Source: Planctomycetota bacterium
Lineage (GTDB): Bacteria; Planctomycetota; Planctomycetia; Pirellulales; UBA1268
DNA length: 64,000 nt
Direction: 5' to 3'
Assembly (NCBI GenBank): GCA_018970605.1
Contig: JAGWWA010000001.1
Location: 57,742 to 121,741 of the forward strand
In this document: positions 1-64,000 of the stretch, one piece after another
How positions within the stretch are numbered: position 1 is the first letter of the stretch
How the letters are laid out: each line of letters starts with the position of its first letter
The notes under the pieces: model-generated
Seen by the model: only the letters and a program-made list of their open reading frames with translations
The model's database searches: none
What the model was told of the DNA's origin: nothing
Position numbers and translations under genes: made by a program

Positions 1-2
1 TT

Positions 3-1013
3 GCCATCGACACGGAGAATGACGACATCCATCTCGACATCACCTCGGTGCTCGAGGCCGATGCCGCCGCCGTGGCGTCGTTCAAGGACGCCGGCAACGC
101 CACCTCGACGATCGCGTCTCCGGCCACGGCCGACGGCAAGCAGGCGGCCCTCCGCGGGCACTACGCCGTCAACGTGCCTGCCGAAGGTCGCGCAGCGGTG
201 AGGGCCGGCCTCGACCAGGCCCTCGAACAGGCCGACGACGATGCGACCACCCGCGTGGTCGCCAACCTTGCCCGTGATCTGGTGGCTGCGATGCTCGACA
301 CCGGCGCGATCGACGCCGGCTTCACGGTTGATACGAGCGCCGCCGACGGCACGAGCCCGCTGCCGTCCGTCACGGTCGGCATGAAGGTGAAGGACGGCGC
401 GGCCCTGCAGAAGCAGGTGAAGGACCGTCTCGGCAAGGCCGATGCGCTGCCGCCGCAGGTGAAGGTGGCCTTCGACGCCGGCAAGGAGGGAGCCGCCACG
501 CTTCATGAGATCACGATCGATGTGTCGGGCACGCCCGCCGCGGAACGGCTCGGTGAGTCCGTGAAGCTCACGCTCGCCGTCACCCCCGACCACGCGTTCC
601 TGCTGGCCGGCGGCGATCAGCGAAAGCGGCTTGCCGCAGCGTTGGCGAGCGGTGGCACGCCGGTGGCCGAAGCGGTGCCCTTCGCCGGCGTCGATGTGTC
701 GCTCGCGGCCATGGTTGGCTACGCGGCGAAGATGATGAAGGCCCTCAGCCCCGACGACCCGCAGGGCGAGGCGCTCCAGGATGTCGCCGAGCAGGCGGCC
801 GCGATGAAGTCGACGCAGGTGCAGTTCTCGGCGAAGCCGATCGACCGCGGCGTGACGCTCCGGCTCAAGGCCGACGCCGGCGCGCTGCAGACCGTCGCCG
901 CCAGCACGTCGATGCAGCAGCAGCCGGCGGCGCGGGTTCGCCCGGCGGTGCCGCTGCGGCCCGCCCAGCCACGGGTCATCGAGAAAGACGACTCCCCCGC
1001 CATCGCTCCCTAA
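3..1013 (+). CDS. hypothetical protein, 5' end cut by the window edge (Ala/Asp/Gly-rich, no domain recognised)
   Basis: Frame 3 is open from nt 3 to the stop at 1011-1013. The M at 48 in the ORF track is probably internal. GC-rich third codon positions match the rest of the window. Confidence 0.45.
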   Translation, partial: AIDTENDDIHLDITSVLEADAAAVASFKDAGNATSTIASPATADGKQAALRGHYAVNVPAEGRAAVRAGLDQALEQADDDATTRVVANLARDLVAAMLDTGAIDAGFTVDTSAADGTSPLPSVTVGMKVKDGAALQKQVKDRLGKADALPPQVKVAFDAGKEGAATLHEITIDVSGTPAAERLGESVKLTLAVTPDHAFLLAGGDQRKRLAAALASGGTPVAEAVPFAGVDVSLAAMVGYAAKMMKALSPDDPQGEALQDVAEQAAAMKSTQVQFSAKPIDRGVTLRLKADAGALQTVAASTSMQQQPAARVRPAVPLRPAQPRVIEKDDSPAIAP

Positions 1014-1040
1014 CCTCTTCTTCTCCCGCTTTCCCCTGCC

Positions 1041-2330
1041 ATGATCGCATCGTCCGCCTCCGGGCTCCGCCGCGAGATCGCCGGCGCGAGTGTCGCCGAA
1101 CTTGCCGAGACCTACGGCACACCGCTCTACGCGTATGACGCCGAGGTGATTCGCCACCGCTGCCGTGACCTCGCGGCCTGGGACACGGTGCGGTTTGCTC
1201 AGAAGGCCTGCTCGAATCTCGCGGTGCTCGACCTCGTTCGCCGCGAAGGCGTGCTGGTTGATGCCGTCAGCACGGGCGAGATCCACCGGGCACTCGCTGC
1301 GGGCTATGCGCCGCACGCCGCGAAGGCGGCCAGCGGCGATGCCCTGCCGCCGGCCGATCCGATCGTCTACACGGCCGACATCTTCGACCGCGACAGCCTC
1401 GATGCGGTCGTCAAGCACGGAATCCACGTCAACTGCGGCTCGGCCGACATGATCGAGCAGTTGGCGGAGCGGATGCCGGGTGCGTCGATCACGCTCCGCG
1501 TGAACCCCGGTTTTGGGCACGGCCACAGCCAGAAGACCAACACCGGCGGCGAGGGCTCGAAGCACGGCATTTGGCACGAGGAGATTCCCGACGTGCTCCG
1601 TCGCGCCGAGTGGGCCGGGCTGCAGGTGAGCGGCCTCCATATGCACATCGGCAGCGGCACCGATCTGGCGCACCTCGCCGAGGTGGCCGGGGCGCTGGAA
1701 CGGGTGGCGATCGAGGTGGGTCGCTCGCTCACCACGGTGAGCGCCGGCGGCGGCCTGCCCGTGCCCTACAAGCCGGGTGAGGTGCATGCCGACCTCTCCG
1801 GCTACTTCACGCTCTGGGATGCCACGCGAAAGCGGCTCGAGGACCGCTTCGGCCACCGCATTCGCCTGGAGATCGAGCCGGGCCGGTATCTCACTGCGGA
1901 GAGCGGCTTCGTGATCACCGAAGTGCGGGCGGTGAAGAAGCAGGGCGGGCGGAAATACCTGCTCGTGGACGCCGGCTTCAACACGCTCGCGCGGCCGGTG
2001 CTCTACGGCTCCTATCACCCGATGAGTGTCTGCCCGCGGGGCGAGGAGCCGTCGCATGGTGCCGAAGACGTGGCGGTGGGCGGCCCGTTGTGCGAGTCGG
2101 GTGACATCTTCACGCAGACCGACGGCGGCTTCGTGGCCACCCGCAGCCTGCCGACCGCGAGCGTCGGCGACCTGCTGGTGATCGAAATCGCCGGCGCCTA
2201 TGGCTTCGTGATGGCGAGCAACTACAACTCGAAGCCGCTGCCGGCCGAGGTGCTCGTCGACGGCGGAACGCACCGCCTCGTCCGCGCCCGCCAGACGCCC
2301 GAAGACCTGGTCCGTGGCGAGTGTGTCTAG
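1041..2330 (+). CDS. lysA: diaminopimelate decarboxylase (PLP-dependent Orn/DAP/Arg decarboxylase family)
   Basis: YGTPLYAYD start, FAQKACSN PLP-lysine region, GHGHSQKTNTGG, EPGRYL, CESGD motifs. 429 aa, a typical length. Confidence 0.9.
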   Translation: MIASSASGLRREIAGASVAELAETYGTPLYAYDAEVIRHRCRDLAAWDTVRFAQKACSNLAVLDLVRREGVLVDAVSTGEIHRALAAGYAPHAAKAASGDALPPADPIVYTADIFDRDSLDAVVKHGIHVNCGSADMIEQLAERMPGASITLRVNPGFGHGHSQKTNTGGEGSKHGIWHEEIPDVLRRAEWAGLQVSGLHMHIGSGTDLAHLAEVAGALERVAIEVGRSLTTVSAGGGLPVPYKPGEVHADLSGYFTLWDATRKRLEDRFGHRIRLEIEPGRYLTAESGFVITEVRAVKKQGGRKYLLVDAGFNTLARPVLYGSYHPMSVCPRGEEPSHGAEDVAVGGPLCESGDIFTQTDGGFVATRSLPTASVGDLLVIEIAGAYGFVMASNYNSKPLPAEVLVDGGTHRLVRARQTPEDLVRGECV

Positions 2331-2393
2331 TTTCAGATGCCACGAGCCCTGCGTGGTCCTGTTCCAACGGGCGGCCGCTTCCGGCGTGATGGG

Positions 2394-2527
2394 CCCGCGG
2401 CCTTACGGCCGGTCGGCTTGAACACGGGCTCCTGCGTGGCGGGACGCCCGCGGCCTTACGGCCGGTCGGCTTTCTGGAACTGTCGTATAAGCCCAACGCC
2501 GTGAGGCGTGGGGCGAACCGCCATCAG
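2394..2527 (+). repeat. intergenic repeat family B, with an internal tandem duplication of a 25-nt unit
   Basis: cccgcggccttacggccggtcggct occurs at 2394-2418 and 2447-2471. The segment 2443-2527 recurs as a reverse complement at 47124-47200 and partly at 51231-51259. Confidence 0.7.
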
Positions 2528-2871
2528 ACGCCGTATCCGACGCGGTGCGCCTGCGGCCTCACAGCCCGAGCGCCCTCATGCCGTCATCCCCTCGCTGCCG
2601 CTCGGGGCTTTTTGGATGCTGGAAGGACACGATGCGAGGGGTTGCCCGTACCCCGGGAGCCGGCCTTGCTGACCAGCGGAGCCATGGATGGCGAAGCGTA
2701 GTCAGCATCGAGAGCGTGGAGGCCCGGAGGGCCGTAGCGAACGTCCGGCGACGGAGTATGGGCAACCCCGAGGCGCGCGTGGCGAACACAGGTTGGAAAC
2801 GCGTGCTCCTGAACCGGCCTTGCGGCGACGCCCCCGCTTCGCCATTCTCCGCGGCCCACCGAGGCTGCCGC

Positions 2872-3567
2872 ATGCTGATCTCACACCGCCACAAATTTGC
2901 GTTCGTCCACGTGCCCAAGACGGGCGGCTCGAGTGTCGCCTACTCGCTCTGGAAGTTCGCCGATCACACGGGCGGCTACTGGGCCAACCGTTGGCTCGCG
3001 AAGATCGGCATCCACGTCAATCACTATGCCCCCTATCGGCAGCGGAAGTTTCGCCCGCACACACCGGCCGAGGACCTCCGGCGAAACCTGCCGGCAGGAG
3101 TGTTCGAGTCGCTGTTCACGTTCGCCTTCGTTCGAAACCCGTGGGATCTGCTCGTCTCCTACTATCACTTTCTCCGCGACGCCGAAGGGCATTCCAGACA
3201 CGTGAGCCATCGCCGTCGCCGAACCGCCGAACTGCCCGACTTCGAGGCCTACGTCCGCTACGAGATCGGCCGTGGCAAGATTTCGCAGACGCGGATGGTG
3301 GCCGATCGCCGCGGCCACGTGCTCGTCAACTTCCTCGGCCGCTACGAGTCGCTGCACACCGACTTCGCCCACGCCTGCCGCTGCATCGGTATCGACGCGT
3401 CGCTCGGGCAGGCCAACGCGAGCACCCGGGGCGATTACCGCGACTACTACACCGACCGACTCGCCGCCCTCGTCCGCGACCACTTCGCCGAGGACATCGA
3501 GCGGTTTGGCTACGAGTTTGCCGACCCGGACGTGGCCGCCGCTCGGCCGTACCTCGCGGCCGCCTGA
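2872..3567 (+). CDS. sulfotransferase family protein (family-2-like)
   Basis: MLISHRHKFAFVHVPKTGGSSV matches the PAPS 5'-phosphosulfate binding loop (PKxGxS/T). The ATG at 2872 is chosen over the ORF-track start at 2545, which runs through repeat DNA. Confidence 0.7.
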   Translation: MLISHRHKFAFVHVPKTGGSSVAYSLWKFADHTGGYWANRWLAKIGIHVNHYAPYRQRKFRPHTPAEDLRRNLPAGVFESLFTFAFVRNPWDLLVSYYHFLRDAEGHSRHVSHRRRRTAELPDFEAYVRYEIGRGKISQTRMVADRRGHVLVNFLGRYESLHTDFAHACRCIGIDASLGQANASTRGDYRDYYTDRLAALVRDHFAEDIERFGYEFADPDVAAARPYLAAA

Positions 3568-3660
3568 CCGGACAGGATGTGCCGGTTTTGACGCGCCGGG
3601 CGTGCCGGCTACGATGATCTGAGTGCAGGACTCCCTTCCGCCCCACCGATTGCTCCCACC

Positions 3661-4056
3661 ATGGCCAAAGCTGGACCCCGCAAAAAGCTTCCGAAGGAAC
3701 TGGCGGTCATCAACGCCGACAACTGCACGGGGTGCGAGTCGTGCCTCGAGGTCTGCCCGGTCGACTGCATCGTGAAGGTGCAGCAGTTCGACCAGTTCCA
3801 CAACCTCCAGAGCTGGTGCGAGATCGACATCGAGCGGTGCGTGGGCTGCGAAGTCTGCGTGCACATCCCGGGCAAGAAATCGAACCCCTACGACCTCAAG
3901 GTCTGCCCGTGGGATGCAATCGAGATGGTGCCGACCGAGCAGGTGGCCCAGGTGGTGGCCCAGATCGGCGGGCCACCGGAATACGTCGAGCAGAACTGGG
4001 ACCGGCTCGTGAACACGGCCCAGCATCTGGCGGAACTGAAGGTCGCGGCCGGCTGA
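3661..4056 (+). CDS. 4Fe-4S dicluster ferredoxin-domain protein
   Basis: CTGCESCLEVCP (CxxCxxCxxxCP) plus a second motif, CVGCEVC-15 aa-CP. Confidence 0.8.
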   Translation: MAKAGPRKKLPKELAVINADNCTGCESCLEVCPVDCIVKVQQFDQFHNLQSWCEIDIERCVGCEVCVHIPGKKSNPYDLKVCPWDAIEMVPTEQVAQVVAQIGGPPEYVEQNWDRLVNTAQHLAELKVAAG

Positions 4057-4156
4057 CAGCCCGCACCTCCGGACGGTTGGCCTCGTTGGCATGATTGACG
4101 CGGCCGCACGGCACAGCCTATAACGGTACACGCGTACACCACCCGCGGAGACCGCG

Positions 4157-5293
4157 ATGGCACCTGCTCCCGCCGTCCTTGACGACTCGTTCCTCGCCCA
4201 CGTCCGACTCGCGTGTGTGCCGGGCATCGGCGGCAGGCTCCGCCGCCTGCTGCTTGATCGATTCGGTTCACCGCAGGCCGTCTTCAATGCCACGCCGAAG
4301 GAGATCGCGTCGGTGGGGAGGATCGGCCCGCGGCTGGCGGCTTTGATCCCGACGCTGGCCACGAACGGCGTCGCCGAGGAGGTGATCGACACCTGCCGTC
4401 GCGGCCGGATCGAGGTGGTGATCGAAGGTGGAGATCGTTACCCGGCCCTGCTGTCGCGCATCGACGATCCTCCAGGGGTGCTGTTCGTCCGAGGTGCGAT
4501 CGAGCCGTGCGACGCCCTGGCCGTGGCGGTGGTCGGCTCCCGACACCCGTCGCCCTACGGCAAGCGGATCGCCTGGCAGCTCGCCGGGGGCTTGGCCAGG
4601 GCGGGCTACACGGTGGTGAGCGGACTGGCCCGCGGCATCGACGCGGCGGCACATCGCGGCGCGCTCGACGCCGGCGGCCGCACGATCGCGGTGCTCGGCA
4701 CCGGCGTACTCAACATTTATCCTCCCGAAAATGCCGATCTGGCCGCCGAGGTGATCGGCCGTGGAGCCGTGGTCAGCGAGGCGCCGCCGCTGGCGGAGGG
4801 ACATGCCGGTGCCTTCCCGCAGCGAAACAGGATCGTCTCGGGGCTCACTCTGGGCACGCTGGTGGTCGAGGCCGCTGAGCGGTCGGGCGCCCTGATCACG
4901 GCGCGACTCGCCGGCGAGCAAGGCCGCGAGGTCTTTGCCGTGCCGGGGCAGGTTGACTGCCGGACGGCCCGGGGCTGCCACAGACTGATCCGCGACGGCG
5001 CGAAGCTCGTCGAAAGCGTGGACGACATTCTCGAGGAACTCGGCCCCCTGTTCGAGACGACGACCTCGGCTGACGGCCGTGCGGTGCGGTCACCCGCCGA
5101 ACTGCAGCTGGACGACATCGAGCGGCGGGTGCTGGCCGCGGTCGATGCCTCCGGCAGCCCGTCATCCGTGGACATCGATGACGTGGTCGCCGCGAGTGGC
5201 TTTTCCGCATCGCAGGTGCTCTCCACGATCGGCGTGCTGGAGATGCGGCGGCTCCTCCACCGCTTGCCTGGCAGCCGTGTCGGCCGGGTCTGA
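4157..5293 (+). CDS. dprA: DNA processing protein DprA/Smf
   Basis: VGSRHPSPYG, GLARGIDAAAHRGAL, FPQRNRIVSGL, VVEAAERSGALITA. This is the canonical DprA Rossmann core. Confidence 0.9.
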   Translation: MAPAPAVLDDSFLAHVRLACVPGIGGRLRRLLLDRFGSPQAVFNATPKEIASVGRIGPRLAALIPTLATNGVAEEVIDTCRRGRIEVVIEGGDRYPALLSRIDDPPGVLFVRGAIEPCDALAVAVVGSRHPSPYGKRIAWQLAGGLARAGYTVVSGLARGIDAAAHRGALDAGGRTIAVLGTGVLNIYPPENADLAAEVIGRGAVVSEAPPLAEGHAGAFPQRNRIVSGLTLGTLVVEAAERSGALITARLAGEQGREVFAVPGQVDCRTARGCHRLIRDGAKLVESVDDILEELGPLFETTTSADGRAVRSPAELQLDDIERRVLAAVDASGSPSSVDIDDVVAASGFSASQVLSTIGVLEMRRLLHRLPGSRVGRV

Positions 5294-5303
5294 TAGGGCT
5301 TGG

Positions 5304-5494
5304 ACGCCTCACACATGATCCTGAGGCGTTCCTGTGGCGGTATCACTCCGCCAGGAAGCCCCGAGCGGGAGCGAGGGGATCACGCGTGGCGGCGGCGAAC
5401 GACGCGTGCCGATCCGCGAAGCAGTTCCCGTCGCTTCCGCTCCGGGCTTTGAGGATTCCGTGGAACAACGCGCCACGATCAAGGGGAAACCGTA
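5304..5494 (+). repeat. palindromic MITE/REP-like element, family A, copy 1 (most diverged)
   Basis: Aligns along its length with 47241-47431 and with the reverse complement of 50991-51182. Shared core: ccaggaagccccgagcgggagcgaggggatcacgcg ... ttcccgtcgcttccgctccgggct. Confidence 0.7.
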
Positions 5495-5771
5495 TCAGAC
5501 GGATCCGTCTTTGTGTGGCTGCCGTACACACCCAACACCGTGAGGCCACATCTGTTTGGCTCGCCGATTGCTGTTTGGCACGCCGATTGCTGTCTGAACT
5601 GACGCCGCCGGGACTCGCCGCGACAGCCTGCGGCCCAGGTGGCTGTTTTGACGGCCCAAACACCATGGAGCCAGCACCGTGCACCTTCCACGATCTCCCC
5701 GTCGGCCGCATCAAAACGCAACGCGCGCCGCATTTTGCACCGGCCCGGAGCGTTTGGAGTGCCGGTCCCTG

Positions 5772-7799
5772 ATGGCAGCCGACTCCCACATGGCCATCGG
5801 GATGAATCTTGAAAACATCGTCGACTGGTCGCCTGCCTGGACCTTCACGGATGCGTTCAAGGCCTCGCGGCCCTGGATCGACCAGGCCTTCAACACGGCC
5901 ACGTGGGGGACGTCGTGGGACGACCCCGCCACGCCGCCCTTGGCCCTCGACGGCGATGGCAACGTCCTCCGACTGGCCACCTGGACGAACGCGGCGGGGC
6001 AGACAGTGCAGCAGCGAGCAGGCACGCTCATGTTCCGCGGCCTCGGGGGCGGATATGCCGCCGGCACCTACCGCGCCGAGTGGGACGGCGACGGCGTGGT
6101 GTCCTTCGGGTTCGACGCCCGCGTCATCGCCAGCGGCCGCACCGCAACGGGTCGCAGCTACGCCGACCTGCTCGTCACCCCCTCTGACGATGGCATCCTC
6201 ATGGTGATCGAATCCACGAATCCGACGAACCCAGCCCGCGCCTTCAACGTCTGGATGCCCGACTGGCAGGGGCAGCGTTTTGCGGGCCAGCAGTGGCAGC
6301 CCGGGGCCTCGTTCTCGCCGTTCCATCCACTCTTCCTCCAGCGGCTCGCCCCCTTCCACACGCTCCGTTTCATGGGGATGCAGGAGACCAACTCGTCCGA
6401 TATCCGCACCTGGTCGGATCGCCGCAATGCCGCCGACATCCGCCAAGGCTCCGGCCCGGAAGGCACCGCCAGCGAGCCGATCGTCAACGGAATTTCGGTC
6501 GAATACATGGTGCAACTCGCCAACGACCTCGACGCCGATCCGTGGTTCAACATGCCCTACCTCGCCGACGACACGTTCGTCCGCCGATTTGCGACCTACG
6601 TGCGAGATCACGTGGAGCCGGGGCGGAAGGTGTTCGTGGAGTGGGCCAACGAAGTCTGGAACTTCGGCTGGGGATTCGAGGCGTCGCACTGGATCGAGGC
6701 ACAGAAGCGGCTGCCTGAGAACGCCGGCCTCGATCCCGATCTCGCCCAGTGGCAGATCGCCGGCCGCGAGGCCAAACGAGACATGGACATCTGGTCGGAA
6801 GTGTTCGCGGGCCGCACGGATCGTCTCGTCCGCGTGGCTGCAGGCTGGGCGGCGGTGGACTGGGTGAGCGGGCAGATCGCGGAGGCGATGGGCGGCTCGT
6901 TCGATGCGATCGCGATCGCTCCCTACATCACGCCGACAGACGACCAACGGGCGGCCTACTCCGCAGGCACCACCGTCGATCGCGTGATCGCCGACACGCG
7001 AGCCAACGTGGCGACCAGCCTCGCGTGGACGGCCAACCACGAACGTCTGGCGCAGCAGTGGTCGGCACGGCTCGGGAGGCCGATCCAGCTGGTCGCCTAC
7101 GAAGGCGGCCCCCACCTCGACGGCCGCGGCGAGCCCTACCAGCAGGCCTTCTACTCGGCCACCAACGACCCGCGCATGGGCGACATCGAGCGCGACTATC
7201 TCCGGGGCCTCGACGCGGCGGGCATGGACCTGTTCGTAGACTTCCAGTTCACCGGCCAGGCCGGGGCCACTCCGTGGGGCGACTTCGCGAAGCTGCACCG
7301 GATGGACGAACCGCTCGCCACGGCCTACCGCTACGCCGCCGTGGTGGCCGCCGCCGACGGCTCGCTCTGGGCCCCGGCGCCGCCGCCCCCATCCATGAGC
7401 ATCGCCTCGGCGACCATCGGTGAGGGAAACACCGGTCGGAAACTCCTCGTGTTCACGCTCACGCTGTCGGCGGCATCCGTCACGCCCGTCACGGTTGCCT
7501 GGGGCACGGCCAATGGCACGGCCGTCGCCGGCCGCGACTACGTGGCAGGCCGTGGGACGGTCACCTTCAAGCCAGGCCAGACACGGCGGACGGTCAGCGT
7601 GTGGGTGATCGGCGACCGGCTTCGCGAGGGCAACGAGACCTTCTCGGTGAGCCTCACCGCACCGGTGAACGCCGTCCTCGACTCAGGCGGCTCACGGGCG
7701 ACCGGCACGATCATCGACGACGATGGCGGCCGCCGTGCCGCCTTCGCCGCGCTGGCGACCTCGGTGCCGGCGGGCGTCACGGGAAAGCGGGTGCGGTAG
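5772..7799 (+). CDS. putative TIM-barrel glycoside hydrolase-like protein with a C-terminal Calx-beta domain
   Basis: VEWANEVWN (NE acid/base-like motif of clan GH-A enzymes). The C-terminus GTANGTAVAGRDYVAGRGTVTFKPGQTRRTVSVWVIGDRLREGNETFSVSL is a clear Calx-beta repeat. The start is uncertain (5679, 5772 or 5790) and no obvious signal peptide is present. Confidence 0.6.
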   Translation: MAADSHMAIGMNLENIVDWSPAWTFTDAFKASRPWIDQAFNTATWGTSWDDPATPPLALDGDGNVLRLATWTNAAGQTVQQRAGTLMFRGLGGGYAAGTYRAEWDGDGVVSFGFDARVIASGRTATGRSYADLLVTPSDDGILMVIESTNPTNPARAFNVWMPDWQGQRFAGQQWQPGASFSPFHPLFLQRLAPFHTLRFMGMQETNSSDIRTWSDRRNAADIRQGSGPEGTASEPIVNGISVEYMVQLANDLDADPWFNMPYLADDTFVRRFATYVRDHVEPGRKVFVEWANEVWNFGWGFEASHWIEAQKRLPENAGLDPDLAQWQIAGREAKRDMDIWSEVFAGRTDRLVRVAAGWAAVDWVSGQIAEAMGGSFDAIAIAPYITPTDDQRAAYSAGTTVDRVIADTRANVATSLAWTANHERLAQQWSARLGRPIQLVAYEGGPHLDGRGEPYQQAFYSATNDPRMGDIERDYLRGLDAAGMDLFVDFQFTGQAGATPWGDFAKLHRMDEPLATAYRYAAVVAAADGSLWAPAPPPPSMSIASATIGEGNTGRKLLVFTLTLSAASVTPVTVAWGTANGTAVAGRDYVAGRGTVTFKPGQTRRTVSVWVIGDRLREGNETFSVSLTAPVNAVLDSGGSRATGTIIDDDGGRRAAFAALATSVPAGVTGKRVR

Positions 7800-7845
7800 C
7801 ACGTCGGCTTCTCCTGCGGCGGATGGCCGCGTAGACTCCGTCCCC

Positions 7846-8971
<1,126 letters not shown>

Positions 8972-9042
8972 CCTTGCTGGACTGCCCGGCGGCGGCGGGC
9001 TACATTCGTCCCTGTCCCCCCGCTGGTCCACCAAGGAAATCC

Positions 9043-9264
9043 ATGGCCGAGAAAGAACAGGCTCTCGAGGTCGAGGGCGTCGTCACGCAGGCCCTCGCCA
9101 ACACCCGGTTCCGGGTCCAGATCGCGGGCGGACATATCGTCAACGCCCACGTCGCCGGCCGCATGCGGAAGAACTTCATCCGCATCGTGCCTGGAGACAA
9201 GGTGAAGGTTGAACTCTCCCCCTACGACCTCACCAAGGGTCGGATCACGTTCCGCGAACGGTAG
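9043..9264 (+). CDS. infA: translation initiation factor IF-1
   Basis: 73 aa. [64 protein letters not shown] is near-canonical IF-1. Confidence 0.95.
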
Positions 9265-9293
9265 GATTCCCGGCGCCACCAGGCGCGGGGCCT

Positions 9294-11810
9294 TCACGAC
9301 GCGGCCGGTTCTTCGCCGTCGTTCTTCTTCTCGAGGAACTGCATGAGGTCGCTGAACGTGCGGAGCGGTTCTTTCCCCTCGCGCATCTCCTTGGAGATCT
9401 TCGTCGGCGGCGACTTGGGCTTCGCCACATAGACGCGTGGCTCTTGCTGGCGAGGCGGCCGTTCATGCCGCTGGTCCCGGGGCCGCGGAGGCCTGGGGGG
9501 CCGCTCCGTAGGCTGGGCAGCCCGCTGCGGCGGCTGCTCGGCCCGCCGGGCCTTTCGCTCCTTCTGCTCCCGCCGGGCTTCCTCGAGCCGTTGCTGCCGC
9601 TCCCGCTCAGCCGGCGGGATCATCGTCAGCGACACGCGGCGCCTGGCCTTGTCGAGTTCCAGAACCCAGACCGGCACGATCTGCCCGACGCTGACGAAGT
9701 CGTGCGGATCACGCACGTATTGGCTGGAGAGCTGGCTGAGGTGCACCAGTCCGCTGTCGTGGAGACCGATGTCGACGAACGCCCCGAAATCAACCACGTT
9801 GAGAACCGAGCCCATCAGTTCCATGCCCACGGCCAGGTCCTCGAGCTTGAGCACGCCCTTCTTGAAGAACGGCTTGGGGAGGTCCTCGCGGGGATCGCGG
9901 CCCGGCCTTGCCAGCTGTTCCACGATGTCGGCCAGCAGCAGCCGCCCCACGCCCAGCTCGCGGGCGAGCGCGTCGAGATCCACCGAGGCCGCCTTCTCCG
10001 CGAGCGCCTCGGCCTGTGGACGCGACGCCAGATCGGCGACGCTGCCGCCGAGCCGCCCGAGCACCTGCTCCGCGACGGGGTAGCTCTCCGGATGAATCCA
10101 AGTTGAATCGAAGGGATTCGTGCCGCCCGGGATCTTGAGGAACCCCACGGCCTGCACGTAGGCGGCCTCGCCGAAGCCGGGAACCTCCAGGAACTGCTGC
10201 CGCGAGGTGAACGGTCCGTTCTTCGTCCGCCATTCGTGGAAGTTCTTGGCGGTGGTCTGATTGAAGCCCGATACCCGCCGGAGCAGCGCGGGGCTGGCGG
10301 TGTTCACGTCCACGCCGACGTAGTTGACGCAACTCTCGACCACGTTGTCGAGCGAGGCATGGAGATGCCTCGCCTTCACGTCGTGCTGGTAGAGCCCGAC
10401 GCCGATGTTTGCGGGCTCGATCTTCACGAGTTCCGACAGCGGATCCTGCAGCCGGCGGCCGATCGAGATCGCCCCGCGGATCGAAGCCTCGTGGCCCGGC
10501 AGTTCCTCGCGGCCGAATGGGCTCGTCGAATAGACGCTCGCGCCGGCCTCGTTCACGATCGCATAGCCGACGTCGAGATCCTTGAGATCACCCGCCACCA
10601 GATCGGCGACCAGATTTTCGGTCTCCCGAGCCGCGGCCCCGTTGCCGATGGCGATCACCGTGCAGGCATGGTTGCGCACCAGTTCCGCCACCTTCGCCGC
10701 CGCCGCCGACCGCTTCTCCTGCTTGCCGACGACGTGCAGCACGGCGTGATCCAGCGGCGTGCCGCACTCGTCGATCACGGCCGCCTTGCAGCCGCTCTTG
10801 AAACCGGGGTCGAGGGCCAGCACACGGCGCCCCGGCACGGGCGACTGGAGCAGGAGGTTGCGGAGGTTTCGGGCAAACACGTGCACCGCATGCGACTCGC
10901 AGACGTCCGTCATTTCCCGGCGGATTTCCCGCTCGAGGCTCGGCAGAATCAGCCGCGCCAGGGCATCGCGGGCACAGGCCTTGAGCACCTCGCCGTGCGG
11001 ATGCCCCGCAGGCACGAGCAGCTCTTCAGCCACCGCCTGCATCTCATCGGCCGGCCCGTCGATCCGGACCTTCAGGAGCCTCGCCCGCTCGCCCCGATTG
11101 ATCGCCAGGAGCCGATGAGGCGGTACTCGCTGGATGTGCTCGCCGTAGTCGAAATAGTCGCGGTAGTGCTTCTCCTCCTTGGAGAGCGCCTTGCCCTCGC
11201 TCTCCACCCGCTGGCTCTTGAGGTGGGCTGAGCGGTAGAGGATCTCGCGGAGCCGCTGCCTGAGGTCGGCCCGCTCGCTGAACTCGTGGGCGATGATGTG
11301 CCCCACACCGAGGAGCACATCGGCGACGGTGGCCACCTGGGCGTCGGCATCGACGAAATCGGCTGCTCGGAGGTCGAGATTCGCGGCCGCGGGGTCTGCG
11401 GCGAGGATCTCCCGGGCGAGCGGCTCGAGTTTCCGCTGCCGCGCCACCTCGGCGAGGGAGAGTTTCCGAGGCTTGAAGGGCAGGTAGAGGTCCTCGAGTT
11501 TCTTGGTGCTGTCCGCAGCGGCAATCCGCGACTCGAGCGCGGGGGTGAGCCGCCCCTGCCCCTGGATCGTCCGCAGGATCGTCTGCTTGCGGTCGGCGAG
11601 TTGCCTCGCCCGCGCGACAGCCTCGGCGATCAGGCGGATCTGCTGCTCGTCCAGACCGCCGGTCTGATCGCGGCGATACCTGGTGATGAAGGGGACCGTA
11701 TTGCCGGCGTCGAGCAACTCGACCGTCGACTGCACCGCCGCCACGGGGAGCCCGAGCCGTTGGGCAATCAGGCCCAGATCGATGACAGCAGTGATCGCCG
11801 TGGATCCCAT
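9294..11810 (-). CDS. tex: Tex-like transcription accessory protein (S1 RNA-binding domain) with a basic/Pro-rich C-terminal tail
   Basis: IAQRLGLPVAAVQSTVELLDAGNTVPFITRYRRDQTGGLDE N-terminus, YqgF-like and HhH regions, and an S1 domain (GMELMGSVLNVVDFGAFVDIG). The ATG at 11810 is preferred to 11912. Confidence 0.9.
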   Translation of the reverse strand: MGSTAITAVIDLGLIAQRLGLPVAAVQSTVELLDAGNTVPFITRYRRDQTGGLDEQQIRLIAEAVARARQLADRKQTILRTIQGQGRLTPALESRIAAADSTKKLEDLYLPFKPRKLSLAEVARQRKLEPLAREILAADPAAANLDLRAADFVDADAQVATVADVLLGVGHIIAHEFSERADLRQRLREILYRSAHLKSQRVESEGKALSKEEKHYRDYFDYGEHIQRVPPHRLLAINRGERARLLKVRIDGPADEMQAVAEELLVPAGHPHGEVLKACARDALARLILPSLEREIRREMTDVCESHAVHVFARNLRNLLLQSPVPGRRVLALDPGFKSGCKAAVIDECGTPLDHAVLHVVGKQEKRSAAAAKVAELVRNHACTVIAIGNGAAARETENLVADLVAGDLKDLDVGYAIVNEAGASVYSTSPFGREELPGHEASIRGAISIGRRLQDPLSELVKIEPANIGVGLYQHDVKARHLHASLDNVVESCVNYVGVDVNTASPALLRRVSGFNQTTAKNFHEWRTKNGPFTSRQQFLEVPGFGEAAYVQAVGFLKIPGGTNPFDSTWIHPESYPVAEQVLGRLGGSVADLASRPQAEALAEKAASVDLDALARELGVGRLLLADIVEQLARPGRDPREDLPKPFFKKGVLKLEDLAVGMELMGSVLNVVDFGAFVDIGLHDSGLVHLSQLSSQYVRDPHDFVSVGQIVPVWVLELDKARRRVSLTMIPPAERERQQRLEEARREQKERKARRAEQPPQRAAQPTERPPRPPRPRDQRHERPPRQQEPRVYVAKPKSPPTKISKEMREGKEPLRTFSDLMQFLEKKNDGEEPAAS

Positions 11811-12225
11811 CCCGCTCGCGGGGCGGCCAGAAGATATGGCCGACTCGCGCAACTCTCCTCCTCGATCCCAGCTCCCGCGCATGCGCGCAGGTGGCACACG
11901 GATCTGGAACACGCGACGAATCTAGGGCGTGCCCCTGATCGGTGTCAAACGCCGAAAATCGACCATCTCCCGCGGCCCCCCCAGCCTGCCGCGATTTCCC
12001 ACCCCACCGCCATGTCGCCTGCCCTTGACCCTCCGTCTCCGATTCGCCTATTCCCCGCTCGCCGCGGCAGTTTGTCGCCTGCCCGCGGCTCCGTCATCGA
12101 ACCGACGGAATCCATTGGAGAGGCCTGCACGATCGTGACGATCACGAAGCGGAACCCGGTCGCGCCGACCGCGCGACCGTGACTGCCACCATCCACATGC
12201 CAGGCCCGACGGAGCTCGCCCCATC

Positions 12226-13503
<1,278 letters not shown>

Positions 13504-13554
13504 GCGGGCCACGCGGCCGCGGGAAGCGGAACGCCGTCTGGCGTGCGGCATGCT

Positions 13555-13645
13555 CAGGAAGCGTGACGCCGTCAGGCGTACGGCGAAATCAACGCCGATC
13601 TCCACACCGGGCAGGCCCCCATCGCTCACGCGATTGGGCTTCCTG
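13555..13645 (+). repeat. 91-bp intergenic repeat, family C, copy 1
   Basis: Reverse complement matches 15057-15147, with about 14 mismatches in 91 by eye. The termini caggaagc ... gcttcctg form an 8-bp terminal inverted repeat. Confidence 0.7.
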
Positions 13646-13746
13646 AACCAGCAGCATGCCGGTGTGTCGCGTGTCGCCGCCACGAAGGCGGCAAGTCAGG
13701 CGCGGCGAACCTTGGCTTCGCCCCGCCTGACCCAAGCGGCCGGCCG

Positions 13747-13768
13747 TCGACGGGCCTCCGCCCGTCGA
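13747..13768. terminator. GC-rich hairpin in the convergent DegT/top6A intergenic region, a possible bidirectional terminator
   Basis: tcgacgggc-ctcc-gcccgtcga, a 9-bp perfect stem. There is no U-tract, so the function is uncertain. Confidence 0.3.
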
Positions 13769-13798
13769 GGCGGCAGGATGCCGGTGTTTCGCGTGTAG

Positions 13799-14938
13799 TC
13801 AGTCCAGCCAGTCGGCTTCGGCGATGCGCTCGGGCGTGTAGGTCTCGGTCACATAGCTGATGTCCTTCGAGATCAACGACTCGACTTCCAGCTTGAAGCC
13901 GTTGTCGAGCATGGTCTCGATCTCCTTCTGCCATGCCTTCTTGCCGGCAAACCAGGGGTAGGCGGCAATCTGCTTGGCCCGCTTGATGTCGGTGTCGTTG
14001 AGCTGGATCTGCACGCTCTGGCTGAGCTTGCACCGCTGGTAATCGCGTGAGCGGATGCCGAGGAAGCGGGCTTCGGGAATCGCCATGCGCTTCGACTCGT
14101 AGGCAAGATTGATCGAGCCCTGCTTGAGCACCGAGTAGATGTAGTAGCCCCAGGGATCGTTGTCGAGCAGGCAGTAGACCGGCAGCTTGAGCTCGTTGTG
14201 GAGCCGGTAGAGCATCCGTCGGACGCCCCGGGGCGGCTGGCCGCCGCCGTGCGTCAGCAGGCAGTTGTGCTTCCGCCAGAACTTGTCCTCGTTGAAACGC
14301 CGCCAGACCGTGTCCTTCTCGACGTGGAGGATGAACTTCGCGTCGCACGACTTGAACTTCACGATGTCGGCCTCGACGATCGACGGGATCGAGTAGCCGC
14401 CGGAGCCCATCCGGGAGCAGTCGATTTCGTCGCCCGAGTCGATCAGCGTGATCGGGCCGACCATGCCGCCGCGGTTGCTGGCGTAGACGTGGAGCTCCTC
14501 GCGGAGGCTCTCGAGCGTCACCTCGAGGTCTTCGATGATCGGGTCGCACTCCTCCTGGGTGGCAAATGTCTCCTCGCGCGTGCCCTCGATCGTGTGCTTG
14601 AGAAGGTAGTAGAGACCTCGGATGCTGGTGGTCTTCTGCTGGTCGATGAGCTGTTTGCAGCCGGTGGCCACCAGCAGCGTCTGCATGTAGCTCTTGGCCT
14701 GCGAGAGGTTGAAGAGTTGGCGGCGGTTGGTCTGGCCCCCCATCTCGATGATCTTCCGCGACTTGTTGAAGCGGACGTTCGAGAGGCTGCGCGTGGGAAT
14801 GTCGAGGTGCGGATCGCGCTTCTTCTCGGCGGCGGAGGCCACCTCGTCGGCGAGATCGACGATCAGCCGGAGCGTCTTCTGATCGATGACGGGCAGTTTG
14901 CCGGCAGCCTTCGGTGGGCGTTTCGACTTCGTGGCCAT
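13799..14938 (-). CDS. top6A: DNA topoisomerase VI subunit A / Spo11-like protein (5Y-CAP plus Toprim)
   Basis: IRGLYYLLKH (catalytic Tyr context RxxYY), ILHVEKDTVW (Toprim Glu), CLLDNDPWGYYIYSVLKQGS (DxD), GFKLEVESL C-terminal motif. ATG at 14938 (MATKSKRPPK). Confidence 0.85.
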   Translation of the reverse strand: MATKSKRPPKAAGKLPVIDQKTLRLIVDLADEVASAAEKKRDPHLDIPTRSLSNVRFNKSRKIIEMGGQTNRRQLFNLSQAKSYMQTLLVATGCKQLIDQQKTTSIRGLYYLLKHTIEGTREETFATQEECDPIIEDLEVTLESLREELHVYASNRGGMVGPITLIDSGDEIDCSRMGSGGYSIPSIVEADIVKFKSCDAKFILHVEKDTVWRRFNEDKFWRKHNCLLTHGGGQPPRGVRRMLYRLHNELKLPVYCLLDNDPWGYYIYSVLKQGSINLAYESKRMAIPEARFLGIRSRDYQRCKLSQSVQIQLNDTDIKRAKQIAAYPWFAGKKAWQKEIETMLDNGFKLEVESLISKDISYVTETYTPERIAEADWLD

Positions 14939-15056
14939 GTCGGATGCAATGAGGGCGGAGGAAGGAGCGAACAACGCCCGGAATCCTACCTGCAATCCCG
15001 GCGCCTCGCACACCGGCCGAAATCCATGCTCTCGTGCCCCGGAGACGCTTCCTACC

Positions 15057-15147
15057 CAGGAAGCCCAATCGCGTGAGCGATGGGGGCCGGACTGCCGAGG
15101 AGATCAACGCCGATTCTGCCGTACGCCTTACGGCGTTACGCTTCCTG
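15057..15147 (-). repeat. 91-bp intergenic repeat, family C, copy 2 (inverted relative to copy 1)
   Basis: caggaagcccaatcgcgtgagcgatgggggcc ... ccgtacgccttacggcgttacgcttcctg. It is preceded by the small hairpin gcttcct-accc-aggaagc. Confidence 0.7.
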
Positions 15148-15186
15148 CAGCTGTGCCGAATCGCTTCCCCGGAGGCGCTTCCTGCT

Positions 15187-15218
15187 CAGGAAGCCCAGCC
15201 GCGTGAGCGATGGGGGCC
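15187..15218 (-). repeat. partial third copy of the family C arm
   Basis: caggaagcccagccgcgtgagcgatgggggcc repeats 15057-15088 and abuts the stop codon of the upstream gene (15219-15221). Confidence 0.6.
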
Positions 15219-16076
15219 CTACGCCTCTTCGCGGAGCATCGCGGGCGGCTCGTCGAGTTCCTCGAGTTCCGGCGGGAGCTGGAGCTGCCGCATCGTCTCG
15301 TCCGTCTTCCGCATGCCCTCGGCCACTTCGTCCACCCGCTGGGCGATGTCGGTGACGTCGCGCTTGGCCACGGAACTCTCCGCCAGGGCGGCGATCTTGG
15401 CCTCCAGCCGCTCGATCTCGGCGGCCACGAGGTCGAGCTTCCGCCGCGCCTCGTCGATGTTGTCGAGCCGTTCGCGACTCGTCTTGAGATGGTCTTCGAG
15501 GGTGCCCCGCATCGCCGCCGACCCTGGGTCGTCCTTCGGCATCTTCGCCAGCCGTCGCTCCAGATCGGCGATTCGCGCCCGGATCGCGCCGTCGTCGGTC
15601 CGGTCGAGGAAGTCGGAGAGCGTGTTGGCGCCCCAGATCATCCGCAGGTAGCCCCAGAGCAGACGATCGAGCGACTCGAGCGCCGTCTTGTCGGGTCCGC
15701 TCCCATCCGGCCCGCGGATGCTGCCCCCGAGTTCCACGAGCTTGAGGCAATGATCGCGGAGCTGGTCGAATCGCTTCAGCAGGGCCGGCGGAAGGTTCTT
15801 GCGGATTCGCTCATAGGCTTCGCGGGCTCCCGCCGCCTCCGTCGCCCGGCGAGACTTCGCGTCCTGCGCCTCGACGGCACTGCGGAAGCGGTCGTTGGCG
15901 AGCATGCTGGCGAGATAATACACCTCGCCGGCCGCCACCAGCGGCAGGATGATCCCGGGAAAGCCGCTGATGAAGGCCGCCGCCACGCCGCCGCCGAAGA
16001 GGAGCAGATTCCACCTCGTGGTGAATGCGGTCTTCAGGTAGGCACCGACGCGACTGAACACGATCACCTCGCTCAC
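15219..16076 (-). CDS. hypothetical membrane protein: two N-terminal TM helices plus a long coiled-coil region
   Basis: The GTG start overlaps the ABC ATPase stop (GTGA). Hydrophobic stretches WNLLLFGGGVAAAFI and GFPGIILPLVAAGEVYYLASML. The C-terminal heptad-like RKLDLVAAEIERLEAKIAALAESS. No family recognised. Confidence 0.6.
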   Translation of the reverse strand: MSEVIVFSRVGAYLKTAFTTRWNLLLFGGGVAAAFISGFPGIILPLVAAGEVYYLASMLANDRFRSAVEAQDAKSRRATEAAGAREAYERIRKNLPPALLKRFDQLRDHCLKLVELGGSIRGPDGSGPDKTALESLDRLLWGYLRMIWGANTLSDFLDRTDDGAIRARIADLERRLAKMPKDDPGSAAMRGTLEDHLKTSRERLDNIDEARRKLDLVAAEIERLEAKIAALAESSVAKRDVTDIAQRVDEVAEGMRKTDETMRQLQLPPELEELDEPPAMLREEA

Positions 16077-16954
16077 GTGGGCCGCTTGGCGGCCGCCTCG
16101 ACCTGCTCGATCCGGGCGTGCAGGGCGTTGACCTGCTCGTGAAACCACGGCTCCGATTGCACCTCGCGGGCGGGCGCCGAGGCCGCCGGCATCCGGATCT
16201 CGTCCACGATCCTGCCCGGCGTCGTCGCCATCACGAACACGCGATCTCCAAGATACACCGCCTCCTCGACCGAGTGGGTCACGAAGAGCACCGTCGCCTC
16301 GACCTCCCGCCAGAGCTTCACCAGCAGGTCCTGCATGTCGAGGCGGGTCGCCGGATCGAGGGCCCCGAAAGGCTCGTCCATGAGGATCACCCGGGGCCGG
16401 AGGATCAGCGTGCGGGCGATCGCCACCCGCTGCCGCATGCCGCCCGAGAGCTCGTGCGGATACTTCGCGGCGTCCCGCCGCGGATCGAGCCCCACCTTCG
16501 CGATCCACTCGAGCCCCTCGGCCTCGCGCTCCCGCCGGGCAACTCCGCGGCACTCGAGACCGAAGACCACGTTGTCGAGCACGGTGCGGTTGTCGAAGCT
16601 CGTGTAGTCCTGAAACACCATCCCGCGGTCGGCTCCGGGACCGACCACCGGCCGGCCGAGCACCGTCACCCTGCCGCTCGTCGGCGGATGCTGCGGCTCG
16701 AGCCCGGCCACGAGCCTGAGCACCGTGCTCTTGCCGCAGCCGCTCGGCCCCAGAAACGACGAGATCTCGCCATGATCCACGATGTCGGGAATCGTGAAGC
16801 TCACGGACGAGATCGCCACGTATTCCCTGGGCGAGCCCTCGCCGTAGATCTTGGTGACATGGCGAAACTCCACCGCAGGCGGGCGTTCGGGTGCGGGCGG
16901 GGCAGCGGGGGCCGGCGTCGCAGCGGGGGGCGTGTCGGGGGTGGCGTCGCTCAT
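16073..16954 (-). CDS. ABC transporter ATP-binding protein (NitT/TauT nitrate/sulfonate/bicarbonate-type)
   Basis: Walker A GPSGCGKST, Q-loop, signature LSGGMRQRVAIAR, Walker B ILMDEPFGALD, H-loop VTHS. The ATG overlaps the permease stop (ATGA). Confidence 0.9.
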   Translation of the reverse strand: MSDATPDTPPAATPAPAAPPAPERPPAVEFRHVTKIYGEGSPREYVAISSVSFTIPDIVDHGEISSFLGPSGCGKSTVLRLVAGLEPQHPPTSGRVTVLGRPVVGPGADRGMVFQDYTSFDNRTVLDNVVFGLECRGVARREREAEGLEWIAKVGLDPRRDAAKYPHELSGGMRQRVAIARTLILRPRVILMDEPFGALDPATRLDMQDLLVKLWREVEATVLFVTHSVEEAVYLGDRVFVMATTPGRIVDEIRMPAASAPAREVQSEPWFHEQVNALHARIEQVEAAAKRPT

Positions 16955-17910
16955 ACGGCCTCCGTCGATGCCGCCGCGCCGTGGAGCAGCGATCCGACGA
17001 ATCGGGGGAGCAGCCCGCGGCCGCCATACCGATGCGGAAACAGGTCGCACTGCAGCCACCAGAGGGCCCGGTCGATCGCGTAGGCGACCAACGGGATCAC
17101 CACGAGCACGATCAGGATCGGCTCCCGCTCGCCGCGGCGCTGCGAGACGTTGATCAAGTCTCCGAGGCCACCGGTGTCGCCTCCGAGTTTCACCACCTCC
17201 GCGAGCATCACGTAGCCGAAGGCGATGCCGAACAGCAGCCGCAGCGAATTGAAGATCGCCGGCGCCGCCAGCGGCACCAGCACCTTGAGGATGATCTGGA
17301 GCCGCGAGGCCCCGAGTGTGAGCGCCGTATCGACGTACCGCTGCGGCACCTCCAGCACCGCTGCCGTGGTGTCGCTGACGACGAAGGCGACGCTGGCGAT
17401 GAACAGAAACATCATCTTCTGAAACTCGCCGATCCCGAAGAAGAAGAACGTCAGCGGAATGAGCGCCGCCACCGGGATGTTGCGGCCGAAGATCGTCAGC
17501 GGGGCGATGAAGGACCGCACCGCCGGAAAGCAGGCGGCCAAGACGCCCAGCGGCACGCCCACCAGCCCGCTGAGGCCGAATCCCAGGCAGACCCGCCGCA
17601 ACGTCACCAGCGTGTTGGCGACGAGCCGCCGCTCGCCGAACGTCGTCTGCAGGGCGGCCAGCGTCTCGGCCGGGCTCGGCAGCGTGGCAGGACTGATCAG
17701 CCGCGTCTCAGGACCGCTCATCTCCGCTTCGGGTCCGACGCCCGGCCGCATGCCGTCCGCCGTACCCACGAACCAGAGGGCCAGCACGCACGCCACGCAG
17801 GTCACGCCCCAAAACAGACCCGTGGCCGCGGGCACCTCGCCCCGCAGCGGCTTGGCGGGCTCCGCGGTCGGAGGAACCGGCTGCGGCGAGGGTGCCGGTG
17901 CGGTGGTCAT
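16951..17910 (-). CDS. ABC transporter permease (binding-protein-dependent transport, NitT/TauT-type)
   Basis: Multiple TM helices and an EAA-like loop: DTALTLGASRLQIILKVLVPLAAPAIFNSLR. Confidence 0.9.
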   Translation of the reverse strand: MTTAPAPSPQPVPPTAEPAKPLRGEVPAATGLFWGVTCVACVLALWFVGTADGMRPGVGPEAEMSGPETRLISPATLPSPAETLAALQTTFGERRLVANTLVTLRRVCLGFGLSGLVGVPLGVLAACFPAVRSFIAPLTIFGRNIPVAALIPLTFFFFGIGEFQKMMFLFIASVAFVVSDTTAAVLEVPQRYVDTALTLGASRLQIILKVLVPLAAPAIFNSLRLLFGIAFGYVMLAEVVKLGGDTGGLGDLINVSQRRGEREPILIVLVVIPLVAYAIDRALWWLQCDLFPHRYGGRGLLPRFVGSLLHGAAASTEAV

Positions 17911-19685
17911 TCCTTTTCCGCGGCGTAGACCTTGATCTCCACGCGTCGATTGAGCGCGTGGTTGTCGGGATGGTCGTCGTCGGCCGGCCGATCCCAGCCG
18001 AGGCCGTCCACGGCAAACCGGTTGTCGTCGAAATCGAACTTGTCCACGAGGGCGTCCTTCACCGCCCGGGCCCGCTCGAGCGAGAGCTCCTTCACCATCG
18101 CGGCCGGCACCGCGCCCCGCATCGACGAGTCGGTGTGCCCCTCCACCACGATCCGGGCGTTGCCGAACTGCTTGGCGAGCGCCCCTGCCTCATCGAGCAC
18201 GAGATCAACCCGGGCGTCGTACGGCTCCTCCACATCCTTGCCTTCGATCCGCCGCGTCACCTTCTTCCGCAGTTCGGCGCTGTTGGGGAAAAAGTGGATC
18301 ACGATCGTGTTGGTGAGGATCTCCTCGTTTTCGGCGCGGATCTGCTGCACCGTCTTGGGCGGGAGCGACAGGGCATACTCGTCCTTCGTCTCGGCGTACT
18401 TCGGCTCCTTGCCGAGCTTCTGGATCACCGAGAAATCCATCACCTGGTCGAACGGCACCGGGTTGTTGGAAATCACCCCGATCCGCCGGTAGAGCATGTA
18501 GGCCTGCTTCCAGATCCGCTCGAAGTTCGCCGGGTTGTTGCGATTCAGGAAGAACTGGTAGTTCTCCGCCCAGTTGGTGCTGTGGGCGTCGCCCAGCATC
18601 GAGAGCGCGTCGGCGGCGGGGATCGTGTAACCGTCGGCCATCAGCTGGGCCACCTCCTGGCGGGCGGTCTCCGACTTGAGTTCGCCCATCGCGTCGAAGA
18701 TGCCCCGCGCGATCGCCTCGATCTTGTCGGGGTGGTCCTTGGCGAAGTCGGCGCGGGCGAACCAGATGTCGGCGATCAGCCGATTGGCGGTCTGGGTGGT
18801 GACCAGCATCCGGTTGCCCTTCGCGTCGGCGAGGTTGTAGATGTCGGGCGCCCACGACACACAGCCGGCGATGCTCTTGTCGCGGTTGAACGCGGCCGCA
18901 GCCTCGAAGGCGGTGCTCGTGAACACCATCTCCACGTCCTGCGGCTGCAGGCCGCCGGCGACGAGCATGTTGAGGGCGAAGAACTGGCTCGGCGAGTTCT
19001 GGGCGAGCACGAGCTTCTTGCCGGCAAGATCCCTCACGGTCTTGACCGTGTCGCGGACGACGATGCCGTCGCCGCCGTTGGAGAAGTCCACCTGCTGGTA
19101 GACCCGGGGCATGATCCGCGAGTCCTTGGCGAAGCTGTCCACGAACAGCGGGAGCATGTCGAGCGTGGCCCAGCCGATGTGCACCTCGCCGGCGGCGTAG
19201 GCGTCGCGCATCTGCACGGGGTCATCGATCAGCACCAGCTCCACCTTGAAGGGCTTGCCCCCCGGTGCCTGCCAGAGCTTGCCGGCCTTGAAGCCATTGT
19301 TGGCCCGGATGATCGGCGCCCAGCCCGCCCACACGTTGAGCGCAAACTTCACCGTCTCATCCTCGAGCGGCTTGTAGCCGCTCACGCCCTTCACGGGCGG
19401 CAGTTTTTCAGCCGGCTTGAAGGTGTATTCCTTGACGGTCGTGGGCACCGACACGTCCGGCGCCTCCGTCATCCCTTCGGCACCGCCGGATCCTTCGGCT
19501 CCACCTCCCGTGCCAGCACCTGCCGGACCGCCGCCCCCGGCTGCCATGGGCCGCTGACCTGCGGCGCCCGGGCGACCGAGGCCAAACTGCTCGAGCATGC
19601 CGGACCGCCAGGCCGCAAGGCCGACGAGACCGAAGATCACGGCCCACACCGCGAGCCAGAAAGGAGCCTTGGGTTGACTGGACAT
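17907..19685 (-). CDS. ABC substrate-binding protein (NMT1/THI5-like) with an N-terminal membrane anchor and a C-terminal OmpA-like peptidoglycan-binding domain
   Basis: N-terminal TM FWLAVWAVIFGLVGLAAW followed by a Gly-rich linker. SBP core FALNVWAGWAPIIRANNGF ... LVLAQNSPSQFFAL. C-terminus IVVEGHTDSS ... LSLERARAVKDAL ... GLGWDRP ... NRRVEIKV is an OmpA_C/MotB motif set. Confidence 0.8.
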   Translation of the reverse strand: MSSQPKAPFWLAVWAVIFGLVGLAAWRSGMLEQFGLGRPGAAGQRPMAAGGGGPAGAGTGGGAEGSGGAEGMTEAPDVSVPTTVKEYTFKPAEKLPPVKGVSGYKPLEDETVKFALNVWAGWAPIIRANNGFKAGKLWQAPGGKPFKVELVLIDDPVQMRDAYAAGEVHIGWATLDMLPLFVDSFAKDSRIMPRVYQQVDFSNGGDGIVVRDTVKTVRDLAGKKLVLAQNSPSQFFALNMLVAGGLQPQDVEMVFTSTAFEAAAAFNRDKSIAGCVSWAPDIYNLADAKGNRMLVTTQTANRLIADIWFARADFAKDHPDKIEAIARGIFDAMGELKSETARQEVAQLMADGYTIPAADALSMLGDAHSTNWAENYQFFLNRNNPANFERIWKQAYMLYRRIGVISNNPVPFDQVMDFSVIQKLGKEPKYAETKDEYALSLPPKTVQQIRAENEEILTNTIVIHFFPNSAELRKKVTRRIEGKDVEEPYDARVDLVLDEAGALAKQFGNARIVVEGHTDSSMRGAVPAAMVKELSLERARAVKDALVDKFDFDDNRFAVDGLGWDRPADDDHPDNHALNRRVEIKVYAAEKE

Positions 19686-19736
19686 GCTGCGCCTCTCGGG
19701 AACCAGGGTTGGGAATCATCCGCCTGCGGCCGATTG

Positions 19737-20030
19737 TCAGCCGCGGAACTTCGTCTTCGCGCGGGCATGACCCGCCATGTGCAGTGCCTGCATGAGGTCG
19801 TAGGACGTCACCTCGCAGAGCAGCCGAGTCACCTTCTCATGGGCCTCGGGCGAGAGGAGCGGCTCGACCTCCTTCATCAGCGCCACCACCCGCTTCTCCT
19901 GCTCGTCGAGTTCGCGGGTCTCGATCCGGGCGTCAGCCACCGCGTCGAGGAAGGAGTCGAGCTTGCGGGCATACTCAGCGATCAAGGGCGTGTCGGTCGA
20001 GTCGTCGAACCAGGGGGTCTTGGCTGCCAT
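19737..20030 (-). CDS. hypothetical small acidic helical protein (97 aa)
   Basis: GAGGAG lies 8 nt upstream of the ATG. Codon usage looks coding. No family recognised. Confidence 0.6.
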   Translation of the reverse strand: MAAKTPWFDDSTDTPLIAEYARKLDSFLDAVADARIETRELDEQEKRVVALMKEVEPLLSPEAHEKVTRLLCEVTSYDLMQALHMAGHARAKTKFRG

Positions 20031-20088
20031 GAAATCTGCTCCTCGGGTATGCGTGGTCTTCGATCCAGTGTTTTCAAAAAAGCGTGCG

Positions 20089-21957
20089 TCAGGAACCGAT
20101 CACCTCGCGGATGGCCGCGAGCCGCTCCTGCAGGTGGGACCGACCGCCCGGCTGGCCCACCTTCTCCTTCCAGCGTTCGGGGAGGAATCGCTTCTCGGTG
20201 CATTCGAGCACCGCCGCGATCTCCTGCATCTCCTTCTCGAGCCCCTGGGCGCTCGGCATGAAATCGTCGAGGGCCGCCTTCAGGTCTGCGGCGGAGATGG
20301 TGTCGGGCGTCGGCAACCCGGCATCGGCAGCCCGCTCCAGGCCTTTCCTGCGGGCGGCCAGCACGACGCTCTCGATGTCGGCGCCGGAGAGACCGAGGTC
20401 GAGATCGATCGGCCCGGGCAGGCCTGCAGCGAGCTTGACGTGCGACTTCCTTGCCATCGCCGCGAACATCGCGTCCATCTCGGCCTGGTCGTGCGGATAG
20501 AAGAGGGGAATGTGCACCTCGGCGCGGCCCTGCCGCTTGAGGTCGATCGGCAGCAGGTCGGGGCGGCTCGTGAGCAGCATCCAGACGATCTTGCCGCGAT
20601 ACCTGGTGTCGCCCATCTGGCGGGCGATCATCGAAAACACCCGGGCGCTCGTGCCGGAGTCTCCGTCGCTCTGGCGGTTGCCGAGCGCGGCGTCGGCCTC
20701 GTCGATCACGACCACGACCGGCCCAAGACTGCGGAGCACGCCCAGGGCATGCTCGAGGTTGCCCTCCGTCTCTCCCACGTACTTGCTGCGGAAGTTCTTC
20801 AGCACCACGCAGGGAATCCCCACGCTGCCCGCGTAGCATTCGGCGATGAAGCTCTTGCCCGTGCCCACCGGTCCGCAGATCAGGTAGCCCATCGGGGCGC
20901 TCTCGAACTGCCCTCGCTTGATCGCCCGGGCGTCGGCCTGGAGTCGCTGCTTGGCATCCACGTGCCCCGCCACGGCGTCGAGCGTGAGCCGCGGTTGGAT
21001 GAACTCGATCAGCCCATGGCACGACCGCTCGATGAGGTCCTTCTTCCGGGCAGCGAACTCGGGCCCGTTGGGATCACTGCCCTCGCGGGCGGACAGGGTG
21101 ATCACGGCACGGAGGCTCTCGAGCGTCAGTCCGCCCGAGACGGCGGCCACCTGCTTCACGCCCTCCATCTGCTCAGGCTTCACGCCCGCGGCCGCCGCTG
21201 TGGCCAGGGCAAACCGCTCACGATCGCCCGCGTCGGGCATCGGCACCTCGATCGCGGTGATCGCGGGATTCTGCACGAGCCGAGGATGCACCTCCGAGAT
21301 CGTGTCGGCGAGCAGCACCACCGCCACGTTCACGCGACGCAGCAGCGGGTTGGTCGCCCAGCCGAGCACCCGCACAAGCCGGCTGGCGGCACTTCGCGAT
21401 CCGGCCTCGCCATCGGGCACCAGATACTGGGCGTAGTCGAGCACGACCGCAATCCGCTTCCGTTGCTCGGGCGGGTCGATCAGGTTGCGTTCCAGGATCG
21501 CATCGATGGCGGCCACGGCCTGATCGGGGTCGCGGGGCCAGGTGGCGGCGTTGCCGATCCGCTCGGTAAGCCACTGGGCCATCGTCCGCAGACGGTTCGG
21601 GTCGGGGCCGGCGAGCGGCCTCAGCCCCTTGCCGACGTCATAGGCCAGCACGATGTCCCAGCGGCCGAACATTTCCCGGGCCAGAAAATCGGAAACCGTC
21701 CCCCAGGCAGCCGCATCGGCTGCCTGACCGTTCGCATTCGGCGCCGCGACCGGCACGAGGTCGCGGACGTTGCCGTGCATCAAGAAGACGCAGCTCGTTC
21801 CGGAGAGATACGAGTCGCCGAGCCGCTCGGCCCATGCCGGACACCAGTCGGGCAGCGATCGCGAGCCGCCCGACGCGGCCGACGTACCGAGCGACGTCGA
21901 TGCCTCGGCCACCGGCGGGCGCGGTGATGAATCAGTGGGCGTGGCAGGGCTGGTCAC
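20089..21957 (-). CDS. AAA+ ATPase, classic clade (spastin/Vps4/Cdc48-like active C-terminal module) with a degenerate N-terminal AAA-like half
   Basis: Walker A GPVGTGKS, SKYVGETEGNLEHAL, Walker B VVVIDEAD, SRH-like LLTSRPDLLPIDLKRQGRAEVHIPLFYP. The N-terminal half lacks a P-loop (VFLMHGNVRD, VVLDYAQYL). GTG start with GGGAG 6 nt upstream. Confidence 0.85.
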   Translation of the reverse strand: MTSPATPTDSSPRPPVAEASTSLGTSAASGGSRSLPDWCPAWAERLGDSYLSGTSCVFLMHGNVRDLVPVAAPNANGQAADAAAWGTVSDFLAREMFGRWDIVLAYDVGKGLRPLAGPDPNRLRTMAQWLTERIGNAATWPRDPDQAVAAIDAILERNLIDPPEQRKRIAVVLDYAQYLVPDGEAGSRSAASRLVRVLGWATNPLLRRVNVAVVLLADTISEVHPRLVQNPAITAIEVPMPDAGDRERFALATAAAAGVKPEQMEGVKQVAAVSGGLTLESLRAVITLSAREGSDPNGPEFAARKKDLIERSCHGLIEFIQPRLTLDAVAGHVDAKQRLQADARAIKRGQFESAPMGYLICGPVGTGKSFIAECYAGSVGIPCVVLKNFRSKYVGETEGNLEHALGVLRSLGPVVVVIDEADAALGNRQSDGDSGTSARVFSMIARQMGDTRYRGKIVWMLLTSRPDLLPIDLKRQGRAEVHIPLFYPHDQAEMDAMFAAMARKSHVKLAAGLPGPIDLDLGLSGADIESVVLAARRKGLERAADAGLPTPDTISAADLKAALDDFMPSAQGLEKEMQEIAAVLECTEKRFLPERWKEKVGQPGGRSHLQERLAAIREVIGS

Positions 21958-21984
21958 GGTCGGCTCCCGGGGTGCGCCGGCAGA

Positions 21985-22734
21985 TCAGGTGGTCTTCTGC
22001 GTCGCCCGCTCGGAGCCGAGTTCCTTGTCGTCGGCCTTCACGCCGGCGGTTTCGGGCGTGACCATGCCCATCGAGATTTCAAACTCGCGAAGCGCGTTGT
22101 CGGCCATCGCCTTCTCGACCGCCTCTTCCTGCTTGATCTGCTCGAGCCCCTCGCCGGACAGGTCGGCCGCGACGCGGACCTTGGCTCGATTGAGGCCGAT
22201 CTTGTCTTGGATCACGTCCTCGATCTGGCCGAAGTCGGTGGTGATGTCGAAGTTGAAGCTGGTGGCGAGCTTGGCGAGTTCCGCCTCCGCCCGCGAAAGC
22301 TTCAGTTCGGCGTCGTACTTCTGGATCTTCTGCTTGAGGTCCGCCAGTTTCTTGGTGGCATGCTGGATCTTGGTGACATTGTTGGTGTAGGCGGTCTCGT
22401 GGAGTTTGAGTTGGGCCTCGTTCTCGGCAAGCTCCTTCTTCGCCTTTTGAAGCTCGAGGGCGAACTTCGAGGCCGTCTCCCGCTCACCGACCTGAAGGTA
22501 GGCCTTGATGCGGGCCTCGAGCGCCGCCACATGCTGGCGGTCGCCGTTCACCTGCCGGGTCACCCGCTCGACGAGGGCCCGGTACTGCTCGAGACCTTCG
22601 CGTCCCTCCTTCATCTGATCGACGGCCTTGTCGTACTCGTACTGGAGCTGCGCGATCGGGTCGGCCGTCCAGAAGAAGTTGGCGATCTTGTTCATCTGGG
22701 CCGCGAGGGACTTCCAGAGTTTGCCGAGAATCAT
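21985..22734 (-). CDS. PspA/IM30 family protein (ESCRT-III superfamily fold)
   Basis: MILGKLWKSLAAQMNKIANFFWTADPIAQLQYEYDKAVDQMKEGREGLEQYRALVERV is a typical PspA/Vipp1 N-terminal helix followed by long coiled coils. ATG at 22734, 249 aa. Confidence 0.85.
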   Translation of the reverse strand: MILGKLWKSLAAQMNKIANFFWTADPIAQLQYEYDKAVDQMKEGREGLEQYRALVERVTRQVNGDRQHVAALEARIKAYLQVGERETASKFALELQKAKKELAENEAQLKLHETAYTNNVTKIQHATKKLADLKQKIQKYDAELKLSRAEAELAKLATSFNFDITTDFGQIEDVIQDKIGLNRAKVRVAADLSGEGLEQIKQEEAVEKAMADNALREFEISMGMVTPETAGVKADDKELGSERATQKTT

Positions 22735-22773
22735 GGCCTTGAACTCCGCGCAGGGAGGAGAGACGGTTGGGTG

Positions 22774-22797
22774 GGACTCCTGGCCAACCAGGAATCC
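22774..22797. promoter_or_regulatory. imperfect palindrome just downstream of the candidate -10: an operator or a 5'-UTR hairpin
   Basis: ggactcctgg-ccaa-ccaggaatcc, with 9 of 10 arm positions complementary. Confidence 0.35.
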
Positions 22798-22807
22798 CCG
22801 AGGCTTT

Positions 22808-22836
22808 TTGATACCGCTGCCGGGGGACGCCGTCAA
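22808..22836 (-). promoter_or_regulatory. candidate sigma70-type promoter for the PspA-AAA+ cluster
   Basis: On the minus strand it reads TTGACG - 17 nt - TATCAA. The -35 element overlaps the stop codon of the upstream giant gene. Confidence 0.4.
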
Positions 22837-25800
22837 TCGGCCCGTCGATTCCGACGGCGGCTGATCACGAGGCCCGCCGCCGTCGTCACCAGCGTTCCGA
22901 CCATCAGCTGTGCCGACGGCTCGGGCACGGCGGCCACCTCCTCCCCGAGACCTGGGGGCGCGTTGTACGGCCCCGCATCGAAGAGCCCGGTGGAAAGGAA
23001 GTCGGCCGCGTCGAGGATGTCCACCAGACCGTCGTACCCGAAGTCGCCCTCGATCCAGGAAGCCGGCTGTCCGCTGTCAAACTTTCCTCCGGCGAGGAAG
23101 TTGGCGGCGTCGAGGATGTCGACGTTCCAATCGAGGTTGGTGTCGCCCGCGGCGGCGAAGGCGAAGGTCACCGATCCGTCGCCGTTGTCGAGCCAGCCGA
23201 CGGTTCGCGGAATGCTCTGGGCAATGTCGGTGGCAGCCTGGCTCGACGTGATCCCGCTCGTGCCGCTCCATGAGCCGTCGCCGCGTCCGGCAACCAGCGC
23301 CGTCAGCATGTCGACCGTCGATAGCCCCGCGGACACGGTCATCAGTCCACTGCCGACATCGGTCATGCCACCCGCATTGGGCTTCAGCCCGCCGACCGTC
23401 GTCTGCAGGCCCGCCGCCAACGCGAGCGTGCCGCCGGCGAGGGGCACGATGCTGCTCGAGCCGAGCGCGGAGCCGTTCGCCAGTTGGAGCACGCCACCCC
23501 GCACGGTCGTGCTGCCGCTGAGCGAGTTGGCCGCTGCCAGCACCATCCGGCCGGCGCCGGTCTTGCGGAAGCCGTTGGTGCCTCCGATCCAGCCCGAGAC
23601 GACGAGATCGTCGCTGGCCGTACCATCGGCCACGTCCACGGCGAAGCCGTCGGTGCCGAACCGCACGTCCTGCGCCGTGATCCGCGACGTGGTCGCCCCG
23701 CCGGCGACCGAGAGCGCATTGCCCGATCCCGAGAACACATAACTCCCGTAGGTGGCGCTCGCGGCGCCGCTGGCGAGCGTGCCGCCGGCGAGGGTCACGT
23801 TGGTGGCGTGGGTCGTCACATTGTCGGCGGTCGTAAGAACGCCCCCGGCCTCGATCACGTAGGGCCGGGTACCGTCGGCGTAGCCGTGGAGCGCATTGTC
23901 GGCCGCGACGACGATGGTGCCGCCCGCCGTCGCCCGCACCACGCCCGATGTGCCCGCGACTGTGCCGAACTGCGACTGCGCGACCGCCAGTTCCAGCGTC
24001 CCCGACGCCACCGTCAGGTCGCCGGCAAGATCGCTCGTGCCCGTCAGCCGCAGCGTGCCGGCGGACCGCTTCGTCACCCAGAGCCCGCCGGTGAGACTCC
24101 CTGAGTAGGCATTGCTGCTCCCCGACGGGATCGCCAGTGTCAGCATCGCCGAACCGCTCGTGGAGGTGATGCGGCTGTACGACGTCGCCCCGGTGAGGTT
24201 GTTGGTCACGCCGGCGAGTTGCTGGTCGAATCCATTCAGGTCGAGGATCGCCGTCGTGTTTCCGTTGCCGGTGTCGCCAATCCGCATCGTGGCGCCGATC
24301 GGGATCACGTTGGCCCTCCCCAGCCGCACGGTGCCGGCCGTCAATCGCAGCTCGTCGTAGCTGCTGCCGGAACCCGACAGCACGACGATGCCGTCGCGCA
24401 CCGTCACGAATCGATCGGCGGGGAGCGCCGCCGTGTGCGCGATCGGGCCCGCGATCTCCAGCGTGCCGCCCGAACTGGCGCTGAAGTGACCGCCTGCCTG
24501 CACCGAACCGCTGATCGTGATCGGCCCGGTCACCGTGGCCGTGCCGCTCGAAATCGCCGCCTGCACGGCCCCGACGCCAACCGCACCACCCCCCCGGATC
24601 GTGATCGGGGTGGCGACCGACACGCCTGCCGCATCCAGCGTGAACTGGTTTCCCGTGCCCTCGTAGATCGTGAGCGACGACGTGGATGGGACGGCCGCCG
24701 AGGTCGTCACCGCCAGTCGGCCGCCGAGCACCGTGATCGGACCGGTGAACGAGTTGGAGGCGGACAACGTCAGCTTCGCAGACCCGGCCTTCGTGAGCGA
24801 TACGGCCGCCGACCCGTTGTCGCCGATGCCGGCGGCGATCGTCAGGCCGCCGGAGTTCGCCTGGTTCACGAGCAGTTCGGCCGCCTTCGTACCATCGCCG
24901 GCGGTGAGGCCCACCACGTCGGTGAATCCGCTGATCGTCACCGCCGCCGCCGTGGCCGAGGCGATCGAAAGCAGGCCGCCGCTGCTGAGAGTCAGCTTGC
25001 TGGAGCCAAGATCGAGCGTCTGGCCGGCCGCGTTGGCCGCGATCCGCAGGCTGTTGGTGGTCAGCGGCGCAAGCATCGTCTCGCTCGTGCTCGTCTCCGT
25101 GTTGTTCGTGTCACTGCCGCCGAAGATGTTGAGCAGGCCGTAGCTCAGCGCGTCGAGCCCGGTCAGCCCGCCGGGATTCGTGCCGTCGCCTCCCGAGACC
25201 GCCCAGGTCGTACCCCCTACGGTCAGCCAGGGCCCCACGATTCCATTCGTGTTCGCCGTCGTCGTCGTGACCTGGCCGGACGAGGGCACGGTGAGCGTGG
25301 CGACCGATGGCCCGGTTCGAGTCAGGCCGCCCAGATTGAGCGTCATGCTGCCGGCGGAGCCGCTCGCTGCCACGATCGTCGAGACGCCCGGCAACACGCT
25401 GGTGGTGGCGAAGGTCTGCGTGTTCGACTTGCTCGCGCCCCCCGCCGCCCGCACGCCACCGCCGCCGAGCCGCAGCGCTGCCGTCGGAACCACGATGTCG
25501 TCGTTGACCGCGGATGTCCCGAAATCGAGGGTCACGGTTCCCTGAGACACGGCCACCGCACCAACCGTCGTCAGGTTCGACAGCGCGAGTGTGCCCGACC
25601 CGACCTTCGTGATCGATGCCGCAGTGAGTTGGCCGGCGTACGCGGTCGAACTGCCGCTCCGGCCCACGGAGAGATCGTTCGTGCCGGCGTTGAGGTCGCG
25701 GGATCCCTTGAGCCCGCCGAGCACATAGGCCCCGGTTCCGGTGGCCGTGAACCCGAGACCGCCGGTGTCGCCGGCGGCGAGATTCACCACCGAGTTTTGC

Positions 25801-28145
25801 AGGGCCTCACGATCCCGCAGCGCCAGCGTGCCCTCCACCACGCGCGTGTCGCCGGTGAAGCTGCCGGCGGCGGCGAGCGTCAGGGTGCCGGCGCCGAGTT
25901 TGGTCAACGTGCCCCCGGCGCTCGCCAGCGGCGACGCGAACGTCACCGCCTGTCCGTTGGTGTCGATCCTCACCGCCTGGTTGGCAGCCGACGAGAATCG
26001 TGGGGAATAGTCGGTGGTGTTGGCAGCCGAATACTGGAGCGTGCCGCCGCCGAACGAGATCGTGCCGCTGCCTCCGAGGGCTCCGGCCGCCGCGGCCTGC
26101 AGCACGCCGCCGTTCAACGCCACCGCGCCCAGGGTGTTGGTCGCCGCCAGCACTACCGAGCCCGACCCGACGACCGTCAGCGGCAGCCCCCCGACGAGGC
26201 CGGAGGATACCGTGAGGATGCCGTCGCCGCCGCCGAGCCGATACCCGGCCGAGCCCGAGGTCACCGTGCCGGAGAGCGTCGCCGCCCCCAGAGCGCCGAT
26301 GGACAGTCCCGGATACGACGCCAGCGACAGGTTGCTCGAGTCATTCGCCGTCGCGAGGATCGATCCAGCCGATGCCGTCGCCACCCGGCCGCTCGCCAGC
26401 CAGCCGCCGACCGACGCATAGGCACCGTCGGCGACAAGCGCGGCGCCCGCGCGGACATCCACGCTCCCGGCGGTCGGCAGCGACGCGGGCGTGGTGAAAC
26501 GGATCACACCTCCCGCCACCACGGTCCCGCCCGAGTAGCCGTTGCTCCCAGAGAGGCTCAGGGTGCCGCTGCCGAGTTTTACGAGGCCGACCGCCCCACC
26601 CCCGACACCGGTCGTGTCGAGCACGGAGTCGGCGAGCGTGAAGCTGCCGGCCGCCGAGGTGTCGAAGCCGATCCGCGCGCCGGCGAGCAGCCCATTGCCG
26701 TTCACGCTCCGATCGACGGCCGCGATCACGGCCGAGATCGCGGCGGCATCGAACCCCGACGTGCCGCCCACCACGAAGGCGGCCGTCGCCCCCGATCCGG
26801 TGACGAGCCGCGCCGGAGTCCAGGCGGCGACCGTCCCGCCGACGAGCGTGGCCGGCGTGGTGAAGAGCAGCGTCCCCGCCGACACCGTCGTCGGCCCCTG
26901 AAACGTGTTGGCGGCGGTGAGGCTCACGAGGCCGGTGCCGACCTTCCTGAGCGACCCGACCCCAGAGAGCGGCACCGTGAGCGAGGTCGTGCCGGAGGTT
27001 CCCACGTTGAGCGCCACCCCCGCACCCGACGTGCTCGTGAGCACCACCGCGTTGGAGCCGGTCAGCCCGCCGATGTTCACCTCGCTCAGCGCCCCGAACG
27101 TGAGCGTGCCCGTCGGCGATGTGCCCGACTGTGTGTTGAAGGTGGTGCCGGCCAACGCGTACTGGTTGCCGAGCACGAGCCGCCCGGCGGTCACCGTCGT
27201 CGTGCCGCTGAACGTGTTGCTGCCGGAGAGCAGAAGCGTCCCAGTGCCCGACTTCGTGAAGCCGTTGCCGCCGATCACCTGGGCCGAGATCTCGAGGTCG
27301 ACCCCGGAGGCGTCGCCCGTCCCGTTCACCGTGAACGTCCGCGTGGAGTTGAGGTTGATCTGGCCGCTGCCCGTCGTCGACAGGATCGTGGACTTGGCCG
27401 TGCCGCCCACGGTGACCGCGGAGTTGTTCTGAAACACCAGCGATGCACCGGACGAGCCTCCGGATCGCGCGTCGATCGTCGCCCCGTTGAGCGTCATCGT
27501 CGTGCGGTAGTTGTTGGTCTTGTCGAGCTGCAGCGTGGTGCCCGCGCCGAGCGTCAGCGCGGTGCTGTTGTCGGAGTTGGCCGTGCCGTCGAGGCCGTTG
27601 ACGCCCGAGAAGATCAGCCGCGTGCCCGCCGTCGAGACCGTGATCGCTCCCGGGTAGGGTTTGTTGGCCGACGTGAAGTTCACGGTGCCGCCGCCTTGGA
27701 TGCCGAGACCAAGACCGGCGCCGTTGGTGCTGGTGATCGTCAGGGACGTGCTGGGGCTGACCACGATCGCCCGCGCGGGAGAGAGCGTGCCGTTGTTCGC
27801 CCAGGCGACCACGCCGGAGAGCGTGAACGAACCCGACGTCACGTTGATCCGGCAGAACTGCGGGATCCCACTCGCCGTGAGCGTGCCGCTCGTGCCCTGG
27901 AGATACGCCTGGCTCGTCGTCGAACTCACGAAGGATCCCAGCGTTCCGCTGCTGGAACCGACGAACCAGTTGCTGCTGGTGGTGTTCCATGTGCCCGACC
28001 CGCCGAGCGATGTGCCGGTGGCGGTCCAGTAGTAGTCGACGGCCATCGTCTCACGAACCGGCACCGCGACGCTCGCCACGGCCATCACCGCCGCCGCGAT
28101 CCGCCCGACCAGGGAACCAGACACACCGTGACCCGTGCGATGCAT
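22833..28145 (-). CDS. giant surface protein: signal peptide, autotransporter-associated beta-strand (PATR) repeats, dockerin-like repeats, PEP-CTERM anchor (1770 aa)
   Basis: N-terminus MHRTGHGVSGSLVGRIAAAVMAVASVAV. Dozens of LxKxGxGTLxLxGxNxYxGxTxVxxGxL units. DTNLDWNVDILDAANFLAGG ... GDFGYDGLVDILDAADF. C-terminus VPEPSAQLMVGTLVTTAAGLVISRRRNRR. Confidence 0.85.
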   Translation of the reverse strand: MHRTGHGVSGSLVGRIAAAVMAVASVAVPVRETMAVDYYWTATGTSLGGSGTWNTTSSNWFVGSSSGTLGSFVSSTTSQAYLQGTSGTLTASGIPQFCRINVTSGSFTLSGVVAWANNGTLSPARAIVVSPSTSLTITSTNGAGLGLGIQGGGTVNFTSANKPYPGAITVSTAGTRLIFSGVNGLDGTANSDNSTALTLGAGTTLQLDKTNNYRTTMTLNGATIDARSGGSSGASLVFQNNSAVTVGGTAKSTILSTTGSGQINLNSTRTFTVNGTGDASGVDLEISAQVIGGNGFTKSGTGTLLLSGSNTFSGTTTVTAGRLVLGNQYALAGTTFNTQSGTSPTGTLTFGALSEVNIGGLTGSNAVVLTSTSGAGVALNVGTSGTTSLTVPLSGVGSLRKVGTGLVSLTAANTFQGPTTVSAGTLLFTTPATLVGGTVAAWTPARLVTGSGATAAFVVGGTSGFDAAAISAVIAAVDRSVNGNGLLAGARIGFDTSAAGSFTLADSVLDTTGVGGGAVGLVKLGSGTLSLSGSNGYSGGTVVAGGVIRFTTPASLPTAGSVDVRAGAALVADGAYASVGGWLASGRVATASAGSILATANDSSNLSLASYPGLSIGALGAATLSGTVTSGSAGYRLGGGDGILTVSSGLVGGLPLTVVGSGSVVLAATNTLGAVALNGGVLQAAAAGALGGSGTISFGGGTLQYSAANTTDYSPRFSSAANQAVRIDTNGQAVTFASPLASAGGTLTKLGAGTLTLAAAGSFTGDTRVVEGTLALRDREALQNSVVNLAAGDTGGLGFTATGTGAYVLGGLKGSRDLNAGTNDLSVGRSGSSTAYAGQLTAASITKVGSGTLALSNLTTVGAVAVSQGTVTLDFGTSAVNDDIVVPTAALRLGGGGVRAAGGASKSNTQTFATTSVLPGVSTIVAASGSAGSMTLNLGGLTRTGPSVATLTVPSSGQVTTTTANTNGIVGPWLTVGGTTWAVSGGDGTNPGGLTGLDALSYGLLNIFGGSDTNNTETSTSETMLAPLTTNSLRIAANAAGQTLDLGSSKLTLSSGGLLSIASATAAAVTISGFTDVVGLTAGDGTKAAELLVNQANSGGLTIAAGIGDNGSAAVSLTKAGSAKLTLSASNSFTGPITVLGGRLAVTTSAAVPSTSSLTIYEGTGNQFTLDAAGVSVATPITIRGGGAVGVGAVQAAISSGTATVTGPITISGSVQAGGHFSASSGGTLEIAGPIAHTAALPADRFVTVRDGIVVLSGSGSSYDELRLTAGTVRLGRANVIPIGATMRIGDTGNGNTTAILDLNGFDQQLAGVTNNLTGATSYSRITSTSGSAMLTLAIPSGSSNAYSGSLTGGLWVTKRSAGTLRLTGTSDLAGDLTVASGTLELAVAQSQFGTVAGTSGVVRATAGGTIVVAADNALHGYADGTRPYVIEAGGVLTTADNVTTHATNVTLAGGTLASGAASATYGSYVFSGSGNALSVAGGATTSRITAQDVRFGTDGFAVDVADGTASDDLVVSGWIGGTNGFRKTGAGRMVLAAANSLSGSTTVRGGVLQLANGSALGSSSIVPLAGGTLALAAGLQTTVGGLKPNAGGMTDVGSGLMTVSAGLSTVDMLTALVAGRGDGSWSGTSGITSSQAATDIAQSIPRTVGWLDNGDGSVTFAFAAAGDTNLDWNVDILDAANFLAGGKFDSGQPASWIEGDFGYDGLVDILDAADFLSTGLFDAGPYNAPPGLGEEVAAVPEPSAQLMVGTLVTTAAGLVISRRRNRRAD

Positions 28146-28251
28146 GAAAGCCTCCCGGCTCGCGAGCGACGCGGCCACGCGGCATGTCGCTCGATGCCGC
28201 CGCGTCCACCGCTCAAACCCCCCGGAGAATACGGGTCGCCATCGAAAGGGA

Positions 28252-28293
28252 GTATTAGCCACCCGGCTAATCCCCGTCGTCACGATGGGCCTG
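28252..28293 (-). promoter_or_regulatory. conserved upstream block containing the 16-bp palindrome TTAGCC-N4-GGCTAA (28255-28270)
   Basis: The minus strand reads caggcccatcgtgacgacggggaTTAGCCgggtGGCTAAtac. The same block occurs at 36149-36188. Exactly 109 nt separate the palindrome from the ATG at 28145. Confidence 0.5.
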
Positions 28294-28297
28294 CACA

Positions 28298-29638
28298 ATG
28301 CGCCTGGTCGCGTTTTGCCGCCGCCCTCGACCTGCGGAATCAACCTTCGTGCCTCGCCATGCCGCTCGATTCTTTCCGTGCGCCCAGGCCGTCCTCCTGG
28401 CGGTGATCTTCCCGTGGTCGCCGCTCGCCGACGCGGTCGTCCCTCCGGTTGCGCACGGGCCACGAACTGCTCGGCTGGCGACCACGCCGATCAAGGGCAT
28501 CTGCGGCAACGCTCGCCTCGCCGACGCGGTCGCCTGCGGGGCCAACGTGATTCGCACCTACGCAGCGCCGACCGTCGCGGAACTCGACCGGTACGAGGCG
28601 CTCGGGCTTCGCGTGATCGTCGGCCATTGGATGCCCCACGAGGGCACCAACATCGGCAAGGAAGGCTGGCCCTGGAAACACTCCTACGCAGCAGCCGCCG
28701 AGACGATGGATCGCGAGTTCGCCGCCGTCGTCGATCGAATCGGCGACCATCCCGCCATCGTGATGTGGAGCCTCGGAAACGAAGTGCGGCTCGAACCGGC
28801 GTATCTCCGCCAGGCCGACAGGCTGTCTCGCATCGTGCACGAGCGGCACCCGGCGATGCCCACGAGCCTCACGATGGTCAATGCGCCGGCAGCGTCGATC
28901 GCGCTGATCACGGAGCATGCCACCGACATCGACGTGCTCGGCGTCAACAGTTACGGGCACGGTGCCGTCGGCGGCGCGATCGCCACCCTGCAGGAGCAGT
29001 GGCGGAAGCCCTTTTATTTCTCCGAGTTCGGACCCACCGGGCCGTGGTGGGGGCCGCAGGCCTCGTGGGGGCCACGATTCGAGGCGGGAGCGTCGGCCAA
29101 AGCCGCCGATCTCGGCAAGGCATGGGAGCGGATCGCCGCGGCCGAGGGCTGCCTGGGAGGCTGCGCATTCCTCTGGGGGTGCTGGCCTCGGGAGCGGATC
29201 TCGTACTTCAGCATGCTGCTCACCCCCGATCCCTGGTGCCCGACTCAACTCGATGCCGACTGCCGCTTCACGCCGCTCGCCGACGTCCTCGCGATCGCAT
29301 GGACAGGATCGTGTCAGCGGCGCCCTGCGCCACGACTTGAACGGCTCGAGATCGACGGACTGACGAATCAGGACGTCGTCGTGGAGGCGGGAGCGACGAT
29401 GCGGGCGACCGCGGAGCGAGGCGGGCATGATCTCGGACCAGTCCGCTTCCGCTGGTGGATCGCCCGCGAGACAGCGGAAGGCTTTCGCCCCGTCGCTGGA
29501 CCATGCGACACACTGGAACCGTCCGCCACCCTCGTCGCCCCCGCGGAGCCGGGCGCGGCATTCATCCTCTTCTGCCTCGCCCTCGACGACGGCACCGGCG
29601 CCTGCGCCACCACGCTGCCCTTCAAGACCGCCGACTGA
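28298..29638 (+). CDS. putative glycoside hydrolase (clan GH-A TIM barrel, GH2/GH5-like) with a C-terminal beta-sandwich-like region
   Basis: IVMWSLGNEV (acid/base NE) and FYFSEFGP (nucleophile-like E), with a signal-like AVLLAVIFPWSPLADA. The start is uncertain: ATG at 28298 or an in-frame GTG about 50 nt downstream. Confidence 0.6.
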   Translation: MRLVAFCRRPRPAESTFVPRHAARFFPCAQAVLLAVIFPWSPLADAVVPPVAHGPRTARLATTPIKGICGNARLADAVACGANVIRTYAAPTVAELDRYEALGLRVIVGHWMPHEGTNIGKEGWPWKHSYAAAAETMDREFAAVVDRIGDHPAIVMWSLGNEVRLEPAYLRQADRLSRIVHERHPAMPTSLTMVNAPAASIALITEHATDIDVLGVNSYGHGAVGGAIATLQEQWRKPFYFSEFGPTGPWWGPQASWGPRFEAGASAKAADLGKAWERIAAAEGCLGGCAFLWGCWPRERISYFSMLLTPDPWCPTQLDADCRFTPLADVLAIAWTGSCQRRPAPRLERLEIDGLTNQDVVVEAGATMRATAERGGHDLGPVRFRWWIARETAEGFRPVAGPCDTLEPSATLVAPAEPGAAFILFCLALDDGTGACATTLPFKTAD

Positions 29639-32600
29639 TCCGGCACCCCGCGACGGCCGCCGCCACGCAGGCAAGCCATGCGAGGCTCGTCGGCTCGGGC
29701 ACCACGGCCAGCGGTGCTTGCGCCATCCCGGCCGGCCCGGGAACGTAGTCGCCCGTGTCGAACAGCGCCGTGCTCACGAAATCTGCGGCGTCGAGGATGT
29801 CGACCAGGCCGTCGGCGGTGAAGTCGCCCTGCGACCAATCGGCGTCCAAGCCCGTGTCGAAGCGGGCACCGGCCAGGAAGTTGGCGGCGTCGAGCACGTC
29901 CACGAGCCCGTCGATGTTGGAATCGCCCGCCGCGGCGAAGCTGATCGTGAAGGAGCCGTCGCCGTTATCCAGCCAGCCTACGGTGCGAGGCACTCCGGCG
30001 GCGAGGTCGGCTGCGACCGCCGATGAGACGATGCCGCCCGGCCCATCCCAGGCGCCATCGTCGCGGCCGGCCGTCAGGTCGGCCCGCAGCATCGAGAGCG
30101 TCATGCCCGAGGCGATCGTCACCCGCCCCCGGCCGACGTCGAGTCGGCCCGCCGCCTCGTCGATCGCGAGCGACTTCAGGGTCACGGCGAGCGGACGATC
30201 GGCGGGCAGGGCCACTCTCCCGCCCGTGATCGCGACGGATCCCGTCGTCGCCAAGGCCGCGGAGTGGGCCAGGCGGAGCGTGCCCTCCTTCACCGTCGTC
30301 GGCCCGGTGAACGCGTTGGCCGCGGCGAGCGTCCACGTGCCCGAGCCCGACTTCACGAGGCTCACCGCCGACACGCCATCGGCGATCGCACCGGCAACCA
30401 TGTTGCCGGTGCTGCTGCCGGCGAGTTCAAGCGTCTTGGGCACCGCGTTGATCGCGGCCGCGGCGCCGCCGAGCGTCACCATCGCGGTCGTGGGCATGAG
30501 CCGAGTGACCGCACCGCTGGCCCCTGCGGTCAATGCCAGCGACGGCATCACCAGTTCCGCCGTCCCGCTGGTCACGCTCGTCGAGGCCTGCACCTCGACC
30601 GTGCCGCCGCTCAGGCTGATTCCCGAGGCGAGCGCGTGGCGGAGGCCGACACCCGTGGTGCCGGCAGGCCGGCCGACGACGAGCGTGGTGCCGAAGCCGT
30701 TGCTGCCGCGTAGGGACGGCTGCGGGCCGCTGCCGTCCGTGGCGAGTTCGATGGTCGAGGCCGTCGAACTGCCCAGCACCAGGCCGCCGCCGACCGGCAG
30801 GCCACCAAGGGCACCGGAATGGGCAAGCACGATGGCGCCGCCGTTGCCGACCGTGACATCGCTCGTGAACGTGTTGGCCGCCGCGAGCACGAGACGCCCC
30901 CCCGTCACCGCCAGCCCACCGGCGCCCGAAACGGCTCCGGCAAGCGTCTGAGTCGCCGAACCCTGGTGAAGGAACAGCGCCCCCGCCGCGAGCGACAGCT
31001 CGCCGGCGAACGTACCGCCCGGACCGAGCGACCCCGCCCCGCTCACGGCCAGCGTGCCGTCGGCCACCGTGATGTCGCCGCTGAAGCCGCCGCTGCCCGT
31101 AAGCGAAAGCGTGCCCCCGCCGTCCTTGCGCAGAACGCCGTCGCCGGACAGGCCGCCCGCGAGCGTGACCGCGTCGGCGTGATCAAAGGCGAGCGTGCCG
31201 CGGATGACGAACTCGGAACTCGGAATCACGAGACCGCTGCCGCCGCTGCCGAATCGAAGAGTGCCGTCGGCGACGGTGGTGCGGCCGGTGTAGCCGCTCG
31301 ACCCGTTGATCACGAGCGTCGCCGTGCCCGCCTTGGTCAGGCCGCTGGCGCCCGCGGCGTTGTTGAAGACGCCGTTGTGCAGGATAACGTCGGCCGTGGC
31401 CGTGTTCACCACGAGTTCCCGCGTCGCCCCGGCCACGAGATCCATGCGGGGCGAACCGCCGATCGTCAGCGGCCCGGCGCCGGTCGTGAGGATCCCATTG
31501 ACCGTGAGCGTGACCGTGTTGGCCGCCGGTTGCACGCCCCCGCCGCCGCCGTAGTTGATGGTGTTGACGACCCGCGTCAGCCCCATGGCGGCGAAGGTGC
31601 CCGACGAGGTCACGTCGTAGTTGACGGTGCCCGTGTCGCCGGACGGGATGCCGCCGAAGGCGGAGGTGCCGCTGAGCACCGTCCCGGTCGTGAACGCCGC
31701 GATCGTCCCGGCGGCCACCGTGGCATACCGCGTGCCGGTCCCGGAACCGGTGAACGCCCAGGCGGCGAGAATCCCGTTCGTGGCCGTCGCCGACGTGGTG
31801 ATCGGTCCCGTTCGCGTCACGAAGCGAACGACGCCGCCGTTCTCGCGCGTGAGGGCCGACAGCCCGAGCGTACCGGTGGCGATCGTGTTCGACACGGCCG
31901 AATCGCCGGCGGTGATCGTCACGCCAGCGACGGCCTGCGATCCGCCCGCCTTCGCCAGGCCGAACGTGCCGCCGGCGAGCGTGAGCCGCGCCGCAGGGTT
32001 CACGCCACCCGCCACCTGCAGCATGCCCGCCTCCACCCGCATGCCGCCGCTGAAGGTGCTCGTGCCGGAGAGCGTGAGCGTGCCGTCGCCGACTTTCACG
32101 ATCCCGCCCGTGCCGCTGATCGTATTCGCATAGGTCGCCGTCCCCGCCCGATCGAAGATGACGCTCGCCTGGTTCGCGATCGGCCCCGTCAGGCCGCCCG
32201 TCGTGCCGCCGGCGCCAATCCGGAGCGCGCCCGCGGCCACCGTGGTGGTGCCGGTGAAGGCGTTGTTGCCGGCGAGCGTGAGCATGCCGCCGCCCTCTTT
32301 GACCAGGCCGCCGCTGCCGCTGATCACGCCGCCATACGAGGTGCTCCGCCCGGTGCCGCCGATCCGCAGCGACTGACCTCCCAGGGCGAGGTTTCGCACG
32401 CCCGTCAGGCCAGCCAGGCTGAACGTCGCGGGCGCCGTGCCACCGAACACGATGGTGCCTGCGTCGGCGGCATCGAGATCGAGCGTCGCGGCGGCGAGGG
32501 CCGCGGTGCCCGAGATCGCGAGCGTGCCGGCGGCGATCCGCACCGTGCCATCGAGATCGTTGACGGCTGCGAGTGCGAGCGTTCCGCTGCCGAGCTTCGT

Positions 32601-35438
32601 GAGCGATCCGCCGACGCTCACGAGCGGCTGTGAGTAACCGACGCTGCGGCCCGCGGTGTCGATCCGAAAATCCTGGCCGGCGGCCTGCGAGAATCGCGGC
32701 GAGTAGTCGGTCGCATTCGCGGCGGAATGTTGGAGCCCGCCCCCCGAAAACACGATCGTACCGGCCGCGCCGAGAGCCTCCGCCGAACCGGCCTGCAGGA
32801 GCCCGCCAGCCAGCGTGAGCCCGCCGGTGAACGAGTTGGCGCCCGTCAGCGACACGGTGTCGCCGCCGACCTTCACGAGCGGCGCACCGGTCGCCAGATC
32901 GGCCGTCACCAGCAGGAAGCCGTCGCCGCCGCCGAGCCGGTATCCCCCTGCCCCGGGCGTCACGCCGCCGGTGAAGGACGCCATGCCGCTGCCACCGAGG
33001 GAGAGTCCGGGCAGGCCACGCAGATCGAGGGATGCGCCGAGCGTCCCCGAAATCGCGACCGCTCCCGTCGACGCAGGATCGATCCGCCCACCCGCGATCC
33101 AGTCCGCGACGGGAGCGCCGTCGAACGGCGCGAATACACCGCTCGACCCGATGAGCACCGTGCCGGTTGCGGGCAGCGCGGTCGACCCGGTGAACCTCAG
33201 GATGCCCTCCTCGATGATCATGCCGCCACCGAACGTGCTCGTGCCCCCGAGCGTCAGCACGCCCGACCCGGTCTTCACGAGGCCCCCGGTACCCGCGATG
33301 CCCCCCGTGGAGACCGTCGAGCGGCCGTTGCCGCCGACACGCAGCGTGTGTCCTGCGATGGAGAGGCCACGGCTTCCCGACAGGCCGCCGACCGAAAACG
33401 TCTGCGGGAAGGCCGCCACGAAACTGATGGAGCCTGCATCAGCCGCATTCAAGTCGAGCGTCGAGCCGGCGAGGCTCGAGGTGCCGGCGATCCGCAAGGT
33501 GCCGGCCACGACCCGCGTGTCGCCCGCGAAGGCATTGTCGCCGGCGAGCGTCCAGATCCCGCTGCCGGTCTTGATGAGTCCGCCGGAACCGACATACGCC
33601 TTGGCGAGCGTGCCGGATCCGGTGGTCGCCTGGAGCGTGAGATCGCCACCGAGCGACACGATCCGCCCGACGGAGTTCGACTCCAGGAACGACACGGTCA
33701 CACCGGGCTGCACTTCGAGGATCGCCCCGCCCGGTCCCACCGTGAAACCGCGGCTCGTCGAGCCGGAGCCTCCGAGGCGAAGCGCGCCGCCATCGAGGAT
33801 CACTCGATCGGCGGCCGGCGGCAGGTTGCCGAGCGACCCGGTGGGCTGGTCGGAAAAACTGCTCGCGAACAGCGTGCCCGACGAGACCGTGATCGCGGCC
33901 TCCGTCCCCACGACGCCCGTGTAGAGCCGGCCCGAGACGGCCAGCATGCCGCCCTCGACGCGGGTCGGCCCCGCATACGTGTTCGCCGTGGTCGAGAGCA
34001 CGAGAATCCCGCCGCCCGCCTTGGTGATCCCTGCGGCGGCGGTGCCGGCCACGAGCGGGCCGGCGAGCGTGGTCGTGCCCGTGCCGACGAGCGTGGTCTG
34101 GCCGGACACCGTCGCCGTGCCGGTCAGCCGCAGGTTGCCGACGGCATCGATCGCGCCGCCGTCGAACGCGAACGGATCGTCGAGCGTGAAGGTGCCCGCC
34201 GCCTGCTCGATCGCCAGCGTCCCGGCGGCGCCGAGTCGCATGCTCCCGGCCCCCGTCATGCTCGCCGATCCGGTGAGCCGCAGCGTGCCGCCGATCACCT
34301 CGATCGTGCCGTCGTTGGTGATCTGCGTGCCATCGAGCGAGAGTCGGTTGGTGCCCGTCTTCCGCAGGACGGCGTCCGGCTCGACCCGGACCCACGTGCT
34401 CGTGCCACTGAGCCCCCAGTTCATGCCCCCGGTGACACTGCTGGTATTGGCCAGGGCGCTGAGATACTTCACCGCGCCGGGAGCCGTGCCGGTCATCGTC
34501 AGCGTGCCGCCGGCCAGGTAGGCCACGTACTCGCCGAGGTTTTGGCCGCCGATGTTGGCCGTGCTGCCGCTGGCGACCGCGCCCACGTAGCGGTGGGCCA
34601 TCGGGGTGGGCGTGGGGGGCGAGCCCGAGTAGAGCGGCGCGTCACTGAACCAGTGGTACCAGGCGTACCCGGGCACGTAGCTCCGCGACTCGAGCCGCGG
34701 CAGCACGTTGTCGAGAAACAGCTTGTTGGCGTCGATGATCTGCTGGTCGGTGTAGGCGCCGCCCCAGTCGTGGATCGCGAACTCGGTCGGCATCACCGAC
34801 TTGCCGTAGGTGGTGCGGTAGTAATCGACGCTGCCGATGAACCAGTTGGCCGCCTCGGTGGGGTTGTTGGGATTCGAGTAGCCGTACCAATGAAACGCGA
34901 TCGCATCGACTCGAAGGTTGGGGTTGTACTTCGGGTTGGCCGCGTTGGTGCGGCGGTCCTCCAACTGGGTCATGAAGTCGGAGATCCAGGTTCGGCCCGC
35001 CGTGTTGTCGGAGACGGCAGGACTGGCCAGCTTCACGCTGGTGCCGGCGAAGGCGTTGCAGATCCGCGACCAGGCGTCGAGCGCGGTGGTGACGCTCATG
35101 TTCGCCTGGTCGGTCCGCTCCGGCTCGTTGAAGCCCAGCACCCACTCCACGCCGGCCCTGTTCTTGACCGTGTTGATCGTCGCATCGCTCGGCGAGTTCC
35201 AGAACATCGGGTAATGCTTGGCGCCGAAACTGCCCGGCTGAGCGGTGCCCGTTCCCCAGGTGTAGTACCAGCCGGCGCCCACGGCCTGGAGGTTCGCGTA
35301 GTTCGCCCCGACATCGCCGAACCCACGCTTGGAGTTGATGATCTGGGCGGACGAAGCTTCGGCGAGGCAGATGCCGACCGCGATGGCGATCAGTCCACGC
35401 GTGAGACCGGCACGGCGGCGAAGAGACGGGGCTGCCAT
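29622..35438 (-). CDS. giant surface protein: signal peptide, GH128-like 'glycosyl hydrolase catalytic core', PATR repeats, dockerin-like repeats, PEP-CTERM anchor (1938 aa)
   Basis: The N-terminal ~300 aa (KRGFGDVGANYANLQAVGAGWYYTWG ... VEWVLGFNEPERTDQANMS ... VDAIAFHWYG ... VMPTEFAIHDWGG) resemble the Glyco_hydro_cc family. C-terminus GDSNIDGLVDVLDAANF ... VVPEPTSLAWLACVAAAVAGCRISRRS. Confidence 0.85.
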   Translation of the reverse strand: MAAPSLRRRAGLTRGLIAIAVGICLAEASSAQIINSKRGFGDVGANYANLQAVGAGWYYTWGTGTAQPGSFGAKHYPMFWNSPSDATINTVKNRAGVEWVLGFNEPERTDQANMSVTTALDAWSRICNAFAGTSVKLASPAVSDNTAGRTWISDFMTQLEDRRTNAANPKYNPNLRVDAIAFHWYGYSNPNNPTEAANWFIGSVDYYRTTYGKSVMPTEFAIHDWGGAYTDQQIIDANKLFLDNVLPRLESRSYVPGYAWYHWFSDAPLYSGSPPTPTPMAHRYVGAVASGSTANIGGQNLGEYVAYLAGGTLTMTGTAPGAVKYLSALANTSSVTGGMNWGLSGTSTWVRVEPDAVLRKTGTNRLSLDGTQITNDGTIEVIGGTLRLTGSASMTGAGSMRLGAAGTLAIEQAAGTFTLDDPFAFDGGAIDAVGNLRLTGTATVSGQTTLVGTGTTTLAGPLVAGTAAAGITKAGGGILVLSTTANTYAGPTRVEGGMLAVSGRLYTGVVGTEAAITVSSGTLFASSFSDQPTGSLGNLPPAADRVILDGGALRLGGSGSTSRGFTVGPGGAILEVQPGVTVSFLESNSVGRIVSLGGDLTLQATTGSGTLAKAYVGSGGLIKTGSGIWTLAGDNAFAGDTRVVAGTLRIAGTSSLAGSTLDLNAADAGSISFVAAFPQTFSVGGLSGSRGLSIAGHTLRVGGNGRSTVSTGGIAGTGGLVKTGSGVLTLGGTSTFGGGMIIEEGILRFTGSTALPATGTVLIGSSGVFAPFDGAPVADWIAGGRIDPASTGAVAISGTLGASLDLRGLPGLSLGGSGMASFTGGVTPGAGGYRLGGGDGFLLVTADLATGAPLVKVGGDTVSLTGANSFTGGLTLAGGLLQAGSAEALGAAGTIVFSGGGLQHSAANATDYSPRFSQAAGQDFRIDTAGRSVGYSQPLVSVGGSLTKLGSGTLALAAVNDLDGTVRIAAGTLAISGTAALAAATLDLDAADAGTIVFGGTAPATFSLAGLTGVRNLALGGQSLRIGGTGRSTSYGGVISGSGGLVKEGGGMLTLAGNNAFTGTTTVAAGALRIGAGGTTGGLTGPIANQASVIFDRAGTATYANTISGTGGIVKVGDGTLTLSGTSTFSGGMRVEAGMLQVAGGVNPAARLTLAGGTFGLAKAGGSQAVAGVTITAGDSAVSNTIATGTLGLSALTRENGGVVRFVTRTGPITTSATATNGILAAWAFTGSGTGTRYATVAAGTIAAFTTGTVLSGTSAFGGIPSGDTGTVNYDVTSSGTFAAMGLTRVVNTINYGGGGGVQPAANTVTLTVNGILTTGAGPLTIGGSPRMDLVAGATRELVVNTATADVILHNGVFNNAAGASGLTKAGTATLVINGSSGYTGRTTVADGTLRFGSGGSGLVIPSSEFVIRGTLAFDHADAVTLAGGLSGDGVLRKDGGGTLSLTGSGGFSGDITVADGTLAVSGAGSLGPGGTFAGELSLAAGALFLHQGSATQTLAGAVSGAGGLAVTGGRLVLAAANTFTSDVTVGNGGAIVLAHSGALGGLPVGGGLVLGSSTASTIELATDGSGPQPSLRGSNGFGTTLVVGRPAGTTGVGLRHALASGISLSGGTVEVQASTSVTSGTAELVMPSLALTAGASGAVTRLMPTTAMVTLGGAAAAINAVPKTLELAGSSTGNMVAGAIADGVSAVSLVKSGSGTWTLAAANAFTGPTTVKEGTLRLAHSAALATTGSVAITGGRVALPADRPLAVTLKSLAIDEAAGRLDVGRGRVTIASGMTLSMLRADLTAGRDDGAWDGPGGIVSSAVAADLAAGVPRTVGWLDNGDGSFTISFAAAGDSNIDGLVDVLDAANFLAGARFDTGLDADWSQGDFTADGLVDILDAADFVSTALFDTGDYVPGPAGMAQAPLAVVPEPTSLAWLACVAAAVAGCRISRRS

Positions 35439-35445
35439 GCCGCAC

Positions 35446-36105
35446 CTAGCTCGGCTCGCGGCGCGAGGCTCCGGCCTTGAGCAGTCCGAGATCGAACGCC
35501 CGCGCCACCGCCTGCGTGCGATCACCGACACCGAGCTTCTCGATCACCCCGGCGACGTGGGCCTTGGCGGTGTGCGTGGAGATGCCGAGCAGTTTGGCGA
35601 TCTCGTTGTTGGTAAAGCCCTCGCGGAGCAATCCCACCACCTCGAGTTCGCGGGGCGTGAGCAGGGCCGCCGGTCCACTCGCCGTCGCCGCGGGCCGGGT
35701 CTTCACCACACCCCTCACCGGCCGCCCCCCCCTGTGAACCTCCCGGATCGCCTCGAAGAGTTCGCGGTGCCCGACGTGCTTGGTGACGTACCCGCTGGCG
35801 CCGGCATCCAGCGACCGCTGGGCATCCTCCTGCGACTCCGCCGAGGTGAGCATGAGCACGCTCGCCGCCGGCGACGCGCGGCGGATGCGGTGGAGGGTGG
35901 CGATCCCGTCGATTCCGTGCATGGCGAGATCCAGGAGCGTGACGTCGGGCTGGTGCTGCTGCCAGAGGCTATACGCGGCCTCCCCGTCGTCGGCCTGCGC
36001 CACCACCGAAAAATCCGGCTCCGAGCCCAGGAGATTGGCCAGTCCGGCCCGCATGACGGGGTGGTCATCCACGAGAAGCAAGCGAATTTTGCGAAGCGGG
36101 GTCAT
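35446..36105 (-). CDS. response regulator, NarL/FixJ (LuxR-type HTH) family
   Basis: IRLLLVDDHPVMRAGL, the phospho-acceptor context VTLLDLAMHGIDG, LTPRELEVVGLLREGFTNNEIAKLLGISTHTAKAHV. It ends 7 nt before the start of the giant gene at 35438. Confidence 0.9.
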   Translation of the reverse strand: MTPLRKIRLLLVDDHPVMRAGLANLLGSEPDFSVVAQADDGEAAYSLWQQHQPDVTLLDLAMHGIDGIATLHRIRRASPAASVLMLTSAESQEDAQRSLDAGASGYVTKHVGHRELFEAIREVHRGGRPVRGVVKTRPAATASGPAALLTPRELEVVGLLREGFTNNEIAKLLGISTHTAKAHVAGVIEKLGVGDRTQAVARAFDLGLLKAGASRREPS

Positions 36106-36148
36106 CGCACGTCCCTGGGCGGGGCATCCCCCTTCGGTCACCTTATAT

Positions 36149-36188
36149 CAGGCCCATGACGACAGCCACTTAGCCGGATGGCTAATAC
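36149..36188 (+). promoter_or_regulatory. conserved upstream block containing the 16-bp palindrome TTAGCC-N4-GGCTAA (36170-36185)
   Basis: caggcccatgacgacagccacTTAGCCggatGGCTAAtac. There are 109 nt from the palindrome to the ATG at 36295. It lies in the divergent region shared with the response-regulator operon. Confidence 0.5.
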
Positions 36189-36294
36189 CGCCGACCGGAC
36201 CGGGAATCTATACCTGCTTTGCGGTTCAATGAGTCGGGGGTGGTTCGCCCGAGCGTGGGCTGCATCGTTTCCGGGGATCATGTTTCCGGGGGTC

Positions 36295-37827
36295 ATGAGG
36301 TCTGCCATGCCTGTCACTCACGCCATCGGCCTGCGACCGGTTCTCGTGCTTGCAGCGGTCGCGATCGTCTCCTTGGTCGCCCGCGGCGCCGTGGCGGTTG
36401 ACTACTACTGGACAGCCGACGGCACGAACCTCGGTGGCTCTGGAACCTGGAACACCACGAGCAGCCTGTGGCGTTCCGGCTCGTCGACGGGCACGCTGAC
36501 CACGTTCGTGAGCGCGACCACGAGCCAGGCATTCCTGCAGGGCACGAGCGGCACGCTCACGACGAACGGCACGCCGCAGTTCAATCGGATCACCGTGAAC
36601 TCAGGGAGCTTCACCGTGTCGGGCCTCGTGGCCTGGGCGACCGACGGCACGATCTCGCCCTCGCGGGCTATCGTCGTGAACCCCTCCACGGCGCTGACGA
36701 TCACCAGCACGAACGGCGGCGGCGTGGGGCTCTCCGTGCTCGGCGGCGGCACGCTCACCTTCACGCAGAGCAATCGCAACTACGGCGGCACGATCACCGT
36801 GTCGACCGCGGGCACCAGGCTGATCTTCTCGGCCGTCAATGGGCTCGACAACGGCACGAACAGCACGCCACTCACGATGCAGGCCGGGACGACGCTGCAG
36901 CTCAACCAGACGAACAACTATCGGACGGCGATGTCGCTGAGTTCTGCTGCGGTGGAAGTCAATGCGGGCAGCGCACTCGTCTTCCAAAACAGCTCGTCCG
37001 TTACCGTGACGGGCACGTCGGCATCGGTGATCAAGACCGGCACCAACGCTGCAGGCACGATCCAGTTCAACAGTACCAGAACGTTCACGGTCGGCTCGAC
37101 CGGCGATCCGTCGGGCATCGATTTCGACATCCAGTGCCGGGCCACCGGCGGTTCTGGGCTCGTGAAGGCCGGTCCTGGCACGATGCGGCTCTCGGGCACG
37201 ACTTCGACGTATACGGGGACCACCAGCGTCTCTGCCGGGAAGCTGATCATCGATGGCAACAACCTGGCGGCCACGGGAACTGTTTCAGTGGCGGCGGGGG
37301 CATGGCTGGCCGGTACCGGAACCACGGGCGGTCCGCTTTCCATCAGCGGCAGCCTGAGCCCCGGCAATGGCATCGGCACGCTCACGGGCGGTTCGTCGGC
37401 GTCCTTCGCGAATGGGTCTCTCTTCGATTATCAGATGCTCACCTCCACGCCGTCGGCCGATCTGCTGAAACTGGCCGGCGACCTGACGCTGACCGGGTCG
37501 GTGGCGCTCTCGCTCTCGGACCTGGGGACGTCGTCCACCCTGCCAGCCGACACCGTGCTCTCGCTCGTGAACTACGGCGGCGCACTGAGCGGACTGTTTT
37601 CCTACGGCGGCGTGACGCTCAACGACAACGACCAGTTCACGCTCGGCAGCAACACCTGGCGGATCGCCTACGCCTCCGCGCAGCAGGGCGTGAACGTCGC
37701 CTCGCCGCTGCCGTCGGGACAGTTCGTCAACCTGATCGTGGTGCCCGAGCCTGGATGCCTGACGGCGATCGCCTCCGGATTCATGCTCGCTGGAATATGC
37801 CTGGCACGCCGCCGCTCGCAGGACTGA
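36295..37827 (+). CDS. PATR-repeat surface protein with PEP-CTERM anchor, a short paralogue of the 22833-28145 protein
   Basis: MRSAMPVTHAIGLRPVLVLAAVAIVSLVARGAVAVDYYWTADGTNLGGSGTWNTTSS. The first ~330 aa align closely with giant protein 1. C-terminus VVPEPGCLTAIASGFMLAGICLARRRSQD. The start at 36295 was chosen because 36178 lies inside the palindrome and 36295 reproduces the 109-nt spacing. Confidence 0.8.
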   Translation: MRSAMPVTHAIGLRPVLVLAAVAIVSLVARGAVAVDYYWTADGTNLGGSGTWNTTSSLWRSGSSTGTLTTFVSATTSQAFLQGTSGTLTTNGTPQFNRITVNSGSFTVSGLVAWATDGTISPSRAIVVNPSTALTITSTNGGGVGLSVLGGGTLTFTQSNRNYGGTITVSTAGTRLIFSAVNGLDNGTNSTPLTMQAGTTLQLNQTNNYRTAMSLSSAAVEVNAGSALVFQNSSSVTVTGTSASVIKTGTNAAGTIQFNSTRTFTVGSTGDPSGIDFDIQCRATGGSGLVKAGPGTMRLSGTTSTYTGTTSVSAGKLIIDGNNLAATGTVSVAAGAWLAGTGTTGGPLSISGSLSPGNGIGTLTGGSSASFANGSLFDYQMLTSTPSADLLKLAGDLTLTGSVALSLSDLGTSSTLPADTVLSLVNYGGALSGLFSYGGVTLNDNDQFTLGSNTWRIAYASAQQGVNVASPLPSGQFVNLIVVPEPGCLTAIASGFMLAGICLARRRSQD

Positions 37828-37937
37828 AACACATCGAGCCCCACGCCTCGCCAGCCCCGTCGGGGTTGGTGGACGGGCCAGTGCCGTTTCGGGCGTGGCA
37901 GCCGTCACGCTATACTCGCCGCGGGAGGGCGGAGATC

Positions 37938-39035
37938 ATGACACTACAGCGACATCGATCCGTGGCTCACGCATCGGGATTTACGCTGGTCGAGCTCCTG
38001 GTCGTGATTGCGATCATCGCCACGCTGATCGGCCTCCTGCTGCCAGCGGTGCAAACAGCACGTGAAGCTGCTCGGCGGACTGCCTGCTCCAACAACCTCA
38101 AGCAGGTGGGGCTCTCACTCCACACCTACCAGAACGCGAAGAAGTGGCTGCCACGATCGTTCGGCAACCGCAACATGCAGAACTCCGCCTTCACGGCCAA
38201 CAACGGCAAGGCGGGCTGGCAACAGGGCACGCCCGACACGTGGGCGGCAGAAGTTTTTCCGTTTGCCGAACAGGCGGCGCTGTTCGACCAGTTCGATTTC
38301 ACGAAGCGGGTTGGCGACACGTCGCGGAGCCTGGCACGGCCGGTGTCCAATGCAACGCTCGTCAAGCAGGTCATTTCGATGTATGTCTGCCCGAGCGACA
38401 CGGCCGCAGGCACCCCGGTGTTCAAGAACCGTTGCAACTACAACAACTTCCGGCTGACCCAGGAGCAACACGGACTCTGGTACGCCCCGTCATTCGGGCC
38501 CACCGTGCTCATCGACCGTCCCAGTTGCACGTACTGCCCGTCGAACTCCGCGTGGGGCACGTCGCCGACCCCCGGCCCCGGCAACCCCTGCTGCAACCTC
38601 ATGGGACCGGCCAGTCACCAGGGGTTCGGCGGGATCGCCATCGGCATGTTTTCGCAGGAGCCGATTCGGGTGACGTTCAAGGACGTCCCCGACGGCCTTT
38701 CAAAGACGATCATGGTCGGCGAGACGCTCCCCGGCGACACCGTGCACAACGGTGTGTACATGAACGGGATGACGGTGCTGACCAACATTCCGCTGAACAC
38801 GTTCGCCCTGCCGAACGAACTCGTTCCCGATGGCCAGCATGATGCTCCCGGCATCGGCTCCGCGAGCGACTATCGGCTCAACGGGATCAAGAGCAAGCAC
38901 TCGGGCGGCGCGATGGTGGCCATGGGAGACGCGTCGGTGCGTTTCCTGCAGGACTCGATCGACGACACCATGCTCTGGGCCATGGGCACGCGAGCCCTGG
39001 CCGCGAGAGACGTGGCCACCGTGAGCGAGAAATGA
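37938..39035 (+). CDS. DUF1559 domain protein with a prepilin-type N-terminal cleavage/methylation motif
   Basis: GFTLVELLVVIAIIATLIGLLLPAVQTAREAARRTACSNNLKQVGLSLHTYQ is the hallmark planctomycete DUF1559 N-terminus, and a GGAMVAMGDASVRFL C-terminal motif is present. GGAGGGCGGAG lies upstream of the ATG. Confidence 0.9.
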   Translation: MTLQRHRSVAHASGFTLVELLVVIAIIATLIGLLLPAVQTAREAARRTACSNNLKQVGLSLHTYQNAKKWLPRSFGNRNMQNSAFTANNGKAGWQQGTPDTWAAEVFPFAEQAALFDQFDFTKRVGDTSRSLARPVSNATLVKQVISMYVCPSDTAAGTPVFKNRCNYNNFRLTQEQHGLWYAPSFGPTVLIDRPSCTYCPSNSAWGTSPTPGPGNPCCNLMGPASHQGFGGIAIGMFSQEPIRVTFKDVPDGLSKTIMVGETLPGDTVHNGVYMNGMTVLTNIPLNTFALPNELVPDGQHDAPGIGSASDYRLNGIKSKHSGGAMVAMGDASVRFLQDSIDDTMLWAMGTRALAARDVATVSEK

Positions 39036-39487
39036 GCCGTAGGCACCTCCTCCCGTTACGGATTCGGTCACTGGCGTCGGTGACGGTCGTGCTCGGGGTG
39101 GCGTTTGCTCCCGGATGCGACGGATCCCGGGGTGTCGTCCCCGTGGAAGGGACCATCCGATTCGGTGGCCAACCGCCTCCCGCTTCGGGTTACGTCTTCT
39201 TCGTGCCGGCCGATGGCGCGACGGGCGACCCCGCAGACCCGGCTCGGCCGCGTTCGGGATCGGCGCTGTTCATGCAGGATGGCGCGTTCAAGGTCACGAC
39301 CTTCAAACCCTACGACGGCCTGCGGCCCGGCCGCTACGAGGCCCGCGTCGAATGCTCCGTGCCTGGTGGCGCCGGGCAGGGCGAGGGGGCTGGACGGTCG
39401 GCCGTCCCGGCCGGCTTTGCCGGTCCGGTGATCGACGTACCCGCCGGCGGACCACGACCGTTTCGGGTGGAGATCGATGTCCGCTGA
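39032..39487 (+). CDS. putative lipoprotein, the usual small partner of DUF1559 genes
   Basis: The ATGA overlap with the DUF1559 stop suggests coupling. Lipobox-like VLGVAFAPGC. Beta-rich: EGTIRFGGQPP ... YEARVEC. Confidence 0.6.
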   Translation: MSRRHLLPLRIRSLASVTVVLGVAFAPGCDGSRGVVPVEGTIRFGGQPPPASGYVFFVPADGATGDPADPARPRSGSALFMQDGAFKVTTFKPYDGLRPGRYEARVECSVPGGAGQGEGAGRSAVPAGFAGPVIDVPAGGPRPFRVEIDVR

Positions 39488-39543
39488 TCGGGCCGCGACA
39501 GCGCTCGACGGCTCCCGTGACGGTCACCGGGGTTCGTAGGGCC

Positions 39544-41724
39544 ATGATCCCCGCCTGTGCCATCGCCTTTCTGGCACTCGCGACCGCAGCCAACGCCACG
39601 GAGTTCGGCAGCGACGAACCGGCAGCGGTTCAGACGATCGCCGACGTGCTCTCGCTGCCCACCGGCGTCCGCGATCGCGGCGCTGCCGTCCGCCTTCAAG
39701 CCGTGGTCACCATGTGGCAGCCGGAGCAGGCCATCGGCGTCATCCAGGATTCCACGGCGGGAATCTGGACGGCATGCACCGACCCGGCCGTCAGGGAGCG
39801 GGTTCGGGGCGTGATCCGTCCAGGCATGGAGGTCGTGGTCGCTGGTTCGCTGTACCGCGGTGGCTATTCGCCGCTCCTGCTCGTCGACTCGATCGAGTTC
39901 ACGCAGGAGGTCGATCTGCCGGTGCCGCGGCCTGCCGACCTCGAGAGGATCTTCGTGGGCGCCGACAACGGACTCAGGATCACGTGCGAGGGCGTCGTAC
40001 AAGGCTGCCAAACAGGAGGCTCCCAGGCGAGTCTCACCGTGGCCTGCGGTGCCCGGCGGATGTCGGTCCAGGTGCTCGACGCCGGCGGACTGTCCCGCCC
40101 GGAGGGGTTGGTCGATGCCCGCATCCGGATCACCGGGGTCGTCGGCTCCGTGCGGAACACGCGGGGTGAGTTCCTCGCCCCTCGCCTGGTGGCCAACGGC
40201 GCCGCTGACATCGTCGTGCTCGAGCCGGCACCCGCGTCGCCCGACGACGTGCCGACGATCCCGCTCGCCGAGATCGGCCGCTACCGGTTCGACCCCCTCA
40301 CCAGCCGCCGGATCGCGACGGAGGGGGTCGTCACCTACGCGTCGCCGACGACGGTCTTCATCCAGCAGGGTGTGCGCGGGGTCCGCGTCACACCTGCCGC
40401 TGGATTCCGTCCGCAGGTCGTTCCCGGCGACCACGTCCGGGTGACGGGCTTCATCGACACCATCCGGCGCATCGCCGGCATCCGTGAAGCCACGATCGAA
40501 CGGCTCGAGCCGGGCGAACCCCCCGCTCCAATCCGGATCTCGCCGGCCGCGGTGTTGCAGATCAACACGGCGGCCATGAGCCGGCTCGAGATGGCCGATC
40601 CGTCCGACTACGACGGCTGCCTGGTCGAGTTCACCGCGACGGTCGCCGAGATCCGATCCCGAGGCGACGATGGCGGCGACATCACGCTGACGGGTGATGG
40701 CGTGTCGACGCTGGCCTCGCTCGACCAGCATGCATTCGCCGCACTTCCGCGGCTCGACCCCGGCACCTCGGTCCAGGTTCGCGGCGTGATGCAGATCCAT
40801 CTCTTGGGCGACGACGGGGCGGCGACCGGCATCATGATCCCGATCCTCCGTCAGGTGACCGTGCTGCCGCGATCGGCGGCCGACATCGAGGTGCTGACGA
40901 TCCCCTCGTGGTGGACGCCCCGTCGACTGGCGACCCTCTTGGCGGGCGTGGCGGCCATCCTGATCGGCTCGCTGTTTTGGGTCGGCATGCTGCGGCGGGA
41001 GGTGCAGTCGCAGGCACGCTTGCTCGCCCGCGAGATGCGGCTCCGGCGCGATGCCGCGATCGAGTTCGAGGCGAGCCTCCGCGAGCGCAATCGGCTCGCC
41101 GCCAATCTCCACGACACCCTGCTCCAGACGCTCGGGGGCATCGCCTACCAGCTTGGTGCCTGCCGGGCCCGCAGCCAGGGTGGGGCGGATGCGGCCGAAC
41201 ATCTCGAGGTCGCCGGCCGGATGGTCGATCACGCCACGAAGGAACTCCGCGGCTCCGTCTGGGCCCTGCGGACGATGCCGGTGGTCGGCCATTCGTTTCC
41301 GGATTCGCTGCAGACACTCCTCAACCAACTCTCGCTCGGCCGGTCGGAGCGGCTCTGCCTCGACGTCGCGGGCAAGACGTTTTCGGTGCCGAACTTCGTG
41401 GCAGGGAACCTGCTTCTCGTGGCGCAGGAGGCGATCCTCAACGCCCTCCACCATGGCCGCTGCAGCACCGTGACCACCACGGTCGCCTTCGACGAGCCGC
41501 AGGGGGCGATCGACCTCACGGTGCACGACGACGGCGCCGGCTTTCGGATCGGAACCCAGGCCGGCCCGGAGCAGGGCCACTTCGGCCTGCAGGGCATGCG
41601 GGAGCGGATCGAGCGGCTTGGCGGCACGATCGCGATCAGCAGCAATCCGGGAGCCGGAACCTCGGTGAGGATTCGGCTGCGAACCCGCGACTACGACGCG
41701 GAACTCGACGCCGACGACCCCTGA
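39544..41724 (+). CDS. sensor histidine kinase (HisKA_3/NarX-LiaS type) with a large repeated periplasmic domain
   Basis: Signal/TM MIPACAIAFLALATAANA, a second TM LATLLAGVAAILIGSLFWVGML, H-box RNRLAANLHDTLLQTLGGI, HATPase region HDDGAGF ... GHFGLQGMRERIERLGGTIAISSNPGAGTSV. Confidence 0.85.
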   Translation: MIPACAIAFLALATAANATEFGSDEPAAVQTIADVLSLPTGVRDRGAAVRLQAVVTMWQPEQAIGVIQDSTAGIWTACTDPAVRERVRGVIRPGMEVVVAGSLYRGGYSPLLLVDSIEFTQEVDLPVPRPADLERIFVGADNGLRITCEGVVQGCQTGGSQASLTVACGARRMSVQVLDAGGLSRPEGLVDARIRITGVVGSVRNTRGEFLAPRLVANGAADIVVLEPAPASPDDVPTIPLAEIGRYRFDPLTSRRIATEGVVTYASPTTVFIQQGVRGVRVTPAAGFRPQVVPGDHVRVTGFIDTIRRIAGIREATIERLEPGEPPAPIRISPAAVLQINTAAMSRLEMADPSDYDGCLVEFTATVAEIRSRGDDGGDITLTGDGVSTLASLDQHAFAALPRLDPGTSVQVRGVMQIHLLGDDGAATGIMIPILRQVTVLPRSAADIEVLTIPSWWTPRRLATLLAGVAAILIGSLFWVGMLRREVQSQARLLAREMRLRRDAAIEFEASLRERNRLAANLHDTLLQTLGGIAYQLGACRARSQGGADAAEHLEVAGRMVDHATKELRGSVWALRTMPVVGHSFPDSLQTLLNQLSLGRSERLCLDVAGKTFSVPNFVAGNLLLVAQEAILNALHHGRCSTVTTTVAFDEPQGAIDLTVHDDGAGFRIGTQAGPEQGHFGLQGMRERIERLGGTIAISSNPGAGTSVRIRLRTRDYDAELDADDP

Positions 41725-41789
41725 CGCATGCCGGTCGGACGCTCAGTGTCGCGCCTCTCGGTCTGTCTGCGCGACCATGCCGATGAAAG

Positions 41790-41864
41790 GGTGGCTAACG
41801 GGACTCGAACCCGCGACCCTCGGTACCACAAACCGATGCTCTAACCAACTGAGCTATAGCCACC
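41790..41864 (-). tRNA. tRNA-His (anticodon GTG) with a genome-encoded G-1; no encoded CCA
   Basis: Manual fold: G-1 plus acceptor GTGGCTA/TAGCCAC, D arm GCTC..GAGC, anticodon stem TCGGT/ACCGA with loop TTGTGGT, T arm GCGGG-TTCGAGT-CCCGT, discriminator C73 pairing with G-1. Confidence 0.9.
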
Positions 41865-41875
41865 GTGCGACCGCG

Positions 41876-41903
41876 ATTGTAGCAAACCGACCCGCGGTTT
41901 CAG
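41876..41903 (-). promoter_or_regulatory. candidate promoter for tRNA-His
   Basis: The minus strand reads CTGAAA - 16 nt - TACAAT, with the -10 ending about 11 nt before G-1. Confidence 0.4.
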
Positions 41904-41960
41904 GACCCCTGCCCGGACCGCCCAAATCGGCCCGTGATGCCGCCGCTTCGGCCCGCTGCC

Positions 41961-42413
41961 TCACTCCCGTCGGCGGGAATCGACCACGATCGTCACGGGG
42001 CCGTCGTTGACCAATGCCACCTTCATGTCGGCCGCAAACACGCCCCGCTCTGGACGCCGCCCCGCCTGCGACTCCACGGCCACCAAAAAACGTTCGTAGA
42101 GCGGCACCGCCTCCTCCGGTCGAGCCGCCTCGATGAAACTCGGCCGGTTGCCCTTCGCCGTCGAAGCGATCAGCGTGAACTGACTGATCACGAGCAGGCC
42201 GCCGGCTGCGTCGGTCACGCTCCGGTTCATCTTGCCGGCGTCGTCGGGAAAGATCCGCATCTGCGCCACCTTGCCCGCGAGCCAATCGGCGTCGGCCGGT
42301 GTGTCGCCCGCCTCCACGCCGACGAGCACGAGCAGCCCCGTCGCGATCCGGCCGACCACGTTGCCGCCAATCGTCACGCTCGCCTCGCTCACCCGCTGGA
42401 TCACCGCTCGCAT
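41961..42413 (-). CDS. dtd: D-aminoacyl-tRNA deacylase
   Basis: MRAVIQRVSEASVTI ... GLLVLVGV ... ISQFTL ... KGNRPSF ... GVFAADMKVALVNDGPVTI, the canonical Dtd. Confidence 0.9.
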   Translation of the reverse strand: MRAVIQRVSEASVTIGGNVVGRIATGLLVLVGVEAGDTPADADWLAGKVAQMRIFPDDAGKMNRSVTDAAGGLLVISQFTLIASTAKGNRPSFIEAARPEEAVPLYERFLVAVESQAGRRPERGVFAADMKVALVNDGPVTIVVDSRRRE

Positions 42414-42561
42414 GGCGAAAGTGTAGCCGCGCGGCCCGGAAACCAACCTGTGCCCGGCGGTGGCGGTTTTCTACCATCGGCCGTGATCGGTGAGCCGGGG
42501 CGGCAATCCCACCGCGTGTGCCGCCAGAGTTCCTGAACCACGCGCGTCATGCGAGCGACTC

Positions 42562-43338
42562 ATGAGCAAGCAGGTACCGACCGTCTCGATCTCGCCGCTC
42601 CCTGTTGGCCGTGGCTGTGTAAACGACGTCGCGATCCTCGCGCTCGACATCCCCCTGTTTCCCGTCGACCGACTGATGCGGCTCGACACGGTCGCCGCCG
42701 CGCGGGACGCAGCCGCCGTCCGCATCGGCTGGGCGGCGATCTTCCTCAAGGCCTACGCCCTCGTGGCCCGCGAGACGCCGCCCCTCCGCAGCTGGCTCGC
42801 GGGCCGATTCCGCCAGCGGCTGGCTACGAGTTCGGAAAGCGTGGCCTCGCTGGCAATCAACCGCGGTGATGGCGGCGATGACCGGCTCTTCTTCGCCCGG
42901 CTCGCCCGGCCCGACGCCGTGCCCCTGCCGCTGCTCCAGCAGTCGATCGACCGGTTCGTCACCCAGCCCATCGAGGAGGTGTTCAAGCGGCAGCTCGAAC
43001 TCGAGGGCGTGCCGGGCTGGCTCCGGCGCACGATTCTCCGCTGGAACATGCTCTCGGCGTCGCCGAAGCGAGTCACGCGGATCGGGACCTTCAGCCTCTC
43101 GACGCTCGCCGGCTTCTCCGCCACCAACCGGTTTCATCCCACGATCTGCACGACGAGCCTCTCCTACGGACCGCTCGACGGCGACGGCCGCTGCCTCGTG
43201 ACCGTGATCGCCGACCACCGTGTGCTCGACGGCGCGGCGGTCGCGAAGGCACTGGCGCGACTGGAGGAGGTGCTCACCTCCGAGATCATCTCCGAACTCA
43301 GGACGGCTCGCCCCGTCCCTGCCGAAGCCGCCGCCTGA
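42562..43338 (+). CDS. stand-alone CAT-fold acyltransferase resembling the 2-oxoacid dehydrogenase E2 catalytic domain
   Basis: VIADHRVLDGAAVAKAL matches the DHRxxDG active-site motif. No lipoyl or E3-binding domain is present. ATG at 42562 (MSKQV). Confidence 0.55.
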   Translation: MSKQVPTVSISPLPVGRGCVNDVAILALDIPLFPVDRLMRLDTVAAARDAAAVRIGWAAIFLKAYALVARETPPLRSWLAGRFRQRLATSSESVASLAINRGDGGDDRLFFARLARPDAVPLPLLQQSIDRFVTQPIEEVFKRQLELEGVPGWLRRTILRWNMLSASPKRVTRIGTFSLSTLAGFSATNRFHPTICTTSLSYGPLDGDGRCLVTVIADHRVLDGAAVAKALARLEEVLTSEIISELRTARPVPAEAAA

Positions 43339-44626
43339 TCTCGGCGAGCCGCTCGGCGAGATCCCGCTCCATCCCGCGGTCACTCGGCTCGTAGTAGTTC
43401 TTCTCCACGCCGAGATAGTCCTGCGACGCGATTCCGTCGGGGGCATCGTGGGAATACGCGTAGCCCTGCCCGTGGCCGAGCCGCTTCGCGCCGGCGTAGT
43501 GCTTGTCCTGCAGGTGCCGCGGCACGGGGATCACCGCCTGCTCGCGGACGTCGCTGCGGGCCGCGGCGATCGCCGTCGTGCAGGCGTTGCTCTTCGGAGC
43601 GAGGGCCAGATAGATCACCGCCTGTGCGAGCGTGAGCTGGCACTCCGGCAGGCCGACGAACTCCGTCGCCTGCATCGCCGCCACCGCGATCATCAACGCC
43701 CGCGGATCGGCGTTGCCCACGTCTTCACTGGCGAGGATCACGAGCCGCCGCGAGAGAAATCGCACGTCCTCGCCCCCCTCGAGCATCCGCGCGAGCCAGT
43801 AGAGGCCGGCGTCGGCGTCGCTGCCGCGAATGCTCTTGATCAGGGCGCTGGCGCAGTCGTAATGGGTGTCGCCCGAGTCGTAGGCCACCACCTTCCGCTG
43901 CACGCTCTCGCGGGCCAGATCGAGCGTGAACGTGAGCGGCCGCTCGCCGCTCGAGAGCACGCCCACCTCGAGCGCGCCGAGCGCCCGCCGGGCGTCGCCG
44001 TCGGAGGTCTCCACGAGAAAATCCCGTGCCTCCGGCACAAGCGTGATCTGCTCCCTGCCAAGGCCGTGGTCGCGGTCGGCCACGGCCCGGTCGAGGATCT
44101 CCGCGATGTCGTGCTTCGAGAGGGCTTCCAGTTCGAAGATCCGGCTGCGGCTGACCAGGGCGCTGGTGAGCGCGAAGAACGGATTCTGCGTGGTCGCACC
44201 GATCAGCGCGATCACCCCGTTCTCGACGTCGGGGAGGAGCACGTCCTGCTGGGACTTGTTGAAGCGGTGAATCTCGTCGATGAACAAGCAGGTCTTCTGG
44301 CCATCGTCTTCGAGCCGCCGGCGCGCGGCCTCGAGCACGTCGCGAACGTCCTTCACGCCCGACGCGGTCGCGGAGAGTTCCACAAACCGCCGCTTCGTCT
44401 CGTTGGCGATGATCTCGGCGAGCGTCGTCTTCCCCACGCCCGGCGGCCCGTAGAGGATCACCGACCCGAGCCGGTCGGCCTCGATGAGCCGCCGTAGCAG
44501 TTTGCCTGCGCCGACGACCTGATCCTGCCCCACGTAGTCGGCCAGCCGCCGCGGCCGCATCCGGGCGGCGAGAGGCGCGGCCCGGGCGACGTTGGCGGCC
44601 CGCGATGCGGCGAAGAGGTCGGGCAT
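43298..44626 (-). CDS. rarA: replication-associated recombination protein A (AAA+)
   Basis: LADYVGQDQVVG, ILYGPPGVGKTTLA, LFIDEIHRFNKSQQDVLLP, IGATTQNPFF, and a MgsA C-terminal region (YDCASALIKSIRGSD). Confidence 0.9.
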   Translation of the reverse strand: MPDLFAASRAANVARAAPLAARMRPRRLADYVGQDQVVGAGKLLRRLIEADRLGSVILYGPPGVGKTTLAEIIANETKRRFVELSATASGVKDVRDVLEAARRRLEDDGQKTCLFIDEIHRFNKSQQDVLLPDVENGVIALIGATTQNPFFALTSALVSRSRIFELEALSKHDIAEILDRAVADRDHGLGREQITLVPEARDFLVETSDGDARRALGALEVGVLSSGERPLTFTLDLARESVQRKVVAYDSGDTHYDCASALIKSIRGSDADAGLYWLARMLEGGEDVRFLSRRLVILASEDVGNADPRALMIAVAAMQATEFVGLPECQLTLAQAVIYLALAPKSNACTTAIAAARSDVREQAVIPVPRHLQDKHYAGAKRLGHGQGYAYSHDAPDGIASQDYLGVEKNYYEPSDRGMERDLAERLAEIRRRLRQGRGEPS

Positions 44627-44648
44627 GGGTCGCCTCGCGTGCGGGCCG

Positions 44649-45059
44649 TCAGCCCTTCCAGACAAACTCGACCGGCACGTCGATGTCGGGATGCAGGCTC
44701 TTGTGCACGGGGCAGGTGTGGGCAGCCTGTTCGAGCGCCGTGCGGTGCGGATGGTTCGGCGGCAGCGGGATCGTGATCGTGGTGCGGAGTGAAGCGATCC
44801 GTCGTGGCGGCTCCTTCGTCATCTCCTTCACGGTCTCGACCGTCGTGCCGGTGAGATCGATGCCGTGCCTCTCGGCCACGATCCCCATGATCGTCATCAT
44901 GCAGGCTCCCAGGGCCGTCGCCACCAGGTCGGTCGGCGAAAAGCTCTCCCCCTTCCCGTGGTTGTCAACCGGGGCGTCGGTGACCAGCGTGGTGCCCGAC
45001 GGGCCATGGGTGGCGCGGCAGCGGAGGCCGCCTTCGTAGACCGACGCGAGTGTGACCAC
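44649..45059 (-). CDS. OsmC/Ohr family protein
   Basis: VTLASVYEGGLRCRATH ... TDAPVDNHGKGESFSPTDLVATALGACMMT ... AHTCPVHKSL. The GTG at 45059 has AGGAG 10 nt upstream. The 380-aa ORF in the track is an over-extension. Confidence 0.8.
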   Translation of the reverse strand: MVTLASVYEGGLRCRATHGPSGTTLVTDAPVDNHGKGESFSPTDLVATALGACMMTIMGIVAERHGIDLTGTTVETVKEMTKEPPRRIASLRTTITIPLPPNHPHRTALEQAAHTCPVHKSLHPDIDVPVEFVWKG

Positions 45060-45173
45060 GGCAACTGTGCTCCTGGACCGGGAAACGGAGGATGATGCGA
45101 ACCTCATCCTAACGTCCGGTGAGGCTACGATGGTGGCGGCCATTTCCGGCCTTGCGAGGCACCCGCCGCTCCG

Positions 45174-47093
45174 ATGGGATTCCGTTCGCTCCAGGCCTGC
45201 GTCGACGCCCTGCGAAACGACCGCCAGGCCACTGGCCCGCTGGCCCGTCGGCAGCTCGTCGTCGTCGATCACCCCGTCGATCCCCATCTCGAGATTGCCG
45301 AGATCCAACGGCGGCTGTTCCGCGCCGGCGGGCCGGCGGTGCTGTTTTCGAAGCCGCGCGGCAGCGACTTCCCGGTGCTCGTGAATCTCTACGGCACGCG
45401 GGAGCGGATCGAGCGGATCTTCGCCGATACGCTCGACCGCGTCCGGCGGCTCGTGGAACTCAAGCTCGACCCCATGGCTGCACTGCGGAAGCCGGGCCGC
45501 TACTGGCGGTCCCCCTTCGATGCGCTGGCCATGCTGCCGAAGCGGGTCCGCAGTGGTCCGGTGCTCACCCGCTCGATCCCGCTCTCCCGGCTGCCGCAGG
45601 TGGTGTCGTGGCCGGGAGACGGCGGGCCGTTCATCACGCTGCCGGCCGTCTACAGTGAGCACCCTGACAAACCCGGCACGAAGCACTCGAACCTCGGCAT
45701 GTACCGGGTACAGCTCGCCGGAAACGCCTACGAACCAGACCGCGAGGCCGGCCTCCACTACCAGCTCCACCGCGGCATCGGCGTGCACCACGCTGCAGCC
45801 CTTGCCCGGGGCGAGCCGCTCAAGGTGGCGATCTTCGTGGGCGGCTCACCGGCCATGGCCGTGTCGGCGGTGATGCCGCTCCCCGAGGGACTCTCCGAAC
45901 TCACGTTCGCCGGCGCCCTGGCGGGCCATCGCATTCCGATGATCCCGCGGAGAAATCGTCCCGCGATCTACGCCGATGCCGACTTCGTGATCGAGGGCAC
46001 GGTGAACCCCGGAGCCACCAAGCCCGAAGGCCCGTTCGGCGACCACCTCGGCTACTACGCCCGGCGGCATGAGTTTCCGCTGCTCCGCGTGGATCACGTC
46101 TGGCACCGCGAGGGCGCCATCTGGCCGGTCACCGTGGTCGGCCGGCCGCCGCAGGAAGACACGCTCTTCGGCTGGCTCGTTCACGAGCTCACCGGCCCCG
46201 TGATCCCCACGGTCCTGCCCGGCGTGTCGAGCATTCATGCCGTCGATGCCTCTGGCGTCCATCCCCTGCTGTTGGCCGTCGGCAGCGAACGCTACCTGCC
46301 GTGGAAGCGGTCTGATCGGCCGGCCGAACTCCTCACGCAGGCATCGGCGATCCTCGGCCAGGGGCAGTTGTCGCTGGCAAAATACCTGTTGATCGTCAAT
46401 GGCACCGACGCTCCGGGGCTCGACGCCCACGACGTGCAGCCGTTCCTGGCGCACGTGCTCGCCCGGGTCGACTGGAGCCGCGACTGCCACTTCCATACCG
46501 AAACGTCGATCGACACGCTCGACTATTCCGGCAGCGGCTTCAATGCCGGTTCGAAACTCGTGGTGGCGGCGCGGGGTCAGGCACGCCGCGAGCTTGCCGC
46601 CGATCTGCCGCCGGGGGTGTCGTTGCCCGACGGCTTCGCCAACCCGCGGGTCTGCCTGCCTGGAGTCGTGGCGGTCGAGGGGCCCCGGATCGAGCCGCGG
46701 CCGCGGCTCGACGCTCCGAACGACGCCGCGATCTGGGAGTCGGCCCGCACGACCCCATGGTCGGCCGACGTGGAGCGACTCTGCGCCGCGATCGGCCCCG
46801 AGCATCCGCTCCGTCGCTTTCCGCTCATCGTCGTCGTCGATGACGCCGGCTTCGCCGCCGCATCGCTCGCCAACTGGCTGTGGCTCACATTCACACGGTC
46901 GAATCCTGCGGCCGATGTACACGGCGTCGATGCCTTCACGCAGCAGAAGCACTGGGGCTGCCGGGGTCCGCTCGTGATCGACGCCCGGCTCAAGCCGCAC
47001 CACGCGCCGCCCGTCGAAGAAGATCCCGCGATCACGGCCGCCGTCGATGCACTCTGCGTCCGAGGCGGCCCGCTCGGCGACCTCGGGCTGTAA
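45174..47093 (+). CDS. UbiD family decarboxylase (prenyl-FMN dependent)
   Basis: HPVDPHLEIAEIQRR, PAVLFSKPRGSDFPVLVNLYGTRERI, HYQLHRGIGVHH, GPFGDHLGYY. Its length of 639 aa is longer than E. coli UbiD. Confidence 0.85.
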   Translation: MGFRSLQACVDALRNDRQATGPLARRQLVVVDHPVDPHLEIAEIQRRLFRAGGPAVLFSKPRGSDFPVLVNLYGTRERIERIFADTLDRVRRLVELKLDPMAALRKPGRYWRSPFDALAMLPKRVRSGPVLTRSIPLSRLPQVVSWPGDGGPFITLPAVYSEHPDKPGTKHSNLGMYRVQLAGNAYEPDREAGLHYQLHRGIGVHHAAALARGEPLKVAIFVGGSPAMAVSAVMPLPEGLSELTFAGALAGHRIPMIPRRNRPAIYADADFVIEGTVNPGATKPEGPFGDHLGYYARRHEFPLLRVDHVWHREGAIWPVTVVGRPPQEDTLFGWLVHELTGPVIPTVLPGVSSIHAVDASGVHPLLLAVGSERYLPWKRSDRPAELLTQASAILGQGQLSLAKYLLIVNGTDAPGLDAHDVQPFLAHVLARVDWSRDCHFHTETSIDTLDYSGSGFNAGSKLVVAARGQARRELAADLPPGVSLPDGFANPRVCLPGVVAVEGPRIEPRPRLDAPNDAAIWESARTTPWSADVERLCAAIGPEHPLRRFPLIVVVDDAGFAAASLANWLWLTFTRSNPAADVHGVDAFTQQKHWGCRGPLVIDARLKPHHAPPVEEDPAITAAVDALCVRGGPLGDLGL

Positions 47094-47123
47094 AGCCGCG
47101 GGCATCCTCGCTGCACGCGGCGG

Positions 47124-47200
47124 CTGATGGCGGTTCGCCCCACGGCGTTGGGCTTGTACGACCGCCGAGAAAGCCGACCGGCCGTAAGGCCGCGGGCGTC
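47124..47200 (-). repeat. intergenic repeat family B, inverted copy
   Basis: Reverse complement of 2443-2527 with a few mismatches (ctgatggcggttcgccccac ... aaagccgaccggccgtaaggccgcgggcgtc). Confidence 0.7.
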
Positions 47201-47240
47201 CCCGCACAAAGGAGCCAGCTTCAAACAGACCGGCCATACA

Positions 47241-47431
47241 ACGCGTCACACGTGATCCTGAGGCGTTCCTGCGGCAGTGTCACTCCGCCAGGAAGCCCCG
47301 AGCGGGAGCGAGGGGATCACGCGCGGCGGCGGCGAGCGACGCGTGCGGATCCGCGGAGCCGTTCCCGTCGCTTCCGCTCCGGGCTTGGAGGGTTCCGTGG
47401 AAAAACCCGCGGGGACCACGTGCGACGCGTA
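47241..47431 (+). repeat. palindromic MITE/REP-like element, family A, copy 2 (~191 bp)
   Basis: Terminal inverted repeats acgcgtcacacgtgat ... ccacgtgcgacgcgta. The left and right halves are imperfectly complementary. It is nearly identical to the reverse complement of 50991-51182. Confidence 0.75.
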
Positions 47432-47464
47432 GAAGGCCGCGGGTAAACCGCGCTCGATGCCGCG

Positions 47465-47833
47465 TCAGGCGGAGATGGACGCGATGCGAATCTTCGTCGA
47501 GATCGACCGGTGACCGGTGCGGCGGCGGTAGTTCTTGCGGCGTGCGAACTTCTGCACGTAGATCTTCTCGCCCTGCACGAGCCCGAGCACCTCGGCCTTC
47601 ACCGTCGCGCCCTTCACCTTTGGCTTGCCGATCGTGAGCTTGCCGGCCTTGCTGACGGCGAGCACATCTTCGAACACCACCTCGCTCCCGGCGGGCAGGT
47701 GGCGGAAGTCGATCTCGAGCTCCTGCCCCTCCATCACGCGGTACTGGCGGCCGCCATCGACGACGACGGCGTATTCGTGGGCGGCGCCCTTCATGGAGGA
47801 GGCAGAATCGGCGGCGGGAGTGGCCTTGGCCAT
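47465..47833 (-). CDS. rplU: 50S ribosomal protein L21
   Basis: YAVVVDGGRQYRVMEGQELEI ... VVFEDVLAV ... IGKPKVKGATVKAEVLG ... KIYVQKFARRKNYRRRTGHR. Confidence 0.9.
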   Translation of the reverse strand: MAKATPAADSASSMKGAAHEYAVVVDGGRQYRVMEGQELEIDFRHLPAGSEVVFEDVLAVSKAGKLTIGKPKVKGATVKAEVLGLVQGEKIYVQKFARRKNYRRRTGHRSISTKIRIASISA

Positions 47834-47919
47834 GGGTGCAGGTCCGTAAATGCGGCAAAAAAACTCTCAAACCGAGCCCTGTACGATATCGTCGCCGACA
47901 GGATGGGTCGAGAGGTCGG

Positions 47920-47936
47920 ATTTCCGGCCGGAAAAT
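47920..47936. promoter_or_regulatory. perfect 14-bp palindrome TTTCCGGCCGGAAA in the rplU/glpD divergent region
   Basis: atTTCCGGCCGGAAaat lies about 60 nt upstream of the glpD ATG. A near-identical motif occurs at 58555-58572. Confidence 0.3.
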
Positions 47937-47994
47937 CGCGATCCCAGGGGTTCTTTTCGGATCATCTCGCCTCCTTGTTCAGCCAGCCGCCGTG

Positions 47995-49599
47995 ATGCCA
48001 CCGCCCCCACCTTCGTCACCATCCCGCGAAGGGTTGCTCGCCCGCGTGCGAGCGTCGGACGGGTTCGACCTGATCGTCATCGGGGGCGGCGCGACGGGCC
48101 TCGGCACCGCCCTCGACGCCGCCACCCGCGGCTTCTCCACGCTGCTCGTCGAAGCCGAGGACTTCGGCAAGGGCACGTCGAGCCGGGCCACGAAGCTCGT
48201 CCACGGCGGCGTGCGATATCTCGCGCAGGGCAACGTGTCGCTCGTCCGCGAGGCGCTTCATGAACGAAAACGCTTCCTCGACAACGCCCCGCACCTCGCC
48301 CAGCCCCTTTCATTTCTCGTGCCGGCCTACGGCATCGCAGGTCGGCTCTGGGACCTGCCCTTTTACGGAATCGGTCTGGCGATCTACGAGGCGCTCTCGG
48401 GATCCGAGCGGCTCGGCCGAGTGAGTCTGCTCGGTCGCACGCGAGCCTTGGCCGCCGCGCCCGGCCTGCAGCCAAAGCGGCTCGCCGGCGCGATCCGCTA
48501 CTGGGACGGCCAGTTCGACGACGCCCGGTTCGCCGTGGCCCTCGCCCGCACGGCGATCCGCGAAGGCGCGATCGTGCTCAACCACTGCCGCGTGACGGGC
48601 CTCGTATGCGACAACGGTCGCACGACGGGCGTGATCGCCGAAGACTGCGAGACGGGGGACCGCCTCGACGTCCGCGGACGATGCATCGTCAACGCCACCG
48701 GCGTCTGGGTGGACGCGCTGCGCAAGCTCGACGAGCCCGCGGCGACCGACCTCGTCGCCCCGAGCCAGGGCGTGCACCTGGTCGTCGATCGCGACCACTT
48801 TCCATCCTCGACCGCCATGCTCGTGCCGAGGACGGCCGACGGCCGCGTGCTGTTCGCGGTGCCCTGGCTCGGGAAGGTGATCCTGGGCACGACCGACACG
48901 CCGCGGCACGACACGCCGCTCGAGCCCCGCCCGTTCGACGACGAGATCGACTTCATCCTCGCCGAGGCCGGCCGCCGGCTGGCTGCGCCGCTGTCTCGCA
49001 GCGACGTCCGTTCCGCGTGGGCCGGCCTTCGGCCCCTCGTCAAGCCGGCCACGGGTGGCCGCGACACCAAGCGGATCTCCCGGGAGCACACGGTCGAGGT
49101 CTCCCCGCACGGGCTCGTGACGGTCACGGGCGGCAAGTGGACAACCTACCGGGCGATGGCAGAGAGCGTGCTCGACACGTGCTTCGCGCAGAGCCTGCTG
49201 CCGGCCCGCCCCGGTGGCGCGACGACGCACCTGCGGCTCGTCGGGGCGCCGCCGCGGGCCGCCGCCTGCGTGTCGCTCACCGAACCACCGGGCCCCCATC
49301 TCTACGGCGCCGAGGCGGCCCTCCTCGCCACCTTGCCTGGCGTCGAGCGAATGCTCCTGCCCGGGTTCAGCGAGGCGATGGTCCGGTTCGCCGCCCGGTA
49401 CGAGCTGGCCCGCACGGTGGAAGACGTGCTCGCCCGCCGCTCGCGGTGGCTGTTTCTCGACGCCCGGCGTGCGGCCGATGCGGCGGCGGCCGTCGGCGAG
49501 ATCCTCCGCGACGAGCTCGGCGTCCGCTTCGACGCCGCCACTTCGGTCGCCGAGTTCACGAGGCTCGCGGAGGCGTACCGCGTTGCACCGCTCCCATAG
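47995..49599 (+). CDS. glpD: FAD-dependent glycerol-3-phosphate dehydrogenase
   Basis: FDLIVIGGGATGLGTALDAATRG (dinucleotide fold), EAEDFGKGTSSRATKLVHGGVRYL, ITVTGGKWTTYR. ATG at 47995. Confidence 0.85.
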   Translation: MPPPPPSSPSREGLLARVRASDGFDLIVIGGGATGLGTALDAATRGFSTLLVEAEDFGKGTSSRATKLVHGGVRYLAQGNVSLVREALHERKRFLDNAPHLAQPLSFLVPAYGIAGRLWDLPFYGIGLAIYEALSGSERLGRVSLLGRTRALAAAPGLQPKRLAGAIRYWDGQFDDARFAVALARTAIREGAIVLNHCRVTGLVCDNGRTTGVIAEDCETGDRLDVRGRCIVNATGVWVDALRKLDEPAATDLVAPSQGVHLVVDRDHFPSSTAMLVPRTADGRVLFAVPWLGKVILGTTDTPRHDTPLEPRPFDDEIDFILAEAGRRLAAPLSRSDVRSAWAGLRPLVKPATGGRDTKRISREHTVEVSPHGLVTVTGGKWTTYRAMAESVLDTCFAQSLLPARPGGATTHLRLVGAPPRAAACVSLTEPPGPHLYGAEAALLATLPGVERMLLPGFSEAMVRFAARYELARTVEDVLARRSRWLFLDARRAADAAAAVGEILRDELGVRFDAATSVAEFTRLAEAYRVAPLP

Positions 49600-49702
49600 C
49601 ACGGGTTGGCAGCGTGCCACCCGGTGCCCGTTCGCGGTTCGTTTGCATGGGCGGCGCAGGCTTCGCTATCTTCCGGCTCCCTTCGCAGGAACCTACCCGC
49701 CC

Positions 49703-50959
49703 ATGATCCGAATCCATCCCTTCGCCGCTCTCCGCCCCACCGCCGCCCATGCCGCCGAGGTCGCCAGCGATCCCTACGACGTGATCTCGACCGACGAGGC
49801 CCGCGAGCGGGCGGCCGGCAAGCCGCGGTCGTTCCTGCACGTGGTTCGCTCCGAGATCGATCTGCCGCCGGCAACCGACTGCCATGCCGCGGAAGTCTAC
49901 GAACAGGCCGACCGAAATCTGCGGGGGATGATCGCCGCCGGCTCGCTGCTCCGCGATCCCGAGCCGGGCCTCTATCTCTACCGCCAGATCAGGAACGGCC
50001 AGGCCCAGCTGGGGATCGTGTGCTGCGTCGAGGCCGAGCAATACCGCTCGGGCGAAATCCGCAAGCACGAGAAGACGCGACCCGACAAGGAAGACGACCG
50101 CACCCGGCACCTGCTCGTCACCGCCTGCCACGCCGAGCCGGTGTTTCTCTGCTTTCGCGACCGCCAGCTCGCCGGCGGCACGCTGGCCGCGCGGATGCAG
50201 GCCGACGCGGCGACCGCCCCGCTCTTCGACTTCGTCGCGGCGGACGGCGTTCAGCACACCGGCTGGCAGGCGTCTGACGTGGCCTCCTACGTCGAGGCGT
50301 TCCGCGGGCTCGATCTGCTCTACATCGCCGACGGCCACCATCGCTCCGCCGGCGCCGAACGGGCGGCCACAGCCTCGGCGCAGGCCAACCCGCGGCACAC
50401 CGGCGGCGAGGAATACGGCCGCTTCATGGCCGTCGTCTTTCCGCACGACCAGCTCCGCATCCTGCCCTACAACCGCGTCGTCAAGGATCTCGGCGGCCTC
50501 ACACCCGAGCAGTTCCTCGAGCGGCTGCGGGGCGTCGGCGACGTGAGGCCGTCGCAGGCGGGCGAACCAGACCACCGGGGCACGGTGCGGGTGTTCGTGA
50601 AGGGAAGCTGGTGGTCGCTCGTGTTTCCCGATGCGTCGATCAACCGGGCCGACCCGATCGCCAGCCTCGACGTCTCGCTCCTCCAAGACCGCGTCCTGGC
50701 CCCGCTTCTCGGAATCGGCGATCCCCGCACCGATTCCCGGATCGAGTTCGTCGGCGGCATCCGCGGCTGCGACGAGCTCGAGCGGCGGGCGGGCCGCGGT
50801 GGCGTCGCCTTTTCGATGCATGCCACGAGCCCCGACGAGCTGCTCGCCGTGGCCGACGCGGGCGAGATCATGCCGCCGAAGAGCACCTGGTTCGAGCCCA
50901 AACTCCGCAGCGGCCTGTTCGTCCACGAGTTCGAACGCATCGCCGGCGCCCGGGCCTGA
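49703..50959 (+). CDS. DUF1015 family protein
   Basis: MIRIHPFAALRP ... YDVISTDEAR ... LYLYRQ ... QLGIVCCV ... IRKHEKTRPDKEDDRTRH ... EPVFLCF, the hallmark DUF1015 motifs. Confidence 0.85.
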   Translation: MIRIHPFAALRPTAAHAAEVASDPYDVISTDEARERAAGKPRSFLHVVRSEIDLPPATDCHAAEVYEQADRNLRGMIAAGSLLRDPEPGLYLYRQIRNGQAQLGIVCCVEAEQYRSGEIRKHEKTRPDKEDDRTRHLLVTACHAEPVFLCFRDRQLAGGTLAARMQADAATAPLFDFVAADGVQHTGWQASDVASYVEAFRGLDLLYIADGHHRSAGAERAATASAQANPRHTGGEEYGRFMAVVFPHDQLRILPYNRVVKDLGGLTPEQFLERLRGVGDVRPSQAGEPDHRGTVRVFVKGSWWSLVFPDASINRADPIASLDVSLLQDRVLAPLLGIGDPRTDSRIEFVGGIRGCDELERRAGRGGVAFSMHATSPDELLAVADAGEIMPPKSTWFEPKLRSGLFVHEFERIAGARA

Positions 50960-50990
50960 TACAGTCCCGCCAGGAAGCCGAAGGCCGTCA

Positions 50991-51182
50991 TACGCGTCGC
51001 ACGTGATCCTCGCGCGTTTTTCCACGGAACCCTCCAAGCCCGGAGCGGAAGCGACGGGAACGGCTCCGCGGATCGGCAAGCGTCGCTCGCCGCCGCCACG
51101 CGTGATCCCCTCGCTTCCGCTCGGGGCTTCCTGGCGGAGTGACACCACCGCAGGAACGCCTCAGAATCACGTCTGACGCGTA
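50991..51182 (-). repeat. palindromic MITE/REP-like element, family A, copy 3 (~192 bp, inverted relative to copy 2)
   Basis: Termini tacgcgtcgcacgtgat ... atcacgtctgacgcgta. The internal sequence is collinear with the reverse complement of 47241-47431. Confidence 0.75.
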
Positions 51183-51230
51183 CAAGGCCTCGGGCGCGGT
51201 CGAGATGAGGCCGAGTCTGTTCTGGCAGCA

Positions 51231-51259
51231 CCCCGCGGCCTCACGGCCGGTCGGCTTTC
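51231..51259 (+). repeat. partial family B repeat
   Basis: ccccgcggcctcacggccggtcggctttc matches the 25-nt B unit with one or two changes. Confidence 0.5.
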
Positions 51260-51287
51260 ACTCACCACGCCTCGCGAGCTCTTCCGC

Positions 51288-52889
51288 TTACGGAAATCGC
51301 ACGCTGCGCCCGCTCGAATCCCAGGCGTCGAACACCAGATGCTCCGGCGACACGCCGTCCTTGCCGACGACGTGAAGCTGGATGTGCGTCCGGTCCTCGA
51401 ACTGCGTGATCTCCCGCCGCTTGCGGTTGTTGATCCACGTCGCCACCTCGTCGTGCACCGTGATGTTCAGCCGGGTCACATCGTCGCGGGTCTCCGACAG
51501 GTGGAGCGTCCGCATCACCTCGATCGCCATGCTCTCGGCCGTCTTCACAGTGCCCGTGCCGGTGCAGGTGGGACAGTCGCGGAAGATGCTCTTGCGGAGC
51601 GACGGACGAATCCGCTGCCTCGTCATCTCGATCAGACCGAAGGGGCTCGTCCGCAGGATCTTCGTGCGGGCCCGGTCGCGCTTCATCGCCTCGTGGAGTG
51701 ACTTCTCGACGCCGCGGCGATACTTCTCCTTCCGCATGTCGATGAAGTCGTTCACGATCACACCGCCGAGGTCGCGGAGCCGCAGCTGCCGGGCGATCTC
51801 CTTGGCCGCGATCAGGTTCATCTGGTAGGCGTTCTCCTCGGCGCTCTTTTCGGTGCGGAACGAGCCCGAGTTGACGTCGATCGCCACCAGGGCCTCCGTC
51901 TGGTCGATCACGATCGACCCGCCCCCCTTGAGTGGCACCTTCCGCTGGTGGATGCGCCCGATCTCCTCCTCCAAACCGTAGCGGTGGAAGAGCGGCTCCT
52001 TGCCCTCGTAGAGCTGCAGCCGCGGGGCGTACTTCGGCATCACGAGCTCCAGAAACTCCTTGGCACGCTCGTAGGCGGCCGGCTCGTCGATCAGGATCCG
52101 CGCCACGTCCTCCGTGAACATGTCACGGATCGTGCGGATGATCATGTCGCTCTCCTGGTAGATGTCGATCGGCGCGGAATACTTTCGCATCCGCTTCACG
52201 ATGCTCTTCCAGAGCCGCAGGAGATAGGCCATGTCGCGGGCCATCTCCGACTTCGTCCGCTCGGTGCCGGCCGTGCGGACCACGAAACCCACCCCCTTCG
52301 GCGGCTTGAGGTCGAGCATGATGTCGCGGAGCACGCGGCGATCCCGCTCGTCGTCGATCTTCTTGGAGATGCCCACGCGGCCGAGCGGCGGCATCAGAAC
52401 GAGGTAGCGCCCGGGGATCGAGATGTAGGTGGAAAGGGTCGGCCCCTTGGTGCCGAAGCCCTCCTTGATCACCTGCACGAGCACCTCGTCTCCGCGGCGA
52501 AGGACGTCCTGGATCGGCGGCTTCACCCGCGGCCGGTCGCCGAGCCGCGGCTTCCGCCGGGCCCGGGCAGCCTCGTCCCCGGCGGCCTCGACCGTCTTCC
52601 CCGAGGGATCGACCACGTCAAACGCCTTGTCGGGATCGAGCCCGCCCTGCCGGTAGTACTGCGGCTCCACGTCGCTGATGTGGAGGAAGCCGTTGCGGCC
52701 CACGCCGAAGTCCACGAACGCCGCCTGGATCGACGGCTCGATGTTGACGATCCGCCCCTTGTAGATGTTGCCGACGAGGTTGTCCTGGCTGGTTCGCTCC
52801 ACGTAGAGCTCCTCCAGCACCCCGTCTTCCATGATCGCGATCCGGCACTCTTCCGGCTGCGACACGTTGATCAGCATTTCCTGCTTCAT
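51288..52889 (-). CDS. rng: ribonuclease G/E family endoribonuclease
   Basis: MLINVSQPEECRIAIMEDGVLEELYVER ... VGNIYKGRIVNIEPSIQAAFVDFG (S1 domain), TEALVAIDVNSG, and a Zn-link CPTCTGTG. Confidence 0.9.
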   Translation of the reverse strand: MKQEMLINVSQPEECRIAIMEDGVLEELYVERTSQDNLVGNIYKGRIVNIEPSIQAAFVDFGVGRNGFLHISDVEPQYYRQGGLDPDKAFDVVDPSGKTVEAAGDEAARARRKPRLGDRPRVKPPIQDVLRRGDEVLVQVIKEGFGTKGPTLSTYISIPGRYLVLMPPLGRVGISKKIDDERDRRVLRDIMLDLKPPKGVGFVVRTAGTERTKSEMARDMAYLLRLWKSIVKRMRKYSAPIDIYQESDMIIRTIRDMFTEDVARILIDEPAAYERAKEFLELVMPKYAPRLQLYEGKEPLFHRYGLEEEIGRIHQRKVPLKGGGSIVIDQTEALVAIDVNSGSFRTEKSAEENAYQMNLIAAKEIARQLRLRDLGGVIVNDFIDMRKEKYRRGVEKSLHEAMKRDRARTKILRTSPFGLIEMTRQRIRPSLRKSIFRDCPTCTGTGTVKTAESMAIEVMRTLHLSETRDDVTRLNITVHDEVATWINNRKRREITQFEDRTHIQLHVVGKDGVSPEHLVFDAWDSSGRSVRFP

Positions 52890-52935
52890 CGGTTTTTCCC
52901 TTCTCTGTTCGCCGCCCCGGAAGGGCGGCGGGGCT

Positions 52936-54675
52936 CTAGGCCCCGGTATGGGCGAGCAGGCGGCGCATCTGGTCGCGCAGGTAGGCCTTCACCTCCTGCG
53001 CGCCGTGCATCGCCAGCGCCTTGTCGGCGACCACGCGGCAGTCGGCGGCCGAAACGCTTCGGCACACCTGCTTCACCTCCGGAACGGCGCTTGCCGGCAC
53101 GCTCAGCTGCCGCAAGCCCAGCCCCAGAAGCAGCTGCGTGAACATCACGCTGCCACTCATCTGGCCGCACACATTGGCCGGCACCCCGGCCTCCCGCGCC
53201 ACGTCCAGCGAGCGGCGCAACAGCCGCAGCACCGCCGGATCGCAGGCGTTGTACAGATCCGCAACCTCCTTGTTGCCCCGATCGACCGCCAGCGTGTACT
53301 GGATCAGGTCGTTGGTGCCGATCGAGACGAAATCAACCTCCTTGATGAACGCGTCGAGCATCATCGCGGCGGCTGGCGTCTCGACCATCATCCCCACCGG
53401 CATCTTCGGGTTGAACGAGATGCCGTGCTCGGCGAGATCCTCCATCACGTCGGCGAGCACCATCCGGGCCTGACGCAGCTCGACGATCGTGGAGATGAGC
53501 GGAAACATCACGCGGACATCGCCCAGGGCGCTCGCCCGGAGAATCGCCCGCAGCTGCGTGCGAAACACCGGCAGCTGCCGCAGCGAGAGGCGGATGCTCC
53601 GCAGGCCGAGGCAGGGATTCCGCTCCTCCTCGGGCGTCGTCTCGGTGAGCATCTTGTCCGCGCCGAGGTCGAGCGTGCGGATCACCACGGGCTTGCCGCC
53701 CATCGCGTTGACGACCTCGCTGTAGGCCCTGTAGTGGTCTTCCTCGGTCGGCTCCCGCTTGCTCGTGAGGTAGAGAAACTCGGTGCGATAGAGGCCGATG
53801 CCGTCGCAGCCGCGGCTGATGCACTGCTCCACCTCGCTCGGAAACTCGATGTTTCCCATGATCTGCACGCGAACGCCGTCGGTGGTCTCGGCGGGCAGGT
53901 CGCGGAGGCGGTCGAGCTTCGCCGCCACGTGCTTGGCGGCCTCCTCCTCAAGCCGATACTGGGCGATCGTCTCCTCGTCGGGCTGGAGGATGATCACCCC
54001 CTGATTGCCGTCGAGGATCACCGGCTCGCCCCCCGACACGTCGGCCAGGAACGGGCCCACGCCGACCACCGCCGGGATCTCGAGCCCCTCGGCCACGATG
54101 GCGGTGTGGCTGCCCGGCCCGCCGAGTTCGGTGGCGAAGCCCTTCACGAGCCGGCGATCGAGGTTGGCCGTCTCGCTGGGCGTGAGGTTGTGCGCCAGCA
54201 CCACCACCGGCTGCGAGATCGCCGCGAGCGTCTCCCGCCGCTGGCCCAGCAGGTTTCGCAGCAGGCTCTTCTCCAGGTCGTAAATGTCGTGCGCCCGCTG
54301 GGCGATGTGGTTGTCGAGGTTCTGGAAGGCCTTGGCGTAGCGGCGGAGCGTGCGGCTCACCGCGTATTCGGGCCACCAGTTCCGGTCGCGGACGGCGCTG
54401 GTCAGCTCCTCCTGGAGCTTCGGGTCGTGGAGCATCGCCAGGTGCGCCTCGAAGATCGCGGCGTACTGGTCGCCGAGTTCGCCGCGGATGGCGTCGCGAT
54501 TCCGCTCCACCTCGCAGGTGGTCTCGGCCACGGCCGTGGCCAGGCGGGCCAGTTCCGTGTCGACGGCGCTTCGCTCCACGAAGCGGCGCGGGATGCGAAA
54601 GCCCTCGGAGTCGAGGACGAGCGCCTCGCCGATCGTGACACCGGGCGAGACGGCAATGCCTTGGAGTTTGAGCAT
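52936..54675 (-). CDS. ptsI: phosphoenolpyruvate-protein phosphotransferase (PTS enzyme I)
   Basis: GIAVSPGVTIGEALVL, GGPGSHTAIVAEGLEIPAVVG (active-site His), LYRTEFLY, SIGTNDLIQYTLAVDR. Confidence 0.9.
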   Translation of the reverse strand: MLKLQGIAVSPGVTIGEALVLDSEGFRIPRRFVERSAVDTELARLATAVAETTCEVERNRDAIRGELGDQYAAIFEAHLAMLHDPKLQEELTSAVRDRNWWPEYAVSRTLRRYAKAFQNLDNHIAQRAHDIYDLEKSLLRNLLGQRRETLAAISQPVVVLAHNLTPSETANLDRRLVKGFATELGGPGSHTAIVAEGLEIPAVVGVGPFLADVSGGEPVILDGNQGVIILQPDEETIAQYRLEEEAAKHVAAKLDRLRDLPAETTDGVRVQIMGNIEFPSEVEQCISRGCDGIGLYRTEFLYLTSKREPTEEDHYRAYSEVVNAMGGKPVVIRTLDLGADKMLTETTPEEERNPCLGLRSIRLSLRQLPVFRTQLRAILRASALGDVRVMFPLISTIVELRQARMVLADVMEDLAEHGISFNPKMPVGMMVETPAAAMMLDAFIKEVDFVSIGTNDLIQYTLAVDRGNKEVADLYNACDPAVLRLLRRSLDVAREAGVPANVCGQMSGSVMFTQLLLGLGLRQLSVPASAVPEVKQVCRSVSAADCRVVADKALAMHGAQEVKAYLRDQMRRLLAHTGA

Positions 54676-54828
54676 CGGGCGCAGTCCGCCCGCCGGCCGC
54701 AGAGGCCCACGCGGGAGATCGCACGGCCCGCGGAGGCGGGGGCGATCGGGATCCCGGGGACTCGCGCCTGGCGGTTGGTCGCGGCTCCTTCAGTGGTTTC
54801 GGTCGTGTTGGTTGGACCGCGGCGAACG

Positions 54829-54846
54829 GGGGCCGTGCTCGGCCCC
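54829..54846 (-). terminator. short GC hairpin just after ptsH, a possible attenuator or terminator
   Basis: ggggccg-tgct-cggcccc, a 7-bp stem 16 nt after the ptsH stop. No U-tract. Confidence 0.25.
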
Positions 54847-54862
54847 GAACACGTTCTCCGGG

Positions 54863-55204
54863 TCAGGAATCCTGATGGTTCTCGTGTTCGTTGAAGCGGC
54901 TCTCGAACAGGCTGCCGATGGCATCGAGCGCCTCGCGGGCATCCGGCCCGGTCGCCTCCACCACCAGCCTGGTGCCCGCCTCGGCGGCGAGCGTGAGCAG
55001 TTCGAGGATGCTCTTGCCGTCGGCCCGCTGCGACTCGTTGACGAGCGCGATCCGCGACTGCCACTTCCGCGCCTCGCGGGCGAGCAGGTCGGCGGGGCGG
55101 GCGTGCAGACCCGCCGCATTCACCACGACGACCTCGCGCGACACGGTCTCCTGCTGGAGGCCGGCGGCGGCGTCGCGAACGGATTCGGGGCTCTCTGCGG
55201 TCAT
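54863..55204 (-). CDS. ptsH: HPr family phosphocarrier protein (NPr-like) with an N-terminal extension
   Basis: VVVVNAAGLHARPADLL (His-15 context) and GKSILELLTLAAEAGTRLVVEATGPDAREAL. The ATG is 1 nt after the ptsN stop. Confidence 0.8.
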   Translation of the reverse strand: MTAESPESVRDAAAGLQQETVSREVVVVNAAGLHARPADLLAREARKWQSRIALVNESQRADGKSILELLTLAAEAGTRLVVEATGPDAREALDAIGSLFESRFNEHENHQDS

Positions 55205-55205
55205 G

Positions 55206-55682
55206 TCAGGACACCACGCCGTGGCTGTCGGCCTCTTCGAGGAGGTGCTGGATATCCACCGGCTCCTTGGCCGCCTTCAGCAGCCGACAGAAGGAATCGT
55301 CGCGGAGCTGACGGGAGATGTTCTCGAGGGCGCGGAGGTGGTCGCCGGGACGGTCGGGGGGCGAGACGAGCAGAAAGAACAGCTGCACGGGCTCGCCGTC
55401 CAGGCTCTGAAAATCGATCCCCTGCTGGCTCACGGCCACCGTGCCCACGAGCTTGTTCACGCTGGGATGCTTGGTGTGGGGCACGGCCACGCCGCGGCCG
55501 ATGCCCGTGCTGCCGAGATCCTCCCGCTTCATGATCGCCTTGACGATCCCTTCGAGGTCACCCGGAGCGATCTTGCCGGCGTCCACGAGCGACTGGGCCA
55601 TCTCGCGAACCACACCCTCCTTCGTGGCGGCATGAACGTGCGAGCGGATCGCGCCGGTGGCGACGAAATCGGAAAACTTCAT
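55206..55682 (-). CDS. ptsN: PTS IIA-like nitrogen regulatory protein
   Basis: REDLGSTGIGRGVAVPHTK (phosphorylatable His context) and VQLFFLLVSPPDRPGDHLRALENISRQL. Confidence 0.85.
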   Translation of the reverse strand: MKFSDFVATGAIRSHVHAATKEGVVREMAQSLVDAGKIAPGDLEGIVKAIMKREDLGSTGIGRGVAVPHTKHPSVNKLVGTVAVSQQGIDFQSLDGEPVQLFFLLVSPPDRPGDHLRALENISRQLRDDSFCRLLKAAKEPVDIQHLLEEADSHGVVS

Positions 55683-55727
55683 GCGTGATGCCGTGTCGGA
55701 AGGTGGGTGGCGGACGGAAGCCGAGAT

Positions 55728-56048
55728 TCAGGACCGCCGGCTCGACTGCACGTGCTTGTGGTCACGGACCTTTTCCTTGTGCTTGCGGAGCTGCTGCTCC
55801 ATCTTCTGCACCGCGCCGTCCACGCTCCGCCAGAGTTGGGGGGACGCCTCATGGCTGACGAGCTCGTGGAAGTGCTCCGACGACGCCACGATCTCCACCG
55901 CTGGCAGCGACGAGTTCTGCAGATCGACCGTCACGTTCAGGGCCGTCAGCCGGTCGAAATACCGCGTCAGCCGCGACACCTTCGACTCAATCTTGGACTG
56001 CGAGGCCGGGCTCAACTGGCCGTGCCGTGCGGAAACTCTGGTCTGCAC
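55728..56048 (-). CDS. hpf: ribosome hibernation promoting factor / sigma-54 modulation protein family
   Basis: VQTRVSARHGQLSPASQSKIESKVSRLTRYFDRLTALNVTVDL ... EHFHELVSHEASPQLWRSVDGAVQKMEQQLRKHKEK. GTG at 56048 with GAGGAG 7 nt upstream. Confidence 0.8.
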   Translation of the reverse strand: MQTRVSARHGQLSPASQSKIESKVSRLTRYFDRLTALNVTVDLQNSSLPAVEIVASSEHFHELVSHEASPQLWRSVDGAVQKMEQQLRKHKEKVRDHKHVQSSRRS

Positions 56049-56152
56049 GCAAACGCTCCTCAAATGGTGGATACGAAGGAGCCAGGAGCATATCACCCGC
56101 GGCGGCAGCCCAGCAATTCAGACCGCGGAAACAACGGACGTGGGCGCGAAAG

Positions 56153-58498
56153 TCACTCGTCGTCGCGCTCCCGCGGGACCATCGGCGCAGCCGCCGGCAG
56201 ACCCCCCCCGCGCCTGATCCGGCCCTGCTCGAGCTGCGTCTTCCACCAGGCGATGCCGTCGGCGCGGAGCGTGTCGGGGCGATCGGCGCGATAGAGCGAA
56301 CGGTGCCGTGCGTCGGGCGGCACGATCTCGAGCAGTCGGCGAATCGCATATCGCCGCACCGCCAGGCTGCCGTCGCCGAGCGACTCGACGAGCAGCGCGG
56401 CGCCGCCCGCGGTGAGGTCGTCGTCGCTGAAGCCGCGGGCGCACGCCATCAGCGCGTCGGCCTTGCCCTCGGGGCCAGCCACCCGAAAGGCCTCGGCGAG
56501 CGCGGCTGCGGAGTTCTCGCCACGGGCGAGCGCCAGCGGCACCGCCAGCTGCTCCAGCATGGTCCACTGGGTCTCGGCGAGGGCGAGCGGCGGCTCTGCG
56601 GCGAGCAGGGCCACGAGTTCGCGGTAGTCACCGAGCAGCGCCATGGTCGCCGCCGCGATCATCCTGTTTTCCTTCCGGCGGTCGGCCGCCAGCCGGCGAA
56701 GCGGCTCGACCACATCCGCCTCCGGCTTGGCCGCCAGCGCGTCGGCCAGCGCCCTCGCGGCCGATTGCTCGATGCGGTCGCTCCCGGCTGACAAACGCAT
56801 CCACGCCGGCTCGTCGGCCGGCGGCACGAGCCTCGCTGCAGCGGGGTCGCGATCCTCCCAGGCAAGCCCCGCCCGCGGCGCCAGCAACACCTCGATCGGC
56901 AACCCCGGCAGCGGCGGCACCCCGCCATCGGCCGCCATCTGCCGCCAGACCTTCTCGGCGGCACCCGCATGCACCACCGCCCGCCGTGAAGGCAGCGACG
57001 CGACACCTGGGTCGCGATCGAGCAGCACCTCGATCCCCGCGGGCTGCCGCATCATGCCGGAGATCTCGCCGTTGAGCCCACCGGCCACCACGCGGATCCG
57101 CGCATCGGCCGCCTCGCCCGACACGACCGCGCGGCCAAACACGACTTCGAGTCGCGGTGTCCCGTCGGCGTCGCGGGTGAGCGTGGCCCGGGAACATGGC
57201 TCGAGCCGGATCGTCATTCCGCCGACCGCCAGCAACGGATGACACCACGGCGGAGCGATCAGGTCCTCGCGATCGGCCAGTGGCGCATCGGTGGGCAGGA
57301 GGAGCCAGCTGGCGGCACCGCCACCCTCGCCGCGATGCAACAGGGGGCCACCGGCGCGGACAGCCACTGGTACGGCCGCGTCATCACCTGCTGCGACGGC
57401 GGGTGGCACATCGGGCACTGCGGCAGGCGGCGATGCGGCCGCCACCAGCCCTGGTGGCGGTGCCGCCGCCACGATCGCCAACGCGTCGCCGCTCGGCACC
57501 CGCTGATCGACCGGCGCCGAGGCCGCTGCTGCGTCGGGGTCCGCTGCTGCTATGGGGTCCGCCGCCGCTATGGGGTCCGCCGCCGCTTCGGGAGCCGCCG
57601 CCGGCGTCGAAACCATCGCTGCAGGCTGCTCAAGCCCTGCGTCTGCGACAGGCACGCGCTCCGCCGCCGGCGTGGGTGGCTCGGCATCCTGCGCTGCCGC
57701 AGGCGGACGCGGTGCTCCCGAGACCGACGCATCCTGTTCTGGCTGTCCAGGGGCTGACGCGATCGGTTCGCCCGCGGCCTTGGACGCGACCTGCGGCGCC
57801 ACCGCTGCCGCAGCGGGCGGCACCTCGGCATCCTTCTCCGGCACTTTCCCCGGCGCTTCGACCGGTGTGACGGCGACCTCCTGCGGCTTCATCGGCCGCT
57901 TCGTGCCGCGCATGAGCGACCATACAAAGAACCCGCCGAGCACTGCCAGCAGGGCCAGCGCCGCAGCAGCCGACACCCATGCCGCCACTGGAGCGCGACG
58001 CCCCGGCGAGCGTGCCGGCGGCAGAGTCTTGACGGCGCTTGCCCGCGTCGAGCCGCGACCGCTTTCCGACACGGCCACCGCCACGGCCTCGATCGGGTCG
58101 AGCCGCCGGGTCGCCATGTCGAGGAGCTGGCGGCGGCGGGCGGCCGAGACCAGTTCGACTGCTGCAGGCTCGCGGGCCAGTTCGGCGAGCAGCTGATGGC
58201 ACGCTGCCACGTCGGCGAGATGGATGTCGGATTCCACGCACACCCGCTCGAATGCCTCGAGGCGGTCGGCGGCGAGCGTGTTGTCGAGAAACTCCGCGGC
58301 GGTGTTGGGATCATCGGCCAGACCGCGGCCCGCCGGAGGGGGCGCGGAGAGCGACTGCCGAGCGATCACGTCCCGCACCCGCTCCACGAGGGCCGGTGCC
58401 ACGCCGCTCGATTGCACTTTCTCCCCGAGTGCCGTCTGGTCTTCCGGGCTCAAAAGCCCATCGATCCATGCCAGCAGGGTTCTCACGGTCAATCGCAT
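56153..58498 (-). CDS. hypothetical single-pass membrane protein with an Ala/Pro-rich repeat linker and a HEAT-like C-terminal region
   Basis: AAGGAGG lies 9 nt upstream of the ATG at 58498, so the ATG at 58516 sits inside the SD. TM segment VAAWVSAAAALALLAVLGGFFVWSLM. Low-complexity AADPIAAADPIAAADPDAAAA. Confidence 0.6.
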   Translation of the reverse strand: MRLTVRTLLAWIDGLLSPEDQTALGEKVQSSGVAPALVERVRDVIARQSLSAPPPAGRGLADDPNTAAEFLDNTLAADRLEAFERVCVESDIHLADVAACHQLLAELAREPAAVELVSAARRRQLLDMATRRLDPIEAVAVAVSESGRGSTRASAVKTLPPARSPGRRAPVAAWVSAAAALALLAVLGGFFVWSLMRGTKRPMKPQEVAVTPVEAPGKVPEKDAEVPPAAAAVAPQVASKAAGEPIASAPGQPEQDASVSGAPRPPAAAQDAEPPTPAAERVPVADAGLEQPAAMVSTPAAAPEAAADPIAAADPIAAADPDAAAASAPVDQRVPSGDALAIVAAAPPPGLVAAASPPAAVPDVPPAVAAGDDAAVPVAVRAGGPLLHRGEGGGAASWLLLPTDAPLADREDLIAPPWCHPLLAVGGMTIRLEPCSRATLTRDADGTPRLEVVFGRAVVSGEAADARIRVVAGGLNGEISGMMRQPAGIEVLLDRDPGVASLPSRRAVVHAGAAEKVWRQMAADGGVPPLPGLPIEVLLAPRAGLAWEDRDPAAARLVPPADEPAWMRLSAGSDRIEQSAARALADALAAKPEADVVEPLRRLAADRRKENRMIAAATMALLGDYRELVALLAAEPPLALAETQWTMLEQLAVPLALARGENSAAALAEAFRVAGPEGKADALMACARGFSDDDLTAGGAALLVESLGDGSLAVRRYAIRRLLEIVPPDARHRSLYRADRPDTLRADGIAWWKTQLEQGRIRRGGGLPAAAPMVPRERDDE

Positions 58499-58554
58499 GG
58501 CAGGTGCCTCCTTCACAATAAAGAGTGGCGATTCGCGGCCGATTTCGTGCAGGT

Positions 58555-58572
58555 TTTTTCCGGCGGGAAAAA
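58555..58572. promoter_or_regulatory. palindrome TTTTTCC-GGCG-GGAAAAA in a divergent promoter region
   Basis: The core TTTCCGGCGGGAAA differs at one position from TTTCCGGCCGGAAA at 47921-47934. Confidence 0.3.
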
Positions 58573-58730
58573 CCGGCGTTCGGGGCGATCCGGGAAGACC
58601 CGGGCTCCGTAGTGGATAACGGCGTTCGGGTTGGGCATTTCAGGGTCGAGAACTAGAATTCCCCTGCTGGGTGATCCAGCGGGCGAGCGGTCGGCACGGA
58701 GGCACGGCGACCCTTCCAGGGTTCATTCAC

Positions 58731-59285
58731 ATGAACAGCCATCGTCGGCACCTGCTTCTCCGCCAGGCGGCGGGATACATCGAACTGGGTGAACTCCTTG
58801 CCGACGGCGACGCGCCGGTGCCGGAAAACGCCCGCAAACTCCTCCGCCGGGCTCTGGCGGAACTCGCGAATCTGCCCGACCCAAGCCGGTCAGGAACGGC
58901 GGCGAGCCTGCTCGAGGGTCGGGCTCTGCGGGCTCTCGGCGACTTCGAGGCGGCGATCCTGCCGCTCCGACGGGTGGCTGAGGCGGCGCCTGAGCAACTC
59001 GAGGCGTGGCTGGGCCTCGGCTGGTGCTACAAGCGGCTGGGACAGCTCGAAGAGGCCATCACCGCCCTCCGCAGCGGCCTCGAGGCCGCGCCCGGTCAGC
59101 CGCTCCTGCTCTATAACCTTGCCTGCTATCACTCGCTGGCTGGCGACGTGACAGCGGCGGTGGACCATCTCACCAAGGCGATCTCGATCGACGACCGGTT
59201 CCGCGACCTCACCGGCGCGGAGCGCGACTTCGATCCGATTCGCAGCGATCCGCGGTTCGTCGCCGTGACGCACGTGGTGGTGTGA
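58731..59285 (+). CDS. tetratricopeptide repeat protein
   Basis: TPR-like helices: LEAWLGLGWCYKRLGQLEEAITALRSGLEAAPGQPLLLYNLACYHSLAGDVTAAVDHLTKAI. Confidence 0.7.
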   Translation: MNSHRRHLLLRQAAGYIELGELLADGDAPVPENARKLLRRALAELANLPDPSRSGTAASLLEGRALRALGDFEAAILPLRRVAEAAPEQLEAWLGLGWCYKRLGQLEEAITALRSGLEAAPGQPLLLYNLACYHSLAGDVTAAVDHLTKAISIDDRFRDLTGAERDFDPIRSDPRFVAVTHVVV

Positions 59286-59354
59286 CCAACGGCCGCCGGA
59301 ATCCTCCGGCGGCAACTCCCGCCACGTGACTGCCGCCGCGAGGACGATTCCCGG

Positions 59355-60179
59355 ATGACGAGTTCCGCCCTCCAGGAAATCATCGCCCTGCTCGGCTGCC
59401 CCGCCGCCGGCAATCCCGCGCAGTACCTCTTCGAGCGGGCGATCGAGGCGGCGGAGCTTGACTGGCGATTCGTCACCTGCGACGTCGCCGAGGCCGATGT
59501 CGCCGAGGCCATCGCCGGTGTCCGGGTTCTCGGCCTTCGAGGCTGCCTGCTCTCCGGCCGGCTCCGATCCGCCGCCATGCCCCATGTCTCGATTACGAGT
59601 CCATCCGCGGCGTTCGCCGGCGCCATCAGCCTGATCGAGCGACGGCCCGACGGTCTCGCGGGCCACATGACCGACGGCCGTGGCATCGTGGAGGCGGTGC
59701 GGGCCCACGGCGATCCGACGGGCAAGGCCGCGTTCGTCATCGGTGCCGACGCCTGTGGCCGGGCGGCGGCGCTTGAACTCGCCCTCGCGGGCGCAGCGGC
59801 AATCGTCGTGGCCGATCCCCATGCAGCCGCCGCGGCGAGCCTGGTCGAGGCGCTCACGGCGGTCCACGGCACGCAGGCCTCGACGCTGGACTGGGCCGGG
59901 CAGCTGGCGGTGCCCGATCACGTGGGGATCGTGGTGCTGTGCCCCATTGCCACGACGCGAGTGTCGCCCGAATCGCTGCGGCCCGACCTGCTGGTGGCCG
60001 ACGCGACGCTCGCGGGCCAGCTGTCGGCGGCGGCCGCCCTGGCCGCCGACCGGGGCTGCTGCGTGGTCGATGGCATCGAGATCCACGCAGCCCAGACGGC
60101 GATCGAGTTTCACGCGCTCACCGGCGTCGAGCCCGATGCCGAGATGCTCCGCGAAGCGCTCGAAGAGTTTCTGAGCTGA
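59355..60179 (+). CDS. divergent shikimate dehydrogenase-family protein (tentative)
   Basis: Overall AroE-like layout: an N-terminal substrate domain, a TDGRG region reminiscent of NTDxxG, and a Rossmann-like FVIGADACGRAAALELALAGA. The canonical NVTxPxK motif is missing. Confidence 0.45.
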   Translation: MTSSALQEIIALLGCPAAGNPAQYLFERAIEAAELDWRFVTCDVAEADVAEAIAGVRVLGLRGCLLSGRLRSAAMPHVSITSPSAAFAGAISLIERRPDGLAGHMTDGRGIVEAVRAHGDPTGKAAFVIGADACGRAAALELALAGAAAIVVADPHAAAAASLVEALTAVHGTQASTLDWAGQLAVPDHVGIVVLCPIATTRVSPESLRPDLLVADATLAGQLSAAAALAADRGCCVVDGIEIHAAQTAIEFHALTGVEPDAEMLREALEEFLS

Positions 60180-60256
60180 GGCACTTTCGTAGCACCGGTT
60201 TTCAACCTCAGTGTTCCCGCTCGCGTGGCAGCGTGGGAAACGCTGTCTCCACCAGG

Positions 60257-60351
60257 AAGCCCCGAGCGCGAGCGAGGGGATGGATCGCGACGAATAGGAA
60301 GCGACCATTGCCGATCGACAGAGCCCATCCCCTCGCTCGCGCTCGGGGCTT
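60257..60351 (+). terminator. perfect 27-bp inverted repeat (41-nt spacer) followed by a T-run; related to the family A repeat core
   Basis: aagccccgagcgcgagcgaggggatgg (60257-60283) pairs with ccatcccctcgctcgcgctcggggctt (60325-60351), followed by tttt. It lies between two convergent genes. Confidence 0.6.
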
Positions 60352-60368
60352 TTTGGAAGCGATCGCCT

Positions 60369-61379
60369 TCAGCCGGCGGCGCCGAGCCGGTCGATGCGAC
60401 GGATCAGGGCTGCAGCGCTTGTTCGCACATCGGCCACGGGGTCGCTGCCGAGCGCCGTGATGAGTTTCGCAACGGCGGCGGGGGGCGGGCGTTTCGTGGC
60501 ATCCACGAGCAAGCCCACGCCCTTGATCGCATTGACCACGATCATCGCCCGGCGGTACCGCTCGGCCTGCCCCTTCGGATCGCCAGCAGCGGGCACGGCG
60601 TCGGGCAGTGCGAGCATCTCTTCGATGGTCTGCCAGGCGGCCTCGTCTCCCTGCCGGGCCAGGCCGATCGCAGCGTTGTAGCGAACGTCGTCGCCGCCGT
60701 CGTCAACGAGTTGCCGGAGCCGCTCGATGGCAGGCGCACCTCCGAGCACGCCGAGCGTGTAGGCAGCCGATGACCGCAGCGACACGCCCTCGCTCGCCGA
60801 TGCCTTCAGGACGGCGGCGGCCACGGCAGCGGGGTCGTCGAAGCTCTTGCCCGCGGCGGTGAGATTGGCCGAGAGCACGGCGATCGCCTCCACGGCCGCC
60901 TGCGCGGTCTGCGGATCGTTGGCGTCGCCCGCCCGCTTCATCAGCGGCACGGCCGCCTCCGGCACGGCAAACTCCCCGAGCGCACGGCAGAGATAGTTGC
61001 ACAGCGTCTTTGCCTGCTCGGCCGCGTTGCCACTGCCACTGGTGCGGCCGCTGGCCATCTCGTCATCGAGGATGCCGGCGAGGTCGCCGGCCAGTTTCGC
61101 GTCGCTCTTCAGGGCCGCGCCGCCCGGCCCGCGAAGATCGTTGGCGAAGTTGAGCGCCACCTGCCAGCGGCCCTCGTTGTTGCGGCGAAGGGCGCGGACG
61201 TAGCTCTCCGGGTCGTTACCCATCTGGGCGAGCCAGTAGAATCCCCAGACGACGAACAGCCCGCACGACACGATCGTGAGCGGCACCACGAACAGCTGCA
61301 CCAGAAATCCCGCGTTGGGCGGCTCGACAGGAGGCAGAGCATCGTCGGGCCGGATGCCGTGGCGGGGTTGTTCGTTCAT
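60369..61379 (-). CDS. HEAT repeat-containing membrane-anchored protein
   Basis: N-terminal TM FLVQLFVVPLTIVSCGLFVVWGFYWL. HEAT/PBS-lyase-like repeats: SSAAYTLGVLGGAPAIERLRQLVDDGGDDVRYNAAIGLARQGDEAA. Confidence 0.65.
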   Translation of the reverse strand: MNEQPRHGIRPDDALPPVEPPNAGFLVQLFVVPLTIVSCGLFVVWGFYWLAQMGNDPESYVRALRRNNEGRWQVALNFANDLRGPGGAALKSDAKLAGDLAGILDDEMASGRTSGSGNAAEQAKTLCNYLCRALGEFAVPEAAVPLMKRAGDANDPQTAQAAVEAIAVLSANLTAAGKSFDDPAAVAAAVLKASASEGVSLRSSAAYTLGVLGGAPAIERLRQLVDDGGDDVRYNAAIGLARQGDEAAWQTIEEMLALPDAVPAAGDPKGQAERYRRAMIVVNAIKGVGLLVDATKRPPPAAVAKLITALGSDPVADVRTSAAALIRRIDRLGAAG

Positions 61380-61404
61380 GCGTGAAGTCTAGGAGGCACG
61401 GAAA

Positions 61405-62163
61405 GTGAGTCAACGTCTCGTCGCGGACGGCCCCGCCCGCTGGCTCGACGTGGTGCTGCCATCCGTGGCCGAAAACCTCGCCCTCGACGAGGCGCTCCTG
61501 GCCGAGGCGCACGACGGGATGTTTGCCGGCGTGGTGGTCCGCACCTGGATGGCCCACGAGCCCGCGGTGGTGCTGGGCTCGTCGAGCCAGGTATCGCAGG
61601 AGATCGATCTCGCCGCCTGCGAAGCGGAAGGGGTGGCGATCGTGCGGCGACCGAGCGGCGGGCTCACCGTCGTGGTCGGCCCCGGCTGCTTGATGTGGAC
61701 CGTGGTCATGACATGGCCCGGGCCGACCCCTGCCATCGACCACGTGCACGCGGCGGTGCTCGACCCGCTCGCGGCTTCGCTGCGCGGTGCAGGCCGAGCG
61801 GTGGTGCGACGAGGATCGAGCGATCTGGCGATCGACGCCTCGGGCGAGCTTCGCAAGGTGTCGGGCAACGCGCTCCGCGTGCGGCGACAGGCGATCCTCT
61901 ATCACGGCACGCTGCTCGACGACTTCGATCTCGGCCTCGTGTCGCGGGTGCTCAGGCATCCCCCGCGAGAGCCCGAGTATCGCGCGGGCCGCGACCACGG
62001 CTCTTTCCTCGCCAACCTCGGCCTCGGCCGCGAACCGCTCGAAGCGGCGGTGCGCGACGCGTTTGCCGCCGCGGAGCAGCGGCACGACTGGCCAAAAGAT
62101 CGCGTCGTGGAACTCGTGCGGGATCGGTATCGCGACATCGCCTGGACGCACCGGCTGCCTTAG
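61405..62163 (+). CDS. lipoate-protein ligase / BPL-LplA-LipB family protein
   Basis: ENLALDEALL, PAVVLGSSS, RRPSGGLTVVVGPGCL, KVSGNALRVRRQAILYHGTLL. GTG start with AGGAGG 8 nt upstream. Confidence 0.75.
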   Translation: MSQRLVADGPARWLDVVLPSVAENLALDEALLAEAHDGMFAGVVVRTWMAHEPAVVLGSSSQVSQEIDLAACEAEGVAIVRRPSGGLTVVVGPGCLMWTVVMTWPGPTPAIDHVHAAVLDPLAASLRGAGRAVVRRGSSDLAIDASGELRKVSGNALRVRRQAILYHGTLLDDFDLGLVSRVLRHPPREPEYRAGRDHGSFLANLGLGREPLEAAVRDAFAAAEQRHDWPKDRVVELVRDRYRDIAWTHRLP

Positions 62164-62415
62164 CGACGGCGCGGACTGCGGCAAGCGGGCAGGCTGGGCT
62201 GACCGCGACGGACATGCGGAATGGGCAGTGGTCGATTTCCAGGGTGATCGCGGGGAGCCGGGGCGGCCGATTCTCACTTGCGGTGGCGGGTCGTGAGGCC
62301 GTGCGGGAACTCCCGGCGGCAAACCAGCCTATCGTCGGCGGCAACGCCCCGTTAGGTTTCCCGGCCCGATCGACAGGAGGTCGATTCGACAGCCCGCAAC
62401 AGGAGGTTGCCTTCC

Positions 62416-62685
62416 ATGCGTCTGCACATGAATGCCGCGGATGTCCGTGGCCTTGTTTCCCGCCACTTCCTCAAACTCGGGGCCGATGGCGCCGACGTCG
62501 AGGACCTGCAGGAAAACATCCGCATCGACCGCGGTCGCTGCGTGGCCCGGTGCTATCGCGTGGCCGAGATGTTTGCCATGTGGATGATCGATGTCGGCGT
62601 CCTCCAGTTCTACGACGCCGACGGCGAGATGCTGCACACGGTGAACCTGTTCACGGAACTGCAGCCCCAGCGGGTCGCCGCCTGA
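62416..62685 (+). CDS. hypothetical small protein (89 aa)
   Basis: AGGAGG lies 9 nt upstream of the ATG at 62416. The codon bias looks coding. No family recognised. Confidence 0.5.
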   Translation: MRLHMNAADVRGLVSRHFLKLGADGADVEDLQENIRIDRGRCVARCYRVAEMFAMWMIDVGVLQFYDADGEMLHTVNLFTELQPQRVAA

Positions 62686-62776
62686 TCGAGGCGGGCTGAC
62701 ACGCGGGGGTAGCGAGTATCGCGGCCGATCCGGGGGGATCGTCTGCGCGGACGGTAGGGGAACGGAGCGGGGGATC

Positions 62777-63784
62777 ATGGCGATACAGCGTCAGTCCGGC
62801 GGTTCGCGTCGGCTCTCGGTGGTGGTCCCCGTGACCAACGTGACCGGGCTCGAGGAGACGCTCGTCAGCGTCCTCGAACACCGTCCCGACAACACCGAAA
62901 TCGTGGTGGCGCTCGGGGCTGCCTACGACGACCCATGGAACATCCGCGAGGAGGTGACGTTCGTCGATGCGGCGCAGGGCTCGGGCCTCGTCGGCTGCGT
63001 GACCGCCGGCATGGCCGCGGCCGGCGGCGACGTGATCCACATCCTGGCCGCAGGCTGGCAGGCGACCGAAGGCTGGGCCACTGCGGCGCTCAGGCATTTC
63101 GCGCAGCCGAACGTCGCGGCGGTGGTGCCGCTGGCGGTGGCCGAGGCCGATCACGAGCAGCCGGTATCAGCGGGCATCCGCCGGACCGCCGGTGGGCGGA
63201 GTGCGACCGTCGTGCCGCGGCGGAAGGCCGGCGGCATCGTGACGGGGGCACTGCCCTCGGCCCCGCTGCTCGAAGCTGGCTTCTGGCGAGCCGACGTGAT
63301 TCGCGAGATCGGTCTCTCGACCGCCTGCGGCGACGCGCTCGCCGCGGCCGACCTGGCGGCCGGACTCACCGCCTCCAAGGTCGACGTAGTGCTCGAGCCC
63401 GATTCGCGGATCGTCAGCGGACCTCCGCAGCAGCGACGGAGTCCATTCGTGGCGGGCCTGCACGCGGAGCGTCTCTTCTGGCGTTCGCTGTCGTGCGAGC
63501 GGGCCGTGCCCGCGCTGGTCGCCCATGGTGGCGAGGTGCTGCGGCATGCGGCGCTGACCGCGCCTTTTGGCACGTTCGCGATGCTCGCAGGCCGGCTCAC
63601 GGCGCTGGTGCAGTTTGGCTCGTGCTTCGGCCGCACCATGCAGCTCCGGGCCTTGATGCGCGAGGCCGCGACCCGCGACGCGGAGGGCGACTCGTCGGCA
63701 CGCACCTACCGGATCGACGAATCGCACGAGGTGTCGCGGCCGCACATCAACCAACCGGCCCGGGAACTCAAGCGGTCGGCGTGA
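62777..63784 (+). CDS. glycosyltransferase family 2-like protein (tentative)
   Basis: LSVVVPVTNVTGLEETLVSVLEHRPDNTEIVV resembles the GT2 N-terminus, but the DxD region is not canonical. Confidence 0.45.
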   Translation: MAIQRQSGGSRRLSVVVPVTNVTGLEETLVSVLEHRPDNTEIVVALGAAYDDPWNIREEVTFVDAAQGSGLVGCVTAGMAAAGGDVIHILAAGWQATEGWATAALRHFAQPNVAAVVPLAVAEADHEQPVSAGIRRTAGGRSATVVPRRKAGGIVTGALPSAPLLEAGFWRADVIREIGLSTACGDALAAADLAAGLTASKVDVVLEPDSRIVSGPPQQRRSPFVAGLHAERLFWRSLSCERAVPALVAHGGEVLRHAALTAPFGTFAMLAGRLTALVQFGSCFGRTMQLRALMREAATRDAEGDSSARTYRIDESHEVSRPHINQPARELKRSA

Positions 63785-63877
63785 TCGCAGCTGGCGGCCC
63801 GTCTGTCGTGGTGCGGCCCATGAAACGCCGCTGCTTTCTCGGCGGTGGGGATGCTGCTAGACTGCCACAAGTTAGCT

Positions 63878-63951
<74 letters not shown>

Positions 63952-64000
63952 TTTCGGTTCTCACGCAGCACAGGTTTTCAAGTAGCACAGGTTGTCAACC

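Follow-up and report, generated by a model that had tools for sequence, protein, structure and literature searches.

Bacterial MITEs such as the Correia elements of Neisseria, ERIC/IRU, and RUP are 100 to 200 bp long and noncoding, carry terminal inverted repeats (TIRs), fold into a long hairpin, and lie between genes, where they are often cotranscribed. REPINs are extragenic, multicopy repeats in which two inverted REP-type hairpins, separated by a short spacer, form one long hairpin (Bertels & Rainey 2011, PMC3116915). REP dimers "inserted within long palindromic sequences" have been described as GTAG-15 in Anabaena and CGTC-1 in Halothiobacillus, and the repeats of that study favor the 3' side of genes and convergent spacers, occur as heterodimers, and form mosaics with other repeat families (Di Nocera et al. 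2013, PMC3733652). The same study reports GTAG REPs in the PVC superphylum and R. baltica among the species with coexisting REP families; the hairpin described here is not listed there. Class 3 TnpA-Y1 (HUH) proteins are found principally in Planctomycetes, and class 3 HUH-Y1 (TnpA-Y1/RAYT-like) genes with hairpins of the kind described here are known from Planctomycetes, Acidobacteria, and Legionella (Quentin et al. 2018, PMC6006769).

In the window, which is the whole 64-kb stretch of planctomycete DNA analyzed, we found three copies of a palindromic repeat of about 191 bp, family A. It is probably a lineage-specific, noncoding, nonautonomous nested repeat, in which a MITE-like TIR shell surrounds a REPIN-like heterodimer of REP-like modules of the class 3 HUH-Y1-associated type. 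This type of hairpin motif has already been reported beside the class 3 transposase family in Planctomycetes, and the family A unit itself is new.

With the MITEs, family A shares its size, noncoding nature, TIRs, long hairpin, and intergenic site. TA flanks both sides of two of the four known copies, as in Correia elements, and is indistinguishable there from an extension of the TIR. Unlike MITEs, family A has no consistent target-site duplication, no parent IS bearing the same ends was found in the window or 153 other loci, the most conserved part of the element is internal (the arms), and copies with noncomplementary ends have spread. Its inverted hairpins and short spacer (44 nt), folding into one long hairpin, are those of a REPIN, as is the coexistence of singletons and doublets (2586-2609 and 60247-60360). 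However, no GTAG (or CGTC) stands at the base of the module hairpin, as it does in REPINs and REPs, and the foot on the purine strand is (A/G)AAG instead. The two arms are also of different sequence types, an additional outer TIR shell adds about 50 nt per side, no RAYT was found in the sampled loci, and the host is a planctomycete rather than a Pseudomonas or an enterobacterium. The nested dimers, 3' and convergent preference, heterodimers, and mosaics of Di Nocera et al. (PMC3733652) are all seen in family A too, but its module carries neither a GTAG nor a CGTC tag, and the sequence of its palindrome is unrelated.

The class 3 REP-like hairpins (Table S1 of PMC6006769) have an architecture, ((((..((....))..)))), identical to that of the family A module. 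In both, a G/C stem of 3 to 5 bp leads through a tandem G·A into a 2-bp stem capped by a 4-nt G..A loop, and both are intergenic and present in high copy number. The 3' arm GCGACGGG is identical in the Planctomyces limnophilus hairpin of ADG69454.1 (CACGAGCCGGAAGCGTGAGCGACGGGT) and in the hairpin found here (AAGCCCGGAGCGGAAGCGACGGGAC). There are also differences: the 5' foot is CnGA(G) in the published hairpins and (A/G)AAG here (AAAG, GAAG, and CAAG); no class 3 gene was found beside any copy examined, unlike the published cases; and the inverted hairpin pair sits inside a further 18-bp TIR, which is absent from the description in PMC6006769.

Architecture of the family A copies

A preliminary description of the window had placed three copies of a palindromic MITE/REP-like element at 5304-5494, 47241-47431, and 50991-51182, the last one inverted, and a repeat search confirmed both their coordinates and their homology at 87 to 94% identity (Table 1). 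The first and second intervals are 87% identical, 47241-47431 matches 50991-51181 in inverted orientation at 94%, and 5295-5495 matches 50990-51190 at 88%. At this divergence of 6 to 13%, there has been no recent burst. Copy A is the oldest and most decayed of the three. In a MAFFT alignment, the likeness begins at (T/A/G)ACGC and stops at CGTA, with unrelated sequence on either side.

Each copy lies downstream of stop codons (dprA, rplU/UbiD, and DUF1015/rng), as had been claimed, at distances of 10 to 147 nt. Copy B lies 147 nt past the UbiD stop and 33 nt past the rplU stop; for copy C, the distances are 31 nt from DUF1015 and 105 nt from RNase G. A fourth copy, 91 to 94% identical, was found in metagenome contig L134, where similarity again ends at the termini. 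Family A thus consists of separate copies in 3' intergenic spacers that are unrelated to one another, with four different flanks and the same sharp boundaries. The element is neither confined to this region nor a set of nonhomologous palindromes. The full 191-bp unit is lineage specific, with L134 as the sole further copy found, and its left, central, and right family-specific segments never occurred separately among 108 loci of other Planctomycetota. Contigs L133 and L139 hold a solo 35-nt left end that adjoins the 3' end of a gene. Assembly of short reads from the species breaks down inside the element, where most Logan contigs end.

In the unit, TIRs of 18 to 19 bp enclose a 24-nt hairpin module that is present twice, in opposite orientations. 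The TIR pattern TACGCGTC[AG][CG]ACGTGAT is exact at both ends of copy C, whose TIRs are the best preserved in the window, and has one mismatch at each end of copy B; in conspecific contig L109, a variant of the right TIR of copy B is perfectly complementary. Copy A has two to three mismatches at its left end and a degenerate right end, CGATCAAGGGGAAACCGTA. The 16- to 17-bp TIRs of the preliminary description therefore hold for copies B and C and fail for copy A. Copy A and L134 share their variant, noncomplementary right end, so the element can evidently spread without perfect TIRs. Because the body of L134 resembles copies B and C while its right end resembles copy A, the copies themselves are mosaic.

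In copies A and C, the arms are also inverted around a 44-nt spacer, as in copy B. Every copy can fold into a long hairpin, as had been proposed, with minimum free energies of -97 to -120 kcal/mol (z = -4.2 to -7.5 relative to dinucleotide-shuffled sequences). Conservation is far higher in the arms than in the remainder of the element: only 1 of 56 arm columns varies, compared with 32 of 135 elsewhere (Fisher P = 9e-5). The hairpin module is the constrained part of family A.

Table 1. Coordinates of the family A copies, their parts, and related repeats in the window
Feature	Position	Strand	Remarks
Family A copy A	5304..5494	+	10 nt past dprA stop; degenerate right terminus
Copy A left module	5357..5380	+	
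Copy A right module	5425..5448	-	
Family A copy B	47241..47431	+	between convergent UbiD (45174-47093, +) and rplU (47465-47833, -)
Copy B left TIR	47241..47258	+	ACGCGTCACACGTGATCC
Copy B left inner arm	47293..47317	+	module AAGCCCC-GA-GC-GGGA-GC-GA-GGGGAT
Copy B central spacer	47318..47361	.	44 nt; small palindromes CACGCG..CGCGTG and CGGATCCG
Copy B right inner arm	47362..47385	-	AGCCCG-GA-GC-GGAA-GC-GA-CGGGAA (- strand)
Copy B right TIR	47413..47431	-	TACGCGTCGCACGTGGTCC on - strand
Family A copy C	50991..51182	- (inverted)	between convergent DUF1015 (to 50959, +) and RNase G (51288-52889, -)
Copy C module	51037..51060	+	GGAGC/GCGAC type
Copy C module	51105..51128	-	CGAGC/GCGAG type, GGAA loop
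Stand-alone inverted module doublet	60247..60360	.	homodimer, 41-nt spacer, no family A TIRs, REPIN-like
Single module	2586..2609	-	GGCA loop; intergenic mosaic after Orn/DAP decarboxylase gene
Composite repeat, other families	47125..47216	+	GGTTCGCCCCAC..GGCGTTGGGCTT hairpin plus GAAAGCCGACCGGCCGTAAGGCCGCGGGC hairpin

The hairpin module and its relatives

The module, AAGCCC-N5-GNRA-N5-GGG, is 24 to 25 nt long and contains a tandem G·A mismatch. A 4-bp G/C stem is followed by the tandem G·A, a 2-bp stem, and a GNRA loop, with AAG and (A)C/T as the flanks, and the predicted fold ..((((..((....))..)))).. is the same for both arm types. The hairpin covaries: across 40 distinct variants, 85% of the cells are paired, the unpaired cells being the tandem G·A; four pairs show double changes, and none of 500 shuffles equaled the observed value. 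The sampled loci, about 790 kb of sequence, contain 237 instances.

The right inner arm of copy B includes the 21-mer CCCGTCGCTTCCGCTCCGGGC. Among the matches listed, which do not include the genome of the window itself, exact copies of this 21-mer lie in more than 108 stretches that come from about 20 MAGs, almost all of them Planctomycetota. In one frame the 21-mer reads PVASAPG, and a few isolated matches (e.g., L013, L014, L084, and L103) may be coding coincidences. Its loci share the module with family A and nothing else of the element. The core is thus a widespread Planctomycetota module with the architecture of class 3 HUH-Y1-associated hairpins, and this makes the element a nested composite. 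Viral contigs gave no match to the left-end pattern of family A or to the 21-mer and hence no sign of a phage vector. With heuristic gene calls, modules lay toward gene 3' ends 215 times and toward 5' ends 84 times, with no bias in orientation.

The core had been noticed within a hairpin at 60257-60351, and it does recur there, at 60258-60281 and, with one base different, at 60327-60350. These two sites form a near-perfect 32-bp hairpin (z = -8.8 as DNA and -10 as RNA), and the doublet adjoins the 3' end of a HEAT-repeat gene (60369-61379, -). Sister species carry a module at the place orthologous to the single one at 2586-2609. The composite repeat next to copy B, which has kin at 2393-2535 and 51231-51259, fills the UbiD-rplU gap together with that copy. 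The intergenic spacers of the species combine at least four repeat families into mosaics, with varying order and orientation.

Turnover, mobility, and competing explanations

Family A sites are empty or otherwise filled in close relatives, and the comparison of orthologous spacers that the preliminary description proposed showed differences in presence or content at all three sites. Conspecific contigs carry copy B. Its site is vacant in sister species (UbiD at 81 to 86% amino acid identity) that keep the synteny MgsA-OsmC-UbiD> <L21-DAO-DUF1015; the stop-to-stop gap between UbiD and rplU is 3 to 4 nt in L149 to L152, 68 nt in L153 and L154, and 371 nt in the window. The copy C site is polymorphic within the species: in conspecific contig L128, a cassette of about 137 nt made of other repeat modules replaces about 270 nt including copy C, and RNase G and the flanks are identical to the window. 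At the copy A site, the element is absent from a more distant relative (L061), and a sister species (DprA 88%) retains the left terminus with private variants (ACGCCTCA / CACATGATC) next to a different body. There is also a 52-nt indel bounded by the direct repeat TAYGGCCGGTC. Clean filled/empty pairs were not found among the compared sites; the polymorphisms in L128 and in the DprA 88% sister are cassette replacements, which recombination alone could explain.

Searches for a mobility gene were negative. Pfam annotation of 37 window ORFs and of the five flanking genes found no transposase, and neither phmmer with E. coli RayT nor an HUH...Y motif scan found a RAYT-like protein in the approximately 6,100 ORFs (about 790 kb) of the window and L001 to L147, in agreement with the earlier remark that the window lacks such genes; a sample of this size could easily miss a single-copy gene. 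The HUH...Y scan likewise brought up no gene with the class 3 HUH-Y1 motif (NHVH ... YV[VI]xEQ) in the sampled ORFs. In the window and 153 other loci (E. coli locus L148 excluded), TIR-like sequence flanks no gene; the matches were the family A copies, three weak singles (L005, L087, and L102), and, in L134, another TIR-like site that lies about 105 nt past the degenerate right end of the element. A module-flanked gene in L089, a Chloroflexia MAG, was considered as a transposase and rejected, as its translation, judged by eye, looks like a protein of the 2-hydroxyacid-dehydrogenase type. A target-site duplication, which had been suggested as a check, was not consistently present: the longest direct repeats that flank copies A, B, and C measure 5 to 6 nt and are offset, and L134, alone of the four, is flanked by an odd 20-nt perfect direct repeat. 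Given the unrelated contexts, the sharp boundaries, and the differences in presence, "MITE/REP-like palindrome, mobility unproven" was a fair description, and most of the checks suggested along with it turned out in its favor.

The absence of a target-site duplication is also what would be seen if the 191-bp unit had no dedicated mobility and its copies arose by recombination, gene conversion, and local duplication within the intergenic module pool, in a BIME-like mosaic whose "TIRs" are another palindromic module of that pool. The mosaic spacers with their several repeat families fit such an origin, as do the replacements with breakpoints inside other repeats, the indel at TAYGGCCGGTC, the mixed ancestry of L134, and the left-end fragments in L133 and L139. 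We nevertheless regard it as quite unlikely. Four copies keep one order of parts and common sharp boundaries in unrelated flanks, the family-specific segments do not occur separately in the 108 loci of other Planctomycetota, and the copy B site arose de novo where two stop codons abut, so that some insertion event is needed.

A host-selected function would instead place the cause of the multiplicity in selection rather than in selfish spread. Here, family A would be a bidirectional terminator and/or a stabilizer of mRNA 3' ends between convergent genes, and the GNRA tetraloop and tandem sheared G·A of the module would make up an RNA motif to which a conserved host factor binds. Several features are consistent with this: every copy follows stop codons, and two of the three separate convergent genes; the fold is very stable; the arms are constrained; and as RNA, the module is much more stable on the purine strand (-12 kcal/mol, compared with -7.5 to -8.2 for the complement). 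CTTTT also follows many modules on the other strand, and a consensus scan found a weak 5-bp hairpin with a T-run at the right end of copies B and C, facing rplU and DUF1015. However, only CTT, with two T's, is invariant after the module stem, and with heuristic gene calls the orientation relative to the upstream gene is unbiased (T-run 101 and purine 114; between tandem genes, 15 and 24). We therefore rejected a simple intrinsic terminator, and these counts lend no support to the terminator alternative of the preliminary description. The three copies are also inconsistently oriented to their neighbors, sister species manage the UbiD/rplU junction with a gap of 3 to 4 nt and no element, the copy C site in L128 holds a different cassette, and no Rfam family matches family A: a gathering-threshold scan of the whole window returned two tRNAs only, and an E-value scan of 47000-47600 gave chance-level matches only. 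Taking both sides into account, we find a host-selected role doubtful. It is far less probable still that the element encodes a small protein or an independently transcribed small RNA. It is open in several reading frames, the recurring ORF ends in ...SLRQEAPSGSEGITRGGGERR, the string VSLRQEAPSGSEGITRGGGERR does occur in all three copies as the earlier report of a recurrent pseudo-ORF had it, and a weak sigma-70-like match lies at 51139-51167 within copy C. But open frames are expected at such high G+C, substitutions among the copies are concentrated outside the hairpin arms and not at third codon positions, and six-frame translations had no significant match in a 5.8-billion-sequence protein database among the 8,000 word candidates listed. 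The promoter-like site of copy C is not conserved in copy B, and Rfam offers no match for a small RNA.

Proposed origin and implications

If family A is the nested, nonautonomous repeat that we favor, the enzyme that spread the unit would have acted in trans, from a gene elsewhere in the genome. The likeliest candidate would be a class 3 HUH-Y1 protein whose targets are the imperfect hairpins in single-stranded DNA, in the way proposed for RAYTs and REPINs; alternatively, a TIR-binding transposase may be responsible. Copies would then decay and be reshuffled by recombination with other intergenic repeat families. Transcripts reading through from the upstream gene would fold at the element into a very stable hairpin. 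Polymerase or 3' exonucleases may be halted there incidentally, as a side effect and not as the reason for the element.

A bolder proposal, which we put forward only tentatively and consider unlikely, is that family A is a still-functional REPIN of a class 3 HUH-Y1 "REPtron," packaged in a second, TIR-type shell. The near-invariance of the 24-nt hairpin across Planctomycetia and Phycisphaerae would then stem from an ancient association, passed on vertically, of a domesticated Y1 enzyme with its hairpins. To our knowledge, REPIN-RAYT biology is unstudied in Planctomycetota. If this proposal were true, the planctomycete class 3 system would be a second, independent case of long-lived intragenomic replicators, and its recognition element would be a defined single-stranded DNA or RNA motif (GNRA loop plus tandem G·A).

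The finding changes no major concept, since REPs, REPINs, BIMEs, and MITEs are all familiar classes of repeat. In practice, family A repeats break short-read assemblies and seed spurious ORFs in G+C-rich annotation. If our main reading, a TIR shell around a heterodimer of class 3-type hairpins, is right, this planctomycete and its relatives hold a large population of little-studied class 3 HUH-Y1-type REP hairpins, and family A would show how such hairpins are assembled into larger palindromes, inserted after genes, and swapped between strains. These repeats are a tractable case for asking whether class 3 Y1 proteins act like RAYTs.

Structure of family A and its hairpin modules

The preliminary description had placed three copies of a MITE- or REP-like palindrome, family A, at gene 3' ends. 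A repeat search recovered all three (copies A, B, and C), with pairwise identities of 87% (A/B), 94% (B/C), and 88% (A/C), and a fourth full copy was found on a metagenome contig, L134 (91-94% identity, unrelated flanks). In a MAFFT alignment that included the flanks, the shared sequence starts at (T/A/G)ACGC and stops at CGTA, outside which the flanks are unrelated. The proposed terminus pattern held in part: copy C matched it exactly at both ends and copy B with one mismatch per end, but copy A has two to three mismatches on the left and a degenerate right end. The claim that each copy can fold into a hairpin was borne out by prediction (-97 to -120 kcal/mol; z = -4.2 to -7.5 versus shuffles). 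The recurring pseudo-ORF string exists but is trivial.

Coordinates of the family-A copies in the window and layout of the element
Feature	Position	Strand	Description	Basis or side
Copy A	5304-5494	+		repeat search and alignment
Copy B	47241-47431	+		repeat search and alignment
Copy C	50991-51182	-		repeat search and alignment
Part 1			18-bp terminal inverted repeat (TIR), ACGCGTCACACGTGATCC	outer left
Part 2			~34-nt spacer
Part 3			hairpin module, 24-25 nt
Part 4			centre, 44 nt
Part 5			module again, inverted
Part 6	47386-47412 in copy B		~27-nt spacer
Part 7			second TIR	outer right

The left module is AAGCCCC-GA-GC-GGGA-GC-GA-GGGGAT, and the right module, read on the other strand, is AAGCCCG-GA-GC-GGAA-GC-GA-CGGGAA; each has a 4-bp stem followed, beyond a tandem G·A, by a 2-bp stem that carries a GNRA loop. 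Because the two arms are different sequence types, mismatches arise in the long hairpin when they pair, and we therefore call the element a heterodimer. The core was found again, as described before, at 60258-60281 and 60327-60350, where it forms an almost perfect 32-bp hairpin; this doublet (60247-60360) is a homodimer of the module. The core also occurs as a single copy at 2586-2609. Across four independent copies, 1 of 56 alignment columns varied in the arms versus 32 of 135 elsewhere (Fisher p = 9e-5), and the sole variable arm position sits in the loop (GGGA/GGAA). Judged from this alignment, the constrained part of family A is the modules, not the termini.

Spread of the module and its likeness to known hairpins

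We searched one genome per species for exact matches to the right-arm 21-mer CCCGTCGCTTCCGCTCCGGGC. It was present in at least 108 stretches (L001-L108) from about 20 MAGs, nearly all Planctomycetota, in a sample seeded on this one 21-mer, which would read PVASAPG in one frame, so that a few isolated matches may be coding coincidences. Labels among the matches listed were Planctomycetaceae, Pirellulales, Planctomycetia, and Phycisphaerae, with single MAGs each for Kuenenia, Opitutaceae, and Chloroflexia, and for the bins outside the planctomycetes, mis-binning of short contigs is possible. The Phycisphaeraceae MAG, by contrast, has several long contigs carrying proper module doublets. At these loci, BLAST matched the whole 191-bp unit only over 26-50 nt around the module, and the family-A-specific left, centre, and right segments occurred only in conspecific contigs and L134.

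The true spread of the 21-mer exceeds these stretches. It lies mostly inside other composite repeats (for example, L023 6901, L006 1091-1272, L025, L031, and L093), where its partners are fully Watson-Crick variants such as AAGCCCCCGGCGGAAGCCGGGGGAC. Head-to-tail arrays exist too: one in a Phycisphaerae MAG (L099 2377-2600) has a period of ~28 nt without a spacer, and one on a 1.87-Mb contig labelled Chloroflexia (L089 317-540 and 1528) has a period of 55 nt, its modules flanking a gene that resembles a 2-hydroxyacid dehydrogenase (translation judged by eye).

Every match to AAGCCC-N5-GNNA-N5-GGG has complementary inner arms, even though pairing was not imposed. The main arm types are GGAGC/GCGAC and CGAGC/GCGAG with the tandem G·A, and CCGGC/GCCGG, CGGGC/GCCCG, and CGGGT/ACCCG when fully paired. 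Among 40 distinct variants, 85% of cells were paired, with double changes at four pairs; no shuffle and no slid register came near the observed value.

No Rfam family matched. Di Nocera et al. (2013; PMC3733652) described REP super-families, REP dimers embedded in longer palindromes, and hetero-dimers, and noted that REPs favour the 3' side of genes and convergent spacers; the present module lacks both the GTAG and the CGTC tag of that work. Quentin et al. (2018; PMC6006769) defined a small class 3 of HUH-Y1 proteins, principally from Planctomycetes, Acidobacteria, and Proteobacteria, with atypical hairpins on either side of their genes; such hairpins can number up to about 600 in one genome. 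Their Table S1 gives hairpins for Planctomyces limnophilus (CACGAGCCGGAAGCGTGAGCGACGGGT), Legionella (CCGAGCCGCGACCGTAAGGGAGCGGA), and Solibacter (CAGAGCCGCGACCGTTAGGGAGCGTCCCG). The structure ((((..((....))..)))), exactly the architecture of the present module, is that of the L. pneumophila entries and, in extended form, one S. usitatus entry; the P. limnophilus and remaining S. usitatus entries are 3-bp or otherwise shifted variants of it. The 3' arm of the P. limnophilus hairpin, GCGACGGG, is identical to the right-arm module of the window. However, the class 3 5' foot is CnGA(G) and that of the module is (A/G)AAG, the one defining feature without a match. We therefore group the module with these hairpins in kind but do not claim proven class 3 membership.

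Turnover, termini, and the search for an enzyme

At orthologous sites in relatives, each copy was absent or differently filled in some, the comparison that the preliminary description had proposed. Around copy B, UbiD homologues with 81-86% amino acid identity keep the same gene order, and the distance from the UbiD stop to the L21 stop is 3-4 nt (L149-L152), 68 nt (L153/L154), or 371 nt (the window). The UbiD-L21 repeat mosaic, made up of copy B and an adjacent composite of two other hairpin families, was inserted in the lineage of the window, and every conspecific contig reaching that far carries it. At the copy C site, L128, a contig of the ENA assembly in which copies A and B also occur, is identical in RNase G and both flanks and holds a different ~137-nt cassette of other modules, including a single module in opposite orientation. 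Conspecific contigs carry copy A, in one MAG with 6 nt deleted from its centre (L118 versus window 5385-5390), and a more distant relative, L061, lacks it. In a sister species (DprA 88% amino acid identity), the orthologous spacer keeps the left terminus of copy A with private substitutions (ACGCCTCA ... CACATGATC, split by 13 nt), followed by a different body of ~190 nt. This retention indicates that copy A is old and that bodies get replaced, and its age fits its most diverged, most decayed state. Most short-read contigs of the species end inside a family-A element; contig breaks alone are no measure of copy number, as copies A and B are identical there over more than 31 bases.

The reverse case is the gap between infA and tex: only 29 nt long in the window (9265-9293), it holds three composite units of ~160 nt in tandem in L061 (reverse strand 7190-7640). 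Family-A left ends of 35 nt (TACGACTCTCACTTGATCCTGAGGCGTTCCTG) stand alone after a gene 3' end in two other metagenome contigs (L133 9100-9143 and L139 3167-3201), followed by half a module; these are either remnants or building blocks in their own right.

We found no consistent target-site duplication: direct repeats flanking A, B, and C are at most 6 nt. The L134 copy alone is flanked by a perfect 20-nt repeat (CAGCCCCTCGCAGCCTCTCG, 1404-1423 and 1617-1636), inside another repeat family, and its left TIR has a better-matching partner ~105 nt past the degenerate right end (1303-1320, 277 nt between arms). This arrangement may reflect a long target duplication, a tandem duplication, or a nested element. 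Copy A and L134 have in common a variant, non-complementary right end (GATCAAGKGGWAACMGTATCAG) while their bodies differ in affinity, so either imperfect-TIR versions spread or copies recombine. As first reported, the window yielded no transposase, and no parent IS was found there either. RayT phmmer and HUH...Y motif scans of ~6,100 ORFs from the sampled loci found no transposase, a sample that a single-copy gene elsewhere in a several-Mb genome would escape. The target-site, right-end, and enzyme results argue against a textbook MITE.

Placement after genes and neighbouring repeats

All copies lie past stop codons, in agreement with the original reading, at 10-147 nt beyond them, and two of the three sit between convergent genes. 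Precomputed Pfam matches and hmmscan assigned the flanking genes to DprA, Calx-beta, UbiD, L21, DUF1015, and RNase G. DUF1559 with its N-methyl motif and the giant PATR-repeat proteins are Planctomycetes-typical domains, in agreement with the taxonomy of the best DNA matches.

We examined a terminator role with 237 modules and heuristic gene calls, by which a module faced a gene 3' end in 215 instances and a 5' end in 84. An orientation-dependent terminator was rejected because orientation was unbiased both after genes (T-run 101, purine 114) and between tandem genes (15 and 24); past the stem, CTT alone does not vary. These counts follow the REP pattern, in which modules of either orientation are tolerated behind genes. 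Folded as RNA, the module has a purine strand clearly more stable than the complementary one (-12 versus about -8 kcal/mol), so the module may act at the RNA level. However, tandem G·A and GNRA-type loops stabilise DNA hairpins as well, and the difference therefore does not discriminate an RNA from a DNA role.

Other repeats lie nearby. A second composite family, hairpin GAAAGCCGACCGGCCGTAAGGCCGCGGGC plus hairpin AAGCCCAACGCCGTGAGGCGTGGGGCGAACC, adjoins copies B and C and also follows the Orn/DAP decarboxylase gene (window 2393-2535, 47125-47216, and 51231-51259; L128 2380-2500); its order and orientation vary, giving a BIME-like mosaic. Inverted repeats of 91 nt, 85% complementary and containing hairpin variant GGAAGCCCAATCGCGTGAGCGATGGGGGCC (13555-13655 and 15057-15218), bracket a gene with topoisomerase VI subunit A/Spo11 domains (13799-15013, minus strand; Pfam E = 4e-59), next to which an ORF (15219-17027, minus strand) had no Pfam match. 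Small strain-to-strain structural differences occur in and around the repeats, such as a 52-nt indel bounded by the direct repeat TAYGGCCGGTC (window 47189-47240 versus L109) and, upstream of the Calx-beta gene, the tandem duplication of 19 nt, GTTTGGCNCGCCGATTGCT (5552-5590). Most direct-repeat families in the window come from the two PATR giants (22833-28463 and 29622-35531, both minus strand; 1876 and 1969 aa), one of them with a glycosyl-hydrolase core in addition. The first giant is linked by a 495-nt inverted repeat (27588-28082/36355-36849; 73% complementary) to a stretch that lies upstream of a DUF1559 ORF (36468-39035) and extends past its start.

Taken together, family A is most economically read as a palindromic repeat, lineage-specific and non-autonomous, in which a TIR shell encloses two class-3-type REP hairpins as a REPIN-like inverted pair. 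Its insertion into 3' spacers would be the work of an enzyme from elsewhere, most likely an HUH-Y1 protein that acts on the hairpins, after which it would have eroded and been reshuffled through recombination with other intergenic repeat families. The module itself is the more interesting thread: given a complete genome, its near-invariance across Planctomycetota classes and its class 3 connection would make a REPtron-type partnership testable.
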